Source of the DNA: a virus
Lineage: Duplodnaviria > Caudoviricetes
Strand: one strand, 5' to 3'
IMG/VR virus record: IMGVR_UViG_3300032093_000156
Coordinates: 1-57,642 of that record
DNA length: 57,642 nucleotides
Positions 1-57,642 of the stretch are shown here, in pieces (position 1 is the stretch's first letter; the number at the start of each line of letters is the position of its first letter). The translations under genes were made by a program, and so were the position numbers. Below the pieces are notes generated by a model. That model did no database searches. It had not been told where the DNA came from and worked only from the letters and a program-made list of their open reading frames with translations.

Positions 1-153
1 AGGGGAAACGATCTGTAGTTGACCCCGGGGGGTCTGCTTTTCGAACTTTTCGGCAGGATTTTTTGGCTTTTCGGTAGGCCTGCCCGTTTGTCATGGAGAC
101 CAATGCAGACGGGCTACAGGCCTTACTGCCGTTTGTCATGTCGCGCGCTAGGC

Positions 154-181
154 ATGTCTTATAATTTGCATTATGTTAAAT
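154..181. other. dif-like XerC/XerD recombination site
   Basis: ATGTCTTATAA-TTTGCA-TTATGTTAAAT has 11+6+11 architecture. The right arm is identical to the E. coli dif XerD arm (TTATGTTAAAT) and the left arm ends in ATAA like XerC arms. Confidence 0.75.
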
Positions 182-394
182 AGAATAGACTTTGAGACCA
201 ATCGAATATGCGCGATTCCCAGGCGACTGACGGCCTGCCGTTCGTTCGTTTGAGCGGTTGGTCGCGCGCCTGAAGGGAGGGGGTTGCACCCATCGTTCAT
301 TTTACATATCAAACATACATAAGGCCTATTGGCGTTATGTAGTTCGTAACTTACTGATTCTAAAGCATTTATCCGTTAGACAAACGTGTCTCTT

Positions 395-413
395 ATTTAG
401 AATGAATATAAAT
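395..413. promoter_or_regulatory. Fur-box-like imperfect palindrome upstream of the early promoter
   Basis: ATTTAGAATGAATATAAAT matches 16/19 positions of the flavobacterial Fur-box palindrome ATTTAGAATTATTCTAAAT (consensus recalled from memory, needs verification). Confidence 0.5.
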
Positions 414-446
414 TAGCATATAAAGTGAATATTTTTGTTCAAATTG

Positions 447-478
447 TTTGCACAATCCAAATAGTTGACATATATTTG
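447..478 (+). promoter_or_regulatory. Bacteroidota primary-sigma promoter (early promoter)
   Basis: TTTG (447-450), 20-nt spacer, TATATTTG (471-478), matching the -33/-7 consensus TTTG-N19-21-TAnnTTTG. Confidence 0.8.
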
Positions 479-482
479 TATC

Positions 483-905
483 AAGCAAACGAGCTAACAA
501 CGACACTTCTTACTAGCAAGCCCTTAGGCGTTACGATGACGAATCAGTATACTAAAGGTGACCCAAACGATAAAGCCTTACTAGGTGCCCTTCGGGGAGC
601 TCACTGCGGTAAGTCGGTTCAAAGTAGGTCTGCTACACAGCTCTAAGCTCAGTTCATTGACATATTGGTAAGACTATAAACTAACTAGGTAAGTCACACT
701 AGGCCGGTGCGTAAAGTATAAAGACTACGGAAAGCCGGGGCGCTCGATACACTACTCAAGTGGTCAGCGTTAAAATCACAGGCCAAATGGTGATGCCTGT
801 AGAGATTAAAAGAGGGCATGCAGTTTCACGTGGCATGCAAGCATTAGGTGCAGTTAGAATGACTAATTAATGAGAGCGACACTCACTGCACCACTAACTT
901 TAATA
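483..905 (+). ncRNA. Long structured non-coding early leader
   Basis: About 430 nt between the promoter and the first convincing ORF. Hairpins at 588-597 (CCC-TTCG-GGG), 779-800, 816-838 and a multi-stem element at 847-894. Confidence 0.4.
651..667 (+). promoter_or_regulatory. boxA-like antitermination motif
   Basis: AGTTCATTGACATATTG resembles rRNA-leader boxA (E. coli TGCTCTTTAACA; Bacteroidota-type GTTC(A/T)TTGACAT) and lies in the early leader. Confidence 0.45.
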
Positions 906-915
906 CATAGAAATC

Positions 916-1275
916 ATGGGATTTTTCAGTTTCAAAACAACCGACACTAACCGCTCAATTAGTAACGTTTACAGTTCAAAAGGAGCTTTCAAAGTAGTAC
1001 TTGTAGACGACAATGGCAACGAGTATGTAGAGCACAACTACCAAGGATACGGCATATTTGGTGGCATCGACATCTTTATCTTAATTGCAGAGATGAACGG
1101 ATACCTTTTCAACGATGACAACGACCCGGACCAAGAGTATGAAACACTCAGAAATCTAGGCATCCAATTGTACTACGAAGAGCCTGAGGCAATTCATCCA
1201 AACATTTACGAAGTACCACAAGAATGGATAAATGTTCCATTAGATAGATGCGAATCACAAGGATATTTTTACTAA
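916..1275 (+). CDS. Early hypothetical phage protein (acidic)
   Basis: 119-aa ORF, first gene after the leader, MGFFS..YQGYGIFGG motif, A-rich start context. Confidence 0.8.
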   Translation: MGFFSFKTTDTNRSISNVYSSKGAFKVVLVDDNGNEYVEHNYQGYGIFGGIDIFILIAEMNGYLFNDDNDPDQEYETLRNLGIQLYYEEPEAIHPNIYEVPQEWINVPLDRCESQGYFY

Positions 1276-1307
1276 CCTATAAACCCATGCCTGGGAATCA
1301 AAAAATT

Positions 1308-1418
1308 ATGGAAACTAGAGTAATCAGAATCGAAGGCCGTTACGAAATCATCGGCTTTTTTCAGGAAGGTGTGTTAGTTAAGACACGCAAGTTATTAATC
1401 CCATTTAGATATAGATAG
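1308..1418 (+). CDS. Small hypothetical protein (36 aa, METRVIRIEGRY...)
   Basis: Read manually. Fills the gap and ends 2 nt before the next ATG. Confidence 0.55.
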   Translation: METRVIRIEGRYEIIGFFQEGVLVKTRKLLIPFRYR

Positions 1419-1420
1419 CC

Positions 1421-1633
1421 ATGAACTACTCATTTTATTTATTCTCAAAGTTATTCGACGTGGTTATAAACCTAGAGTGCGAATATGATGTAATGCATGA
1501 ATTCATCAATGATTTGTTTAATGATTTTGAATTTTCAAAATACAATGATAGCAATCTAGGTGAATACGAATGCATGGTAAAATTCCTAACCGAAAACAAA
1601 CAAGTAATTACAAAACAATTTAATAAGCTATGA
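1421..1633 (+). CDS. Early hypothetical protein
   Basis: 70-aa ORF with ATGA coupling to the next gene. Confidence 0.7.
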   Translation: MNYSFYLFSKLFDVVINLECEYDVMHEFINDLFNDFEFSKYNDSNLGEYECMVKFLTENKQVITKQFNKL

Positions 1634-1824
1634 CAACTCTCAAAACATTCAAAGCACTTATCAATGGGACGTTGGTAACTGTAGACCAACTGCATTTCGG
1701 TGGCCAAGACATCCGCTACAAATTGCATCGCAGAAGCTACACCAATCATGGTTGGGAAATTATCTTCGATGAAGTAACATTCAGTGCAGACAACTTTTGG
1801 AATCTTAACCCTCAAATACAATAA
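1630..1824 (+). CDS. Early hypothetical protein
   Basis: 64-aa ORF, coupled to the upstream gene. Confidence 0.65.
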   Translation: MTTLKTFKALINGTLVTVDQLHFGGQDIRYKLHRRSYTNHGWEIIFDEVTFSADNFWNLNPQIQ

Positions 1825-1825
1825 C

Positions 1826-1948
1826 ATGAAAGCAGTAATCTTTTTAGCAAGGGCGTTCAATCTCATCATGGGAACGTCAGTAGGTGTAGCAGTAGCATTC
1901 GCCTTATACAAAGTAATCACAGGTCAAACAAACGGAATGTCAATATGA
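1826..1948 (+). CDS. Small membrane peptide (40 aa)
   Basis: Read manually: MKAVIFLARAFNLIMGTSVGVAVAFALYKVITGQTNGMSI, one hydrophobic helix, ATGA overlap with the next ORF. Confidence 0.55.
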   Translation: MKAVIFLARAFNLIMGTSVGVAVAFALYKVITGQTNGMSI

Positions 1949-2094
1949 AACTCAAGATAAAGTTCCTAAATAAATGGTGTCAAGTCATCTATGTTACTAA
2001 AGAATTTAGTGACAAGAATCATTTCAATAACTACCTAAACTTTATGTTAGTGACCTATGGTTACCAACTCGATGAGGTTTGGAATAACAACTAG
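1945..2094 (+). CDS. Small hypothetical protein (49 aa)
   Basis: Read manually: MKLKIKFLNKWCQVIYVTKEF..., tight packing on both sides. Confidence 0.6.
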   Translation: MKLKIKFLNKWCQVIYVTKEFSDKNHFNNYLNFMLVTYGYQLDEVWNNN

Positions 2095-2099
2095 AAATC

Positions 2100-2381
2100 A
2101 TGGAAAAATTTGCAAGAAGGTGTGATGCTACCGGCAAAGGCATCAACGAAGGATATGTAGTAGGTGATGGCGAATTGTATTTCTCCAGTAAGGATGACCT
2201 AATCACTCACCTCAGAGAACTTGATTGGGAAGATTGCAACGGCAACAGCTCAAAAGATTGCGATACCGAAGACGACTTACTGGAGTTCTTCTACAACGAA
2301 GACTACTACTACTACACCGAATGGGAAGAAATCGATGACGACTGCTACTACGATGCAGAAGGTAACGAATACGAAAACTAG
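2100..2381 (+). CDS. Highly acidic early protein (possible DNA mimic)
   Basis: 93 aa, about 29 Asp/Glu, Tyr-rich C-terminus. Confidence 0.75.
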   Translation: MEKFARRCDATGKGINEGYVVGDGELYFSSKDDLITHLRELDWEDCNGNSSKDCDTEDDLLEFFYNEDYYYYTEWEEIDDDCYYDAEGNEYEN

Positions 2382-2386
2382 AAACC

Positions 2387-2602
2387 ATGTACAAATTCGC
2401 AGTTCACCACACGTTCGATTGTATGGATTACAACGAGCACTTTTACTTCGAGACGTTCGAAGATGCCCATAAACATTTCGCTGAAATCAGGCAAGAAATC
2501 ATCACCCGTGACTCAATTACTGAGACCTACACTGATGAGTTCGAATCCTTCTACGTCCAGGAGCCTGACCAATCAATTAAAGTATACATCCAAGAAATAT
2601 AG
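2387..2602 (+). CDS. Early hypothetical protein (acidic)
   Basis: 71-aa ORF in a tightly packed early array. Confidence 0.7.
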   Translation: MYKFAVHHTFDCMDYNEHFYFETFEDAHKHFAEIRQEIITRDSITETYTDEFESFYVQEPDQSIKVYIQEI

Positions 2603-2604
2603 CC

Positions 2605-2886
2605 ATGAACGTTCAAATCAAACTACAAAATGTAAAGCAAGTATACATCGGCCACACTGAAGGCTGTACTTGCGGTTGTCAGGGTAGCTATGTATTTACT
2701 ACCGAAGCCAACACCGAATGGAGAAAAAAGAATCCATACGCTAAGTTTGACCTATGTCCTGACGACAAAGAGGTACAACGAATCGTTGACGAAATGGAAC
2801 GTGAGCAGGACCTCATCATTTCAGTAGTAGGAGACGAGATACAATTCAAATCAGTTAACAAATACATTTTATTTTATAAGCCATGA
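2605..2886 (+). CDS. Early hypothetical protein with GCxCGCxG motif
   Basis: 93 aa, VYIGHTEGCTCGCQGSY. Confidence 0.7.
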   Translation: MNVQIKLQNVKQVYIGHTEGCTCGCQGSYVFTTEANTEWRKKNPYAKFDLCPDDKEVQRIVDEMEREQDLIISVVGDEIQFKSVNKYILFYKP

Positions 2887-3149
2887 GAATAGAAATCACA
2901 AACAGCTACGGCTTCCATTATTGGACGCTAGTCTATCGCAACAAGTCTTACTACCTAGGCCAAGATGTCAAGGTGTGCAGTCGTCTGCTCAATATGCTAC
3001 CTCGTGACGTTGTCCAGGCAATTGGCACACGAGAGATTGACAAACCAACTGCCAACAAGAAGTTGGCTCAGTTCATCGTGAAGACAATAAAGGAAAGACA
3101 CTTGATCAACTTTAAAAATTTACAACCATGGGACTTAGCAGTAGATTAA
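2883..3149 (+). CDS. Early hypothetical protein
   Basis: 88 aa, YYLGQDVKVCSRLL motif, ATGA overlap. Confidence 0.7.
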   Translation: MRIEITNSYGFHYWTLVYRNKSYYLGQDVKVCSRLLNMLPRDVVQAIGTREIDKPTANKKLAQFIVKTIKERHLINFKNLQPWDLAVD

Positions 3150-3280
3150 AAGAATGGATTGCCGATGGCAACGTAATCGTCAAACCAAACGGCCGGTATG
3201 CCACTCAGTGCAGTCAGTATACCAATTCATTAGACCTGAAAGGCCTAATAAACTACTTCATAAAGGAGTATGTCAACTAA
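3128..3280 (+). CDS. Small hypothetical protein (50 aa)
   Basis: Read manually: MGLSSRLKEWIADGNVIVKPNGRYATQCSQY...YFIKEYVN. Confidence 0.55.
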   Translation: MGLSSRLKEWIADGNVIVKPNGRYATQCSQYTNSLDLKGLINYFIKEYVN

Positions 3281-3614
3281 CTGCCTGATTCCCAGTGCTA
3301 AATGTCAAGTTATGTCGTTTTATGTCGGCCGTATGTCAACTTTTAAACGCATAACTACTTGATTCACAATCATCTAACCCTCTTTTATGTCAAAATGTCA
3401 AAGTTTTCTCCATAGTGGCAGAAAAAAAGCTTATATTATATATATACTTATAAGTTATACTATTTTTTTTCCTTCTAAATAAATAGGAAAAAACTTGACA
3501 TTTCAACACTTTCCTTATTTGACGGGAAAAAATCAACATAAAATCAACACAAACACCCTAAATCTTGACATAAACCAATCAAACTTGACATTGTTTTTAG
3601 CATAAAACCGACAA
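3270..3614. repeat. Inverted iteron-like array around an AT-rich core (putative replication origin)
   Basis: ATGTCR at 3270, 3302, 3312, 3322, 3333, 3387, 3395. AT-rich core about 3421-3494. TTGACAT at 3495, 3565, 3585 plus variants at 3503, 3519, 3533, 3544, 3608. IHF-like TAAnnnnTTGATT at 3352-3364. Confidence 0.65.
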
Positions 3615-3659
3615 ACATCAAGAAAAGTTGTATAACTTTATAGCCTAAAAAGTTATACT

Positions 3660-3950
3660 ATGGAAAAATTAAAATTACGTTACAGGCAATTATTAAACGA
3701 CTCAATCAAGTCGCAACGATGGAACAAGAACTCGACAGTAAGGCAACTTGTTTGTCTGAATCGCGAGAAGTTCCGCATGTATTTAGAGTCCCAGTTCACA
3801 GACGAGATGACATGGGACAATTTCGGCACACACTGGTATCTTAAATTCCGAACACCGCTCAAGACGGCTAAAAATGAGTCTGAGTTAGTACAATTATTTC
3901 ACTTCTTAAATATCTATCCACATGAACGCAGTAATTCAATCATTCCTTGA
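3660..3950 (+). CDS. Degenerate HNH-endonuclease-like protein
   Basis: YLESQFTDEMTWDNFGTHW...PLKTAKNESELVQLFHFLNIYP follows a phage HNH family pattern, but the HIDHIIP motif is replaced by YLKFRTP. Confidence 0.6.
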   Translation: MEKLKLRYRQLLNDSIKSQRWNKNSTVRQLVCLNREKFRMYLESQFTDEMTWDNFGTHWYLKFRTPLKTAKNESELVQLFHFLNIYPHERSNSIIP

Positions 3951-4488
3951 CGGCAAAAAGAAGAAACAAGGGAACGGCCAAACGGACGGCCAATCGCTCT
4001 ATCTATTCGGTAACCTTATAGCACGCCACGAAGTGGATGGGCTATATGTATCCAACGCAGGTTGGCCAACCAGGACGACCAACAAGTGGCTAAACCAATT
4101 GCCAAACACAACGGCCTACTCACACAAAAAGAAACCACATTTGAATGGAGCTGAGTGGGATGGTGATATGACTAGAGTTCATGAGGGCGCACCACCGCCA
4201 ACTTATCTTGACAATGTCGGAACTGCATTCGACATGACGATGCGCTACGTCCGCTTGGATGGATGGAGAGGATATCGCGAGCCAATCTACGCCATTCACT
4301 GCGAGCCTGACACTGGTGGATGGGACGACAGCCCATACCCAAACGCCCAAAAAAATCTTGAGGCAAAAATTTCTGAGCTCAAGCGCAATAAAATACCTTT
4401 CAGAGTTGTAACTCTGGAAACGTCAAATGTGTTTTGCGTCAATCACTTTATTGTAGTACCACCTAAATACTTTCCAAATGATAACTAA
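3922..4488 (+). CDS. Hypothetical protein, apparently two-module
   Basis: 188 aa. N-half LYLFGNLIA..SNAGWPTRTT, C-half YVRLDGWRGY..TGGWDD..SNVF. Confidence 0.75.
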   Translation: MNAVIQSFLDGKKKKQGNGQTDGQSLYLFGNLIARHEVDGLYVSNAGWPTRTTNKWLNQLPNTTAYSHKKKPHLNGAEWDGDMTRVHEGAPPPTYLDNVGTAFDMTMRYVRLDGWRGYREPIYAIHCEPDTGGWDDSPYPNAQKNLEAKISELKRNKIPFRVVTLETSNVFCVNHFIVVPPKYFPNDN

Positions 4489-4675
4489 ACATGACTTAGA
4501 CTATGTCGGATACAACGACATAGACGAATACTTCGAGCAAATCTGCCAACACATCGAGGCCAACGAGCACTCGATCGCCAGGGAGATGCAGGCCAAGCTA
4601 TCCAAAGGCCAACTGCTAGCCTTCGAGCAGTTTCTAGACGAGGCGTATTATTATGAACTAAATGACAACCTATGA
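4478..4675 (+). CDS. Small acidic hypothetical protein
   Basis: 65 aa, overlapping start/stop with neighbours. Confidence 0.7.
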   Translation: MITKHDLDYVGYNDIDEYFEQICQHIEANEHSIAREMQAKLSKGQLLAFEQFLDEAYYYELNDNL

Positions 4676-4836
4676 ACAAGAGAGAACAAATTGCAGCAAT
4701 GGCAATGCAAGCATTAATCGACAACAAGAAAAATTTACACATCGACGAAGCTAGAAGAATAGCTATAGAGGCCGTAAGAATGGCTGATGCGTTACTAACA
4801 ATACTTAAAGAGGATGAAGAAGATAGGATGGTTTAG
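4672..4836 (+). CDS. Small phage protein (KRE..AAMAMQ..AV..ADALL type)
   Basis: Read manually: MNKREQIAAMAMQALIDNKKNLHIDEARRIAIEAVRMADALLTILKE..., a common small phage protein pattern. Confidence 0.7.
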   Translation: MNKREQIAAMAMQALIDNKKNLHIDEARRIAIEAVRMADALLTILKEDEEDRMV

Positions 4837-5608
4837 TTGCGGAGTAACATCTGCAGTTGCGTGCAAGTTGGCACTAGACAAGTATGGTAAAGACAACGTT
4901 GAGTTGTACTACATGGTCATTGATTCAGCTCACAAAGACAACGAGAGATTCATAGATGATTGTGAGAAGTGGTACGGCAAGGAAATAATTCGCCGGCGCA
5001 GTCCAAAATATTTGGACCAATTTGAGGTCATTAAGAAGACCAGGTACATCAACGGCCCCTCAGGCGCAAGGTGCACACTGGAGTTAAAGAAAAACGTAAG
5101 GTATGCAATTGAAAAGGAGATAGACTACGACGGGCAGATATTTGGCTTTGAGTTTTCAAAGAAGGAGGTTAATCGTGCGATTAGATTCTCTCAGCAGTAT
5201 CCTCAAGCCAAGCCATTGTATCCATTAATTGATCGTAAGATGACCAAGAAGCAGTGTGCTGAGTTATTGATGCGTAATGGCATTGCGTTACCTGAGATGT
5301 ATAACTTAGGTTTCCACAATAATAACTGCATTGGATGCGTTAAGGGAGGCAAGGGCTATTGGAACCATGTCCGCAAGCACTTCCCGGATACATTTGAAAA
5401 GATGTCTGAGTTGGAGCAGTCAATTGGAAATAGCTGCATCAAGGGTAAGTTCTTAAAAGACTTAGGTCCAAATGAAGGCAGACATGAGCCACCGATAGTC
5501 CCAGACTGTGGTACATTTTGTGAGATTGAGTTTGCTGATATAATTGACAAGGACACCGAGCGCATTATGTCAGGCGAGGTAACATTTAACCAACTAAAAC
5601 TATTTTAG
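4814..5608 (+). CDS. PAPS-reductase-like (PP-loop/adenine nucleotide alpha hydrolase) protein with Cys cluster
   Basis: N-terminal WFSCGVTSA loop, ARCTLELKK, YPLID, HNNCIGCVKGG, C-terminal DCGTFC. Confidence 0.8.
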   Translation: MKKIGWFSCGVTSAVACKLALDKYGKDNVELYYMVIDSAHKDNERFIDDCEKWYGKEIIRRRSPKYLDQFEVIKKTRYINGPSGARCTLELKKNVRYAIEKEIDYDGQIFGFEFSKKEVNRAIRFSQQYPQAKPLYPLIDRKMTKKQCAELLMRNGIALPEMYNLGFHNNNCIGCVKGGKGYWNHVRKHFPDTFEKMSELEQSIGNSCIKGKFLKDLGPNEGRHEPPIVPDCGTFCEIEFADIIDKDTERIMSGEVTFNQLKLF

Positions 5609-5734
5609 ATGCAGATAAGAATAACTGAAAGTTGGCCAGCCGGTAGGACTATCGGCTTATCAATATCCCTGAGTTTGGATGACAGGGAGATACTCATCCA
5701 TTTTTTATTACACGGAATATCTATAAAGTTATGA
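5609..5734 (+). CDS. Small hypothetical protein (41 aa)
   Basis: Read manually. Starts immediately after the upstream stop and overlaps the next ATG. Confidence 0.5.
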   Translation: MQIRITESWPAGRTIGLSISLSLDDREILIHFLLHGISIKL

Positions 5735-6024
5735 TGAACGAAAGAATGCAGACCAAGTACATGACGGTCTTAGAGGACATGTATTTAAGCGATGGTTTCA
5801 AGTTGCAAGAAATGCGCTCGAAGCACAGAGTAAGCCAATACCTAATCACCATCTGCGTGAAGTTGGGTTATATTGAAAAGACCAAGGGTACTCGATACCG
5901 ATGGGTCAAGGGTTTACCGAGCAAGCGTCACTTAAGTCGCATCAAGCAGGAGTTTGAGTCGATGCAGAAACCAAAGAAGCGAGTAGTCAAACTATTATGG
6001 GGGCTTATCATTTATGAGGTATAG
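5731..6024 (+). CDS. Basic hypothetical protein, possible winged-helix DNA binder
   Basis: 97 aa, Lys/Arg-rich, CVKLGYIEKTKGTRYRW wing-like segment. Confidence 0.65.
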   Translation: MMNERMQTKYMTVLEDMYLSDGFKLQEMRSKHRVSQYLITICVKLGYIEKTKGTRYRWVKGLPSKRHLSRIKQEFESMQKPKKRVVKLLWGLIIYEV

Positions 6025-6211
6025 TAGTTATCACGTGTGCTACCACGTTAGCCCAATCCTGTGCACTGGTGTGACGGTTGAGGCGCGTAGTATTAGAGAG
6101 GCAATCACTAAATCTAAAATCAATGAAGACACCATCATCTATGTCGCCAGTCTTGAAGAGGTACATCGTAACCTTAGAGAACGGCAAGAAGCTAAAGTTA
6201 ATGGCGACTAA
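6014..6211 (+). CDS. Hypothetical protein
   Basis: 65-aa ORF overlapping the upstream stop. Confidence 0.55.
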   Translation: MRYSSYHVCYHVSPILCTGVTVEARSIREAITKSKINEDTIIYVASLEEVHRNLRERQEAKVNGD

Positions 6212-6317
6212 TAAGGGCAGGGCTCTTGATTTGTGTTGCATTATAACGAGTCATCCTATCAAGTCAATTGATCAGGCTGTAGTACAAATTAAAATTGAGA
6301 AACTATGCTTAAACTAG
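6078..6317 (+). CDS. Hypothetical protein (true start probably an internal ATG)
   Basis: C-terminal KRYIVTLENGKKLKLMATNKGRALDLC looks coding. It overlaps the previous ORF, so the start is uncertain. Confidence 0.45.
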   Translation: MRRVVLERQSLNLKSMKTPSSMSPVLKRYIVTLENGKKLKLMATNKGRALDLCCIITSHPIKSIDQAVVQIKIEKLCLN

Positions 6318-6439
6318 CCATTTCATTTCTGCTGATGTATGTATTCGGCATATCTAAATACCTAGCGATTCGGGTAATGGGAGTCGCAATGTTTTTTATC
6401 TTTTTATACTTTACATTATGTATGCTATCATTTCAATAG
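6305..6439 (+). CDS. Small membrane protein (44 aa)
   Basis: Read manually: MLKLAISFLLMYVFGISKYLAIRVMGVAMFFIFLYFTLCMLSFQ, two hydrophobic stretches. Confidence 0.5.
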   Translation: MLKLAISFLLMYVFGISKYLAIRVMGVAMFFIFLYFTLCMLSFQ

Positions 6440-6888
6440 GCGCATATGCAGGGTTACTGCATGTCGCCAAGATTAACAACACAATTGTCCGCGCAAGCGT
6501 AGGCATTCCATTGGTTGTTGTAATGTTCTTCAGTGGCCTTATGGCCTTGACTCAAGGCATAGCTGCACAATGGAAGCCCGATCGTTTTGATTACAATGTA
6601 TTAAGCGACGGCAACTTTTACACTACCGCTCATGACATGAATACCGCCATGTCAATAGCACTTAGCACACTTGAGTACAATGGAGCTAAGATGCATACAC
6701 TGGACATCGACAGAAATGATATTGATGTCCCATTGTTTAATTACTTCCACAGAGAGGAGGGGTTTGTTTACATTGTGTATGTAACCAGAACTAAAACCGG
6801 GTATGTAGTTTGGTTTCGGTTCTTATCTGATGAGCCAATTGAGTTTCCTGAGGAGTATGTAATTCTAGAGTATGAAGGCGTGGAGTGA
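6418..6888 (+). CDS. Membrane-anchored or exported hypothetical protein
   Basis: 156 aa, hydrophobic N-terminal helices followed by a soluble domain. Confidence 0.7.
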   Translation: MYAIISIGAYAGLLHVAKINNTIVRASVGIPLVVVMFFSGLMALTQGIAAQWKPDRFDYNVLSDGNFYTTAHDMNTAMSIALSTLEYNGAKMHTLDIDRNDIDVPLFNYFHREEGFVYIVYVTRTKTGYVVWFRFLSDEPIEFPEEYVILEYEGVE

Positions 6889-7189
6889 TATAACAAAGAC
6901 ACCATGGAAGACAAACAATAGTGAATACTATATCGACATGGGTGTCAAGATCGAGAGGCTCCACGATGGAGCCTTTCGCATCTACAATGTAATGGGTAAC
7001 AACTTCACATTAGTAAATGACTATCAATACAGTATATTTGAGACCAAAGGATTTCAGGCTGGAGCTTGTAGAGTAATGATGGATCAACTTGCTGATGAGG
7101 TATCAAAAGCTAACCTCGATAGGCGTAAAAAAATTATCGAGCAATACTTGGAATTGAAAAAGAAATATATTAATTTTGTTCAAATTTAA
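6872..7189 (+). CDS. Hypothetical protein
   Basis: 105-aa ORF in operon context. Confidence 0.7.
   Translation: MKAWSDITKTPWKTNNSEYYIDMGVKIERLHDGAFRIYNVMGNNFTLVNDYQYSIFETKGFQAGACRVMMDQLADEVSKANLDRRKKIIEQYLELKKKYINFVQI
7147..7178 (+). promoter_or_regulatory. Bacteroidota-type promoter for the recombination module
   Basis: CTTG (7147-7150), 20 nt, TAATTTTG (7171-7178), 16 nt upstream of ATG 7195. Confidence 0.55.
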
Positions 7190-7194
7190 TTAAC

Positions 7195-7677
7195 ATGTCA
7201 CACTGGAGAAATTTAATGAAGGACAATAAGTATCTAGGTAGCTGGGACTTAGAGGTCAATGGCAAGTACGAGCCACGAATCGTTACAATCGAGAAAATCT
7301 TTCAAGACATTATGGTCGGAGAGATGGGTAAGGAGGACAAGGTGTTCATCAAGCTAAAGGAATTTCAGAAGGCTATGGTAGCCAATCGCTCAAACTTTAA
7401 GCGACTAGAAGTTTTCTTCGGGTCTTTCAACCCTGACGACTACATCGGCAAGCAGATTGTTCTATCTGTTGAGAAGGTAAAGAGTCCACAGGGTATGGTT
7501 GATGCTTTGCGTTTCAGCACACGTCCATTGCCTAAACAGGAGAAGCCAACCCTTGATGACGCTCGTTTTGCCAAAGCATTGCAGGCGTTACAGGACGGTA
7601 AGACAACTGTTGAGAAGTTAACTAGTGATTTTAATTTAAACCAGGCGCAACATGATCAAATTAAGGGCATCCAATAG
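7195..7677 (+). CDS. Putative ssDNA-binding/annealing protein
   Basis: HWR..YLGSWDL..VTIEK..NRSNFKRL..YIGKQIVL..ALRF pattern, located beside the exonuclease. Confidence 0.55.
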   Translation: MSHWRNLMKDNKYLGSWDLEVNGKYEPRIVTIEKIFQDIMVGEMGKEDKVFIKLKEFQKAMVANRSNFKRLEVFFGSFNPDDYIGKQIVLSVEKVKSPQGMVDALRFSTRPLPKQEKPTLDDARFAKALQALQDGKTTVEKLTSDFNLNQAQHDQIKGIQ

Positions 7678-8437
7678 TTCAGCAATATTTTCGGGCGCAA
7701 CCGGGGGTTTAACCCCGGTTCAGTCCGCTACTCTTGATGGCCTACTAGCCAAGGTCAAGCTAACTGAAATCCAAGCAGCCAAGCGTGATGAGTTGGTCGC
7801 TAAGCGTGACGCTAAGCCTACGCTAAGTGATGGCGCCAAGACGATCATTGAGGACATCATCAACGAGTCTACATACCAATATAAAGATTGGTTTGGTAGC
7901 CGTGAGACTGACAAGGGTACGCGCGTTGAGGACGACTCGATTGAGCTGTACAACCGCATCTTCTTCACTGACTACAAGAAGCTAGTTGAGGGTGATGAGT
8001 TCTATGAGCTGTCGTATAAGTGCTTGGGTGGTCACCCTGACATCGCCGACAAAAAGAGACTCAAGGTGATTGACATCAAGAGCCCATGGTCTAAGAAGAC
8101 GTTCCCTAAGTTGGAGAGCAAGGCTCAGAAGAAAGTCAAAGAGTCCGGTTACGACTGGCAGATAAAGAGCTACTTATTTATGTTACGCAAGATGACCGGT
8201 CTTGATTGGCGTGATGGTGAGGTGGCATATATGTTAAGCGACACGCCTGAAGATTTGCTCAATGAATGGGACGAGCCTACGTTACACTACATGGGTGACG
8301 TTCCTGATCAACTGCGCGCGACTATTGTAAAGGTCACGCTGACTGACGATGAGATAGCTGTGATGGACGCTGCATTAGATGCCAGCATTGAGTATGCTAA
8401 GTGGTATACTGACTATTTAAAAACCAAGAACCAATGA
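7652..8437 (+). CDS. YqaJ/lambda-exonuclease-like PD-(D/E)xK nuclease
   Basis: LRAS N-terminus, KGTRVE, GGHPD..IDIKSPWS, YDWQIKSY motifs. Confidence 0.8.
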   Translation: MIKLRASNSSAIFSGATGGLTPVQSATLDGLLAKVKLTEIQAAKRDELVAKRDAKPTLSDGAKTIIEDIINESTYQYKDWFGSRETDKGTRVEDDSIELYNRIFFTDYKKLVEGDEFYELSYKCLGGHPDIADKKRLKVIDIKSPWSKKTFPKLESKAQKKVKESGYDWQIKSYLFMLRKMTGLDWRDGEVAYMLSDTPEDLLNEWDEPTLHYMGDVPDQLRATIVKVTLTDDEIAVMDAALDASIEYAKWYTDYLKTKNQ

Positions 8438-8697
8438 TACGTTTGTTAACTAATGGTGGTTATGACGAGCTCGACAAGTATGTTGGCGAAGTATTCCAAA
8501 GCTATAAGAAGCAATATTTGTACTACGTTACAATAAATAAGAAGGAGTATGTCTTCTACCCTGACGAGGTCGAGGTAATCACTGACCATGTCTACTTTTT
8601 AGAGAAAGAGGCAGGTCGCGCTGAGTTAGCAAGCTTAGCTATTGTAATAGCCGTTATCGTAATATGTATTGCGGTAATTATTTCTGTAATCTTTTAA
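8434..8697 (+). CDS. Hypothetical protein with C-terminal TM helix
   Basis: 87 aa ending LAIVIAVIVICIAVIISVIF. Confidence 0.7.
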   Translation: MIRLLTNGGYDELDKYVGEVFQSYKKQYLYYVTINKKEYVFYPDEVEVITDHVYFLEKEAGRAELASLAIVIAVIVICIAVIISVIF

Positions 8698-8706
8698 TTA
8701 ATATAT

Positions 8707-9063
8707 ATGTTTAAATTCAAAGGGATTGCTTACAAGGTAGGCAATGTGGAGACCATCTCCGACAAATTTCGCAAGCGTGAGTTCATTGTAACCGATGGTG
8801 CTGACCAGTACCCACAGTACATTCCATTCACATTTGTTAACGACAAGTGTGACTTGTTGAACAGCATTGCTGAAGGCCAAGAGGTCGAGGTGTCGTTCAG
8901 TTTGAAGGGTCGTGAGTGGACTAGTCCACAGGGCCAAGTGAAGTACTTCTCAACAATTGAGGGCTTTGCTGTTACGGCCACATCTAACCCGGCATTCGCT
9001 CCTAACGTAGCGCCTAGCACACCTGGATCAGGTCACTCTGACGATCAGGACTTGCCATTTTAA
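8707..9063 (+). CDS. DUF3127-type OB-fold single-stranded DNA-binding protein
   Basis: FRKREFIV..QYPQYI..VEVSFSLKGREW..KYF, with an SSB-like acidic tail DDQDLPF. Confidence 0.85.
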   Translation: MFKFKGIAYKVGNVETISDKFRKREFIVTDGADQYPQYIPFTFVNDKCDLLNSIAEGQEVEVSFSLKGREWTSPQGQVKYFSTIEGFAVTATSNPAFAPNVAPSTPGSGHSDDQDLPF

Positions 9064-9075
9064 GAAGTTGTTTGA

Positions 9076-9131
9076 CCCACTAGTCTGGGGATTGGTTTGA
9101 TTGATGGGTGTTGACTAGGGCACCCATTTTT
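9076..9131 (+). ncRNA. Kissing-hairpin element and terminator after the SSB gene
   Basis: Hairpin 1 CCCA-CTAGTC-TGGG. Hairpin 2 ATGGGTGTT-GACTAG-GGCACCCAT plus T-run. The loops are exactly complementary. Confidence 0.55.
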
Positions 9132-9145
9132 AATCTAATCTAATT

Positions 9146-9505
9146 ATGTGGTATAGAACGTCAACGGCTGATAATCTTCAGACCGACCCAATTGTCGACA
9201 GGGTAATAAATAAATTTCATGATAGGTCTCAAGCAGGCATAAAGAAGTATGGGACGATGCTAACTCGCGACGACCTAAGTACACTTGATTGGCTTAAACA
9301 TTTGCAGGAAGAATTGCAAGATGCAACGCTCTACATTGAGAGGCTGATGATTGTGAATAAACAAATTGAAAGAGTTGCAGTTCATAAATTCATGAGGGCA
9401 TTAAACATTACTCCTTCAAGTAAGTTTGAAATAACAGATAAAGATGGCAACCCTAAGATCATATTAGTTGCTGATTTATTAAAGGAAACCTTTAAACAAC
9501 AATAA
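9146..9505 (+). CDS. MazG-like all-alpha nucleotide pyrophosphatase-type protein
   Basis: RSQAGIKKYGTMLTRDDL..WLKHLQEELQDATLYIE (EExxD helix). Confidence 0.6.
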   Translation: MWYRTSTADNLQTDPIVDRVINKFHDRSQAGIKKYGTMLTRDDLSTLDWLKHLQEELQDATLYIERLMIVNKQIERVAVHKFMRALNITPSSKFEITDKDGNPKIILVADLLKETFKQQ

Positions 9506-9506
9506 A

Positions 9507-9740
9507 ATGAAAACAGCAGTAGAATGGCTTGAAAAAGAAGTAAACCAATATGGAATTTTAACAAAAGGCTTAGTACTTAATCTTCTAAGTCAAGCTAAAG
9601 AAATGGATAAACAAGCCCACAAAGAAACTTGGGATGTAGCACATCAAGCGGGTAGATTTGAAGGCAAAGGTATTGCAGAAGAAAATTGGCAAACATTTGA
9701 AGAGTATTGGGATGAAACCTTTAAACAACAAGAACAATGA
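9507..9740 (+). CDS. MKTAVE-family small protein, copy 1
   Basis: MKTAVEWL..QAKEMDK..ETFKQQEQ. Confidence 0.8.
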   Translation: MKTAVEWLEKEVNQYGILTKGLVLNLLSQAKEMDKQAHKETWDVAHQAGRFEGKGIAEENWQTFEEYWDETFKQQEQ

Positions 9741-9991
9741 AAACAGCAGTAGAATTATTTATAGAGCAACTCGAGGCACAAGGTGAATCCTGGGAAAATG
9801 TAAGCATTGGGAGAATACAAATTTCAATTAAGGTTGAAGACTATTTGAAGCTAAAAGAACAAGCCAAAGAAATCGAAAAGGAGCAAATGTTAAATGCCTT
9901 TCAAGAAAGTAGGCTAACGCATCCAATGATTGGATTTAAACACGAAACATTTGTCGAGTATTACAAGCAATTTAAACAACAAGAACAATGA
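9737..9991 (+). CDS. MKTAVE-family small protein, copy 2
   Basis: MKTAVELF..QAKEIEKEQ..FKQQEQ, paralogue of the upstream gene. Confidence 0.8.
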   Translation: MKTAVELFIEQLEAQGESWENVSIGRIQISIKVEDYLKLKEQAKEIEKEQMLNAFQESRLTHPMIGFKHETFVEYYKQFKQQEQ

Positions 9992-10146
9992 AAATAGAAA
10001 TCACACACTACGGACACAAAGCAAGCTATGAGTTTGAACACGAGGATGTAACTCTTGAGGACTTGGTTTATCACTTGGATAAGTTGCTCAAGCTAACAGG
10101 ATACCATTTTGATGGTAGTTTAGAAATCGTAAACGAAGAACAATGA
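9988..10146 (+). CDS. Small hypothetical protein (52 aa)
   Basis: Read manually: MKIEITHYGHKASYEFEHEDVTLEDLVYHLDKLLKLTGY...NEEQ, ATGA coupling at both ends. Confidence 0.7.
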   Translation: MKIEITHYGHKASYEFEHEDVTLEDLVYHLDKLLKLTGYHFDGSLEIVNEEQ

Positions 10147-10223
10147 ACCAAGAGGACTACTACCGACTATTACACCTGTTAGCAGGAATAACTATTGGCT
10201 ATTTAATATTTAAGCTATGCTAG
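10143..10223 (+). CDS. 26-aa membrane micropeptide
   Basis: Read manually: MNQEDYYRLLHLLAGITIGYLIFKLC, coupled start. Confidence 0.45.
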   Translation: MNQEDYYRLLHLLAGITIGYLIFKLC

Positions 10224-10639
10224 AAAAGATAAAGGAATGGATTGAGAAAGACGGCCTTGATGGCCCCAGTCAGCGCATTGACTTGGTATACAAGCGAGAC
10301 TATTTGTTTAGTATACTAAGAGAGCACATGACTTTACAACAGATCGGTAGGTTGTTTAACAGACACCACTCTGTAGTCATACATGGAATTAAGATGCATG
10401 AGAAGTTCATGTCTGAGACCTACGACTACAATGGTATGACTATCAAGGGCAACCTTGCTTATTTGTCGGTGATTAACGAATATAAAAAACAATATGATAA
10501 CCTACTTTCAAACAATAACGAACACGAGCAAGCCATTCTACGTTCCGTTGGAGAAGGCTCTTCAGAGAATCAAGGAGGGCAAGTCGCAGCAGATAGTGGA
10601 GGAAGTGAGAGCCCTTACTCAAAAGGATGCGCGCAATGA
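10217..10639 (+). CDS. DnaA C-terminal (domain IV)-like HTH protein
   Basis: TLQQIGRLFNRHHSVVIHGIK resembles the DnaA_C motif IG..F.RDHxTVxH. Confidence 0.65.
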   Translation: MLEKIKEWIEKDGLDGPSQRIDLVYKRDYLFSILREHMTLQQIGRLFNRHHSVVIHGIKMHEKFMSETYDYNGMTIKGNLAYLSVINEYKKQYDNLLSNNNEHEQAILRSVGEGSSENQGGQVAADSGGSESPYSKGCAQ

Positions 10640-12806
10640 GAAGAAGAAACTTCTTCCAGCCATTTGCTTTAGCGGTAAGTTTGAGAAGCGTGCAGACACT
10701 GCCTGCATTGAGCACAGTGGGATTATCTGCCTAGACTTCGATGGATTTGACGATCAGCAGGCATTAGATGACAAACGTTTTGAGCTACGGCTAAGCCCTT
10801 ACGCGCATGCTATATTCACGTCACCCTCAGGTGATGGGTTGAAGATGTTGGTTAAGATACCTGCTGACATTGAGAACCACAAGTACTACTTTGATGGCCT
10901 TCATTCGTTGTTCTTTTGCAAGGAGTTTGATACCACAAGTAAGAACCTAAGCCGTGTATGCTATGAGTCGTATGACCCAGACATCTACGTAAACGAGAAC
11001 AGCCAGGTGTTCATTGATATGGTTAAGCCGATTCCTGCACAGCCAAGAGCTGTTCAGACTACAACCATCCGTGTAGACGACACCAATGAGATCATCAGAC
11101 GACTAAGCATTTGGTGGGGCAAGAACTATGGCATGGTTCCAGGACAGCGCAACAATAACCTGTATGTGTTTGCTGTTGCGTTAAAAGAGTTTGGCATACA
11201 TGTAGATCAGGCGCAGTATGTATTAATGAACCAAGACACGTCAGGTGAGATGCATGCTGAGATACCAACCATTGTTCGATCGGCCTACCGAGACATGTCA
11301 TCATTTGGCACTAAGTTCTATGAAGACACTGAGAAGTTAGATGAAATTAAAAGGGTTGAGAAGATGAGTATATCTCCTCAAGAAGATGATTGTGAAGAGT
11401 TCTGGACCAAGTCAAGCAAAGGGAAGGTTGAGGCAGTTCCTCATTTATTTAGAATGTTTCTAAATAAGAATGGATTCTTTAAGTACTACCCACCTGGATC
11501 AAGGACGTTTGTGTTTGTTAGGGTAATTGACAACCTCATAAGCGATGTCAATGAGGACATCATTAAAGACTTTGTGCTTGACTATCTAATGGACTACGAT
11601 GACTTGATGGTGTACAACTACTTTGCAATGAACACTAAATTCTTCCAAGAAGCGTTCCTAAACTTTGTTCCAAAGATTGAGGCGACGTTTAAGGAAGACA
11701 CTAATGAATCAGCTTATCTATACTACATGAATTGTGCTGTGCATGTAACTAAGGATAAGATAGATGTGATTGACTACAAGAACTTGGATGGTCATGTATG
11801 GGAGATGCAGCGCATAAAGAGGAACTTCATCTACCGACCTAACGTTGAGGATTGCGAATTCAATACGTTTGTCAGTAATATCTCAGGAGGTGAGTCGGAT
11901 AGGATTCGATCGATGCGCTCAACACTTGGTTACCTTATGCATAGCCACAAGCCAGCAAGCTACTGTCCGGCCGTAATTTTAAACGATGAGGTTATTAGCG
12001 ACAATCCTGAAGGTGGTACCGGTAAGGGTATCTTTGTCAACTCGATCAACCACATGAAGAAGATGGTAAAGATTGATGGCAAGGGCTTCAGCTTCCAGAA
12101 GTCATTCCCATATCAACGCGTTCAGGTTGACACTCAGGTGTTAGTGTTTGATGACGTCGCAAAGAACTTTACGTTTGAAAACTTATTCAGTGTTATCACA
12201 GAGGGTATCAGTTTAGAAAAGAAGAACAAGGATGAGATTCACGTTCCATTTGAGCGCTCACCTAAGATTGTCATCACCACTAACTATGCCATTAGGGGAG
12301 CAGGGAACTCATTTGATCGACGCAAGTGGGACCTTGAGTTCAAGCAGTACTACACAAAAGATAAGACACCAGAGCAGGAGTTTGGTCACATGTTATACAG
12401 CGGATGGCATGACGATGAGTGGGTAAGATTTGACAACTACATGATATCAAACCTGCAGTTGTATCTTCAAAGAGGACTGATGAGTAGTGAGTTTAAAAAC
12501 CTTAAAGTCCGCAAGTTAATAGCTGAGACATCGTCAGAGTTCTATGAGTGGGCAACATCTAAGGACAATATGGACACTAAGCCAAATGCCAAGACGTTGG
12601 GTCAGGACATGCTTAATAAGTTTACTGAAGAGTATCCTGACTATGGTAGGTATGGTAGGTATAAGATATCAAATGCTAAGTTCTATCATTGGTTGGATGC
12701 CTATGGAGAGTTTGCATTCGGTTCAAAACCATTAGTGTTGCGATCAACACATGGTAAGCAGATTCATTTTATTGTTAAAGAATTAAAACAGTTAAAGTTA
12801 TGTTAG
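10494..12806 (+). CDS. Primase-helicase (VirE-N/AEP primase, PriCT, SF3-like P-loop helicase)
   Basis: KKLLPAICFSGKF, HSGIICLDFD, FTSPSGDGLK, SRVCYESYDP; PGQRNNNLY; Walker A GGTGKG, FDD, ITTN. Confidence 0.85.
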   Translation: MITYFQTITNTSKPFYVPLEKALQRIKEGKSQQIVEEVRALTQKDARNEKKKLLPAICFSGKFEKRADTACIEHSGIICLDFDGFDDQQALDDKRFELRLSPYAHAIFTSPSGDGLKMLVKIPADIENHKYYFDGLHSLFFCKEFDTTSKNLSRVCYESYDPDIYVNENSQVFIDMVKPIPAQPRAVQTTTIRVDDTNEIIRRLSIWWGKNYGMVPGQRNNNLYVFAVALKEFGIHVDQAQYVLMNQDTSGEMHAEIPTIVRSAYRDMSSFGTKFYEDTEKLDEIKRVEKMSISPQEDDCEEFWTKSSKGKVEAVPHLFRMFLNKNGFFKYYPPGSRTFVFVRVIDNLISDVNEDIIKDFVLDYLMDYDDLMVYNYFAMNTKFFQEAFLNFVPKIEATFKEDTNESAYLYYMNCAVHVTKDKIDVIDYKNLDGHVWEMQRIKRNFIYRPNVEDCEFNTFVSNISGGESDRIRSMRSTLGYLMHSHKPASYCPAVILNDEVISDNPEGGTGKGIFVNSINHMKKMVKIDGKGFSFQKSFPYQRVQVDTQVLVFDDVAKNFTFENLFSVITEGISLEKKNKDEIHVPFERSPKIVITTNYAIRGAGNSFDRRKWDLEFKQYYTKDKTPEQEFGHMLYSGWHDDEWVRFDNYMISNLQLYLQRGLMSSEFKNLKVRKLIAETSSEFYEWATSKDNMDTKPNAKTLGQDMLNKFTEEYPDYGRYGRYKISNAKFYHWLDAYGEFAFGSKPLVLRSTHGKQIHFIVKELKQLKLC

Positions 12807-13054
12807 AAGAAATTTTAGAGTACTACCCAGACGAGACCTTCTTGAAGGCAGATGGGTTAGATGGAGCTGTGATTGGTGTTCAGGTTGGTGAGCCAATGCG
12901 ATTAATCTATTCAGTATCAAAGGTCATTGAGATATTAATAACTGAGGATGAGATGGAGCTTGAGGACGCGCTTGAACACTTTGAGTTTAACATTCGCGGA
13001 AGCTATGTAGGTGAGCAAACACCTATCTGGTGCGATGATATGTATATGGTATGA
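12800..13054 (+). CDS. Conserved small phage protein
   Basis: ADGLDGAVIG..IYS..ALEHFEFNIRGSYVGEQTPI pattern. Confidence 0.75.
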   Translation: MLEEILEYYPDETFLKADGLDGAVIGVQVGEPMRLIYSVSKVIEILITEDEMELEDALEHFEFNIRGSYVGEQTPIWCDDMYMV

Positions 13055-13332
13055 ACCTAGCAAAAGTAATTTTAAAAAAGCGCTTCGAAGCAATAGTAGA
13101 GGTAGCTGAGAAACCGAGAGGCAAGAAGATAGATGCTGAGCTGTCTAGCATGATGTTGTCATACGTATCAGCATTGAGATTCATTAGCGGTGAGAACAAA
13201 GACTTGTATTATGATCCATACCATGCCATCATGGCGTTACGTCGTGAGTTGTCGTCGGTTAGGAATTCAGAAGAATTAACTAATGAACTTAGTGAGGCAA
13301 TCAAAAAACTAAAGGATGAAAGTAATTTTTAG
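13051..13332 (+). CDS. Hypothetical protein
   Basis: 93-aa helical ORF with ATGA coupling. Confidence 0.7.
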   Translation: MNLAKVILKKRFEAIVEVAEKPRGKKIDAELSSMMLSYVSALRFISGENKDLYYDPYHAIMALRRELSSVRNSEELTNELSEAIKKLKDESNF

Positions 13333-13439
13333 TATATTTGCATTGAGCGTGCAGGCTTTTAAAGAAAACATTTGAACCTTATTGGGGAGTAGTGCTGCAC
13401 CACGAAACCCAGTAAGGTTTTTTATTAAGTGCAGTTAAT
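13333..13439 (+). ncRNA. Promoter plus structured 5' leader of the HNH gene
   Basis: -7 box TATATTTG (13333-13340). 12-bp stem 13375-13386/13408-13419 with GAGTA/GAAA internal loop. Apical loop CTGCAC is complementary to GTGCAG at 13349 and 13429. Confidence 0.6.
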
Positions 13440-13898
13440 ATGGAAGAATGGGTAAAAGTCATCGGCTACGAAGACTACATGGTATCAAATACCGGCAAAT
13501 TAAAACGAAAAGAAAGAATTCTAAAACCTGATTACAACAAGGGTTATTTTAGATATACTCTTTGCAAAAACAATCAAACAAAAAGATTTTTAGCTCACAG
13601 GTTAGTAGCTATTTGCTTTATACCAAATCCAAACAATAAAAAATTTGTTAATCACATTGATGGTAATAAGTTAAATAATCATGTCTTAAATCTAGAATGG
13701 TGTACATCTTCTGAGAATGAAGTTCATTCTTATAAAGTACTGAATAAACTAAACCATAATAGAAAACTTAGTGATGATGCATTAACAGATATTAAGTTAA
13801 ATTTAATTAAAGGTCTTAATACACACGTTTATATGTCTAAGTATAATGTAAGTAGAAAGACTATTCTAAATGTAATAAACAACAGAACATATGTTTGA
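13440..13898 (+). CDS. NUMOD4-HNH homing endonuclease
   Basis: EEWVKVIGYEDYMVSNTG (NUMOD4); AHRLVAICF..VNHIDGNKLNNHVLNLEWCTSSEN (HNH). AT-richer than flanking genes. Confidence 0.9.
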   Translation: MEEWVKVIGYEDYMVSNTGKLKRKERILKPDYNKGYFRYTLCKNNQTKRFLAHRLVAICFIPNPNNKKFVNHIDGNKLNNHVLNLEWCTSSENEVHSYKVLNKLNHNRKLSDDALTDIKLNLIKGLNTHVYMSKYNVSRKTILNVINNRTYV

Positions 13899-15135
13899 AT
13901 TAAGAAGCTATCAAGTAGATATAGCTGCAAAGGGATTGAATATCCTAAAGAAGCATAAGATACTATACTTAGCTATGGAGGTTCGTTGTGGTAAAACAGC
14001 TACATCTTTAGAAATAGCTAAACAATTTGAAGCTAAGAAAGTATTATTCTTAACTAAAAAGAAAGCTATAAGTTCTATATTGAGTGATTATAAGAACTTC
14101 GGCTACACATACCACATTGATGTCATTAACGATGAGTCGATGCATAAGCTGCCATCTAATGACTACGACCTAGTAATACATGACGAGCACCATAGGTTTG
14201 GTGCCTTCCCTAAGCCAGGTTTATATACCAAGATGTTTAAAAAGATGTTTGGACATCTGCCAATGATCTTTCTATCAGGTACACCATGTCCTGAGTCATA
14301 CTCACAGATGTACCATCAGTTCTGGGTAAGCGACTACTCACCATTCCGTGAGTACAAGAACTTCTACAGATGGGCCGATGATTATGTCATTAAGTTTGAC
14401 CGGGTGATCAATGGATTTAAAGTTACTGAGTATTCAAACGGAAGAGAGATCGACATTATGAGCAAATTGGCTTACCTAATGATCAGCCACACGCAGCAGC
14501 AGTCAGGGTTTGAGACATCGATCGAGGAGGAAGTTATTTATGTCGATATGTCTGAGAAGACAAAGATGATTGTGAAGAAGTTGGAGCGCGACTTGGTTGT
14601 GGAGGGTCGGGAAGAAGTTATTTTGGCCGACACGCCGGTTAAGTTGATGCAGAAGGTACACCAGCTATGCAGTGGAACTGTGAAGTTTGAGAGTGGTAAC
14701 AGCATGGTTATTGACACCATAAAGGCTGAGTTTATAAGGTCGCGATTTGCGACATCAAGAATTGGTATCTTCTACAAGTTTAAAGCTGAGTTAAAGGCAT
14801 TGAAGCAGGTGTATGGAAACCAATTGACTGAGAGCTTGGAAGAATTTGACGCTGGCAAATGTCAAGTGATAGCATTGCAGATTGTATCAGGTCGTGAGGG
14901 TATATCCTTAAAAAATGCTGACTACGTGGTGTTCTACAACATTGACTTCAGCGCGACGTCGTACTGGCAAGCGCGCGATAGGATGACTACAATGGATAGA
15001 AAGTTCAACAAGGTGTTTTGGATATTCAGTGTAGGTGGTATTGAAGATAAGATCTACAAGGCAGTGAAGAGTAAGAGAAGTTATACGTTAAACATTTTTA
15101 AGAAAGATTATGAACAGACTAGCATTAATACATGA
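13891..15135 (+). CDS. SF2 (SNF2-like) DNA helicase
   Basis: LRSYQ, VRCGKT, DEHH, LSGTP, SGREGISL, QARDR motifs. Confidence 0.85.
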   Translation: MFELRSYQVDIAAKGLNILKKHKILYLAMEVRCGKTATSLEIAKQFEAKKVLFLTKKKAISSILSDYKNFGYTYHIDVINDESMHKLPSNDYDLVIHDEHHRFGAFPKPGLYTKMFKKMFGHLPMIFLSGTPCPESYSQMYHQFWVSDYSPFREYKNFYRWADDYVIKFDRVINGFKVTEYSNGREIDIMSKLAYLMISHTQQQSGFETSIEEEVIYVDMSEKTKMIVKKLERDLVVEGREEVILADTPVKLMQKVHQLCSGTVKFESGNSMVIDTIKAEFIRSRFATSRIGIFYKFKAELKALKQVYGNQLTESLEEFDAGKCQVIALQIVSGREGISLKNADYVVFYNIDFSATSYWQARDRMTTMDRKFNKVFWIFSVGGIEDKIYKAVKSKRSYTLNIFKKDYEQTSINT

Positions 15136-15625
15136 CTTCATTGAGATATATGGGTTGAAAGAAAAATTAAGAAAAAGAGAGTTAGTATACAAAAGGTACT
15201 ACATCTATAATGAATTACGTGAGGCAGGACTAAATTTGATGCAAACAGCTGAAGTTTTTGGAAAAAATCATGCAAGCATATTTCATGGTCTTCGCATGCA
15301 CAGTGATATGGTTAGGTTTAGGGATGCTGTATATGCATCAGAAACTAAATGTGTAGCTGACTATTTGGGAGATAGTAAGTTTATGCATAACTCTGGTTCA
15401 TACAGGAGAAAAAAAGAGTACAACCTAAAAGAAGATATTTTAGAAGCCAGAAGATTAGATGATTTTTTAAGAATAAAACGTAGGTTGAAGTTGGGTATTT
15501 ATGAAAAAACATCTACATTTGTAGGTGACCGAGCAGCAGATACAGGCAAAACTAATCAAGAGGTTAGAGAAGGAGGGTTACTATGTGCTGAAGTTATCAG
15601 TGACAAACAAGCCGGGAATCCCTGA
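15110..15625 (+). CDS. Second DnaA_C-like HTH protein
   Basis: RELVYKRYY..NLMQTAEVFGKNHASIFHGLR, paralogous to 10217..10639. Confidence 0.6.
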   Translation: MNRLALIHDFIEIYGLKEKLRKRELVYKRYYIYNELREAGLNLMQTAEVFGKNHASIFHGLRMHSDMVRFRDAVYASETKCVADYLGDSKFMHNSGSYRRKKEYNLKEDILEARRLDDFLRIKRRLKLGIYEKTSTFVGDRAADTGKTNQEVREGGLLCAEVISDKQAGNP

Positions 15626-15782
15626 TCTTATCGCAATACCAAAGAACTCAGATGTTAAATTTATAGAAGTAAAACGTCCAGGACAAAAGCCGAGGCCACT
15701 ACAGATTTATAGAATCAAGGAGCTGCTCAACCACGGGGTCTCGGCAACCTGGTTTAATGGAGAATATTATGATATCGAATGA
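15525..15782 (+). CDS. VRR-NUC domain nuclease (Holliday-junction-resolvase-like)
   Basis: EQQIQ..GIPDLIA..FIEVKRPG..PLQ. Confidence 0.85.
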   Translation: MTEQQIQAKLIKRLEKEGYYVLKLSVTNKPGIPDLIAIPKNSDVKFIEVKRPGQKPRPLQIYRIKELLNHGVSATWFNGEYYDIE

Positions 15783-16026
15783 AAGAAAAATGGCGGCCCT
15801 ATTGGGCGTCCTTCCGGTTTTAATGGACTACATGGAAGACATTAGAGAAGACTACCCAAGAATATACAGCAAGGGAGTTAAGAAGGCCGGTAATGATTTT
15901 ATTGACGAGGTAGAGAAATTATCCAAGACTGTATTTGGTGGCGTTAAGGATATGGATGGATCGATAGAGTTCTTTGACGAAGTTCAGAACATTAGCACTG
16001 CATTCAACCAATGGCTGGCTTCATAA
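15757..16026 (+). CDS. Hypothetical protein
   Basis: 89-aa ORF in operon context. Confidence 0.65.
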   Translation: MENIMISNERKMAALLGVLPVLMDYMEDIREDYPRIYSKGVKKAGNDFIDEVEKLSKTVFGGVKDMDGSIEFFDEVQNISTAFNQWLAS

Positions 16027-16199
16027 GATATACCATTATTTGGATCAGTCAGAATCTAGCCATTCCATTTTGGACTGTTGGTCATATTCACTTGATGACA
16101 ACTGTCTATGGGGACATAACTGAGATACTCAGTTCTGTCGGTATGAACATAATAGTCGCACTGGGATTCTGGTTGGACTATAGAAAAAATATGCCATAG
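16011..16199 (+). CDS. Small membrane protein
   Basis: WISQNLAIPFWTVGHIHL, two hydrophobic segments. Confidence 0.65.
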   Translation: MAGFIRYTIIWISQNLAIPFWTVGHIHLMTTVYGDITEILSSVGMNIIVALGFWLDYRKNMP

Positions 16200-16283
16200 A
16201 CGTATGGAACGTAACCTGCCGTGCATTGGCTGCGGCTCTCATCGTAGGGAGATAGGTTAGCCTTCCGAGAAAAAAGGCTTTTT
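16194..16283 (+). ncRNA. Structured intergenic RNA candidate ending in a terminator-like hairpin
   Basis: Hairpin CCATA-GACG-TATGG, three-way junction TAACCT/GCCG..CGGC/TCTC..GAGA/AGGTTA, then AGCCTT..AAGGCT plus T-run. Confidence 0.45.
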
Positions 16284-16339
16284 AATTCAACATAAGTGGT
16301 AAAAATTGCCACATAACCTATAAAGAAATGTAAACAACA

Positions 16340-16705
16340 ATGAACAAATTTGAAATCGATTTTTTCGAACTAGCCTTCTTAGCAGAAGCCTGTATACCGC
16401 CAAAACCTATTGCTAGAACTATGTTTTGGCAACATTTAACTGATGTGTATTGGGAGCAGATGACTGATAACCAAAGAGACCATTTGTTTCATTGGTTAAA
16501 TATGAACGAAAATTACAAGCAAGGTCTTGAAATGAATGAGGATATCAAAGTTTTCCACGCAAGGTTTAATCCTGACACTCAGTACTTAGTTTATACATTA
16601 AGGAACGAGGAACCAACAAGAACTTACTTGCTTAGAGATAATTACTATACCAAGCGAAACACTTGGATGAGCCCTGAGTTTATCACTAAAGTTGAGAAGA
16701 TATGA
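16340..16705 (+). CDS. Hypothetical protein
   Basis: 121 aa, IDFFELAFLAEACIPPKPIAR motif. Confidence 0.75.
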   Translation: MNKFEIDFFELAFLAEACIPPKPIARTMFWQHLTDVYWEQMTDNQRDHLFHWLNMNENYKQGLEMNEDIKVFHARFNPDTQYLVYTLRNEEPTRTYLLRDNYYTKRNTWMSPEFITKVEKI

Positions 16706-17091
16706 GACAACTAGTTTACAACGCAGTAACCTGCACAGAATGTAAGGAGCTATTGGTCAGCTACACTGTGCACGACTACAAAACATGTAGCTGTCCTAAC
16801 GAGGCAATGGTGGATGGTGGTCTTAGCTACGAGAGATACGGAGCAAAGGACCTTGACAAGTTGATTATCCACAACTACTACACTGACGACCCATTTGACG
16901 TAGTTCGATGCTATGCCACACGAGGTAGCCGAGGTAAAGATGGTAAGCAACCACTCACTTGGATACCACTAAAGGATATGGACGACGACTACTTGCAGTC
17001 AGTCCTTGAGTATGGTGGTGCAAAGTGGCACCTTGATTTGATTAGAAAAGAGATTAAATACAGAGAGAATGAACGAAGTAGTAAAGTTTAA
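16702..17091 (+). CDS. Zn-finger-like phage protein
   Basis: CTEC..HDYKTCSC..VDGG. Confidence 0.75.
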   Translation: MRQLVYNAVTCTECKELLVSYTVHDYKTCSCPNEAMVDGGLSYERYGAKDLDKLIIHNYYTDDPFDVVRCYATRGSRGKDGKQPLTWIPLKDMDDDYLQSVLEYGGAKWHLDLIRKEIKYRENERSSKV

Positions 17092-17431
17092 AGAAAGGCT
17101 TGAAAAGATTGGCTACGACATCAAGCTTGCCGGTAACGTACCTTGGATATATCTCCACTCAGTTAATGGCAATATAGTAAATAGTGTGGACTGGACAAAC
17201 GCTGACCACGGGTACACTATTGCTTGGTATCCTATTAAAAATGGCGAGGAGATTAAACTGAACTGGGTAGACATTAAGACAACATTTATGCTAATCAGGA
17301 AGTATGGTAAGCCTATACACAAGTACAATAATGGTATAGGTGCTACGCTATGTCATGACTGCGGAGTGATTATATCTGAAGGTCTAACTAAAGACATGAA
17401 GTGCGAAAAATGTTTAATATTTTATCCATAA
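17069..17431 (+). CDS. Hypothetical protein with C-terminal CxxC..CxxC
   Basis: GNVPWIYL N-terminal module; LCHDC..CEKC C-terminal module. Confidence 0.7.
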   Translation: MNEVVKFKERLEKIGYDIKLAGNVPWIYLHSVNGNIVNSVDWTNADHGYTIAWYPIKNGEEIKLNWVDIKTTFMLIRKYGKPIHKYNNGIGATLCHDCGVIISEGLTKDMKCEKCLIFYP

Positions 17432-17476
17432 TCGGGTGAAAACCGATTAAGTATGGTGAAAAACACTTAATTTAAT

Positions 17477-17686
17477 ATGAATCAGGAGAAATTTGAAAAG
17501 TTATACGAACCAAAGCAAAAGAAGATATTACTTCTAATACCTTTCTTACAGGAAAGACCAAGACCTCTAATGTCAATAGCTAACTTGTTAAGCGTGCACC
17601 CCAAGTGGGCATCATCTTACATTCGAGACTTGCGTAAATTAGAAGTAGACGTTAAAAAAAATGAATACAAAAAATACTACATATGA
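17477..17686 (+). CDS. Small winged-HTH protein
   Basis: SIANLLSVHPKWASSYIRDLRKL..KYYI. Confidence 0.6.
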   Translation: MNQEKFEKLYEPKQKKILLLIPFLQERPRPLMSIANLLSVHPKWASSYIRDLRKLEVDVKKNEYKKYYI

Positions 17687-17916
17687 AAGCAACACTACAC
17701 TTCGAACACGAGGAGCAAGATGAACTACAAGATGCACTTAATGGTCTTAAATGGAGGCTTATTGTTTGGGATCTTGACCAAGAACTCAGAGGAATAATTA
17801 AGCACGGATACATCGGTAACCGAGAGGCTACTAGCGCAGAGATTGAAATGGCTGACTACTGCCGAACAAAACTTAGACAATTAATTAGTGATGATGGATT
17901 AAATTTAGACGTATGA
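17683..17916 (+). CDS. Conserved small phage protein
   Basis: MKATLHF..ALNG.KW..WDLDQELR..KHG pattern. Confidence 0.75.
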   Translation: MKATLHFEHEEQDELQDALNGLKWRLIVWDLDQELRGIIKHGYIGNREATSAEIEMADYCRTKLRQLISDDGLNLDV

Positions 17917-18155
17917 AGCCAGGGGTATATGCAGCCAATATAACGGTTAGAGCTATGCCGTTAAAGCATGGAACTAGGCTGTACCCTATTAACAGGGTAT
18001 TAGAGAAATGGCCGGTTAGTATTAATGAAAACGGTTCCGTTATTGACGAATACTTTATAGCAAAAGTGATTAAAAAAGAAAACATTAATAAATATCGAAT
18101 AACCTACCAAGTAGATCCAATAGTTTTTTTATCAACATTTAATTACGTTGTTTAA
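17913..18155 (+). CDS. Hypothetical protein
   Basis: 80 aa with ATGA coupling. Confidence 0.6.
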   Translation: MKPGVYAANITVRAMPLKHGTRLYPINRVLEKWPVSINENGSVIDEYFIAKVIKKENINKYRITYQVDPIVFLSTFNYVV

Positions 18156-18179
18156 TTTTTTTGTACATTAGCTTGCGTA

Positions 18180-18395
18180 ATGCAGAATGTCAATTACGTT
18201 AACTCAATAATGCTCGAAATAAACGAGCTAACTGACAGCATCTATGAGCATCTCATGGACGAAGATTACGACTCTCTGATTCCCACTATTCAAAATCTAA
18301 TCACGGTCCTAAGGGATCTACATAAAACCCATTACGATGAAACAGTATATGGACAGAATCCTGGAGCTTCTAGCATCGGGAATGACAAAGGCTGA
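18180..18395 (+). CDS. Hypothetical protein
   Basis: 71 aa, INELTDSIYEHLMDEDY. Confidence 0.6.
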   Translation: MQNVNYVNSIMLEINELTDSIYEHLMDEDYDSLIPTIQNLITVLRDLHKTHYDETVYGQNPGASSIGNDKG

Positions 18396-19497
18396 TATTG
18401 CCAGACAAATAATCTCTGAGAACAAACTTAATACGAGAGAAGAGACAATGAGAATATATGTCTCTCGCGCTGTTACTAAGCATAATAATAGAGGTGTTAA
18501 GGATGCGTGTAATGACTTAGAAGTAGCTCCTTCAAACGTCCCGTACCTTTGGCTTAAGACTAAGCAGGCCTCTTTATTTATCAAGAATCCAGCATATCGC
18601 GTTGATGAAATAGACTACGAGTCAATTATATCAAAATGTATTGAAGGTAAGTCGCCAGTGCCTAAGTCAGATTGGAAGCCAGGGCATACAGTTGATCGTT
18701 TGGTATGGACCGATGTTCACGTAGGTATGGATGCTAGCCGAAAGGGATTGGCTTTGTATGCTACTGATTGGAATGGAGATCTACTTAATAAAAGAGTCGA
18801 GGAAATGGCTGAGTTTGTTTTAGCAAATAAATCATCAGATAGTCTTGTTATAGATGATCTGGGAGACTTTATGGATGGATGGGATGGTGAGACTACGCGT
18901 AAAGGGCATAAGCTCCCACAGAACATGACAAACGAAGAGGCGTTTGAGGCAGGTCTAAAAGCTAAAGTACTGTTAATTGACTATCTAGCCCCTCAGTATA
19001 AGAACATTCTTTGTAACAACATATGTGAAGACAATCACTCAGGTGCTTTTGGATACATTGTTAATTCAGCATTTAAGCATGTCGTTGATCGTAAGTACAG
19101 CAACGTCAATGTTATCAACCACAAGAAGTTTATAAACCACTACATAATTGGAAAACATGGATTTATCATTAGCCATGGCAAAGACTCTCGCAACCTTAAG
19201 TTTGGATTCAAGGTCCAGCTTGATTCAAGAGGTGTTGAGAAAATATCTCAGTACATTAGACACTCGCATGAGCTAAGATCTTGTGACTACGTTGAGTTCA
19301 GCAAGGGTGACTCTCACCAGATGCTATTCGACTACTGTTCTTCCGATGAGTTTGACTACTTCAACTTTCCGGCATTCTCGCCAAGTTCAGAGTGGGTTCA
19401 GACTAACTTTAAGAAAGGCCGATCCGGATTTGTATTCTTCCAGATCGACCTTGAGTCTAATCGTAAGGTTGTTATGCCTTACTTCTTTAATATTTGA
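18337..19497 (+). CDS. Calcineurin-like metallophosphoesterase with N-terminal HTH
   Basis: TDVHVG, LGDFMDG, EDNH, SHG, GDSH motifs; N-terminal GMTKADIARQ HTH. Confidence 0.8.
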   Translation: MKQYMDRILELLASGMTKADIARQIISENKLNTREETMRIYVSRAVTKHNNRGVKDACNDLEVAPSNVPYLWLKTKQASLFIKNPAYRVDEIDYESIISKCIEGKSPVPKSDWKPGHTVDRLVWTDVHVGMDASRKGLALYATDWNGDLLNKRVEEMAEFVLANKSSDSLVIDDLGDFMDGWDGETTRKGHKLPQNMTNEEAFEAGLKAKVLLIDYLAPQYKNILCNNICEDNHSGAFGYIVNSAFKHVVDRKYSNVNVINHKKFINHYIIGKHGFIISHGKDSRNLKFGFKVQLDSRGVEKISQYIRHSHELRSCDYVEFSKGDSHQMLFDYCSSDEFDYFNFPAFSPSSEWVQTNFKKGRSGFVFFQIDLESNRKVVMPYFFNI

Positions 19498-22400
19498 TCG
19501 GCTGTTTTACCGGCCTTAATTGCTAACAACATATCTTTTGTTGGTCTCGGAATGTATTCTAAGATTTTAGCATATTCTATTTTTTGATCCGCTGTCAAGC
19601 CTCCGTTCTTTTCAATGAACTTCATCTCACCTTCAATGGCTGACATTTTATTTTTCTTTTGAGCTAGCATCTCTAGCACTGGATCAAGCTTCCCATATTT
19701 ATTTTTAATCTCAGCTGACATGTCTTTGACCTTCTCTGATATCTTGTTGCTTTTCTTAAGCAATGAGAATGACTTGTTGGCTATCTGATCAACTTCACGA
19801 ACAGGAGCTACCACACCTATTGTTTTTAGTATGGCAACACCTTTTATTTTTTCCATACCCTCATCATCAAGGTATACAGTTCTATCAAAGTTATCAGTAA
19901 ATTCACCTGTGTTCATGGCTTTATAAATATCATAAGCCTCTGTCATTTTTTCCCATTGGATACCAAGTGTACCAAAGTTAGCCTCGTCAGATATATAGAA
20001 CTGCATGGCGTTTTCTTGAATATACTTTTCTCTTTTCTTTTTTTCTTGTTCTGAGTTAAGTGGATCTTGATTTTTGAGTTCTCTAATCTTATTTTCCTCG
20101 TCAATATATTTATCAACTTCTGTTTTACTTGGTTCGCCAAGACCCACAAATGACATTAAATCATTGGATAATTTAAGAACATAATTATCTGCTAATGCTA
20201 ATGGGGACATTACATCCACTACGGCTTTACTCCATGAGCTAGATAACATATTCTTTTTTAGTTTCTCAATAAGTTCATCTTGCTCTTCCTCATCATATCC
20301 TAGTAAGTTCATTGCTGCGTATAATAGCAACTTCGCCATTTGGAATCTGATGACATTATACACAGCAATCTCTGCACCAATAGATGCTAGTGACCTAGCT
20401 GTATCTAAGTTAAAGTCTCCACTAACTATTTTTGTTAAGTCTCCCCACATTCTTGTTCTTTGGTTCATACCAAAAGATGAGAATGGGAATAGCATACTTT
20501 TAATAATTTTGGCGTATGTATTTTGAGATCTATATAACTCACCTCTAACTCTAGCGTCAGTTGTATCCATCGATCTATCAACCATTGACTGAGCGTAAGC
20601 TGCTGCGTCTGCATTTGGATCAGCATTAAAGTCAATTGGACCTAATTTATTCTTTATTACATACTTCCTATAATAAGCCATCCAAGCTAGTCGTCTTGCA
20701 ACAGCATCTGGATTAGATATCATTAACTGGAAAGCCTTAGCATTAAACTTTGTAAATTTATCCAATCCTACCTCTGCTATACTCTTACCTAGTGTTGCTC
20801 TTTCTATTGACTTGTCAAGATTTGCTAATGATATTAAAATATCATTTTCACCTACATTGGCTATCGGCTGACCTGATTTATTCATGAAGTCAAAAGCGCT
20901 CTTGCTGAAGTCAGATGGTCTCATGTGCTCACCTGCATTTACAATGGTATTTGACATACCGGATGCAAACTGGTTGGCAAACTGACCGATACCAGCAAGG
21001 GCCCTTACAGCACCAAATGTGCTAATCATATTTAAGAATTTATCTACACCTTGTAATAGGTTTTTGTCGATAAGATTTTTTCCTTTTATAGTACTGATGT
21101 AGTCAGCTAGCGCACTCTTAATGATATCAAAATCTCTCTCAGATCCAATGATTTCTTCATTCTCTCTTGAGTTGTAGAATGAGTTTAATTGTCTAATAGA
21201 TTTAGCTGTGTAAGAATCGGTAAGTGCAAGTCTATAAGACCTAAACATATTATTGTCAAAGTTCAAGTCAACATACTTACCGTTTGATTTTAAGTCTTTT
21301 GGTCTTGTTATTGGCATCAACACACCAGCCTCATTTCTATTGAAGTAGTTGTTTGAGTATTGACCAATACCAAGTACATCGCTTCCAGATAAAGCATCAG
21401 AATCTTTTGACTGACCTTGTTTAATGTTAACGTATGTCTTTGGTGTATAGTTAATATCTTGGTTCAACATGATATTGTAAACACCCATCGCAGTATCACT
21501 CATCTGCTCATACTTCTCAGCAAACATATCTACAGCAAAATTTACTGCATCTATATTCATTTGCTCAGCCTTAGCAAGTACACTTTCAAGAGTAACGTTA
21601 GCATTATATAGACCAAGTTTTTTGAATACTTTGTCATACAGCCTACCCATCCTTACTTTGGTCTCATCACTGCTCTGTAAAAGCATGTTCTTAGAATCCA
21701 TAAGTATGTTGATCAGTCGATCAAACTCAGCATCCTGATCTATGTTTGGATTTGTTCTAATTAAGTCAGCGATGATACCTCTCTCGTATATGTTCTCGTT
21801 TGAGAAAAAGCCCTTCATCTTGCCAAACTTTCTAATGTATTCAGATTGCTTGAACGTAGCCTCAAAGTCAGCTTTATTGGCGCCAACAATGATGTCATTA
21901 ATTCCGCTTGCTTTTTGATATGCATTAGCTTTATCAACACTTCTAAACTTACGCTCAAGTATTCTGCTGAAACCAGCAAATAGCCCCAATCTAGTTCTAC
22001 CTAATTTCTCAGACATTGCTATGCTCATTGGGCTAGACTTAAACTTAAACTTCTTAGCGTTCATCATTCCCTCATAGGCACCCATTAGTGACTCAATTCC
22101 TGACGTAACACCATTAGCAAAGTATGTGTCAAGTGCGTCTAGAACTTTAATTGAATCAGCAATACCAAACTCCTCAGTGTCAATATTAATTGCATCGATA
22201 ATAACCTGTGGTGTGTCCTCATCTATTAGTTGGCTGTATGCCGCCAACTGCAAATCAATCTGATCAAGTATGTCAGCTGAATTATCTACATCAGGCTTCA
22301 ACGCTTCGAGCTCTGTTAGCATTGTTTCAGCAGGCAAGTTTGTAGAAGGTTTGCCGGTAATATTCTCGTATCTAGCCTGTAGGTTTTTAAATAGTCTCTG

Positions 22401-25400
22401 CGTTTGACGTTGTTGTTCAGCGTCAATGTATTCAGCGATTACCTGTAGATCAGGTTCTTGTTTTAGTGTTAACTTACCACCTCTAGTAGAGCTAGATTTA
22501 ACACCATCCATAATCATCTGTGCTACAGCAATGTGGTCTACAACATTTTCAACGTACTCAGCATCTAATGACGTGAACATCTTAGCTACTATAGCGAAAG
22601 GATTTGGCTTACCTTTTAGTTTACTGGCAATTGCCTTAGACATTCTCTTGGCCTTCTGAACGTTGTCTATGTACTCAGCATTTGCAAGCGCTCTAGATAC
22701 ATAATCAATGAACTCAGATACCTTCTGCTTGTTATCAAAATTTAGGCCCTTCAGCTTCTTCATAATGAAGTCAAACTGCTTGACTGATATGTTGCCCTTA
22801 CTTTTTAAAGAAGTGACGGTAGCGGAGATGTCAGCTAGTATTTTCTTATGTTCTCTTTTTTGTTCTCTCTGCGCTCTAGCCTCAAGTTTGATCTGATCAA
22901 GTAGAGCCTTGTACTCATCTTTCACAATCACCTGTGTCGGCTTCCCTCCTAAAATTTTTGGGGCCTTTTGGAATTTAATATTTGCGGTCTTAGGGCTAAA
23001 TGTACCAACGTTTTCAGTAGCTGACTTTACTTGGTTAGGCTTGAATGCTACAAATATATCGTCCTCTTCAGCTCCGTCTTTAAGATTATTGAATATTACA
23101 CCATCATTTCCACTATCTTTTGCTGCTTGTATCTCATATGGAAGTGATACCTCATCTCTATTTTCTACAGCAACTGTTTTTGGATTTCTTATGTTTAAGA
23201 ATAAATTCATTATTTGAGGCTTTAATCCTCGATCTTTAATGAACTCATCATTAATATACTTAATTGCTTTTTTCTCTAAATCTTCTAGTTTTTTAGCATT
23301 TCCATTATCTTTATTAATCTTATCTGCTTTTTTAGATATCTCTTCCCTCTTTTCAAAACTTATTAAAGTATTAACTGTTTCATTGGTTATTCCTTTTGGA
23401 AAGAAAATTTTTATGACATCTTCTGTTAAACCGTCGATTAACTCTTTCTTTCGTTTATCTAAGGCATCGTCAAATTCTTTTTGATAAACTTCTTTGATGG
23501 AATCCTTAACATCTTGAATTTCCTTACCGTATTTTTCATTAGCTCTCTTTAGTATTGGACTATCGCTTATATTTAATCCAATCATATCAGATGAATTCAT
23601 TCCGGTATATGCTTCAGATGTAGCTTGATTACCAGCAAAGAAGAAGCCCATATACGCTGAATCAGCAAGCCAATTTTTAGATCCTAATAGTTCTGATTTA
23701 AACTCATCAAATTCAGCATTAGTTCCATGAAATACCACTCTAGGTTCTCCATTCTCATCAACGACCTTACTAGCATTCTCAGGATCATTTTCCCAATCCC
23801 CAAACCACTTCTTGAATGCTGGAGTTCTAACTTGTTCCCATTGCTGAGCGTTTAGTTTAGATGGCTTACCGTTAGGTGCTATTAACTGTTTCTTACGTTT
23901 AATTGGTTTAGCTTCTTCTTCCTCTATATCTTCATCAGCATCCTCAACAGATTGGCCTTCTTCTTCAGCTTTAATTTCGTAATTAAATTTCTGACCAGAT
24001 TCTTTCCACTTATCATATGTATAATTTGCAGCATCTTCATAACTAATACCTTCAATTTTTGCCTGAACTCCAAGTGTCTTATAGAGATTCTTTTCAAAGT
24101 ACCAAAGTATTGCTTGAACATCAGCTATACTTAACTCATAACCATCCTTATTTAATTTATTGACAGCATCAGATATAGTGTCATACATAAATTTACGATC
24201 ACCTCCATTAAATGGAGCATCGTTAATATTTTCAAAAGCAGTTTTGTATATTGTATTTGCTGCTTTTTCTACTTCGGTTCCATTTTTATATCCTTTAGCA
24301 GCATAAGAATCACGATAAGATTTAGAAGCTAGTAAAGCCTCTTCGTTACTCATACCTGGATTCCCAAGTAAGCCCTTAAATCTATCAAGTCCAATAGCTT
24401 CACCTTTCTTAGTGAATCCACTTTTTAGTCCGGGAATTAATGTACCACGATACCTATTAAAAGTTCTAGACCACCATCTGTCAAGTGTTGGATATGCTTC
24501 ATTTCCTGATAGATTAGAGAAGAACATTCCTAATTTTGCTCCAAACACAGAAGCAGCAAACGGAGCTTTGAAACTAACAGGCCAGCTAGTTTTTAATGGA
24601 GGAAGTCCCTCTGTCTTTCTCTCTTTATTTATATCTTGAATAGACCTAACATCCATTAAGTCTTTTTTAATAGCAGCTATATCTCCGTTGTATTCAACAA
24701 GTAGTTCGTTTATTCTCTTTAAGTTAGCCTCAAAAGATGCAACTCTAAGACCGGAAAGAGTGACTGGCATTACTCCATTCTTTTTGTAATAGTCGTATGC
24801 CTCAGAAGCTAATTTGAAATTAGTCATAACTTTCTGACCATCTGAAGTTATAGCTACAAGCATTGTAAATAAATCTCTAGCATTTTGATCTGTCTTCATC
24901 TCTGGAAAGATTTTAGACATTGCATCTAGTGATTTTTGGTATAGTTCACCATACCATCCTTTACCACTCTTGTCACCCATTAGCTCTGTAAAATATTTAA
25001 CCTCATCAACCATCCAGTTTGATATTTTCTTTCTGGCTTCAGGTGAGTTATCTTTTTGAGCAATAGTTCCGTATTTAGCCCTTTGTCTAGCTTCTAATGC
25101 TTCACCAATTTTTCTAGTTACATTCTTACCCTCCTTGAGTCCAAATTTCTTCATGGACTCTTTTCCTTGCATAATTGTAACCGCTTGTCTCTTTGCCTTA
25201 CCGGTCTTACCAACAACCTGATCAGATATTTTAGATCCTGTAGATATACCAAAAGTAATGGCGTTAATAAGGTCGGCAGCTTCTTTAGTCGTTGCAGACG
25301 CCTTGAATATAACACCTAGGCCAATCTTTTTCATCAATCGGTTGATCAATGCTTTGAACTGAGTAAGCTTGCTTACAGTAAGCTCTTCTCTGTTATCAGC

Positions 25401-28400
25401 GAGGATACCACCAAGTTGAGCCATAAACTCCTCAGCCTTGAGCTCATCACCATCGTATGAATCAATGAAAGCATCAAGCTCAGCTAGTCTAGTCTTGTTT
25501 GTAATTAATGGACGAAGCCCTTTTGCTAGGTCGATAAATAGATTCTCAGAAACACCTAACGATGCAAAAGCATGGTGGACAGCCTCGTGAAGAAGCGTAA
25601 CCATATCGGCCTTTGTCATGTCAATATGAATCTCACCATCTATATAAGATCCAGCACTATTTTCTTTGGTGATTGACTGCTTGCTTTCTCCTGTTCTATC
25701 GGCTAATGTACTGGCATATTGATCTGTATTCTCATGAAGATATATCTTAACGCCTGGAAGTGCCTTCATGATGTTAAGAGCGGCCCTTACTATAGGGTTA
25801 CGCTTGAACTTAACAGACATTAATTTCGCGTTCTTCTCAGTTATAAGATTGGCTTCAGCATCTACAGTTTCCTGAACCTCACCATCTATCATTGAGAATT
25901 CTTCCGGAAGCAAACCAATCTTTTGATCAGCAAATTTTGCCTCATCATAGATCTGATTAACAAGAGCAGCAGCTTCATCAAGTTTTCCTTGCTCTCTTAA
26001 CTTTCTAGCCTCTTCTCTTAATGCTTCTACTCTTTCATTAACACCAGAGAAATTCACATATGAATTCTGCCCTCTGGTCTCAGTCGTCATGGCTCTACGC
26101 GCTAAAGGAGAGTACATTCTTGCATGTACATTCCATGCATTCTCTTCCCCTTTAGGGCCAAATGAATTACCTAGCTCGGCATGACCAAAAAAGTCATGAA
26201 CAGCTCTAAATAAATCATTTACCAACATAGGTTGGCCATTGACATCAGTAAATTCAGTTGTTGCTAATAGTGGATTTGCAGCACGTTGTTCCGGAGTAAT
26301 TGGTGTATCTCCAAAACCAGATTCCGTAGAGAATATTTTAATGCGCTTATTATTACGCAAATCCTCTATCATTTCTTCAGAGGTAGCGTAAGGCTCTTCA
26401 TTATTAATCTCTACAACATATCCGGCATCTAAGAACGCTCGGTATTGCTCAATAGTTTCTTTAGCCATAGCTTCATAAGCCCTTTTGACCTCAGGGTCAT
26501 TTGGGTTATCCTCCATAGCTTCATAAGCAGCAGCTATCCTTTTTGCTCTTTCGACATCAAGCTCTGTTGTACCTTCGAACGTTGGTCTTTGAGATCCGAA
26601 AACTCTTTGAAAGTATCGATTAGCAATTTCTGCAACTGCCTTGAGCGGCTCGTTGAAGAGTCTATTTCCAGCTTTTGGTTTTCCTTTTTCATCTTGTGCT
26701 AAATTAGTTTGTTTTTGCGTATCCTGCAAATTTTCTTTAATATATTGCTTCTCTACTTCTTGGTATACAGTCTCAAACTCAGCTTGCTCAACAACACCAA
26801 GTTTGTTCTCGCGATCACGGATAGCAAAGTCAAGGGCTTGTTCACCAGTTAGTTTAACCGTGTTTCCAAGCCTATCGGTTACTGTGACAGCTTGTAGTGC
26901 GCCATTATTGTCGAACTCAAAACCATCCTCGATGATTTCCATGGTAGGAGTGTCTATCACAATCACCTCTCCGTTTGGCATAGCTGCCTCTACGCGACCA
27001 TTGTTGTCTGATAAAGTTACTTGTTGTCCATTGACTTCGGCTTCGACGCCATTGAAGTATTTTTCGGCTCTGATTTTTTGGACCGCTTCAGAAGTTCTTC
27101 TAGTAGGGCTAGCTGCCCCTGCTTTGGTAGTTGCGACAGTTTCAGTCTTTGTTCTAAATTCATAGTTATCTAATTTATCTGCAATGTTTAATAATTTCTC
27201 AGACATGGCAGCCTTTGTCTCAGGGCTGTATTGATCCGACTTTTCTAGTTGCTCTACCTCATTAAAGATGGCTTCAATAGCAGTGTCAATGTCATTATCG
27301 TTGATGAACTCAGCGTTAGACATCTTATCCATGATTGGGTTTATAGTGGCCCCAAGACGAGCCTCTGCACCCATATCTGCAATGTATTGTGCTACTTCTT
27401 CTTTACCTTTTTTGGTAGCTTCTTTAAGTCCTGTTTCGGATTCTCCTTCCGCCATTTCTCCGCTAACTGCGGTTCCTGACTGTACAGGTACTTCACCTGT
27501 TGTTTGCTTTTGAACGGCATCTTTACTTATTTTATCTAGTTGGTTATTAATTTCAGCGACACGCTCCTTTTGAGCAGTAACTAATGCAGGGTCGCTTTTA
27601 TCTATTTCCTTCTGTAATCTATCTCTCTCAACAATAAGATTGAACGCATTCATTCTATCTCTGTCTGAAAGTTGTTCTGGCATGCTAGATATTATTCCGT
27701 CAATTTTGTTGATGGCCTCTAATTGTGCATTAGCTTCTGACTTAGTGATATTACCTTTAATCATTTGAGTCTTTAGGTTTGCAACCATCAACTTTTTGAA
27801 CTCTGTATCTGTAGCTACATTTTCTAAAAACTTTAAATCGTCTTCGCTGTATAGTGAAATATTGCCTCTAATTAATCTTTCGCCAATAACACCAACAGCC
27901 CCCATGGTCTTACCACCAACCATCTCAGCAAGACCATCTTCAAAAACCTTAAATGCTGTCTCCTTAAATCCATCTGGAGTTTCAAAGAATTCACCTTTAG
28001 TTAGATTTTTCTTCTGCTCTTCAGTTAGATCTTTAGACATCCACCAGTTAGCTACATCTTTCCATCCTTTATCAAGAACTAATGACTGAGTTGCTCCAGT
28101 TTCAAATTCAGCTAATCCTGCCTGAGTTATTTTGATAAGTCCCTTAGCTAACATGCTTTGGACTTCTTTTTCAGCTATTTTTTCAAGCGCATCTACAGTT
28201 GCATTTGCGCCTAATTTTTTAGCCGCTTTTAAAGCAACACCCATTAATACTTTACCAGCAAATGAATCACCCTTTACTAAGTTGTTTAAACCAACATTTT
28301 CAAGGACACCCATTGCTGCTGCATATGGCACAGCAATTAATGCTCTATCTAATGATGAGCTGTATTGGAAGTCAGGATCGCTAAGCATCTCTTCCTCAAT

Positions 28401-30410
28401 ACCACTATATGCTTGTGCGGCTAGACCTACAAAAGAAGTAGCCTTGCCTCCAACACCAGAAGCCATAGCTGGGAGAGATTCTAATACACCACCAATAGCT
28501 TGAGTAAACCAACCTCTGTCTCCAGATTTCATGTACTCAAGTGTAGTACCCTCGCTACCTACTGCTTTAATAATTGATGCTTTGGCATCTTCTTTTGCTT
28601 GAAGGATAGCTTGGTTATCTAGTAAATTTTCAATCTGTTGCTTGGTTAGATTCTTGCCATTATATTTTAAGCTTTTATAGTATGCCTTTTCCTCTGGAGA
28701 TAACTCGTCATATTTATCTTTACCAAGTGCTGCTTGATATGCAAATGGCTCAGCAACTACCATGGATACACCGGACAGCACCTTGTTAAGTAAATACCCA
28801 GCAGTCCCACCTTCTTTCTCTTTTGCAGCGATATATTTACCAGCTACATAGTTTAGTTTACTCTGAGATGCAATGGTCTGATCTCTTTGAATTTTAAATT
28901 TTTGGCGTCTAGTTTCAATATCTTCAGCCTTATTGTCTATGAGTAATTTTTGCTCGTTGTATTGCTCCTGAGTAAGTAAGCCTGATTTTGCCAACTGATT
29001 AAATTTAGCAACCTCAATATCGTATGCTTTCATATCTGACTGTATATTCTCAGCTGTTTTTTGCAAATCATTGAGCTGCATATCATAATTCTTGACATTG
29101 TCTTGAATTACTTCATCAGTAAGATAAGAGTTGATTCTGTTTTTAGCTTCTTTAATCTTGTTGGGATCCTTAGTTTCCTTAGCATAATTATATTGATCAT
29201 AAAGATCATTTAGCTTTTGCTCATATGTTTTATTAGCCTCAGATTTTTTCTTTTTGTAATCTTGATATGCAGGTGTTTTATAGAACTCTTGTACATATTT
29301 AGTAGGTAAATCTACCCCTACAATGTGGTTTTGAATAAGTTCTTTTTGCTCCTCAAAAGACAATTTCTTAAACTGATTTTGAAAATCCTGATCTATTATT
29401 TTCTTACCTACATTGACTGATGCTTTTGCCGGATCTTTTGCATCCCAACTTGTTCTTTGCCCAGTTTTTGGATCTGCATATTCAAGCTTTCTTAAAGTTC
29501 CTACAGCATCATAATATGTTTTACTATAAGCTTTAGTTGCATTTTCTTCTAAGAATGCTTTTAATTTAGCAGCTTGCTCTGGATTCTTTTCATCAAATTC
29601 AAATACCTCTTCTTTACTACCATCTTGAGTCTTGACTCTAATTCTGTCAATAGCAAATGCACCTTCTTCTTCGAATGTGAATCCGTATTTGGCGTAGTTT
29701 TTAGTTAAATAATCAATAGCCTTCTCTTCAGTTTGTCCAACAAAACTAGACGTAATCTCTTTAAAATTCTTAGGTGGTAATGTAGTAGTGGGTACAATTT
29801 TAGTACCTACTGATTGACCATATCGCTTGTTTAATGCATTTATTGATCCTTCATTCTTGATGGGTACAAATTCACTACCAGGAGTTTTTCGTTCCCATTG
29901 GTTGTTATTTATACGATATAAATTGTCTTTTTTCTCTTCGTCGTAATTAGAGAAAACTTGCTCCTCTTGAGAAACAGACGCGTCTTTTTTGAATTGATAG
30001 TTTAGATTTTTTATCCTATTAGGATCTGTAATCTGAGAGTACTTTGTCTTAATAGTGGTATTTGGTGCATCTTTACCTGAAGATACAACTGCTTCTTCAT
30101 ACCATGCATTATTCTTAAACTTATATCTCTTAGCTTCTTTACCAGGATATCCTGTAAAAATCTCACCGTCTGATGACGCCGATGAACCAGTCCCCGAGGT
30201 GGAGTCCGTAGTGCCTGGGCTTTTTTTTTTAAAATAACTAGAGTAAAACGAATTAGCATCTAGGTCAGTCATTCCTTGATCTTTTAAGTAAGACCAAACT
30301 TCCTGAGCTTTCCCCTGATCTGAATATTTACTGAAAAATGTGTTAGCATCTAAATCTGTTAACCCATTCTCTTTTAAATAATTATAAAGCTGTTGCTGCT
30401 TGTCGTTCAT
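19479..30410 (-). CDS. Giant (3643 aa) polyvalent internal virion/ejection protein
   Basis: Last gene of the structural operon, after two ejection-type genes. Contains RAVHDFFGH and LLHEAVHH zincin-like motifs, a glycosylase-like block and an ART-like block. Confidence 0.8.
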   Translation of the reverse strand: MNDKQQQLYNYLKENGLTDLDANTFFSKYSDQGKAQEVWSYLKDQGMTDLDANSFYSSYFKKKSPGTTDSTSGTGSSASSDGEIFTGYPGKEAKRYKFKNNAWYEEAVVSSGKDAPNTTIKTKYSQITDPNRIKNLNYQFKKDASVSQEEQVFSNYDEEKKDNLYRINNNQWERKTPGSEFVPIKNEGSINALNKRYGQSVGTKIVPTTTLPPKNFKEITSSFVGQTEEKAIDYLTKNYAKYGFTFEEEGAFAIDRIRVKTQDGSKEEVFEFDEKNPEQAAKLKAFLEENATKAYSKTYYDAVGTLRKLEYADPKTGQRTSWDAKDPAKASVNVGKKIIDQDFQNQFKKLSFEEQKELIQNHIVGVDLPTKYVQEFYKTPAYQDYKKKKSEANKTYEQKLNDLYDQYNYAKETKDPNKIKEAKNRINSYLTDEVIQDNVKNYDMQLNDLQKTAENIQSDMKAYDIEVAKFNQLAKSGLLTQEQYNEQKLLIDNKAEDIETRRQKFKIQRDQTIASQSKLNYVAGKYIAAKEKEGGTAGYLLNKVLSGVSMVVAEPFAYQAALGKDKYDELSPEEKAYYKSLKYNGKNLTKQQIENLLDNQAILQAKEDAKASIIKAVGSEGTTLEYMKSGDRGWFTQAIGGVLESLPAMASGVGGKATSFVGLAAQAYSGIEEEMLSDPDFQYSSSLDRALIAVPYAAAMGVLENVGLNNLVKGDSFAGKVLMGVALKAAKKLGANATVDALEKIAEKEVQSMLAKGLIKITQAGLAEFETGATQSLVLDKGWKDVANWWMSKDLTEEQKKNLTKGEFFETPDGFKETAFKVFEDGLAEMVGGKTMGAVGVIGERLIRGNISLYSEDDLKFLENVATDTEFKKLMVANLKTQMIKGNITKSEANAQLEAINKIDGIISSMPEQLSDRDRMNAFNLIVERDRLQKEIDKSDPALVTAQKERVAEINNQLDKISKDAVQKQTTGEVPVQSGTAVSGEMAEGESETGLKEATKKGKEEVAQYIADMGAEARLGATINPIMDKMSNAEFINDNDIDTAIEAIFNEVEQLEKSDQYSPETKAAMSEKLLNIADKLDNYEFRTKTETVATTKAGAASPTRRTSEAVQKIRAEKYFNGVEAEVNGQQVTLSDNNGRVEAAMPNGEVIVIDTPTMEIIEDGFEFDNNGALQAVTVTDRLGNTVKLTGEQALDFAIRDRENKLGVVEQAEFETVYQEVEKQYIKENLQDTQKQTNLAQDEKGKPKAGNRLFNEPLKAVAEIANRYFQRVFGSQRPTFEGTTELDVERAKRIAAAYEAMEDNPNDPEVKRAYEAMAKETIEQYRAFLDAGYVVEINNEEPYATSEEMIEDLRNNKRIKIFSTESGFGDTPITPEQRAANPLLATTEFTDVNGQPMLVNDLFRAVHDFFGHAELGNSFGPKGEENAWNVHARMYSPLARRAMTTETRGQNSYVNFSGVNERVEALREEARKLREQGKLDEAAALVNQIYDEAKFADQKIGLLPEEFSMIDGEVQETVDAEANLITEKNAKLMSVKFKRNPIVRAALNIMKALPGVKIYLHENTDQYASTLADRTGESKQSITKENSAGSYIDGEIHIDMTKADMVTLLHEAVHHAFASLGVSENLFIDLAKGLRPLITNKTRLAELDAFIDSYDGDELKAEEFMAQLGGILADNREELTVSKLTQFKALINRLMKKIGLGVIFKASATTKEAADLINAITFGISTGSKISDQVVGKTGKAKRQAVTIMQGKESMKKFGLKEGKNVTRKIGEALEARQRAKYGTIAQKDNSPEARKKISNWMVDEVKYFTELMGDKSGKGWYGELYQKSLDAMSKIFPEMKTDQNARDLFTMLVAITSDGQKVMTNFKLASEAYDYYKKNGVMPVTLSGLRVASFEANLKRINELLVEYNGDIAAIKKDLMDVRSIQDINKERKTEGLPPLKTSWPVSFKAPFAASVFGAKLGMFFSNLSGNEAYPTLDRWWSRTFNRYRGTLIPGLKSGFTKKGEAIGLDRFKGLLGNPGMSNEEALLASKSYRDSYAAKGYKNGTEVEKAANTIYKTAFENINDAPFNGGDRKFMYDTISDAVNKLNKDGYELSIADVQAILWYFEKNLYKTLGVQAKIEGISYEDAANYTYDKWKESGQKFNYEIKAEEEGQSVEDADEDIEEEEAKPIKRKKQLIAPNGKPSKLNAQQWEQVRTPAFKKWFGDWENDPENASKVVDENGEPRVVFHGTNAEFDEFKSELLGSKNWLADSAYMGFFFAGNQATSEAYTGMNSSDMIGLNISDSPILKRANEKYGKEIQDVKDSIKEVYQKEFDDALDKRKKELIDGLTEDVIKIFFPKGITNETVNTLISFEKREEISKKADKINKDNGNAKKLEDLEKKAIKYINDEFIKDRGLKPQIMNLFLNIRNPKTVAVENRDEVSLPYEIQAAKDSGNDGVIFNNLKDGAEEDDIFVAFKPNQVKSATENVGTFSPKTANIKFQKAPKILGGKPTQVIVKDEYKALLDQIKLEARAQREQKREHKKILADISATVTSLKSKGNISVKQFDFIMKKLKGLNFDNKQKVSEFIDYVSRALANAEYIDNVQKAKRMSKAIASKLKGKPNPFAIVAKMFTSLDAEYVENVVDHIAVAQMIMDGVKSSSTRGGKLTLKQEPDLQVIAEYIDAEQQRQTQRLFKNLQARYENITGKPSTNLPAETMLTELEALKPDVDNSADILDQIDLQLAAYSQLIDEDTPQVIIDAINIDTEEFGIADSIKVLDALDTYFANGVTSGIESLMGAYEGMMNAKKFKFKSSPMSIAMSEKLGRTRLGLFAGFSRILERKFRSVDKANAYQKASGINDIIVGANKADFEATFKQSEYIRKFGKMKGFFSNENIYERGIIADLIRTNPNIDQDAEFDRLINILMDSKNMLLQSSDETKVRMGRLYDKVFKKLGLYNANVTLESVLAKAEQMNIDAVNFAVDMFAEKYEQMSDTAMGVYNIMLNQDINYTPKTYVNIKQGQSKDSDALSGSDVLGIGQYSNNYFNRNEAGVLMPITRPKDLKSNGKYVDLNFDNNMFRSYRLALTDSYTAKSIRQLNSFYNSRENEEIIGSERDFDIIKSALADYISTIKGKNLIDKNLLQGVDKFLNMISTFGAVRALAGIGQFANQFASGMSNTIVNAGEHMRPSDFSKSAFDFMNKSGQPIANVGENDILISLANLDKSIERATLGKSIAEVGLDKFTKFNAKAFQLMISNPDAVARRLAWMAYYRKYVIKNKLGPIDFNADPNADAAAYAQSMVDRSMDTTDARVRGELYRSQNTYAKIIKSMLFPFSSFGMNQRTRMWGDLTKIVSGDFNLDTARSLASIGAEIAVYNVIRFQMAKLLLYAAMNLLGYDEEEQDELIEKLKKNMLSSSWSKAVVDVMSPLALADNYVLKLSNDLMSFVGLGEPSKTEVDKYIDEENKIRELKNQDPLNSEQEKKKREKYIQENAMQFYISDEANFGTLGIQWEKMTEAYDIYKAMNTGEFTDNFDRTVYLDDEGMEKIKGVAILKTIGVVAPVREVDQIANKSFSLLKKSNKISEKVKDMSAEIKNKYGKLDPVLEMLAQKKNKMSAIEGEMKFIEKNGGLTADQKIEYAKILEYIPRPTKDMLLAIKAGKTADQILKK

Positions 30411-30412
30411 AT

Positions 30413-31861
30413 CTATCCGTTAAATTTTGTAGTTGTTGAAACCAATCTTTTTGTAGTGGTATTTGTTGTTCTATTTACAGTACCTCTAGCCACATCAAGT
30501 GATTTTTTAAAGTTATCTGCTTGTGCTGTGGTAATACCTAAATATTGACCCAATGTCTCAGGTGTAGGATTTGGTATTGTTTGAACAAGAGCAGCATCAA
30601 ATCCACCTCTTCCATCAGAAACTTGCTTATAAACTTCTAGCTTTCCACCTGCTACCCATTTAAAGTCATATTCTTTTGATTGGGAGCTAAGCCATTCGCT
30701 GTTATTCCAATTTTTTATAACCCCATTGGCAAGCGTCTCGTATTTTAATTTTTCACTCTCTGGGCTATTATTTGACCCACCTCCTACTACCTTTGGTTCG
30801 TCTTGTAATGACTTATATCCAAGCTGAAGCGCAACAGCTGACTCAATAGTTTTTTTAGCTCTTTCCTTTTGTTTTTCTGATATCATTGGTTGGTATACAC
30901 CTGACGCATCTTTTTGCATTGGAATGAGTTTACCTTCAGCTTCTTTAATAAATGCATTTAGATCTTCTCCACTCAACTTCGACTTGTCCTGGTATGCTCT
31001 TTTTTGGTTTTCTCTCTCAACCATTTCAATTAACTTTGAATCCCTATCGGCCGCCGTATAGTAAGTGGTATAACCCTCGTCTGTGTTGTCCATTAAAATA
31101 CTTAATGTCATTCGGTTATTACTGGTTAGTGCACCCGTTAGGTCAGCCATTTTACTGGCAAATTCATCTCTTTGTCTAAGGTCGCTAGTAGTCGTAATGT
31201 TATTTTCAACCATGTAGTCTTTCCAAAACTTAGTTGTTTCAGCTACAGCCTTATCAACATTTGTTTTATTAAAGATTAAATTGCTTAAGTCACCTGTGGT
31301 TTTGGCGCTTTCGATAGTATCAGGAATAACCTGACCTGTTGCGGCATCTAATCTACCTGTGCTAACTAATCCAGTAGATGGATCAATAAATACCTGCAAA
31401 TTCTTAAGATCGCCCATTCTAGCAAAATACTCACCAGCTTCTACAGAGGCCTTTGATATTTCACCACTCTGTAGTTGCTTTTGTATCTCGGCGTTCTTGG
31501 TGTCAAAGCTCTTTACGTTATTAGCAAGCGTACCCCAATTTTCCATTAGGCTATTCATTCTTTGCTTATATTCTTTAGGATCAAGCTCACCTCTTTTAAG
31601 CGCATCATTCCAGGCTTTAATTGTAGATACCCCATTTTGAGATGCGCCAAGCATCATTTGTTGGAATGTCTGACTAGTAAAATTATCAGCTTGCTGAATG
31701 GTCTTAATGTTGTCAGTTTTAAGTTGATCAAGCTCTAACTTAAGCTCTTCTCGACCTTCCTCAATACCCTTAACAGTAGTATATAAACCACCAATAGCCT
31801 TAGACCAATCTACCGACTCGGTAGGAATGTAGCCAAATATGTTTTGATTGCTAGTTGCCAT
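30413..31861 (-). CDS. Internal virion (ejection) protein
   Basis: 482 aa, helical, positioned between the pilot-like gene and the giant gene. Confidence 0.65.
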   Translation of the reverse strand: MATSNQNIFGYIPTESVDWSKAIGGLYTTVKGIEEGREELKLELDQLKTDNIKTIQQADNFTSQTFQQMMLGASQNGVSTIKAWNDALKRGELDPKEYKQRMNSLMENWGTLANNVKSFDTKNAEIQKQLQSGEISKASVEAGEYFARMGDLKNLQVFIDPSTGLVSTGRLDAATGQVIPDTIESAKTTGDLSNLIFNKTNVDKAVAETTKFWKDYMVENNITTTSDLRQRDEFASKMADLTGALTSNNRMTLSILMDNTDEGYTTYYTAADRDSKLIEMVERENQKRAYQDKSKLSGEDLNAFIKEAEGKLIPMQKDASGVYQPMISEKQKERAKKTIESAVALQLGYKSLQDEPKVVGGGSNNSPESEKLKYETLANGVIKNWNNSEWLSSQSKEYDFKWVAGGKLEVYKQVSDGRGGFDAALVQTIPNPTPETLGQYLGITTAQADNFKKSLDVARGTVNRTTNTTTKRLVSTTTKFNG

Positions 31862-32550
31862 TATGGTTGGTAGTTTGTTCCTTGTAATATACTAAGACCA
31901 TAAGCAGCTTGCTGTTCTTTAGTAAGTGGACCACCTGGAGCAGTATATGCTGTATTAGCAGTTAATGCATTCCAGCTTTGTTGTGCTTTGTTACCTTGTT
32001 TTTTATAAAGACCAATTAAGTCATCCAAACTTGATGCCGCTGATCCTGCAAATCCAAGTGCTCCCTCAATAGCAGCATTACGATTTGCAATAGCTTCAGC
32101 TCGTCTCATGTTTTGTTCTTGAACCTCACCTATTCCAGCCATCCAATCTCTTTCAGCTTTACGAGCTCCTATTCCAAGTTCAGCCTCAGCTTGAGCCATA
32201 TCTCTACCATACTGAAGTTGATTTGCTTGAGCAGCAAGAGCCATGTCTTGCTCGTTGCCTGCTGCTGCTAACTGACCTATACCACCTAAAACACCTTCAG
32301 CACCTGTGCCTTGTAATGCACCAACCATCTGAGCCTCACGTTGAGACTGTTGCTGTTGGGCCATCTCAAGACCAAGTGTAGGTACCTGTAAGGCCTTGAA
32401 TGGATTGGTTTCTTTAATTTGTTTTAGTTGCTGTTTTGCCAATGCACTAGCTTGTTCAGCTTGTTTCATTTGGCTTTGTGATTTGATAGCCTGAGCGGCA
32501 CTAACGCCAATTCCCCCTAAGGCTACTAATGTTGATGTTACTGCTGCCAT
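31861..32550 (-). CDS. Ala/Gln/Gly-rich internal virion (pilot-like) protein
   Basis: Hydrophobic Gly/Ala N-terminus and Q/A-rich coiled coil, typical of a podovirus first ejection protein. Confidence 0.65.
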   Translation of the reverse strand: MAAVTSTLVALGGIGVSAAQAIKSQSQMKQAEQASALAKQQLKQIKETNPFKALQVPTLGLEMAQQQQSQREAQMVGALQGTGAEGVLGGIGQLAAAGNEQDMALAAQANQLQYGRDMAQAEAELGIGARKAERDWMAGIGEVQEQNMRRAEAIANRNAAIEGALGFAGSAASSLDDLIGLYKKQGNKAQQSWNALTANTAYTAPGGPLTKEQQAAYGLSILQGTNYQP

Positions 32551-32945
32551 ATCTTTATCATTTCAGTGCAGTTGTTTGATCCTTTTTCAAATCCACATGC
32601 TGCATATCGGTTAATCAAATTTTCGTTCTTCAAAGAAGTGTAGAAGTATTTAGTTCCATTTGTTTCAGCAGCTACCTCAACAAGTGATTTTATTAATAGT
32701 TCTATCGCTTCTTTGCGATCGTTTTGTCTATATTGAAAGTTTGATACGATGTACTCAATCCAAGCCGTCTTTGAGTTTGTAAAGTAAATAAATCCAGCGC
32801 AAATATCTTCACCATCTTTACTTACCATTAATCCACCCCTTCCGTCTTGCGGTAGCATATCTTTTGGTGGTGCTGACCATCTCCAGTCCTTCCACCATTG
32901 GGATAATACATCGTAGTCTCGGTCATCTAAAAACCTAACTTCCAT
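32538..32945 (-). CDS. GNAT-fold acetyltransferase-like protein
   Basis: ICAGFIY..AWIEYIVSN..YAACGF. Positional analogue of the GNAT-like gene preceding ejection genes in podoviruses. Confidence 0.6.
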   Translation of the reverse strand: MEVRFLDDRDYDVLSQWWKDWRWSAPPKDMLPQDGRGGLMVSKDGEDICAGFIYFTNSKTAWIEYIVSNFQYRQNDRKEAIELLIKSLVEVAAETNGTKYFYTSLKNENLINRYAACGFEKGSNNCTEMIKIWQQ

Positions 32946-32954
32946 GTAACAAAT

Positions 32955-33725
32955 TTAAGGAAAACTTTTGAATACTGCGGTGCTAACAGCAAATAGCTCT
33001 ATTTCCGGAGTAGCGTCAGATCCACTTCTTGATAGTGTAAGGTTAAGGAAGTATCCTCTTGTTCCGTATGATTCAGCAGATGATGATTTAAAAGATACCA
33101 AAAAATCACCAGGTTGTAATGGTGTAGCAAATGCAGCATCTAATTTAATCTCATTATTGGACTGATCTACGTAGTCTATTGTTCCAACATAATTAACGCC
33201 TGAAATCATAGTACCAGCAAATGATGCTTTATAAATCTCATCCCCTTTGCTAATATTTGTGAACTTGCTTTGAGTAGTTATAATATCAGGTGCTGTTGTA
33301 GACAATACATTTCCAACACCTTGAGCAGATATTAGGTCAAAATTGATTTGATTTACTGGCCTTCTCATATATGAATACCATTCTCCTTCTTTATTTACAA
33401 ATTGAGACATACTCATTTGGGCATCATCAAGATCTGTATAACCAACAAAATTTAATGGATGTGTACAGTCAAGCGCTAACGTCTTGAACATTTTTATCTC
33501 TGTTGGCGATTGGTTTATTACAGTTGATATACTAAATCCATATAGAGAATTAATAGGTTCATTGTAAAACTGAGTCCTATTTATATTAGTATCATGTTTA
33601 TACAAATTACCATTCTTAAATGAATAGAATGAACTATTCAATCCCATCATCCACTCAGGGCGATAAGTCCATCTAGAAGTCCATCCCTCAGCTTTATCTG
33701 AAAAAGTAAGCGTATCTATAACCAT
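32955..33725 (-). CDS. Tail nozzle/stabilisation protein, C-terminal module
   Basis: TLTFSDKAEGWTSRWTYRPEWM..FYSFKNGNLYKH..KMFKTL..KEGEWY..RGYF..ELFAV. Confidence 0.65.
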   Translation of the reverse strand: MVIDTLTFSDKAEGWTSRWTYRPEWMMGLNSSFYSFKNGNLYKHDTNINRTQFYNEPINSLYGFSISTVINQSPTEIKMFKTLALDCTHPLNFVGYTDLDDAQMSMSQFVNKEGEWYSYMRRPVNQINFDLISAQGVGNVLSTTAPDIITTQSKFTNISKGDEIYKASFAGTMISGVNYVGTIDYVDQSNNEIKLDAAFATPLQPGDFLVSFKSSSAESYGTRGYFLNLTLSRSGSDATPEIELFAVSTAVFKSFP

Positions 33726-33743
33726 ATAACAAAGTTACGAATT

Positions 33744-34661
33744 TTAGACTAAGCAGCTTTTCATGCTTTTGATCATTTGATAATAGTAATATGAGCACCT
33801 ATTTGTATCTACCGTCAGATTTGTACCAAAGGGTAAAATATGCATATATGACGCTTTGTGAAACATGCCTTGATTATTATTCATTACACCGGCATTATGG
33901 AAAAAATAAAGCTCATCCCATAAACTAGATGGACACGTAGCCCAAGCAAAATCAAAGTCTTTAGGTACCTCAACATGATGTCCAAAAAACCAAGCATTCC
34001 ATAATTCGGCCCACATGCTTGCTGTCCAAGCCTGTATGCCGTTTGGATCTCCTTCTTTTTTAATGTGCTGCATTTCAGTTAATAGATTGTATAGCGATTT
34101 ACTATCTTCTTCAACTTTCTTCCAGTAGTGAGATGTTAAGTTCTTCATAAGTTTTTGAGCTCCTCCACTTCTATTCTTATTAAACTCAATTAACTTTTTT
34201 GATATACCCACTTGATTACACATTGCGTCTAAGATCTCTTCTCCCTTGCTCATGATGTAGTCATAACCTATGTATGAGATAGTGTCTGAGAAGTACCATA
34301 TGTCATCCTGAAGATATGGAGTAAAGTCCATATACTTGGTGAAAACAAAGTCAGCATCATGAAAAAAAATTGCATCGTTTATTAGATCAGGATGCTTCTT
34401 AAAGTGCTTTTCCAAAAGATGTGCTTGTATAGCTGGTGGGTAATTACAGTCACCCATTGTATCCTTATAAAAAAAGAATCGAGCAATATCACTATAAGTC
34501 TGATATAACTTATTCCAAGATTCAGGTATCTCATCTTGATAACCAGCAACTATGTCAATGTTTTTGTAACCTAATGAAGCGAAGTTATGTATACATACCT
34601 CAATCTGCCATGCATAGTAGTCAAGCGCTGGTTGCGCTGACAACATCCTAAGTGTTTTCAT
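33744..34661 (-). CDS. GT-A glycosyltransferase resembling plant protein O-glycosyltransferases (GT95 HPAT / GT96 SERGT1)
   Basis: YYAWQ, NYPPAI, FFHDADFVF (DxD), GGAQ, WTASMW, FFHNAG. Confidence 0.65.
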   Translation of the reverse strand: MKTLRMLSAQPALDYYAWQIEVCIHNFASLGYKNIDIVAGYQDEIPESWNKLYQTYSDIARFFFYKDTMGDCNYPPAIQAHLLEKHFKKHPDLINDAIFFHDADFVFTKYMDFTPYLQDDIWYFSDTISYIGYDYIMSKGEEILDAMCNQVGISKKLIEFNKNRSGGAQKLMKNLTSHYWKKVEEDSKSLYNLLTEMQHIKKEGDPNGIQAWTASMWAELWNAWFFGHHVEVPKDFDFAWATCPSSLWDELYFFHNAGVMNNNQGMFHKASYMHILPFGTNLTVDTNRCSYYYYQMIKSMKSCLV

Positions 34662-37315
34662 TAACAGGTTTTACTTGCGCCGGTCCAGTTTGATCCGTTC
34701 CACTCATACGCAACATTTGTAATTAAATTTAAATACCAACCAGCGGGCGCAGGATCTGTGCCAGCTAAGTTTGTAAAGATATAATTTCCTGGAACACCAA
34801 TAGCTCCATTGACGTAATAATTATCAATATCAAGAACTGAGCAAACAGATGATTGTGAAGAAGAGTATGACAGCGTAATCGGAGTCAATGGCGCAGCTGT
34901 CGTAGTCGTTGTCGTCGTTGTCGTAGTTGTCGTCGTTGTCGTAGTTGTCGTCGTTGTCGTAGTTGTCGTTGCTGCACACTCTGAGCAGCTACCATACGTA
35001 TAAAATATAGTTCCATTGACAACACCTGGGCCTACAGACGCTGTTATTGTGCAGCAATCTCCATTACTATCTTTTACATAATTAGGAAGCGTCAACGCGC
35101 TAAAACCTGTGTATTGCAATAATACAGCTGCACCGCCAACACATTTTGTGCCTGAGTAGTATCTAACAGGAATAGTTGTTGTAGTTGTAGTTGTGGTTAC
35201 CCCAGAGCATGCAGATATATTAAGTATTTGACCTGTATTTGCAATAAGACATGCGTAAGTAATTCCTGATTTTCTAACTAGATACCACAGGAAACCTCCA
35301 TTAAATAATGTTGTAGCGCCTGCATTAGTGTAAACAAAACTGTTTACTGCAAATGTACCTGTGTGATAGTAGGTTATATATGTAGGCGTTTCTAGGCATG
35401 CCGATCTAGCTGTTGTAAATCCACTTGTATCAATATCAAAACCAGTTACAGGAGTTGCTGTTGTGGTTGTCGTAGTACTTGTAGTTGTTGTAGTTCCTGT
35501 GCATGCTGTACAATCTGCATATATAACGACAGGCGTTAGCATATTGTAATATGGTGATGATGCTGTAGCTACTGAAGATATCCTCCAGCAGTTTCCATCA
35601 GTTGTTTTAACTATATTTCCGGTCACAATAACAGCCGCGGTAGTATCTCTTAATACGACAGATACTGATGGATCTGAACATGAATCTGCATTATAATAAT
35701 TACCAGCAGGAAGTGTCGTTGTAGTTGTAGTTGTAGTTGTCGTTGTGGTTCCAGCACATGTGCTTTCACCTATAACTGTACCATCCTCATCTATTTGTAT
35801 TGTATAGTCTGAGTCATTTATATAATACCACTTACCGCCACCCATGAATGGTTTTAGTGCTTCAGGATCGTAGAAAATTGTATCTGTAGTATTTGGGATA
35901 TATCCATTACCATTAAAATACATTAATGTGAATGTAGGTATAACCAAACAAGCGTCACTTCCAGATTCTTTAAATTGCTCCACATCAATTAAGAATGGTT
36001 TAAGGTCTCCAGGATTAGTAACGTTAACAGGTATTACAGCAGCAGATGATATTCCAAAGCAGTTTGTTGCTCTTAGTGTAATTGAGTAGTTCCCAGCCGG
36101 ACAGTTATTAAAGTATATAATACCGTCTGAAAAAACAGCCTCATTTGGTAATGTACTTGCTAGAATACTCCAAGATGTTGGGTTGTTTACAACTTCTATT
36201 ATTACATTTTCTACTGTATTTGTATCAACATTTATAGGGTCTGCAATAATAAAAGGAACGGCAAATTCAGAACATCTGCAACTTTGTTTTGAAGTAACAT
36301 CACCTGTAGATCCTACGGTTATGTAACTTAAGTTTGATATAGGAGGAGTAACACATAGAATTGTGTTTATAAGGTGAAGATAATCATCTCCAACATATAC
36401 ACTTGATCCGTCTGAAGAAGTAAATAGTTGGTCGCCAACACTTGGTAATACATCTGTTCCATTATGGTATAGAGAAAAATCAGGACACTGACTACAAACA
36501 TCTGATGGTATTCCAGCTGCTCTATCAAAGTAAAATTGTGTTAAGTATGGACTAATTTTATTTACAATCCATGTTGATCCACTGAATGGCGATGATACAA
36601 TTAAATTAGCTTCTCCGGTTGGCAAATTTTTATAAAACTCAATAACACCTGTTCCATTATCAATAAGCCCTGTATATGGAGCTATTAATCCAATTTCATC
36701 TTCAGGAACACCTGCTGCTATTAATGCGCTATAATTAGATGATGAATTAATCCCAACATACTTTGTATCAGCTACAATCTCACCATTCCATTCAACTTGG
36801 TATCTTGTAGGTTGATCAGGGTCAATGGTATTAAAACTAATACCAGCTCTCCCGATATTAGCTCCATAATTCATTTCAATTGATCGACTTTCAGTTACAC
36901 CTTTATAAGAGGCAACTGTATTCATTTTATCCTCATAATCCCATAATAAGTACACATACTCATAGTTGTTTGGATTAGAGAATACAAACTGACCTGTGAA
37001 TACACCGCCTGATAAAACAACAGGTATTTCAGTAGCAAGGCTAAGTATTGTTGACTTGTCATCGGCAGTATAGGCAACATTAGATACTAAATAGTAAAGC
37101 TTATTATTTAGTGTCGGGGCAAGTTGTCTGTAATCAGCTAATGCATCACCAGCAACAACAGTTACGGTAGATCCATTATAAGGAACATATCCAACACCAC
37201 CAATACCTGTAGATGAATCAAACAAAGCAATTGCACTTCCACTTAATACCACATTATCAATGGTATATGTTGAGCTACCTGTGTAGCTAAAAGATTGTTT
37301 AGTTTTTGAACTCAT
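34661..37315 (-). CDS. Mucin-like virion/tail protein with poly-Thr linkers and Cys-rich modules
   Basis: 884 aa. Four Thr runs (12, about 12, 8, 24) separate Cys-bounded modules. Repeated F.GG..WY..I...G module; Ig-like segment (YSITLRATN). Confidence 0.75.
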   Translation of the reverse strand: MSSKTKQSFSYTGSSTYTIDNVVLSGSAIALFDSSTGIGGVGYVPYNGSTVTVVAGDALADYRQLAPTLNNKLYYLVSNVAYTADDKSTILSLATEIPVVLSGGVFTGQFVFSNPNNYEYVYLLWDYEDKMNTVASYKGVTESRSIEMNYGANIGRAGISFNTIDPDQPTRYQVEWNGEIVADTKYVGINSSSNYSALIAAGVPEDEIGLIAPYTGLIDNGTGVIEFYKNLPTGEANLIVSSPFSGSTWIVNKISPYLTQFYFDRAAGIPSDVCSQCPDFSLYHNGTDVLPSVGDQLFTSSDGSSVYVGDDYLHLINTILCVTPPISNLSYITVGSTGDVTSKQSCRCSEFAVPFIIADPINVDTNTVENVIIEVVNNPTSWSILASTLPNEAVFSDGIIYFNNCPAGNYSITLRATNCFGISSAAVIPVNVTNPGDLKPFLIDVEQFKESGSDACLVIPTFTLMYFNGNGYIPNTTDTIFYDPEALKPFMGGGKWYYINDSDYTIQIDEDGTVIGESTCAGTTTTTTTTTTTTLPAGNYYNADSCSDPSVSVVLRDTTAAVIVTGNIVKTTDGNCWRISSVATASSPYYNMLTPVVIYADCTACTGTTTTTSTTTTTTATPVTGFDIDTSGFTTARSACLETPTYITYYHTGTFAVNSFVYTNAGATTLFNGGFLWYLVRKSGITYACLIANTGQILNISACSGVTTTTTTTTIPVRYYSGTKCVGGAAVLLQYTGFSALTLPNYVKDSNGDCCTITASVGPGVVNGTIFYTYGSCSECAATTTTTTTTTTTTTTTTTTTTTTTTAAPLTPITLSYSSSQSSVCSVLDIDNYYVNGAIGVPGNYIFTNLAGTDPAPAGWYLNLITNVAYEWNGSNWTGASKTC
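34898..34969. repeat. Thr-codon minisatellite (24 Thr; 18-bp unit x3)
   Basis: TGTCGTCGTTGTCGTAGT in three perfect copies at 34910-34963. Confidence 0.9.
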
Positions 37316-40300
37316 CTTTACCTAACGTTATAATATTGAAATCTGTTCTAGGTCCACGCCCTTGTATTAGAGTGTAATCTATTGATGTATTACAATAAGT
37401 GACTCTAAATATTACACTCCTTTGCGTACCCGTAGTATTGTTTTGAATTCTAGCATATATGTCTTGAGAACCTACACCTGATTGACAATACGGAGGTAAT
37501 TCAACCCAATTAGTTCCAAATCCATTATTAATTACAGCAATAGACCAACTTGTAGTTCCAGATAAAGCAAATAAATATTCAAGTTCCCCAGCTGTATTAT
37601 ATGGAAAACTACCTGCCGTTGGATTAATTGTTATATCACAAGGCGTATTTCTTCTAGATGTGGAGGCAAATACATAGTTTTGATTATATGGATCATAAGC
37701 TCCAAGTTTTGCCATATTAGGCGTGCTAATCATTAGATCTCTAAAGTAATCAGACATACCCATTCTAGATATCTCCATTACTTGATCACCATACATTTCA
37801 AGTACTGCCCCTCTTCTTGCATCAGAGAAATACATTTTATTCCCCCAAGTAGCAAAGCTTTCTGGATTTGATGATATACCAAATTCATAAGGTAATGCAA
37901 TCTGTGTTCCAAGTACTTCAGGCACTGATGCAACTGATCCACCGCCAACAGCATCAACTAATAAATTCTTACCATATAAAACTGATGTAATCTTATCTTG
38001 ATGCAATACAATTAAGTCAGTAGTTCTAGCATATAGTTTCTGAACTGAACCAAAGTTCTTATCTAGGTTTTTAAAATTTGCTGTAGATAAATTAAACTCA
38101 TTGAGTCTATTTATTGATGAATCCCATCTATATAGACCACTATAAGTAAGTGATGCTTCTTTTACTTGTTGTTCATAATCCTCAATAACACCACTAGCTC
38201 TTAAACTATACTTTAACCATGGTTGATTAAATCCATCAAGAATCCTGTTAGACTCTACACCATTACCATAGCAATAAGCATTATAGTCTGAGTTTTTATT
38301 ATTGGTGTTATTTAAGACAATGACTGCACCATTTAGTGAACTAGTTTGGTTTTTGTCAAAGCTATTGTCTGAAACTCCTCCAGGTATATTTGCAGTTGCA
38401 GCTGCATAATCAATTTCTATAGAATATCTATTAGGAACACTGACAACATTATAAAAACCAGCAGGTATGTTTGTAGCTGTCACATAAACTGATTGACCGT
38501 CTTGAAAATAATGTGGCAGTCTTTGTGGATCCTGCACTAAATAAACATTGCTTCCATTTGCAACACATTGATCATAACTCCATAACGCTATGTGGTTGCC
38601 ATTAACAATCGGATATGTTCTACTCATTTCATAGTAGATGTCCACATCGTCATTTGCAGGCACAGTTTCAGCAGTAAGTTTAGATCCTGGAGGCGTTTGA
38701 GTTATTTTCAATTGAACAGATATTTCATTTCTGCTAGATCCTTGATTTAATCCAAATCCTCTTACCAACATCCATTTTTCAGAACTAGCAGGATCGACTT
38801 CAATAACATTACTAGTAAATCCAAATGTGCTATATGATTGAGTTACATCAATAGCATTTCTAAATGTAACGGCAGCAGCATGTATATCTGTTCCATTTTG
38901 ATTGTATTGTATAAATGACTGATATGCTCCAGATTGCCAAAACCATTCCTCAATATCTGCATAATCTTTATCTGATACCCAAGACATAGAAGTAGCATTT
39001 TGGCCAGGTGCATTTATAGCTGCACCGTCATTTAATATATCGATTGAAATATTTGCACCTGCATATATTGCTCCTGGTCCTTTTATAGCAGCATGGCCAC
39101 CATATACTTGAGGATCATAAGATGCTAAATAAGGAGTATTTGGTTTAGGTAAGCCATATCCTCCATTAGGTTGTAATGGTGTTCCTTGGAATTGAGTTCC
39201 ACTTCTAACATTTATAACCCATTTATCTCCATTTGTATATCCACTTGAAGAGTCAAAATTAAAAACCAATGTGGTATCGCCGGATGTTAATGTTATAGGT
39301 GATGTGCTAATTGGTAAGTTAGCTATCCACCAAGATTGAGCTACATCTGTGGTCCATCTAAATGTAGTTGAGTTAAGTATTTCTATAGAAATCCTAACAT
39401 CGTCTAATGAACTAGAAGACGATTGGCTTACAGATATTCCTGGGCCCGTATTCGGTGTTCCATTAATAGAATAATATATAGGAGCGGAAATATAGAAAAT
39501 ATTGTTTTGTGCAACAGCAGGTGTTTGAGTTCCTGATGAATTGTTATCAGGACCTCTTCCACTTCCTAAATATGAATAAGTGTTTTGAGTAGGTATGTCT
39601 AAAAAAGTATCTATATAATCAGCTTTAATCTTAAAATATAACCCTTCTAAGGCTCCAGGTATATTATTAAAACCGGATTGCTTATACTCAAGCTCAAGTA
39701 CTTTGAATTTTTTATTTGAGTTTGTTGGGGATCCGTTTGCTGACTTAAATATTATATATCCATTAACCTTTATCTTATCTCTATCAGCTTCGTTAATTAA
39801 AAAATATCTATATAAATTATCCTTTAAAAAAGTAACAGGAAACAAATTATAATACTCTCCTTTAGACTGCTTAACAAATAATCTGTACCCAGTAGCCCAT
39901 ACAGGAGCCTCATTCTTTATATTAACAACCAAAGAATTTGCAGTACTTGAGTTATCTGGAGATATATATACTGAGTTAGACTGATTATTGCCTGGAGTTG
40001 AACTAGTAGATGCCCCATCAACAGATGTTAATATAGTAGTCATTCGACCATAATCATCTAAATAGGCGATACCAATCTCATAATCTCGATCGCTTCTCCA
40101 TGTTTGTTTTGGTAGTGATGTGATGGGCTCTGAAATATAATCTACAGTATAATTAACATCTATAAAATCATTTGTACTGTATCCTATTAAATCTCTGAAT
40201 TGAGTGTAATTACCCATAACTAATCTACTCCCAATGATATCTTGAGCTAAAGCTTTAAGAGGCACGTTGTCAAATAATCTAGTTACTTGATCTGAAGGAA

Positions 40301-41252
40301 GAGCTGCGTATGTTTTATTATTCATAAAGAAGAAACTATACGTAGAATTATCTTGTATACCTATTTCTTCCTTATTTAACGTCTCAACAATTTTTACATT
40401 AAGAGTTCTAGACTCCCAAACTAATAATTGAATTTCCTTAACAAACTCATTTCCAGTTTCAAATGTAACTTCAACCTGATTAAATTCATTAAGCATGCCT
40501 TTATTTTCACCTGTCTCTATATCAATATTCAAGAATTTTGGATTGAATGCTGTAGATGAAAATGGAGACATTGATGAGTACTCATTATCTAAGTACTTAT
40601 ATCGATAGCTGAAATAAACAAACTTGTCCTCAATATTATTTGGGTCTAATGTTGTAGACTGAAGTGTGCTTAATGATATAAAAGGCGAGTTAAGTGGTGG
40701 AGCGACAATTAGATTAATATCGTCGTCAATTCTAGTATCATTAACGCTATATGTCTTGCATCTATTAATATTAATCTTTCTAGGTGGGTTTAAGTTGTCA
40801 TTCCAAATAAGAAAACCACCACCCATACCGTCAGTAATGTAGTTAACACCAGTAATTAGATAATTAGCGTCAAAATTCAATCTAACATTATTTGAGTTTG
40901 GTATTTGACATCCAAGTACTAACAATGATGCATTAGTAATCTCATTGTATTCAAATATACCCTCAAAGTTATCAGCCTTTACAAACCAATATAATAAGTT
41001 TGATGGCTCATATGCTAATGCTCCTATAGTAACCGCATTTACTGCCGCAGGGATCTGGTAACTAGCAAGTATGTTATTTATGTTTGTTGTTAATGTGTTA
41101 CCAAGGGAATTCTGAACAGCACCAATATTTGATCCTTCTGATGTGTCAATAGTTATATTTACCGCATCACGGTATTCTCCATCAGGAACTAACCTCTCAT
41201 CGAGGTCTTTGTTCATTCTCCCGGCAAGAAATGTTCTTTGTAGGTCAGCCAT
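37299..41252 (-). CDS. Tail nozzle/stabilisation protein, N-terminal main part
   Basis: FLAGRMNKDLDERLVPDGEYRDAVN start, FSYRYKYLDNEYS, SRLVMGNY, YGNGVES, FGISSNPESFA..YFSDARRGAV beta-propeller-type motifs. Confidence 0.75.
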   Translation of the reverse strand: MADLQRTFLAGRMNKDLDERLVPDGEYRDAVNITIDTSEGSNIGAVQNSLGNTLTTNINNILASYQIPAAVNAVTIGALAYEPSNLLYWFVKADNFEGIFEYNEITNASLLVLGCQIPNSNNVRLNFDANYLITGVNYITDGMGGGFLIWNDNLNPPRKININRCKTYSVNDTRIDDDINLIVAPPLNSPFISLSTLQSTTLDPNNIEDKFVYFSYRYKYLDNEYSSMSPFSSTAFNPKFLNIDIETGENKGMLNEFNQVEVTFETGNEFVKEIQLLVWESRTLNVKIVETLNKEEIGIQDNSTYSFFFMNNKTYAALPSDQVTRLFDNVPLKALAQDIIGSRLVMGNYTQFRDLIGYSTNDFIDVNYTVDYISEPITSLPKQTWRSDRDYEIGIAYLDDYGRMTTILTSVDGASTSSTPGNNQSNSVYISPDNSSTANSLVVNIKNEAPVWATGYRLFVKQSKGEYYNLFPVTFLKDNLYRYFLINEADRDKIKVNGYIIFKSANGSPTNSNKKFKVLELEYKQSGFNNIPGALEGLYFKIKADYIDTFLDIPTQNTYSYLGSGRGPDNNSSGTQTPAVAQNNIFYISAPIYYSINGTPNTGPGISVSQSSSSSLDDVRISIEILNSTTFRWTTDVAQSWWIANLPISTSPITLTSGDTTLVFNFDSSSGYTNGDKWVINVRSGTQFQGTPLQPNGGYGLPKPNTPYLASYDPQVYGGHAAIKGPGAIYAGANISIDILNDGAAINAPGQNATSMSWVSDKDYADIEEWFWQSGAYQSFIQYNQNGTDIHAAAVTFRNAIDVTQSYSTFGFTSNVIEVDPASSEKWMLVRGFGLNQGSSRNEISVQLKITQTPPGSKLTAETVPANDDVDIYYEMSRTYPIVNGNHIALWSYDQCVANGSNVYLVQDPQRLPHYFQDGQSVYVTATNIPAGFYNVVSVPNRYSIEIDYAAATANIPGGVSDNSFDKNQTSSLNGAVIVLNNTNNKNSDYNAYCYGNGVESNRILDGFNQPWLKYSLRASGVIEDYEQQVKEASLTYSGLYRWDSSINRLNEFNLSTANFKNLDKNFGSVQKLYARTTDLIVLHQDKITSVLYGKNLLVDAVGGGSVASVPEVLGTQIALPYEFGISSNPESFATWGNKMYFSDARRGAVLEMYGDQVMEISRMGMSDYFRDLMISTPNMAKLGAYDPYNQNYVFASTSRRNTPCDITINPTAGSFPYNTAGELEYLFALSGTTSWSIAVINNGFGTNWVELPPYCQSGVGSQDIYARIQNNTTGTQRSVIFRVTYCNTSIDYTLIQGRGPRTDFNIITLGKDEFKN

Positions 41253-41254
41253 AA

Positions 41255-42163
41255 TTACTTAATCCATTTATCCTTGCCTCTCATTGCCATCAACAATCGG
41301 CCTGGGTGCATGTTGCTCAATCTGATTTTGGTATTTCTAAGGGCAGCTGTTTTATCCTTCTTAACCCTATTAATAATGTATTCTTGAACACCGAACTTAT
41401 TGTTAAGTAAGGCATATTTTAAATAAGCATAAATATATTCTTCTGCTAATTTATTGATAGAGATAGCGCTTGTGTCGCCGTTCTCCATTCCATCAGATAT
41501 ATATTCAAGTACAATGTAAGAGTTCTCTACACCTGATGTGAAATCAATCACACCGGCTGCTTTATTGATATAGTACTTAGGATTAATATTTGCATCTGCT
41601 GTATTTAAACCAAAGTTTTGTGCAATTGGATACCCAAAATACCATTCCCCGTCATACTCCCAACCCCATTGGTTATAGTATGGACCAGGGCCAACATAAA
41701 GTTTATTCTCCTGTCGTAAGATATCTAATCTTGACTCGCCAATAACTACCTCTCCATTCGAGTCAAATATAATCTGACCGTTGTTGTCTTGTAAGTATGC
41801 AGTTGCTGTTATGCTCTGTCTTGCCTCAGTAAGTGGATATAAAACACCATTTCTAAGCATTGATATTCTCACATAATTTACATAGTCAGGTGGTAATATC
41901 AACTTAAGTTGGTCCCCTAATTCAAATTCAAGTACTTTAATATTTCTAAGTGCATCATAATTAAGCTCTTGTATAGCTCTTTTCGCATGAAATAAAATAG
42001 TATATCTGTCGACATTATTAATCAACTTATCATTGCCAACATAGTTTAATATAAAGTTATTGACCATATAGTCAAGACTAACATATTGGTATGATCCCCA
42101 ATTTTCATCTTCAGGGACATTACCATTGTTGGTATAGTACTGATAGTTAGTTATATATGCCAT
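41255..42163 (-). CDS. Head-tail connector/ring protein
   Basis: FHAKRAIQELNYD, LPPDYVNYVRIS, LEYISDG. Position between capsid and nozzle genes. Confidence 0.65.
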   Translation of the reverse strand: MAYITNYQYYTNNGNVPEDENWGSYQYVSLDYMVNNFILNYVGNDKLINNVDRYTILFHAKRAIQELNYDALRNIKVLEFELGDQLKLILPPDYVNYVRISMLRNGVLYPLTEARQSITATAYLQDNNGQIIFDSNGEVVIGESRLDILRQENKLYVGPGPYYNQWGWEYDGEWYFGYPIAQNFGLNTADANINPKYYINKAAGVIDFTSGVENSYIVLEYISDGMENGDTSAISINKLAEEYIYAYLKYALLNNKFGVQEYIINRVKKDKTAALRNTKIRLSNMHPGRLLMAMRGKDKWIK

Positions 42164-42882
42164 TATTGTTTCTGTTGAATGTCTTGTACTTCTTCAGCTT
42201 TAGCTGCTGACACAACTTCTTGTTCTCTAATTGATATACCAGCGTACTCTAGTATCTTAATAACTAGATTGGCAAAATCATCTAACGGAAGTTCAAAGTC
42301 TTGATAGTTAGGATCTGATGGATTAAAGAATGGATCGCCTGATAACGTTTCTTGATATGTCCACACAGGATCTTTTGGATACCTTATATATTGTATAGTT
42401 ACATTAGATGTAATGGTTGTAGGATAAACCAATAAACCGTTTTGATCCATTGTATATACAGGGTATTTAGTAGTTGGTGCTGTAAGATTTGAGTTAACCA
42501 AATTCAATATCTTTCTGTGGCTAACTTTCTCAATTTCAGTAGAATTATTGTAAACAAGTTTCTCCAAGAAGAAATAGTTTTCAATACCAGTTGATGGATC
42601 TACCGGGAAATTAAACTTACTGGTAGCAATATTATATGTTGCCGATGTAAATACAGAAAAAGTATCAATTACTTCACCTATGTTTTTTGGTATATCAGTG
42701 TATCCCTCTCCATGCATTCTAGCATTTTGCTTATTGATTGCATTGCTGTAATTGTATACATACTGCCCGAAAATCTCAAGCTGTGCTTGCTTTGCAAACA
42801 AGTTAAACTCGAATGGCGTAATAAAGCCACGGTTGTCTTTGCTAATTATTGATAGGACGGTATTTCGAACGTCATTGATCAT
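42163..42882 (-). CDS. Tail adaptor/ring protein
   Basis: MINDVRNTVL..GFITPFEFNLFAKQAQ..YIRYPKDPVW..DFELP. ATG at 42882 preferred over the TTG at 42900. Confidence 0.65.
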   Translation of the reverse strand: MINDVRNTVLSIISKDNRGFITPFEFNLFAKQAQLEIFGQYVYNYSNAINKQNARMHGEGYTDIPKNIGEVIDTFSVFTSATYNIATSKFNFPVDPSTGIENYFFLEKLVYNNSTEIEKVSHRKILNLVNSNLTAPTTKYPVYTMDQNGLLVYPTTITSNVTIQYIRYPKDPVWTYQETLSGDPFFNPSDPNYQDFELPLDDFANLVIKILEYAGISIREQEVVSAAKAEEVQDIQQKQ

Positions 42883-42908
42883 CTGACTGCTTTTGTACAA
42901 AGATAAAT

Positions 42909-42940
42909 AAAAAAAGGCACTCCATTAGAAGTGCCCTTTT
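42909..42940. terminator. Intrinsic terminator (probably bidirectional)
   Basis: A-run, GGCACT-8nt-AGTGCC, then CTTTT. Confidence 0.65.
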
Positions 42941-42959
42941 AGTAGTAGTTTACTAGTGA

Positions 42960-43280
42960 TTAAGCAATAGCTACAGATGTAATCAATTGTTGTGTAGCGC
43001 CAACCAAAGGAAGTGCAGGAATAATAATTGCATCTGGATTAGAGAGAGCTTGGTTAGCAAAAGCCAATGCATTTACTACAGCTGCATGAGATGCGTAAGT
43101 AGCATCAGCAGTTGTAAATGTAATTGTAATAACATCAGCAGTAGCAACCCCACCTACAGCGGTAAGAGTCAATACAGTAGTGCTTGTGTATTCAATAAAC
43201 CACTCTGTGTTTGCTGGAATTAATTTCTTCACTAGTGCATCTGCTGCTCCAATCGTAAATTGTAAAAATTTCTTGTTCAT
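42960..43280 (-). CDS. Small virion (decoration-like) protein
   Basis: 106 aa, Ala/Thr/Val-rich, own -7 box (CAAATATA 43311-43318) and terminator. Confidence 0.6.
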   Translation of the reverse strand: MNKKFLQFTIGAADALVKKLIPANTEWFIEYTSTTVLTLTAVGGVATADVITITFTTADATYASHAAVVNALAFANQALSNPDAIIIPALPLVGATQQLITSVAIA

Positions 43281-43318
43281 CTTAAAACGTTTTAATAGTT
43301 AATAACTATGCAAATATA

Positions 43319-44080
43319 CTAATTCTCAGAAAATTTATCTTCTAGGTATTTGTATAGCTCTAACCCTTCGTCAGACTGCAAATAAGAAGCCAATGCATGG
43401 ATGTGGTCATGACCAAACGGAACGGTCATTAGACGCTTCTTATTGTCCTTGAAGTTATAGTGGATGTCTTTGTTTCCTCTGAAGGTTAAGTATCCTGATG
43501 TAAATGCGCGTGCTGCGAAGTTGTTGATTTTAAGCATTGGATCAGAAGCTGCCTCCATGAAGTCTTGCGGATAACGCTTAGCAAATAACATCATGTCTCT
43601 TTTTATTTCGGCAGAACTCATCTTATCTACATTACCTTTTAAAACCAATCTAGCGACTGCTTCCAATGTATTGATATCTTTATCTGCTAAATCACGAGCC
43701 AATAATAATGCATCAATTTCTGAGAATAATTCTTGAACATCTTCTTGGGCATCTTTCTCTGAATCAAATTCATAAAATTCACTTCCATTGCCAGGGTGGT
43801 AATGTAAGAATTCTTGAAGTACAGGATTATTTTTTGGAACATTTAGAATTCCATCTTCAAATACAATAGGCTCAACGATAACGTTGGCATCTTGTTCATC
43901 TTGAAATGGTGAGTTAGAATTTCGCGCGTAGCGAAGTGGATGGTTTGTGTTTGTCTCTTCGTTATAATAAAGTAGACGTTTGCGCGGAGTATCTTTATGC
44001 GCAATAAAATAGCTCAATGGAGCATTTTCAATTTTTAATAGGTAGGTGCGATCTTTCGCCTCTAGTTTTACTCTTTTCAT
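43319..44080 (-). CDS. Conserved protein downstream of the major capsid gene
   Basis: 253 aa, LRYARN..SPFQDEQ..IVFEDG..LQEFL. Confidence 0.75.
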   Translation of the reverse strand: MKRVKLEAKDRTYLLKIENAPLSYFIAHKDTPRKRLLYYNEETNTNHPLRYARNSNSPFQDEQDANVIVEPIVFEDGILNVPKNNPVLQEFLHYHPGNGSEFYEFDSEKDAQEDVQELFSEIDALLLARDLADKDINTLEAVARLVLKGNVDKMSSAEIKRDMMLFAKRYPQDFMEAASDPMLKINNFAARAFTSGYLTFRGNKDIHYNFKDNKKRLMTVPFGHDHIHALASYLQSDEGLELYKYLEDKFSEN

Positions 44081-44100
44081 TTGATATAATTTAACTTATT

Positions 44101-44130
44101 AAAAAATAGAGAGGGGCCGAAACCCCTCTC
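44101..44130 (-). terminator. Intrinsic terminator after the major capsid gene
   Basis: GAGAGGGG-6nt-CCCCTCTC stem followed by TATTTTTT on the - strand. Confidence 0.8.
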
Positions 44131-44145
44131 GTATTATTGGTTTTC

Positions 44146-45570
44146 TTATCCTTTGAAGATAAAGAAGTTGTTAGCACCCATTGTACAAAGCGCACGCTCT
44201 GACAAGAAGTTGACTTCCATAGCATCAAGGTCGCTAGTTTGAGCACCACCAGCTGAACCAGTCATCCAAGTTTTGTAACGACGGTTTTCAGCTTCAGAAG
44301 CACGGTAACGAACGTGAAGGAATGGACGTTTTGCATTCTTACCAAGTACTTGATCGTAAACGCTCATTGTACCAGCAGGAACTAAAACACCATTGATAGC
44401 ACCACCAACGATGCCGCCACGAAGAGTTGCGTCGTTAAGGTATTTCCAATCAGTCTTGTAGAACTCATAACCACGACGGAAACCTGTGAATCCAAGATTC
44501 AAAGCCATTTCTTGGTTATTGTCAAACAAACCGTAAGAAGTACCACCAGCACCGTAAGAGTTTTGAGCAGCCAACATATCATCGATGTCAAAAGAGAACT
44601 GACGGTTCAAGAACAATACGTTCTCAGCGATAGCACCTTGCTTGTCCAAACGTTGTACAATTGTATCAAAGTCGCCCAAAGAAGATGGATTACCACCTGC
44701 CCAAACGTTACCACGAGATTCAATAGCAGCAAACATACCTTGAGTACCTGCATTGTAAGGCAATGTAGATCCAGCAGGGTAAGCAGCACTTCCTAATGCA
44801 GCAGCTGCACCTGAGTTAACTTCAGCAGGAACGCCTTCAACCATTGACATCTCAAGATAGTCTTCGTAACGTAGACGAGTCTCATGCTCAGACTTCATAT
44901 ACCAGTAGTATCCTGTAGCACCGTTTTCAGTAGTTACTTCAACCCAACCAATTTGAGCCATGTCAGAACCAGCAACAGTGTACTTGTCTTTGATGATGAT
45001 TGGTTTGTTATCGAAGAACAAATCTTGTGCTTCCAAAGATCCTTGCATACCGCTAGTACCTTTTTGGAATTCAGAACCGTAAACAAATGCAGTGAATGTA
45101 GCACCAGTGTCACCAGCAGCAATACCAGAAGCATTGTAGAAAGCAACAGTGAAACGATCAGATGCAGGAAGCGCAGTGATTACACCTTTGTAAGAAGATG
45201 TAGAAGATGCGTTGTTTGAAAGGAATACAGTTTGACCAATGCGGAAAACACAAGTTCCTGTACCGATATCAAAGACAACTGTATCGTCACCAGCAGTAGC
45301 ACCAACAGCAGTAACCGCAGTGTATTTAGTGTGAAGACGACCTTGCTCTGCCCATTTGATCAAGTCAGAGTTAGTAGGAAGCTCGGCACCAACCATACGC
45401 AAGAAAGATGCGATTGAACGGTTACCATAGCGCTCGAATTCTTGCTCATAAGTATCAGGAAGATACTGATTCAAGAAGTCAAAGTTAGTAATGTAGTTTG
45501 TAGGCAATGTTGCCTTAACGGAACTCGGAGTTAAATTTACACCCGGAGATACCTGTAATGTACCAGCCAT
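44146..45570 (-). CDS. Major capsid protein
   Basis: 474 aa, strongly biased codons, follows portal and scaffold, followed by a terminator. QYLPD..ERYGNR..WAEQGRLH pattern. Confidence 0.85.
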   Translation of the reverse strand: MAGTLQVSPGVNLTPSSVKATLPTNYITNFDFLNQYLPDTYEQEFERYGNRSIASFLRMVGAELPTNSDLIKWAEQGRLHTKYTAVTAVGATAGDDTVVFDIGTGTCVFRIGQTVFLSNNASSTSSYKGVITALPASDRFTVAFYNASGIAAGDTGATFTAFVYGSEFQKGTSGMQGSLEAQDLFFDNKPIIIKDKYTVAGSDMAQIGWVEVTTENGATGYYWYMKSEHETRLRYEDYLEMSMVEGVPAEVNSGAAAALGSAAYPAGSTLPYNAGTQGMFAAIESRGNVWAGGNPSSLGDFDTIVQRLDKQGAIAENVLFLNRQFSFDIDDMLAAQNSYGAGGTSYGLFDNNQEMALNLGFTGFRRGYEFYKTDWKYLNDATLRGGIVGGAINGVLVPAGTMSVYDQVLGKNAKRPFLHVRYRASEAENRRYKTWMTGSAGGAQTSDLDAMEVNFLSERALCTMGANNFFIFKG

Positions 45571-45575
45571 TTTTT

Positions 45576-46697
45576 CTAGTTTTTAGGTTTTTGTTTAATA
45601 ACTAATCTGTTACCGAAACCAGACTCTACGGCTCTTACTTGGAATGTTCCGTCAGTTTTGTTAGTTACCTGAGTGGCTTGACGAGTCATGTCAATATTTT
45701 TAGACTCTTTAGAAACTGTCTCAACAGCCTCTGTCATGCCTTTCTCATAGAAGAACTTTGCAAACTTTTCGGGATTCGAAGCAATCGCTATTGCTCGATG
45801 GAACGTCTCAGCATCCTTTAGGTAGCCATCTTCGTTTAAGAACTTATTTACAAAGTTACTTAATGAAGACTGCTCATTAAGGAGTGTCTTTGCATCTGCT
45901 GGCTTGAACGTTACTGCTTTATTCTCGTCAATATTAAATTTGAAACCTTCAAACTTATCAGAGAATAATTCATTCGTCTTCTCAGCGAAATACTTAGACC
46001 GCTTTTGTTGCTCCTCTTGCTCGCTAGTCGCGGTTTGTTTATATTGCTTATAAGATTCGTAAGCTTCTTTTTCTTCTTGCGGAACAAAGGATTCCCTTGA
46101 CTCAAGCGGAACCTTGTACTGTTCTTTAAGTTTATTAAAGTACTCACGAGCCTTAGTCAGCTCTTTTTTTCTCTCTAACTTTACCTTTTTAATATGCTTC
46201 TCATCATCAAAGTCTTCATCGTATGAAAACTTGGACTCTAATTCGAACCTAACCTCATCAGCATCAAGCTCTGGGTTTTGATCTTTAGCGTATTGATAAA
46301 GTAGAGAATCTTCGTCCATGGCACTGTAGTCGACATTCAACTTCATGAAGTCTTCAATACCACGTCCTGTTTCTCTTTTGTATTTTAGGAACGCAGACAC
46401 ATCTTCAGGTAGTTCTTCAGCTTGTTCGCGCTCTTGAACTAATTCATCCAAAGATGTAATTTCTTTGTTCCATCTTTTACCAAGATATGAAAGAACTTTA
46501 TTATCATCTAGATCTGGTTCTACCGGATCTGGTTCTAATTGTTGGTCTTCTGCTGGTTGTTGATCTTGCGATAAGTCAATCTTAACTGTATCTTGATCAC
46601 CGCTATGATCTTCTAAACCATCAAGAAGCTCTGCTTCTTTTTCGGCTACAGACTTCTCTTCGAAATCTACAGCTCTCACTTTAAATTCACCTTCCAT
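45576..46697 (-). CDS. Acidic scaffolding-like protein
   Basis: 373 aa, acidic N-terminus and coiled coils, between portal and capsid genes. -7 box CAAAGTTA at 46714-46721. Confidence 0.65.
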   Translation of the reverse strand: MEGEFKVRAVDFEEKSVAEKEAELLDGLEDHSGDQDTVKIDLSQDQQPAEDQQLEPDPVEPDLDDNKVLSYLGKRWNKEITSLDELVQEREQAEELPEDVSAFLKYKRETGRGIEDFMKLNVDYSAMDEDSLLYQYAKDQNPELDADEVRFELESKFSYDEDFDDEKHIKKVKLERKKELTKAREYFNKLKEQYKVPLESRESFVPQEEKEAYESYKQYKQTATSEQEEQQKRSKYFAEKTNELFSDKFEGFKFNIDENKAVTFKPADAKTLLNEQSSLSNFVNKFLNEDGYLKDAETFHRAIAIASNPEKFAKFFYEKGMTEAVETVSKESKNIDMTRQATQVTNKTDGTFQVRAVESGFGNRLVIKQKPKN

Positions 46698-46729
46698 TTA
46701 ATTAAATTTTCAACAAAGTTAATAATTAT

Positions 46730-49153
46730 TTATTTAGGCCCGAATGACTCTAAATCGAAGCCATCTAGGGAATCCTCTGTACTCTCAAAGTTTTGCGGAG
46801 GCAGGTTGTTTTGTCGTTGGTTAATAAGTTCAGACTGACGTGTAGCCTGTAGGTCTACTCGCTTATCTTTTGCCTTTTCTTTTTCAGCCTCACGATCTTT
46901 TAATGTTTGCATCTGCATGCCATTAAGTTGCATGTTGTATTGGAACTCAATAGCCATTAATTCTTTCTTGAGTTCAGACTCAGCTTGCATTTTTTGGATT
47001 TCACCTTGAACTTCCATCTGCTTGATCTGCGCTTTGGTTTGACCTTCCAATTGAATGATCTGCGCCTTGGCTTCAGAAGCTGCTTGAGAAGATTGAATGT
47101 TTGTCTGCATCTGCATTTGGAACTCCATCTCCTTCTCTTTCTGCTTTTGCTCCATTCGCTTACGACGCTTCATCTTAAGCATCTCATTGGCAAGCTTAAC
47201 ATTGTTGATCATACGGATATCAATTGCATCCTCAAGATCAATCGTTTGCTGCTGTAGTGCCATTTGAATGTTTTGCTCAAGCTGAGCTTTTTGCTCTTCA
47301 TCTGGAGCTACCTCAATAAAGATACCAAAGTCATGTAGGTATAACTCATTAACGTCCTGTAAGATCGATAGGTTATACTTACCAATCTGCATAGCGAACT
47401 CTTCAGCAAAGTCAGAATACTCTAAGATGTCTGCAATACGTATAGAAATACACTCAGCTACACGTCTAGTTGTGATGATACCAGCATCTAAGATGTGGCG
47501 AGTAGCTGTGTTTGAGTTTAGTGCCGCAAGTTTTTGAACACCAACCAATGCATCTGGATGTGGTGTAGATGCATCACGCACCTCATTTACACCCGTCACA
47601 TCGCGGATCATATTTAAGTAGTGGTTGTAGTTACCGATAAGGGCAGCCATTTTAGCCTGACCACTATTTGTATTTAGCTCTTGGATAGGAATGCGAGCAT
47701 TATTGAACTCACCCTCTGTAGTATAAGATCGACCAATCACACTACCCGTTTGGAAGTATAGATTGAGCGCGTCCTCAGGATTGTATGCTGCACCTGTACC
47801 TAGGTCAACTTCATTAATACCATCGGCATCGATAAATACACCATCAGGAACAATGCGAGCCATAACCTGCTGTAGCTTCAAGTGTGTCAACTGAATCTGA
47901 TCAGCAAATGGAATCATGCGTCGAACTAACGACTCAATGTTTCCTTTATAGTAACGTGGAGCGTAAGCAATATAGTTTGGAAGTGCGCGCTGTGATGCAG
48001 ACTTAGGACGAACCATGTTCTTCATCATCTCCCACTTGATCATTATGTTTGATCCACCAACAAGAACACCTTCATACCAAACGTCGCGAACTGCTTCAAT
48101 TACCTCAAAGTATTCACCGTTTGGAGCCATGAACGTATCTTCTTTACGAATAACTCGCTCACCTCCGTTCTCAAGAATCTTCTTCTTCCAAACAAACTTC
48201 TTGTGTGTCTTGTAATTAAAATACAATAACGTTACAACCTCATTCAAGAATGCATCATCTTGGTAGTTTCTAACTACAGGGAAGTAGTCATACCATGCTG
48301 ATCCAGCATTCTTAATTTCAGTAAGCTCCTCATCTGTTAGATTTGGATTCATTTTTAGAAGCTCAGTGTAATGCACCTGCTTAACCTCACCAAAATAAAA
48401 ACAATCTGAGAAGTCATTCTTTTCTGTATAGCTGTGAATCCAGTTTGCTGGATCTACATACTCAACTTTTACGCCGTCGTTAATTAAGAACTCATGCTTA
48501 ACAACGCCAAGACCGAGAGTAGTAACGTCATAATAGTAGAGACGAAGTGTATCTTCGTACTCATTCATTTTCATGACAGTGTCAATAGCAATCTCTTCGG
48601 CAATTTCGACAGATGGTTTGTAGTTCATCTGCATGTACAATGACAACTCCTGATCATTTGCAGGTAACTCATCAGGATTAACATTGAAAGCATCAATGCC
48701 AAACTGCTCCTGCGTAAGTGTAAGGAAGTCCTTAGCAACCATATCAGCCTCGATCATATCCTGGAAGATATTCTTCTTCTCTGCAGACATTACATCTTGA
48801 GCTTCAGCTTTTACAGTATATGGTCGGTCTATCATTCCGTTTACGACAACGTCAACAAACTTAGGGATGATAGGAACAGGAGTCCAGTCTAGGTTGAGCA
48901 TAGATATGTCACCATTGACGGCAAGCTCATCTTTATACTTTTGTACTGGTTGCTCTCCACGAGCGTATAGTCTCAAACGGTGGAATTCACCCCACTGTTG
49001 ATAAAATCTACTTGAGTTTGATTTCCTCTTAAACCACTCTCCTTCGATGGCTTTACCTACCTTTAGACCATATTCATATGTAGCCTTAACCTCGTCTGGA
49101 GCCATCTGGTCCGGGAAAGGTAGTGCAGAGATAACAACTGATGGTTTATCCAT
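46730..49153 (-). CDS. Portal protein
   Basis: 807 aa right after the terminase. LRLYARGEQ, PIIPKFVDVVVNG, Q-rich C-terminal barrel-like coiled coil. Confidence 0.85.
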   Translation of the reverse strand: MDKPSVVISALPFPDQMAPDEVKATYEYGLKVGKAIEGEWFKRKSNSSRFYQQWGEFHRLRLYARGEQPVQKYKDELAVNGDISMLNLDWTPVPIIPKFVDVVVNGMIDRPYTVKAEAQDVMSAEKKNIFQDMIEADMVAKDFLTLTQEQFGIDAFNVNPDELPANDQELSLYMQMNYKPSVEIAEEIAIDTVMKMNEYEDTLRLYYYDVTTLGLGVVKHEFLINDGVKVEYVDPANWIHSYTEKNDFSDCFYFGEVKQVHYTELLKMNPNLTDEELTEIKNAGSAWYDYFPVVRNYQDDAFLNEVVTLLYFNYKTHKKFVWKKKILENGGERVIRKEDTFMAPNGEYFEVIEAVRDVWYEGVLVGGSNIMIKWEMMKNMVRPKSASQRALPNYIAYAPRYYKGNIESLVRRMIPFADQIQLTHLKLQQVMARIVPDGVFIDADGINEVDLGTGAAYNPEDALNLYFQTGSVIGRSYTTEGEFNNARIPIQELNTNSGQAKMAALIGNYNHYLNMIRDVTGVNEVRDASTPHPDALVGVQKLAALNSNTATRHILDAGIITTRRVAECISIRIADILEYSDFAEEFAMQIGKYNLSILQDVNELYLHDFGIFIEVAPDEEQKAQLEQNIQMALQQQTIDLEDAIDIRMINNVKLANEMLKMKRRKRMEQKQKEKEMEFQMQMQTNIQSSQAASEAKAQIIQLEGQTKAQIKQMEVQGEIQKMQAESELKKELMAIEFQYNMQLNGMQMQTLKDREAEKEKAKDKRVDLQATRQSELINQRQNNLPPQNFESTEDSLDGFDLESFGPK

Positions 49154-51372
49154 TATTCGATGATTTCGCTTCTAATGCCTGTATTCTTATATCTTACAAA
49201 TTTAACACTTATTTTAGATTCCTCTTTCTTAGGTATAAACAAGTGTTTTCTGGACGCCATAATCGCGAGTCCTGAGCTAATCGAAGCATCGTGTTTTGTC
49301 CTGTTATTAATATCAAATCGAGCCCAGTCATTCAATGTTCTATTAAAATACATATCTCCCATAGTGTCTGAGTCTCTATATGTTCCCTCTTGATCAAGGC
49401 CAACATACTCTTCAATATATGTGTTGATAGAGTTAGCGTGCGCATGCTTAACGTCTTCTGATGAGTTAGGTATGCCGCCAAGCTCTAGTTCTGTTTTTGA
49501 TAGCTTAGATATATGTTTGTCTGGCCTGTTTAAAGAGAATGCTCGGTATCCCCTGTTTTTGAAATGGTAGAGTAGTCGCTGCTTGTTGTTCTCAATAAGT
49601 ATAGGCATTCCGTAGAAATGACAAGCCATTAAAACATCCTCAAAAAATATCTCAGCAGTCTGAGGACGGGCAATATACTCTAAAAAGAAATGATTAGTTG
49701 GAGCGTTCTCCATATGAAACGAAGTTAATCCATGAAGTGCTCCGGCAGATCCACCACCTCCAACTACGCCTGATATATCATAAGGGTCACATCCAAACAC
49801 ACCGATATGTTCATTACCTGGTGATTTTCTCCCATTCTTCACAATCACTCTATTTCTCATAGCTTGTTCAGGAATCCATGAAACCAAGAATCTTCCGTTT
49901 GGATCAGGCGTCCAAATAACCTCACTGTCTTGCTCACCGTTTTTCCAATGGAAATAGCCTCTAGTAAGCACCTGATCTTTAATTAAAGAGTCATTATAGT
50001 CAATCTGTTGGTAAATTTTTGTCAGATTAAATAGTGATGACTTTGACTCATCACGAAACGCGTGTGACTCTGTGCGAGGGAACTGACGATAGAACTCATT
50101 GAGTGCATCTGAGTCAGTCTTAAGTGCAGCAACCTCATTATTCCAATAAGTAATAACACCCATTGTTATATCCTCGCCATCGATACCTAAGATTGGTTTC
50201 TTTGGATCATCAAGCACAGGCCATCCATACTCATCAATAAAGCCCTCCATGTTCCACTCCATGGGGATAAATAGACTGTAGAGCCCTGACTTTGTCTGAC
50301 CATTTGCAGATCGCTTGGTTGGGTCACTATCGTAGTATAACTTTTTAAAGTTCTCCCCACCTTTACTGAGTGCATTTGACGTAGAACCCATCATGCACTT
50401 GCCAATGATCTTAGAACCTAATCGTAAACACGTTTTAGTAACTCGCCAGTTGTTTAGAATGTTCTCAGGCTTTTCCCACTTACCACTCTCGTCATGAACA
50501 AGTAGAAGTAACTTCTCACCGTCATAGCTGTTGTCTGCTGTATTTTTCCAGTCAATGGTAGTATCTAACCCTTCTATGTCATCATCGCGCTCCTCATCCA
50601 TATTCTTGCGCGTAATCTTACTTGCAGGAACACGGAAGGCTAACTCCGTCTTCGGGTTATCCATACCGTCCTGGATCGGCTTGAAAAAGAAGGGGTAATT
50701 TCTAACGATAGGCACTACCTTATCGGTAAACATCTTCTTAGCATCGGCACCTGTCTTTGACAATATACCAATACGAGAGTCTCTAACAATTGTACCTGTG
50801 TTAGACGTCTCAGCTGAAGACATAAACGAGAAGCCAGAACGACGGTTCTTTAAGTAGCACATGCCAAATGATCTACTATCTGCTTTGGTAGCCTCCCAGA
50901 ATATAAAGAATATTCGATTGGACTCACGGAAGTCAGGAAGACCAACATCAATCTTGGTCCACTGTAAGTACATGTAGTGTGTTCCTGTAATATATGTTGG
51001 CTTACCATTGTTCTTAAACCAATAACCATACTCTCTTCGATCAAACTCAGTCTCGATCATATCGACATACTTAGACTTGAACGAATTGTCTCTACGGTTC
51101 CAATCAAATATTGATTTTATTTTTTGCAACTCAGCAGGATACTCTTGTGCAACCCATTTGTTGCCGCGGTCGTCTATATTTTTTGGAGTTGCCGGAACTG
51201 CGATCTTTAGACCATTTATCTCATAGATTTCGCCAATGGTTCCATCCTTAGATATAACAATAATATCATATTCCTTATTGTACCCATAATCCCAACTTTT
51301 CTTGCTATTCTTAGTAGTAAGAGCAGTCTTGTGAACATGGTCAGTGACTATACGGTACAGATTATTTTCCAT
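49153..51372 (-). CDS. terL: Terminase large subunit
   Basis: LKNRRSGFS (Walker A variant), VHDESGK (Walker B), GSTSN, nuclease GCDPYD, IENN, HDASI. Confidence 0.9.
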   Translation of the reverse strand: MENNLYRIVTDHVHKTALTTKNSKKSWDYGYNKEYDIIVISKDGTIGEIYEINGLKIAVPATPKNIDDRGNKWVAQEYPAELQKIKSIFDWNRRDNSFKSKYVDMIETEFDRREYGYWFKNNGKPTYITGTHYMYLQWTKIDVGLPDFRESNRIFFIFWEATKADSRSFGMCYLKNRRSGFSFMSSAETSNTGTIVRDSRIGILSKTGADAKKMFTDKVVPIVRNYPFFFKPIQDGMDNPKTELAFRVPASKITRKNMDEERDDDIEGLDTTIDWKNTADNSYDGEKLLLLVHDESGKWEKPENILNNWRVTKTCLRLGSKIIGKCMMGSTSNALSKGGENFKKLYYDSDPTKRSANGQTKSGLYSLFIPMEWNMEGFIDEYGWPVLDDPKKPILGIDGEDITMGVITYWNNEVAALKTDSDALNEFYRQFPRTESHAFRDESKSSLFNLTKIYQQIDYNDSLIKDQVLTRGYFHWKNGEQDSEVIWTPDPNGRFLVSWIPEQAMRNRVIVKNGRKSPGNEHIGVFGCDPYDISGVVGGGGSAGALHGLTSFHMENAPTNHFFLEYIARPQTAEIFFEDVLMACHFYGMPILIENNKQRLLYHFKNRGYRAFSLNRPDKHISKLSKTELELGGIPNSSEDVKHAHANSINTYIEEYVGLDQEGTYRDSDTMGDMYFNRTLNDWARFDINNRTKHDASISSGLAIMASRKHLFIPKKEESKISVKFVRYKNTGIRSEIIE

Positions 51373-51646
51373 TCTTCATCTTTGCTCTACCCTCAGCAAA
51401 ACCACTCTTTCCTAGAGTAACCTCAGCTATTGGAGTTTCAGATTGTTTGTTCTCCTCCTCATCAATCTTTAGAAGCATAAACATGGCATCCTCAAACGCC
51501 AAACGCTTAGCAGAGGCAGCATTTTTCATCTTATCGGCAGATATATCGTCCTCAGCATGTGTAATGATAGGTTGCTCAAGAACCTTGATCAGTTCATTTA
51601 TAGCCTTCTTACCAGCCTCTATGATTCTTATTTTTGTATCAGACAT
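51362..51646 (-). CDS. Small helical protein, possible terminase small subunit
   Basis: 94 aa directly upstream of terL, ADKMKNAA..GFAEGR. Confidence 0.5.
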   Translation of the reverse strand: MSDTKIRIIEAGKKAINELIKVLEQPIITHAEDDISADKMKNAASAKRLAFEDAMFMLLKIDEEENKQSETPIAEVTLGKSGFAEGRAKMKNGK

Positions 51647-52182
51647 AGGTTCTTATTATACATTCTATAGAGTAGTTGATTATCTATCCTAAACTCATAC
51701 TCACTATCTGGAGTAAAAGATACGACATCTCCTTTAGATACAAAATCATTACTAGGATAAACAACCTCACCCCACAACTCTTCGAATCCACCTATTGTGC
51801 TAAACACCTTATCCTCTGATGGTACAGGCTTAATGAACACAAATGGCTCAACGGCCTGCCAATCAGCATCACGCTTAAACGCATAGACCTGATCAAGCTC
51901 AGCTAAAAACATATCGTCCATGACGTAATTCCAGCTGCTCTTTTGACGGCCCTTCATGTCGTTATAGAACTTAAATACGTTGTGGTGAACTATGACGGTG
52001 TCTCCTGGTTGTACAGGACCGTTATAGTAAATAGGTGTTGCAATTACTTTTGCAAAACGATTAGAAGCCTTGTGGTCTTCTTGGGAGGAACTAATTACGA
52101 AGTCGGTATCACCAAACTTCTTAATGTTATCGTACCGCCTCAGACCAATTGGTTCTACAATGAAGCAGTATGGGGATTTCAT
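51628..52182 (-). CDS. Tandem GroES-like co-chaperonin
   Basis: Two units: FIVEP..AKVIATP..VQPGDTVIV and FVFIKP..GEVVY..VSKGDVVSF..YEFRIDNQLLYRM. Confidence 0.65.
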   Translation of the reverse strand: MKSPYCFIVEPIGLRRYDNIKKFGDTDFVISSSQEDHKASNRFAKVIATPIYYNGPVQPGDTVIVHHNVFKFYNDMKGRQKSSWNYVMDDMFLAELDQVYAFKRDADWQAVEPFVFIKPVPSEDKVFSTIGGFEELWGEVVYPSNDFVSKGDVVSFTPDSEYEFRIDNQLLYRMYNKNLCLIQK

Positions 52183-52403
52183 CAGTAGTCTATTTTATAC
52201 TCAATTGCAATTGGCATTGTTGGAGAGAAAGACTTCCATCGTATAATCTCTCCTTCCTTAATAATCCAAACACAGATACTACCATCTGATTCTACTCTGA
52301 TGGTATTAATCTTCCAAGTCTTATCGAGGATCTCCTGACCAACCATGTAGTGCATACACTTCATGTAATCAGGACCAATAGATATCTTTCTAATTATACT
52401 CAC
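52182..52403 (-). CDS. Conserved hypothetical protein
   Basis: IRKISIGPDY..MHYMVGQ..WKSF..MPIAIEY. Confidence 0.7.
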   Translation of the reverse strand: MSIIRKISIGPDYMKCMHYMVGQEILDKTWKINTIRVESDGSICVWIIKEGEIIRWKSFSPTMPIAIEYKIDY

Positions 52404-52626
52404 CTGTTAAAAGGTTTACCTGAACATCGCCATACTTATCATAGATCTCCTGCTGTGTGACAGAAAGATCCATAGTGGCTCCCTTAAGTTGTTCCATGGT
52501 TAAAGTCTTCTGCTCTTTAAGGCGCTCAAAAGACATTTCAATGTCAGCGACAGCGAACTTTAAATCGCGATACATTCTGTTGGCTGCGACTAATTTGTCG
52601 AGCTCTTCTTTTGTGATTTTATTCAT
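52390..52626 (-). CDS. Small coiled-coil protein (chaperone-like)
   Basis: KITKEEL..YDKYGDVQVNLLTGEY. Confidence 0.65.
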   Translation of the reverse strand: MNKITKEELDKLVAANRMYRDLKFAVADIEMSFERLKEQKTLTMEQLKGATMDLSVTQQEIYDKYGDVQVNLLTGEYN

Positions 52627-52632
52627 ATTATA

Positions 52633-53034
52633 TTAGATTGATATATACCAAGTTAAAAATGTATGGCTGTATTGCAAGCATACTGGTGTATTTGCCGTAA
52701 GTGTAGACGGTGCACCAACAACCGACGCGCCACTTGAAGACCAAGTTGTTGTTGCACGAGTAGCTGTTGACATAACAACATACTTAACGCCATCAAGATT
52801 TGAGCTAGCGGCTGGAAGAGTAACCGAAAAAGACGGTCCAGCTGTTCCAGTGAAGTACGTGTTTACGTTTGTCAACGTAGCGGCAGTTAGCGCATTTGTT
52901 ACGACAACTGAAGGAGATTGATTTAAAGCCAACAAAGCTGGTACGCTGAAATTAACAGTATTACCAGCAGCATTAGAACCAAATACTTTTGATCCTGTGC
53001 TTGGAGTTTCAGTGTTATAATTTTGTACTTTCAT
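52633..53034 (-). CDS. Small virion/fibre-like protein
   Basis: 133 aa, Thr/Ala/Ser-rich, SVTLPAAS..G..Y..W beta module. Confidence 0.65.
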   Translation of the reverse strand: MKVQNYNTETPSTGSKVFGSNAAGNTVNFSVPALLALNQSPSVVVTNALTAATLTNVNTYFTGTAGPSFSVTLPAASSNLDGVKYVVMSTATRATTTWSSSGASVVGAPSTLTANTPVCLQYSHTFLTWYISI

Positions 53035-53162
53035 CTTCCTTGGCCTTTATTTTTCTTTACGTAATTCTTAGAAGACTTTAACTTTGACGTTTTGCTTTTA
53101 GCATGAACGCCAGGGCGACTAACCTTAATATCCTTCTTGGCTGACTGTTCAATTTTCTTCAT
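53031..53162 (-). CDS. Small basic protein (43 aa)
   Basis: Read manually: MKKIEQSAKKDIKVSRPGVHAKSKTSKLKSSKNYVKKNKGQGR, with ATGA overlap with the next gene. Confidence 0.7.
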   Translation of the reverse strand: MKKIEQSAKKDIKVSRPGVHAKSKTSKLKSSKNYVKKNKGQGR

Positions 53163-53186
53163 GTAGCAAAGTTAACAAAAAAAATG

Positions 53187-53648
53187 TTACTTGTATGGAA
53201 CGTAAACAGTCTTACTTCCTGAACGCTTAGCAACAAGAATTTGTTTGCGTTGTTTACCGGTAGACTCATAACTAACATGAACCCAGTCAGGATTAGTATC
53301 TGTTCCAAATTCCCAAATCATTTGGTCAAACTCTAGATTGTCCTTGATGAAGTGGAAGATCTGAGCATTTGTAATGTCAGTACCATCCATGTCAATATCA
53401 ATCGCTTCACCCGTGCAATGTTGACTGGACAATGAGCCCCCAACCGCAGTATTTAAAGCTTTGCTTCTGTATCCAGATGAAATACGGATAGGCTTACCGA
53501 AGTGGTCACGGATTGGTTGAAAGACCTTCTCAGCCAACTTCTTAAAGTTCTCAATGTGTTCAGGTGTTGGCATATTGCTAATGCCTTTACGTTTTGCAGT
53601 TTCGCTACGAGTTACTTCTGACAATGCTAAATTTTTACTTAGTTGCAT
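53187..53648 (-). CDS. Peptidase M15A endolysin
   Basis: ISSGYRS..SQHCTGEAID..WVHVSY Zn ligands. Confidence 0.9.
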   Translation of the reverse strand: MQLSKNLALSEVTRSETAKRKGISNMPTPEHIENFKKLAEKVFQPIRDHFGKPIRISSGYRSKALNTAVGGSLSSQHCTGEAIDIDMDGTDITNAQIFHFIKDNLEFDQMIWEFGTDTNPDWVHVSYESTGKQRKQILVAKRSGSKTVYVPYK

Positions 53649-53651
53649 GTT

Positions 53652-54110
53652 TTATTTTTTAAAATATAATACTGACTCAGCCTCTCTTCTTCTGACGAGA
53701 CCCTTTAATGTTTTACCTCCTGCTTTAACCCACTTCATAAACTCTAATTTAATAGACTCATCTTCTGGATTGGCATTTACTTTCTTCAATAGAGTAGAAG
53801 ACTTTAAGTTAGCAGGACCTAGGTTGTAAGCAAACGACACCAACGCATCAAATTGATTTTGATTGATGTCATCTCTACAATAGCTGTCAACATACTTCTC
53901 AAAGCTAACGAGCATATGCTTAAGCAAATCTACAGCCTCAGCTTCAGTTATAGACTTATCAGCCATAGTTACCTTCTTGCCATTAGGATAGAATGTGGCT
54001 CCGTATCCAATGGTAGGGATACCTGCTGGACATTTGTATGGCGCTGATCTAAATCCTTCAAATACCTTGATAAGATCAATACCTGCTGTACCTGTCTTAG
54101 TTATCTTCAT
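53652..54110 (-). CDS. GH24 lysozyme endolysin
   Basis: FEG..YKCPAGIPTIGYG, QFDALVSFAYNLG, GLVRRREAE. Confidence 0.92.
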   Translation of the reverse strand: MKITKTGTAGIDLIKVFEGFRSAPYKCPAGIPTIGYGATFYPNGKKVTMADKSITEAEAVDLLKHMLVSFEKYVDSYCRDDINQNQFDALVSFAYNLGPANLKSSTLLKKVNANPEDESIKLEFMKWVKAGGKTLKGLVRRREAESVLYFKK

Positions 54111-54351
54111 TTTTATCTTTGTTTTTGAGTTTCATGATACGCCCGGCAGTTGTGATGCCAAACGCCCCCAAAGTTAGTAACATAAATCCATCAAAGATAA
54201 ACTTTTGGATTACTAGTTCGTTGCCAATGATTCCTGTAATGACATCTGTCATCAATACAAATACCATAGCAAAAAACGAGATGACACCAACAAAGGCTTG
54301 CTCATTAATTTGATTGTCGTCTGAGATCAACTCTCTGAAAAACTTTTTCAT
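54097..54351 (-). CDS. Two-TM holin-like protein
   Basis: Two hydrophobic helices and a basic tail, overlapping the lysozyme gene. Confidence 0.55.
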   Translation of the reverse strand: MKKFFRELISDDNQINEQAFVGVISFFAMVFVLMTDVITGIIGNELVIQKFIFDGFMLLTLGAFGITTAGRIMKLKNKDKNEDN

Positions 54352-54902
54352 AATTTAAAAATATTTAGTTTAGGTCTCTTTGGTTTTACTACATCGTAGT
54401 GCCAACCAACAGGCGGTTCTTTTTGTTTATCGTCATTAGGGCAATCTTCTGTCCTCTTGTAAAAGATTATATCACCCGTATAGTCATCCTTTCTTACAAC
54501 GTAATCAGATAGATCTACAGCGACTATCTCATTGTTAATGTATGAGTAGTATATCCAACTTCCTTCCTTTGCCCTGTCAATCAGCCATCCTCTTATGGTA
54601 TCTAACTTATCCTCACGTACAATCTGAAGATCAATTACATTTCTGTACTGAACTACTTGCTGACTATACATCATAAGCACTGTATCCCTAACTGATATAA
54701 TAGAATCCTTTGTTTTTACATCGGATTTGAATCTGGCAATCTTAGCCTTTTGGCTTTCGAATATTGCGTTTATCGTATCAGCCTGTGCCTTAGTAAGGAT
54801 GACAACTGAATCGCCATCAATTACCGTCTGAAGTGGGTAACGTGATTGGCTGAAACTCAAACTGCTTACCGCTAGACTGCCTACGAACAATATCCTTTTC
54901 AT
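54348..54902 (-). CDS. Exported protein with signal peptide (lysis cassette)
   Basis: MKRILFVGSLAVSSLSFSQ signal, then coiled coil. Confidence 0.6.
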   Translation of the reverse strand: MKRILFVGSLAVSSLSFSQSRYPLQTVIDGDSVVILTKAQADTINAIFESQKAKIARFKSDVKTKDSIISVRDTVLMMYSQQVVQYRNVIDLQIVREDKLDTIRGWLIDRAKEGSWIYYSYINNEIVAVDLSDYVVRKDDYTGDIIFYKRTEDCPNDDKQKEPPVGWHYDVVKPKRPKLNIFKL

Positions 54903-55176
54903 TTGCTAGTTCTTTTTTAATATCTTTTACCACAGACTTTGTGCTATCCAAATCACCAATAACCTCAGACACCATATTCTCAAGATTAGCCTTATCCTCT
55001 GTGAGCTGTTTGTTTGCCTCCTTTAATGTACTTACACTCTTTGTGAGCTTCTTGTTCTCACCAGTAAGCTGTATGTTATCCTCAACCACAACAACGTGAC
55101 CATGTCCGCTTGAGAATACTTGCATTACCACTAGCGTAATGAACAGAGAGCCTACAATGATGAGCTTACGTTTCAT
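54817..55176 (-). CDS. i-spanin-like protein (N-terminal TM, coiled coil)
   Basis: TM residues 5-22, long heptad region, 3' end overlaps the next gene. Confidence 0.5.
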   Translation of the reverse strand: MKRKLIIVGSLFITLVVMQVFSSGHGHVVVVEDNIQLTGENKKLTKSVSTLKEANKQLTEDKANLENMVSEVIGDLDSTKSVVKDIKKELANEKDIVRRQSSGKQFEFQPITLPTSDGN

Positions 55177-55415
55177 TTCTTACTTAAGAACATAAGAACT
55201 ATCTCCTTGAGACTCTTAGAGCTCTCAGTGCTTTCTGTAAGCTTGCTGTCAAGCTTCTCACGATACTCACCCTCTAGATCGTTTACCTTTGCCTTAAGAT
55301 CATCCTCACTCTTCATAAGCCTATTGAGAAACATCCAACACAAATAACCAAGCGCTAGGACAGCAAATCCTAACACACCATACTGAGTTAATACTTCAAA
55401 AGGACCAAATGACAT
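55173..55415 (-). CDS. BhlA-like single-TM holin
   Basis: LTQYGVLGFAVLALGYLCWMF followed by a coiled coil. Confidence 0.6.
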   Translation of the reverse strand: MSFGPFEVLTQYGVLGFAVLALGYLCWMFLNRLMKSEDDLKAKVNDLEGEYREKLDSKLTESTESSKSLKEIVLMFLSKK

Positions 55416-55549
55416 TATTTGTTATCTAGGTGTCGTTTGATAAATACCCAAGCCACATAGCCAAGTGCTAGTGCCACTAATCCAATTGGTCCATATTCAG
55501 ACAATTGGCTAAATACACCAAAATCGGGTGCCGTTGATACTGTGTCCAT
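55415..55549 (-). CDS. 44-aa single-TM paralogue of the adjacent holin
   Basis: Read manually: MDTVSTAPDFGVFSQLSEYGPIGLVALALGYVAWVFIKRHLDNK, TAATG coupling at both ends. Confidence 0.7.
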   Translation of the reverse strand: MDTVSTAPDFGVFSQLSEYGPIGLVALALGYVAWVFIKRHLDNK

Positions 55550-55803
55550 TATCTATTAATTATTAATTGTTTGACTGCGTCTGATAGCTCAGCTACACTT
55601 TTAGCTAAGTTCTTTATCTCAAGTTGAGTTTGCTCTTGTATGGCTTGATATTTAAGGCGTGACTCCTGTTCTACAAGCTCAATTTTTCCTTTGAGCTTGC
55701 CTGCATCCTCAGTATTTTTACGAACATCTGCGTGTACCATTCTTAAAAAATATCCTATAATAGCTATGGCCGTAACCATTCCAAACTGAATCAACTCTTG
55801 CAT
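55549..55803 (-). CDS. Single-TM coiled-coil (holin-like) protein
   Basis: N-terminal TM plus heptad repeats. Confidence 0.6.
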   Translation of the reverse strand: MQELIQFGMVTAIAIIGYFLRMVHADVRKNTEDAGKLKGKIELVEQESRLKYQAIQEQTQLEIKNLAKSVAELSDAVKQLIINR

Positions 55804-56225
55804 TATCTTTTGATAAATCTATAAACAAAATAAAGTATAGCAAAGATAATTAAAATCGGCAACAAGTTATTTAACAGCTTCTTCCACCATGGAGTCTTTT
55901 CATAGTACTTAACAGGTATCTTTCGCTCGATAATTTTATCTACGTAGACAGTGTCACACTTACCTTCAATGAACACCTGATCACCCTTCATCCATACCTT
56001 TACCTTCAACTGCTCTTTCTCTAAGAAGATAGTATCAAGTAAATCATTCACCTTGACAACTGTGTCAACCTTAACCTCAGGTACAACAACTCTGATAGTA
56101 TCATGAATGGTGATACTATCGGTAGTTATTAACTCAGGATGCTTTTCAATTAGTCGAGTGAACCTAGCTTTCGGACTGCACGCTATCATCGTTAGCGCTG
56201 TCAGTATTATTAGCAGATGCTTCAT
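55803..56225 (-). CDS. Lipoprotein with C-terminal TM (u-spanin-like topology)
   Basis: Signal plus lipobox MIA-C, beta-rich middle with DT repeats, C-terminal LLPILIIFAILYFVY. Confidence 0.65.
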   Translation of the reverse strand: MKHLLIILTALTMIACSPKARFTRLIEKHPELITTDSITIHDTIRVVVPEVKVDTVVKVNDLLDTIFLEKEQLKVKVWMKGDQVFIEGKCDTVYVDKIIERKIPVKYYEKTPWWKKLLNNLLPILIIFAILYFVYRFIKR

Positions 56226-56319
56226 TTAAGATGTTTAATAATGGGATACAAAATTTACCAGGCATTTCTGATAATAACACCTCGATTTTTTTTACTTGTT
56301 CTTCGTTTAAAGTGATCAT
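56164..56319 (-). CDS. Small protein (51 aa), possible fibre-associated chaperone
   Basis: Read manually: MITLNEEQVKKIEVLLSEMPGKFCIPLLNILNEAS... Confidence 0.55.
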   Translation of the reverse strand: MITLNEEQVKKIEVLLSEMPGKFCIPLLNILNEASANNTDSANDDSVQSES

Positions 56320-56325
56320 GTGATA

Positions 56326-56595
56326 TTAAATTAAAGTTACGCCAATAGCGGCAGCAACATACTCGTTCACTACGTTGTTGTCAGTACCCCAAGCTGCGAA
56401 CTCTTCCTCAGTCAAAGTGTAGTTACCTTGCGATAGTTGTAGTCCGTCTTCCGTTAGGAGCTGCCAATACGTTGTGCAAGTCGTTGCCTCAGTTGTAAAG
56501 TTAAGAACTAAAACGGACATTTGCGTAGCCGTTCCTGCGTTTAGTGGGTATACAATTGGTTCAATTGCTACTCCTTGTGTTGGTTGTGTTTTCAT
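56326..56595 (-). CDS. Tail-fibre-associated small protein
   Basis: 89 aa directly downstream of the fibre gene, GNYTLTEEEFAAWGTDN. Confidence 0.65.
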   Translation of the reverse strand: MKTQPTQGVAIEPIVYPLNAGTATQMSVLVLNFTTEATTCTTYWQLLTEDGLQLSQGNYTLTEEEFAAWGTDNNVVNEYVAAAIGVTLI

Positions 56596-56605
56596 ATTTT
56601 TATTA

Positions 56606-57640
56606 TTAAACTATTTTTAATGTTCCTCCGTCATTCCATATTGCGCCTGTTGGAAGTCCTGCGCTTGAGGTTGGTAAGTTGCCAAATACAACACGTCCTG
56701 CCGTTGTCTCAATTGCTCTAAAATCTGCCGCACTTGTTAGCGTTGGATTGATGTACAATCCCCGTGTAATGCCGTTAGCTCCGCCCGTTTGGTTAATAGT
56801 TGGAATAATTACACTTGAACTATATGTAGCCGTTCCGCTTGTTGGTGCAAAACCTTTTGAAATTAAAAATACATTCTGCGTTCCCGTTGTAGCCGTTCCA
56901 TTGATACCATTAAGCATTACCATCCCAATTCCTGCTGGAGTTGCCGAAGAAACAACTCTTGAGTTCAGAACTAAATGCAAACCCGAAGGCTCAGAATCTC
57001 CCGAAGCATCAGTTGCATAAACACGAAATGCGCTTGTGCCTTGGCTTCCTATTCGAATATACCCATTATCTTGAACTTGCAAAAGAGTTGTTGAGTCACT
57101 ATTTGCAATGGTAAATGCAGTTGTAGTACTTAAATTACTTGCACCCCTCACCCTCGCAGTCCCGTTAACGTCAAGTTTGAATCCTGCGTCTGTGGTGGTG
57201 TTGATTAACCAATTTCCCGTTGTCGCTATTCTTCCTACAGCGTTATTATTTGTTGCAAAAACTAATGGATGATTTGATGAAGTACCAAAAGAAAAAGCGT
57301 CAAGTCCAGCACTTGGATTAAAACCACCCGTTCTTGTTCCGTCTGATATAGTTAATTTAAAATTGGGATTTGATGTGCCAATTCCAACACTACCACTTGT
57401 TGTGTTAAGCAATACATTACCAACGGTTGTTTCGATTGCTCGGAAATCAAAAGCTGAAGTTACAGTTGGCGCAATATAAAGACCGCGTGTGACTCCCGTA
57501 GCTGTTCCCGTTTGATTGATTGTAAATCTTAAATCCAGTGCATAATATTCAGCATTTCCACTTGATGGAATCCATGTTGTATCTGCATACAATGCCCTAA
57601 AAAATCCGTTTGTTGGTGCTTGCCCACCCGTTGACCAAAA
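56606..57640 (-). CDS. Tail fibre protein (5' part outside the window)
   Basis: Frame stays open to the window edge. GSVGIGTSNP and INTTTDAGFKLDVNG fibre repeats, duplicated INQTG..TRGLYI.PT.TSA.DFRAIETT module. Confidence 0.8.
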   Translation of the reverse strand, partial: FWSTGGQAPTNGFFRALYADTTWIPSSGNAEYYALDLRFTINQTGTATGVTRGLYIAPTVTSAFDFRAIETTVGNVLLNTTSGSVGIGTSNPNFKLTISDGTRTGGFNPSAGLDAFSFGTSSNHPLVFATNNNAVGRIATTGNWLINTTTDAGFKLDVNGTARVRGASNLSTTTAFTIANSDSTTLLQVQDNGYIRIGSQGTSAFRVYATDASGDSEPSGLHLVLNSRVVSSATPAGIGMVMLNGINGTATTGTQNVFLISKGFAPTSGTATYSSSVIIPTINQTGGANGITRGLYINPTLTSAADFRAIETTAGRVVFGNLPTSSAGLPTGAIWNDGGTLKIV

Positions 57641-57642
57641 AC

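What the first reader, a model, noticed from the sequence alone, without database searches (positions are those of the whole stretch)
33744..37315. Candidate phage mucin-type O-glycosylation system: poly-Thr tail protein plus cognate GT95/GT96-like transferase
Seen: an 884-aa structural-operon protein with four Thr homopolymer linkers (35714-35749, about 35453-35495, 35174-35197, 34898-34969) between Cys-bounded modules. It is coupled by a TAATG overlap to a 305-aa DxD glycosyltransferase. By my recall, its motif order (YYAWQ / NYPPAI / HDADFVF / WTASMW / H) parallels plant peptidyl-serine galactosyltransferase and hydroxyproline arabinosyltransferase (Y..WQ / Y...N.P / D.D / W..EMY), which act on protein hydroxyls. 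Established: virion glycosylation is known in some mycobacteriophages. Inference: the phage glycosylates the Thr tracts to make stiff, protease-resistant bottle-brush tail appendages, perhaps as glycan bait for Bacteroidota Sus-type receptors or for adhesion to gel particles.
Basis: partly seen in the sequence, partly recalled or inferred. Interest (0 to 1): 0.9.

Follow-up and report, generated by a model that had tools for sequence, protein, structure and literature searches.

The report
Phage poly-threonine tag and glycosyltransferase
A phage tail protein whose modules are joined by runs of threonine sits next to an uncharacterised sugar-transferring enzyme, and the same pairing recurs in very different phages, so it is probably a widespread, untested way for phages to coat their particles with sugars.

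Summary
An 884-aa ORF (34661-37315, minus) has four poly-Thr tracts and is joined by a TAATG overlap to a 305-aa ORF (33744-34661). The 305-aa protein folds confidently (pLDDT 94.6) as a GT-A glycosyltransferase, closest to retaining GT8/GT77/GT24 enzymes (LgtC Z 14.8). It has a conserved DxD and His, no Pfam family, and PHROG 4417 'unknown function'.

The main result is comparative. In 76 of 80 close viral loci, 62 of 80 divergent loci and 9 of 9 isolated phages examined, virion proteins beside the gene carry Thr tracts, often as C-terminal tails of the major capsid and tail-tube proteins. In matched orthologue sets, tail and gene are present or absent together: 12/12 against 0/15 for tail-tube proteins, needing 4 changes on the tree. 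Five GT-less Flavobacteriia phage relatives lack the enzyme, the tracts and the 884-aa protein.

The converse fails: only 7 of 117 arbitrary poly-Thr viral loci carry this enzyme.

The best reading is a portable cassette in which the enzyme O-glycosylates the Thr tracts in the cytoplasm (confidence 0.7; no biochemistry). GT95/GT96 membership is not shown, only faint HPAT signals. I rate it a new variant of virion glycosylation, which is known from mycobacteriophages.

The parts
34661..37315 (-). 884-aa distal tail protein carrying four poly-Thr tracts. It has an N-terminal body (residues 1 to about 440) followed by five small beta modules.
   Evidence: ORF; the only Thr-tract ORF in the record; fused to the 1317-aa protein in relatives L074, L076, L081 and L082.
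35714..35749 (-). Poly-Thr tract 1 (T12, residues 523-534); proposed O-glycosylation acceptor.
   Evidence: conserved in position in A3; pLDDT below 50.
35459..35494 (-). Poly-Thr tract 2 (T5-S-T6, residues 608-619).
35174..35197 (-). Poly-Thr tract 3 (T8, residues 707-714).
34898..34969 (-). Poly-Thr tract 4 (T24, residues 783-806), written with ACG/ACA/ACT codons in a short periodic unit.
34664..35995 (-). Modular C-terminal half: five Cys-containing beta modules (about 68-85 aa each) strung on the four Thr tracts.
   Evidence: module D0 resembles M2, E 2.6e-8; PHROG 21885 with 3 matched stretches; AlphaFold model me55f6e9e8328. No solved-structure match; only uncharacterised phage proteins in BFVD.
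33744..34661 (-). 305-aa GT-A fold glycosyltransferase (PHROG 4417), soluble; its start codon overlaps the stop codon of the 884-aa ORF (TAATG).
   Evidence: no transmembrane segment.
34350..34358 (-). DxD motif (D102-A-D104) directly after a beta strand.
   Evidence: D102 and D104 are invariant in A1. In the 61-sequence A2, D104 is invariant and D102 is at least 90% conserved.
33897..33899 (-). His255, a candidate third metal ligand as in retaining GT-A enzymes (the role is inferred).
   Evidence: Invariant in A1 and A2; lies in strand E253-255.
37299..41252 (-). 1317-aa large tail/virion structural protein. It overlaps the start of the 884-aa ORF by 17 nt and is fused to it in some relatives.
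   Evidence: PHROG 14478, E 7.7e-189.
32955..33725 (-). 256-aa protein with the crAss muzzle C-terminal domain. In GT-less relatives this is the C-terminal domain of the large tail protein, so the 884-aa region plus the GT lies inside an ancestral single gene.
   Evidence: Pfam PF25729, 29 bits against a cut-off of 27; (matches residues 1083-1327 of the phi40:1 protein, 1262-1494 in elemoC and 1158-1384 in Gundel_1).

Best explanation
The 305-aa protein is a soluble, metal-dependent GT-A glycosyltransferase of an uncharacterised phage family. During virion assembly in the host cytoplasm it transfers sugar from a host nucleotide-sugar to the hydroxyl groups of the poly-Thr tracts in the protein encoded just upstream. 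In this phage that protein is the distal part of the large tail protein. Its four tracts would then become densely O-glycosylated, extended, mucin-like spacers between five small beta modules. Tract and enzyme form a portable two-part cassette, an acceptor tag plus its writer. In other phages the same cassette is attached to major capsid, tail-tube, decoration and tail proteins. Shown here: the fold, the conserved DxD and His, the adjacency, and the co-variation of tag and enzyme. Inferred: catalysis, Thr as the acceptor, which sugar is used, and the physical consequences.
For: Enzyme. The AlphaFold model has pLDDT 94.6. Foldseek gives at least 356 PDB matches at E<=0.001, all listed ones glycosyltransferases or related sugar-transfer enzymes, led by WbbM, UGGT, COLGALT1, XXYLT1 and LgtC. 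VIA gives LgtC Z 14.8 (233 aligned, rmsd 3.5), Skp1 galactosyltransferase Z 14.0, glycogenin Z 13.8, UGGT Z 13.7 and GlyE Z 13.0. D102, D104 and H255 are conserved across 61 sequences with 31% mean column identity. There is no transmembrane segment. Of 10 longer family members scanned, 2 carry GT6 domains, 2 carry GT2 plus GT32-type domains, 1 radical-SAM/SPASM and 1 a sub-threshold methyltransferase.

Coupling. Of 80 close viral loci, 76 have a strict poly-Thr ORF within 22 nt upstream, 3 have one within 1.6 kb, and 1 (L041) has Thr/Ser-mixed tracts. Only 1 other Thr-tract ORF occurs anywhere in these 80 loci. Of 80 divergent loci (40-47% identity), 62 are adjacent, 4 within 3 kb, and 2 have an adjacent (Thr-Ser)n tract. 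All 9 isolated phages examined have Thr tracts on virion proteins. Several have them on proteins not adjacent to the gene, such as both capsid and tail-tube C-termini in phages 1706, iLp84 and phiFL1A.

Matched controls. Of 27 phiFL1A-type tail-tube orthologues, 12 of 12 with a Thr tail have the enzyme and 0 of 15 without a tail do. The tree needs 4 changes, at least 2 forced by well-supported branches. For capsid orthologues, 70 of 70 tail-bearing loci with any usable downstream sequence have the enzyme (2 of them have a frame-broken capsid ORF and 1 has only 155 bp downstream). It is present in 0 of the 5 tail-less loci with at least 1.2 kb downstream. All 5 GT-less Flavobacteriia phage relatives lack the tracts and the 884-aa protein. 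No other glycosyltransferase was found among 39 other ORFs of the record.
Against: There is no biochemical or mass-spectrometric evidence for any member of the family. Nine of 79 evaluable divergent loci show no Thr or Thr/Ser tract within the fetched 4-6 kb. For five of these I searched the whole contig: only the one complete genome has Thr-tract proteins, about 24 kb away, and the other four contigs are fragments with none. The converse association is weak: only 7 of 117 arbitrary viral loci encoding at least 12 Thr codons carry this enzyme in the stored stretch. So poly-Thr tracts exist widely without it. Most loci within each set are close relatives, so the raw counts overstate the number of independent events. 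Tag and gene are physically linked, which by itself favours co-inheritance. The residue-level equivalence of DxD and His to the metal ligands of GT8 enzymes was not checked by superposition.
Confidence: 0.7

Rival explanations
1. The enzyme glycosylates something else, such as a host envelope polymer, phage DNA or another residue type. The Thr tracts would be ordinary flexible linkers or tails, and the two travel together only because they are neighbours in a mobile cassette.
For: Phage glycosyltransferases that modify DNA or host serotype are well known (passage in PMC12619734). Poly-Thr tracts are common without this enzyme: 110 of 117 loci. Nine divergent loci show the enzyme without a nearby tract.
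Against: Linkage cannot explain Thr tails on proteins 1.5-2 kb from the gene with other genes between (phage 1706 capsid, phiFL1A capsid), or about 24 kb away. It also cannot explain the complete absence of tracts in GT-less orthologues. The gene sits inside virion-structure modules, not with DNA-metabolism or lysogeny genes. In A3 many Thr columns are invariant, with Ser the only substitute seen inside the tracts.
Confidence: 0.12
2. The Thr tracts are glycosylated, or otherwise modified, by host enzymes or not at all. The GT-fold protein would be a non-catalytic assembly factor or chaperone that binds Thr tails.
For: In siphophages the gene lies between the tail-tube gene and the tail-assembly chaperone genes. 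Structural similarity alone does not show activity.
Against: The DxD, the His and a set of aromatic and polar residues are conserved across the family at 31% mean column identity, which is typical of an active site. Fusions are to other glycan-building domains. Separate chaperone genes follow it in phiFL1A.
Confidence: 0.06
3. The enzyme is a true member of plant-type GT95 (HPAT) or GT96 (SGT1) and transfers arabinofuranose or galactose.
For: The Pfam HPAT model matches 1 of 61 diverse relatives at E 1.3e-4. In the Atlas, 20 of the 30 nearest named clusters carry HPAT, shown at a 10% share for the one listed.
Against: HPAT does not match the window protein, nor any of 9 isolate-phage homologues. 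The best solved neighbours are GT8/GT77/GT24. Arabinofuranose donors are not expected in these hosts (my own knowledge, not tested).
Confidence: 0.15

Closest known systems
Mycobacteriophage virion glycosylation (Freeman et al. 2023, Cell Host Microbe). The paper itself was not held. It is known to me here only through passages in citing papers: PMC12619734 and PMC11256854.
   Same: Phage-encoded glycosyltransferases modify virion proteins, and the glycans sit at the C-termini of both capsid and tail-tube subunits (passage). Those are the same positions where the Firmicutes phages here carry Thr tails.
   Different: No Mycobacterium phage appears among the genera tallied for the 75 records that match this enzyme. 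There the transferase genes lie near the 3' end of the genome (passage); here the gene abuts its presumed substrate. Here a homopolymeric Thr tag is evident. In the window phage the tracts are internal spacers of a tail protein, not C-terminal tails. Nothing here has been tested experimentally.
Serine-rich-repeat adhesin glycosylation in Gram-positive bacteria (for example GlyE of S. pneumoniae, PDB 5gvv). The system description is from my own knowledge.
   Same: A dedicated cytoplasmic GT-A/GT8-type transferase decorates long hydroxy-amino-acid repeats of a surface protein encoded nearby. GlyE is a fold neighbour at Z 13.0.
   Different: That system is bacterial, Ser-rich rather than Thr homopolymer, initiated by a GT-B GtfA/B pair, and exported by an accessory Sec system. 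None of these is present here.
Retaining GT8-type GT-A enzymes (LgtC, glycogenin) and relatives GT77 (Skp1 AgtA) and GT24 (UGGT).
   Same: These are the best structural neighbours (Z 13.7-14.8). The DxD and a downstream conserved His fit the metal-site pattern of these enzymes (the pattern is recalled). Several of them act on protein-linked acceptors.
   Different: There is no sequence match to Pfam Glyco_transf_8 or to any PDB chain. Identity in the structural alignments is 8-10%.
Plant hydroxyproline O-arabinosyltransferase (GT95, Pfam HPAT) and peptidyl-serine galactosyltransferase (GT96).
   Same: They transfer sugar directly to side-chain hydroxyls in low-complexity extensin or arabinogalactan-protein tracts (my own knowledge). 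There are faint HPAT signals among relatives.
   Different: The window protein does not reach any HPAT score, the acceptor residue differs, and they are eukaryotic Golgi membrane proteins whereas this is a soluble phage protein.
Chlorovirus PBCV-1 capsid glycosylation (A64R, PDB 2p6w).
   Same: A virus-encoded GT-A enzyme glycosylates its own capsid protein independently of host secretory machinery. It is a fold neighbour at Z 11.3.
   Different: It is a eukaryotic virus with atypical N-linked glycans (my own knowledge) and no Thr tag.
Eukaryotic mucin-type O-glycosylation.
   Same: A dense Thr-rich tract would be expected to become an extended glycosylated spacer.
   Different: That pathway is initiated by GT27 GalNAc-transferases with a lectin domain in the Golgi. 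The resemblance here is by analogy only.

Membership tests
GT-A fold glycosyltransferase superfamily | Single Rossmann-like alpha/beta/alpha nucleotide-sugar-binding domain | tested here: met
   The model has pLDDT 94.6. Foldseek gives probability 1.00 to many GT-A enzymes. VIA Z is 13-14.8 over residues 1-305.
GT-A fold glycosyltransferase superfamily | DxD metal/nucleotide-sugar motif after the central strand | tested here: met
   HDADF at residues 101-105 follows strand 96-100. D104 is invariant and D102 at least 90% conserved in 61 diverse sequences.
GT-A fold glycosyltransferase superfamily | Glycosyl transfer activity | not testable with these tools
   This needs an enzyme assay.
CAZy GT8 (Pfam PF01501) | Match to the family profile | tested here: not met
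   No Pfam hit at E<=0.1. PF01501 finds nothing in the whole record at E<=10, while it rings in 6 of 14 control genomes.
CAZy GT8 (Pfam PF01501) | DxD plus a C-terminal His as metal ligands (recalled from LgtC and glycogenin) | tested here: inconclusive
   H255 is invariant, but no residue-level superposition was available.
CAZy GT95 / Pfam HPAT (PF23452) | Match to the family profile | tested here: not met
   The window protein has no hit (in one search the control genomes did not ring either). None of 9 isolate homologues match. One of 61 diverse relatives matches at E 1.3e-4. The Atlas shows a minority HPAT label on neighbouring clusters.
CAZy GT95 / Pfam HPAT (PF23452) | Fold-level similarity to a solved GT95 structure | not testable with these tools
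   No GT95 entry appeared in the fold-search lists. I do not know of a solved structure.
CAZy GT96 (peptidyl-serine alpha-galactosyltransferase) | Sequence or profile match | not testable with these tools
No GT96 profile or sequence was at hand.
Phage virion O-glycosylation system (mycobacteriophage type) | Phage-encoded transferase together with acceptor regions on capsid or tail proteins | tested here: met
   At sequence level only.
Phage virion O-glycosylation system (mycobacteriophage type) | Glycans demonstrated on virion proteins | not testable with these tools
   This needs glycoprotein staining or mass spectrometry.
Mucin-type O-glycosylation (GT27-initiated) | GT27 catalytic domain with ricin-type lectin domain | tested here: inconclusive
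   The protein is 305 aa with a single domain and no lectin domain. GT27 enzymes are not among the listed fold neighbours, which does not exclude distant similarity.
crAss-like / Flavobacteriia podophage tail (muzzle-type) protein | Muzzle C-terminal domain (Pfam PF25729) and synteny with the large tail protein | tested here: met
   The 256-aa ORF scores 29 bits against a cut-off of 27. In three GT-less relatives it is the C-terminal domain of the large protein. Gene order is shared.

The most novel reading that the evidence does not exclude
Poly-Thr plus this transferase is a general, modular 'tag-and-writer' system. Phages of at least Bacillota and Bacteroidota hosts have grafted it repeatedly onto unrelated virion proteins (capsid, tail tube, decoration, distal tail) to give the particle a mucin-like glycan coat or glycosylated spacers. 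A short Thr run would then be sufficient to direct glycosylation of any protein co-expressed with the enzyme. That would also make it a simple tool for cytoplasmic O-glycosylation and glycan display on phage.
Probability: 0.5. Interest if true: 0.85.

Novelty: new variant of a known kind. Interest (0 to 1): 0.78.

Why it matters
Virion glycosylation by phage-encoded enzymes has been shown, as far as my searches found, only for mycobacteriophages (searches, all of the held library only).

This family is large. It has 944 representatives at 50% identity with E<=0.001 and at least 595 viral contigs. It is present in 75 of 50,697 deposited phage records, including phages of Enterococcus, Lactobacillus, Lactococcus and Staphylococcus hosts. 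It has no Pfam family and a PHROG labelled 'unknown function'.

If it is active, three things follow:
- Virion glycosylation extends to dairy, gut and aquatic phages.
- There is a recognisable acceptor tag that allows glycosylated virion proteins to be predicted from sequence.
- It bears on antibody recognition in phage therapy and on protease resistance and adsorption of dairy phages, and it offers a compact two-part system for engineering.

It is directly testable in cultivable, low-risk phage-host pairs.

Tried and rejected
- **Sequence search of PDB chains** with the family profile found only chance rows (Geminin, E 0.28).
- **Pfam:** nothing for the window enzyme or for 9 isolate homologues. 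The HPAT and GT8 models found nothing in the record.
- **Fold of the five modules:** Foldseek against PDB gave no match at E<=0.001. The VIA wide search gave a best Z of 5.2 on small beta-barrel proteins, below the level I would trust. BFVD gave only uncharacterised phage proteins.
- **Control with the N-terminal body of the 884-aa protein** returned only 12 close relatives that had already been found through the GT search, so it had no control value.
- **Apparent exceptions:** I first took phiCTP1 and L041 for exceptions. Both have shorter or Ser-mixed tracts.
- **GNAT-like ORF (32538-32945):** I considered it as part of the cassette and rejected it, because it is conserved in four of the five GT-less relatives.
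- **The Freeman 2023 paper** is not held. The Jabs preprint text held no relevant passage. No supplementary files were consulted.
- **Complex prediction** was not used, because an enzyme with a disordered substrate is a poor case for it.
- **Treekit independent-pairs test** was not run; I report tree changes only.


Full report
**1. What is there**

The window is a whole virus record of 57,642 bases, estimated 95% complete. Its minus-strand structural module reads as follows:
- large terminase
- portal
- major capsid-type virion protein
- several virion proteins
- a 1317-aa large tail protein (37299-41252)
- the 884-aa ORF (34661-37315)
- the 305-aa ORF (33744-34661)
- a 256-aa ORF with the crAss muzzle C-terminal domain (Pfam PF25729, 29 bits against a cut-off of 27)
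- a GNAT-like ORF
- two more ORFs
- a 3643-aa giant ORF

The large tail protein is shared with podophages of Flavobacteriia: Cellulophaga phi38:1 and phi40:1, Flavobacterium 'elemo' phages, Tenacibaculum Gundel_1 and Maribacter Panino. In all, 87 phage records match it. So the host is probably a member of that class (inference).

**2.

- In the whole record, only this ORF has a window of at least 8 Thr in 10 residues, out of all six-frame ORFs of at least 50 aa.
- In an alignment of 28 homologues of the C-terminal half (42-85% identical), the tracts keep their positions. Many Thr columns are invariant, Ser is the only substitute seen inside the tracts in the printed alignment, and the bounding Cys are invariant.
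- AlphaFold gives five confident beta modules separated by four tracts with pLDDT below 50.
- I found no solved fold for the modules. Only uncharacterised phage proteins share them.

**3. The enzyme**

The 305-aa protein has no Pfam family and belongs to PHROG 4417, 'unknown function' (E 3e-65).
- With a 37-sequence alignment it folds at pLDDT 94.6.
- Both fold searches place it among GT-A glycosyltransferases. The top matches are retaining enzymes: LgtC Z 14.8, the Skp1 alpha-galactosyltransferase Z 14.0, glycogenin Z 13.8, UGGT Z 13.7, LARGE1, WbbM and GlyE Z 13.0. Sequence identity in these alignments is 8-10%.
- D102 and D104 (the DxD) and H255 are conserved in 61 sequences with 31% mean column identity.
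- It has no hydrophobic segment, so it should act in the cytoplasm.
- Among 10 longer family members, I found fusions to GT6 (2), to GT2 plus a GT32-type domain (2), to radical-SAM/SPASM (1) and to a sub-threshold methyltransferase (1). Four had no recognisable partner domain. These are the kinds of partners expected in a glycan-building pathway.
- The record has no other recognisable glycosyltransferase or sugar-nucleotide gene among 39 other ORFs of at least 100 aa. Donors would therefore come from the host.

**4. The association, which is the main result**

(a) *Close relatives.* Of 80 viral loci with the enzyme at 46-90% identity:
- 76 have a strict poly-Thr ORF ending within 22 nt of the enzyme's start.
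- 3 have one within 1.6 kb.
- 1 (L041) has Thr/Ser-mixed tracts in the adjacent ORF.
- Only one other Thr-tract ORF occurs anywhere in these loci.

(b) *Divergent relatives* (40-47% identity; 80 kept of at least 595 found):
- 62 have a strict tract ORF within 100 nt upstream, and 4 within 3 kb.
- 2 have an adjacent (Thr-Ser)n tract of about 80 residues.
- 1 has short T4-5 tracts and 1 is marginal.
- 9 have nothing in the fetched stretch, and 1 has no upstream sequence.
- The tract-bearing ORFs range from 154 to 1963 aa with 1 to 16 tracts. This suggests different carrier proteins, although I did not cluster them.

(c) *Isolated phages.* All 9 examined have Thr tracts on virion proteins next to or near the gene.

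| Phage | Where the Thr tracts are |
|---|---|
| Chryseobacterium MA9V-3 | two upstream ORFs |
| Enterococcus phiFL1A | capsid-position protein and major tail protein C-termini |
| Enterococcus 4995_1 | capsid C-terminus |
| Enterococcus Planchet | a short ORF after the capsid gene |
| Lactobacillus iLp84 | capsid, a small ORF, and the major tail protein |
| Lactococcus 1706 | capsid/protease fusion and major structural protein, both ending in T9-10 followed by HHD |
| Staphylococcus SA2 | tail-tube C-terminus, an overlapping Thr-rich ORF, and the protease ORF |
| Arcanobacterium TPWB06 | same pattern as SA2 |
| Clostridium phiCTP1 | shorter T5-6 tails on three proteins |

In several of these the tagged protein is 1.5-2 kb from the gene with other genes between.

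(d) *Matched controls.*

| Orthologue set | Thr tract or tail present: enzyme found | No tract or tail: enzyme found |
|---|---|---|
| phiFL1A-type tail-tube proteins (27 loci) | 12 of 12, immediately downstream | 0 of 15 (each with at least 2.7 kb downstream visible) |
| 4995_1-type capsid proteins (80 loci) | 70 of 70 with any usable downstream sequence | 0 of 5 with at least 1.2 kb downstream |
| GT-less Flavobacteriia phage relatives (5 fetched) | not applicable | 0 of 5; all also lack a Thr tract and any homologue of the 884-aa protein |

- For the tail-tube set, the two states are interleaved on the tree. Four changes are needed, and at least two are forced by well-supported branches.
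- For the capsid set, 2 of the 70 have a frame-broken capsid ORF and 1 has only 155 bp downstream (a partial GT match). Three further tail-bearing loci have 113 bp or less downstream and cannot be judged. Two further tail-less loci have short flanks and show no enzyme.
- In three of the five GT-less relatives, the 256-aa 'muzzle C-terminal' protein is simply the C-terminal domain of the large tail protein.
- In other relatives that do have the enzyme, the 1317-aa and 884-aa proteins are one polypeptide of about 2100-2190 aa.
- So in this lineage the Thr-tract region plus the enzyme gene lies inside what is elsewhere a single tail gene.

(e) *The converse is weak.* Of 117 arbitrary viral loci that encode at least 12 consecutive ACN codons, 106 read a run of at least 10 Thr in an ORF. 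Only 7 carry the enzyme in the stored stretch, and in all 7 it lies directly or closely downstream of the tract ORF. Many of these loci are truncated and some are giant-virus contigs, so 7 is a lower bound. Even so, poly-Thr clearly occurs without this enzyme.

(f) *The exceptions.* I searched the whole contig of five of the nine. Only one is a complete genome, and it has proteins with many T6-14 tracts about 24 kb from the gene. The other four are fragments (4-56% complete) with no T8 tract.

**5. Reading**

The simplest account of a conserved GT-A enzyme that appears and disappears in step with Thr homopolymers on otherwise orthologous virion proteins is that the tracts are its acceptors.
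- *Shown:* fold, conserved motif, adjacency and co-variation.
- *Inferred:* catalysis, Thr as the acceptor, the sugar, and any physical effect such as extension, protease resistance, shielding or adhesion.

I put 0.7 on O-glycosylation of the tracts by this enzyme, and about 0.9 on some functional coupling between the two.

Counts within each locus set are inflated by close relatives. The independent evidence is:
- the number of unrelated carrier proteins and phage groups;
- the 4 (at least 2) changes on the tail-tube tree;
- the three separate matched controls.

**6. Comparison with what is known**

The nearest precedent is mycobacteriophage virion glycosylation.
- Another states that the transferase genes lie near the 3' end of the genome (passage in PMC11256854).
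- I could not read the primary paper.

The Firmicutes phages here put Thr tails at the same two positions, but with a different enzyme family: no Mycobacterium phage appears among the genera tallied for the 75 matching records. They also have an obvious homopolymer tag and a tight gene pairing.

The logic also resembles serine-rich-repeat adhesin glycosylation, where GlyE is a fold neighbour, and chlorovirus capsid glycosylation (A64R, Z 11.3).

- HPAT does not match the window protein.
- It matches 1 of 61 relatives at E 1.3e-4.
- It appears as a minority label on neighbouring Atlas clusters.
- GT96 could not be tested.

I therefore describe the enzyme as an unclassified GT-A family with retaining-type structural neighbours and a faint HPAT link.

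**7. Novelty**

Ten full-text searches of the held library found no description of this family, of Thr tails as a phage glycosylation tag, or of virion glycosylation in these phage groups. Subscription papers and supplements were not searchable, so prior description cannot be excluded.

I class it as a new variant of a known kind.

Noticed in passing
window 37299-37315 (junction of the 1317-aa and 884-aa ORFs): The two ORFs overlap by 17 nt in different frames, while in relatives L074, L076, L081 and L082 they form one protein of about 2100-2190 aa. This could be a true split, a programmed frameshift or an assembly error; I could not tell which.
   Followed up: partly
L086 19093-19927 (Staphylococcus phage SA2) and L088 18398-19184 (Arcanobacterium phage TPWB06): The major tail protein ends in T8-9, and an overlapping ORF in another frame continues with about 40-50 residues of Thr-rich tracts. 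This looks like a possible frameshift-extended long form of the tail-tube protein. In Enterococcus phage Planchet a similar 48-aa Thr-rich ORF overlaps the end of the capsid gene (L087 9892-10035).
   Followed up: no
window 32538-32945 (minus): A 135-aa GNAT-like ORF has weak Pfam acetyltransferase hits below cut-off and matches PHROG 17252. It is conserved in four of the five GT-less relatives. One deposited record annotates its homologue as 'N-terminal acetyltransferase complex subunit'. It lies in the tail module, and its function is unknown.
   Followed up: partly
window 19479-30410 (minus): A 3643-aa giant ORF follows the tail genes. Relatives have similarly placed giant ORFs, annotated as structural protein.
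   Followed up: no
window 34898-34969: The T24 tract is written as a repeating ACGACAACT/ACGACAACG-like unit. Tract length varies among relatives: the longest tract window is 17-32 residues. Some Enterococcus prophage capsid tails are expanded by an extra T-rich unit (L267 and L271). The tracts may change length by slippage.
   Followed up: partly
L332 and L378, ORF 4440-5954: The ORF directly upstream of the enzyme has an alternating (Thr-Ser)n tract of about 80 residues instead of poly-Thr. This suggests some family members accept Ser or mixed tracts.
   Followed up: no
proteins P0133 and P0136 (family members): The enzyme domain is fused to a radical-SAM/SPASM domain in P0133. In P0136 it is fused to a methyltransferase-like domain (24.3 bits, below the cut-off of 26.3). 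These hint at further modification chemistry linked to the family.
   Followed up: no
L249, L252, L289, L294: In four Enterococcus prophage-type contigs the enzyme ORF is split into two pieces, and in L289 and L294 the capsid ORF is broken as well. These may be pseudogenes or sequencing errors.
   Followed up: no
L328 13665-14216 (Manatee Spring podophage MW202828.1): A GT-less relative has a gene annotated 'putative glycosidase' at the position where the window has the poly-Thr protein and the enzyme.
   Followed up: no
window, other ORFs: The record also encodes a phage lysozyme, an M15 peptidase, an HNH/NUMOD4 homing-endonuclease-like ORF and an SNF2/ResIII helicase (Pfam family list). That call does not say which ORF carries which family.
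   Followed up: no
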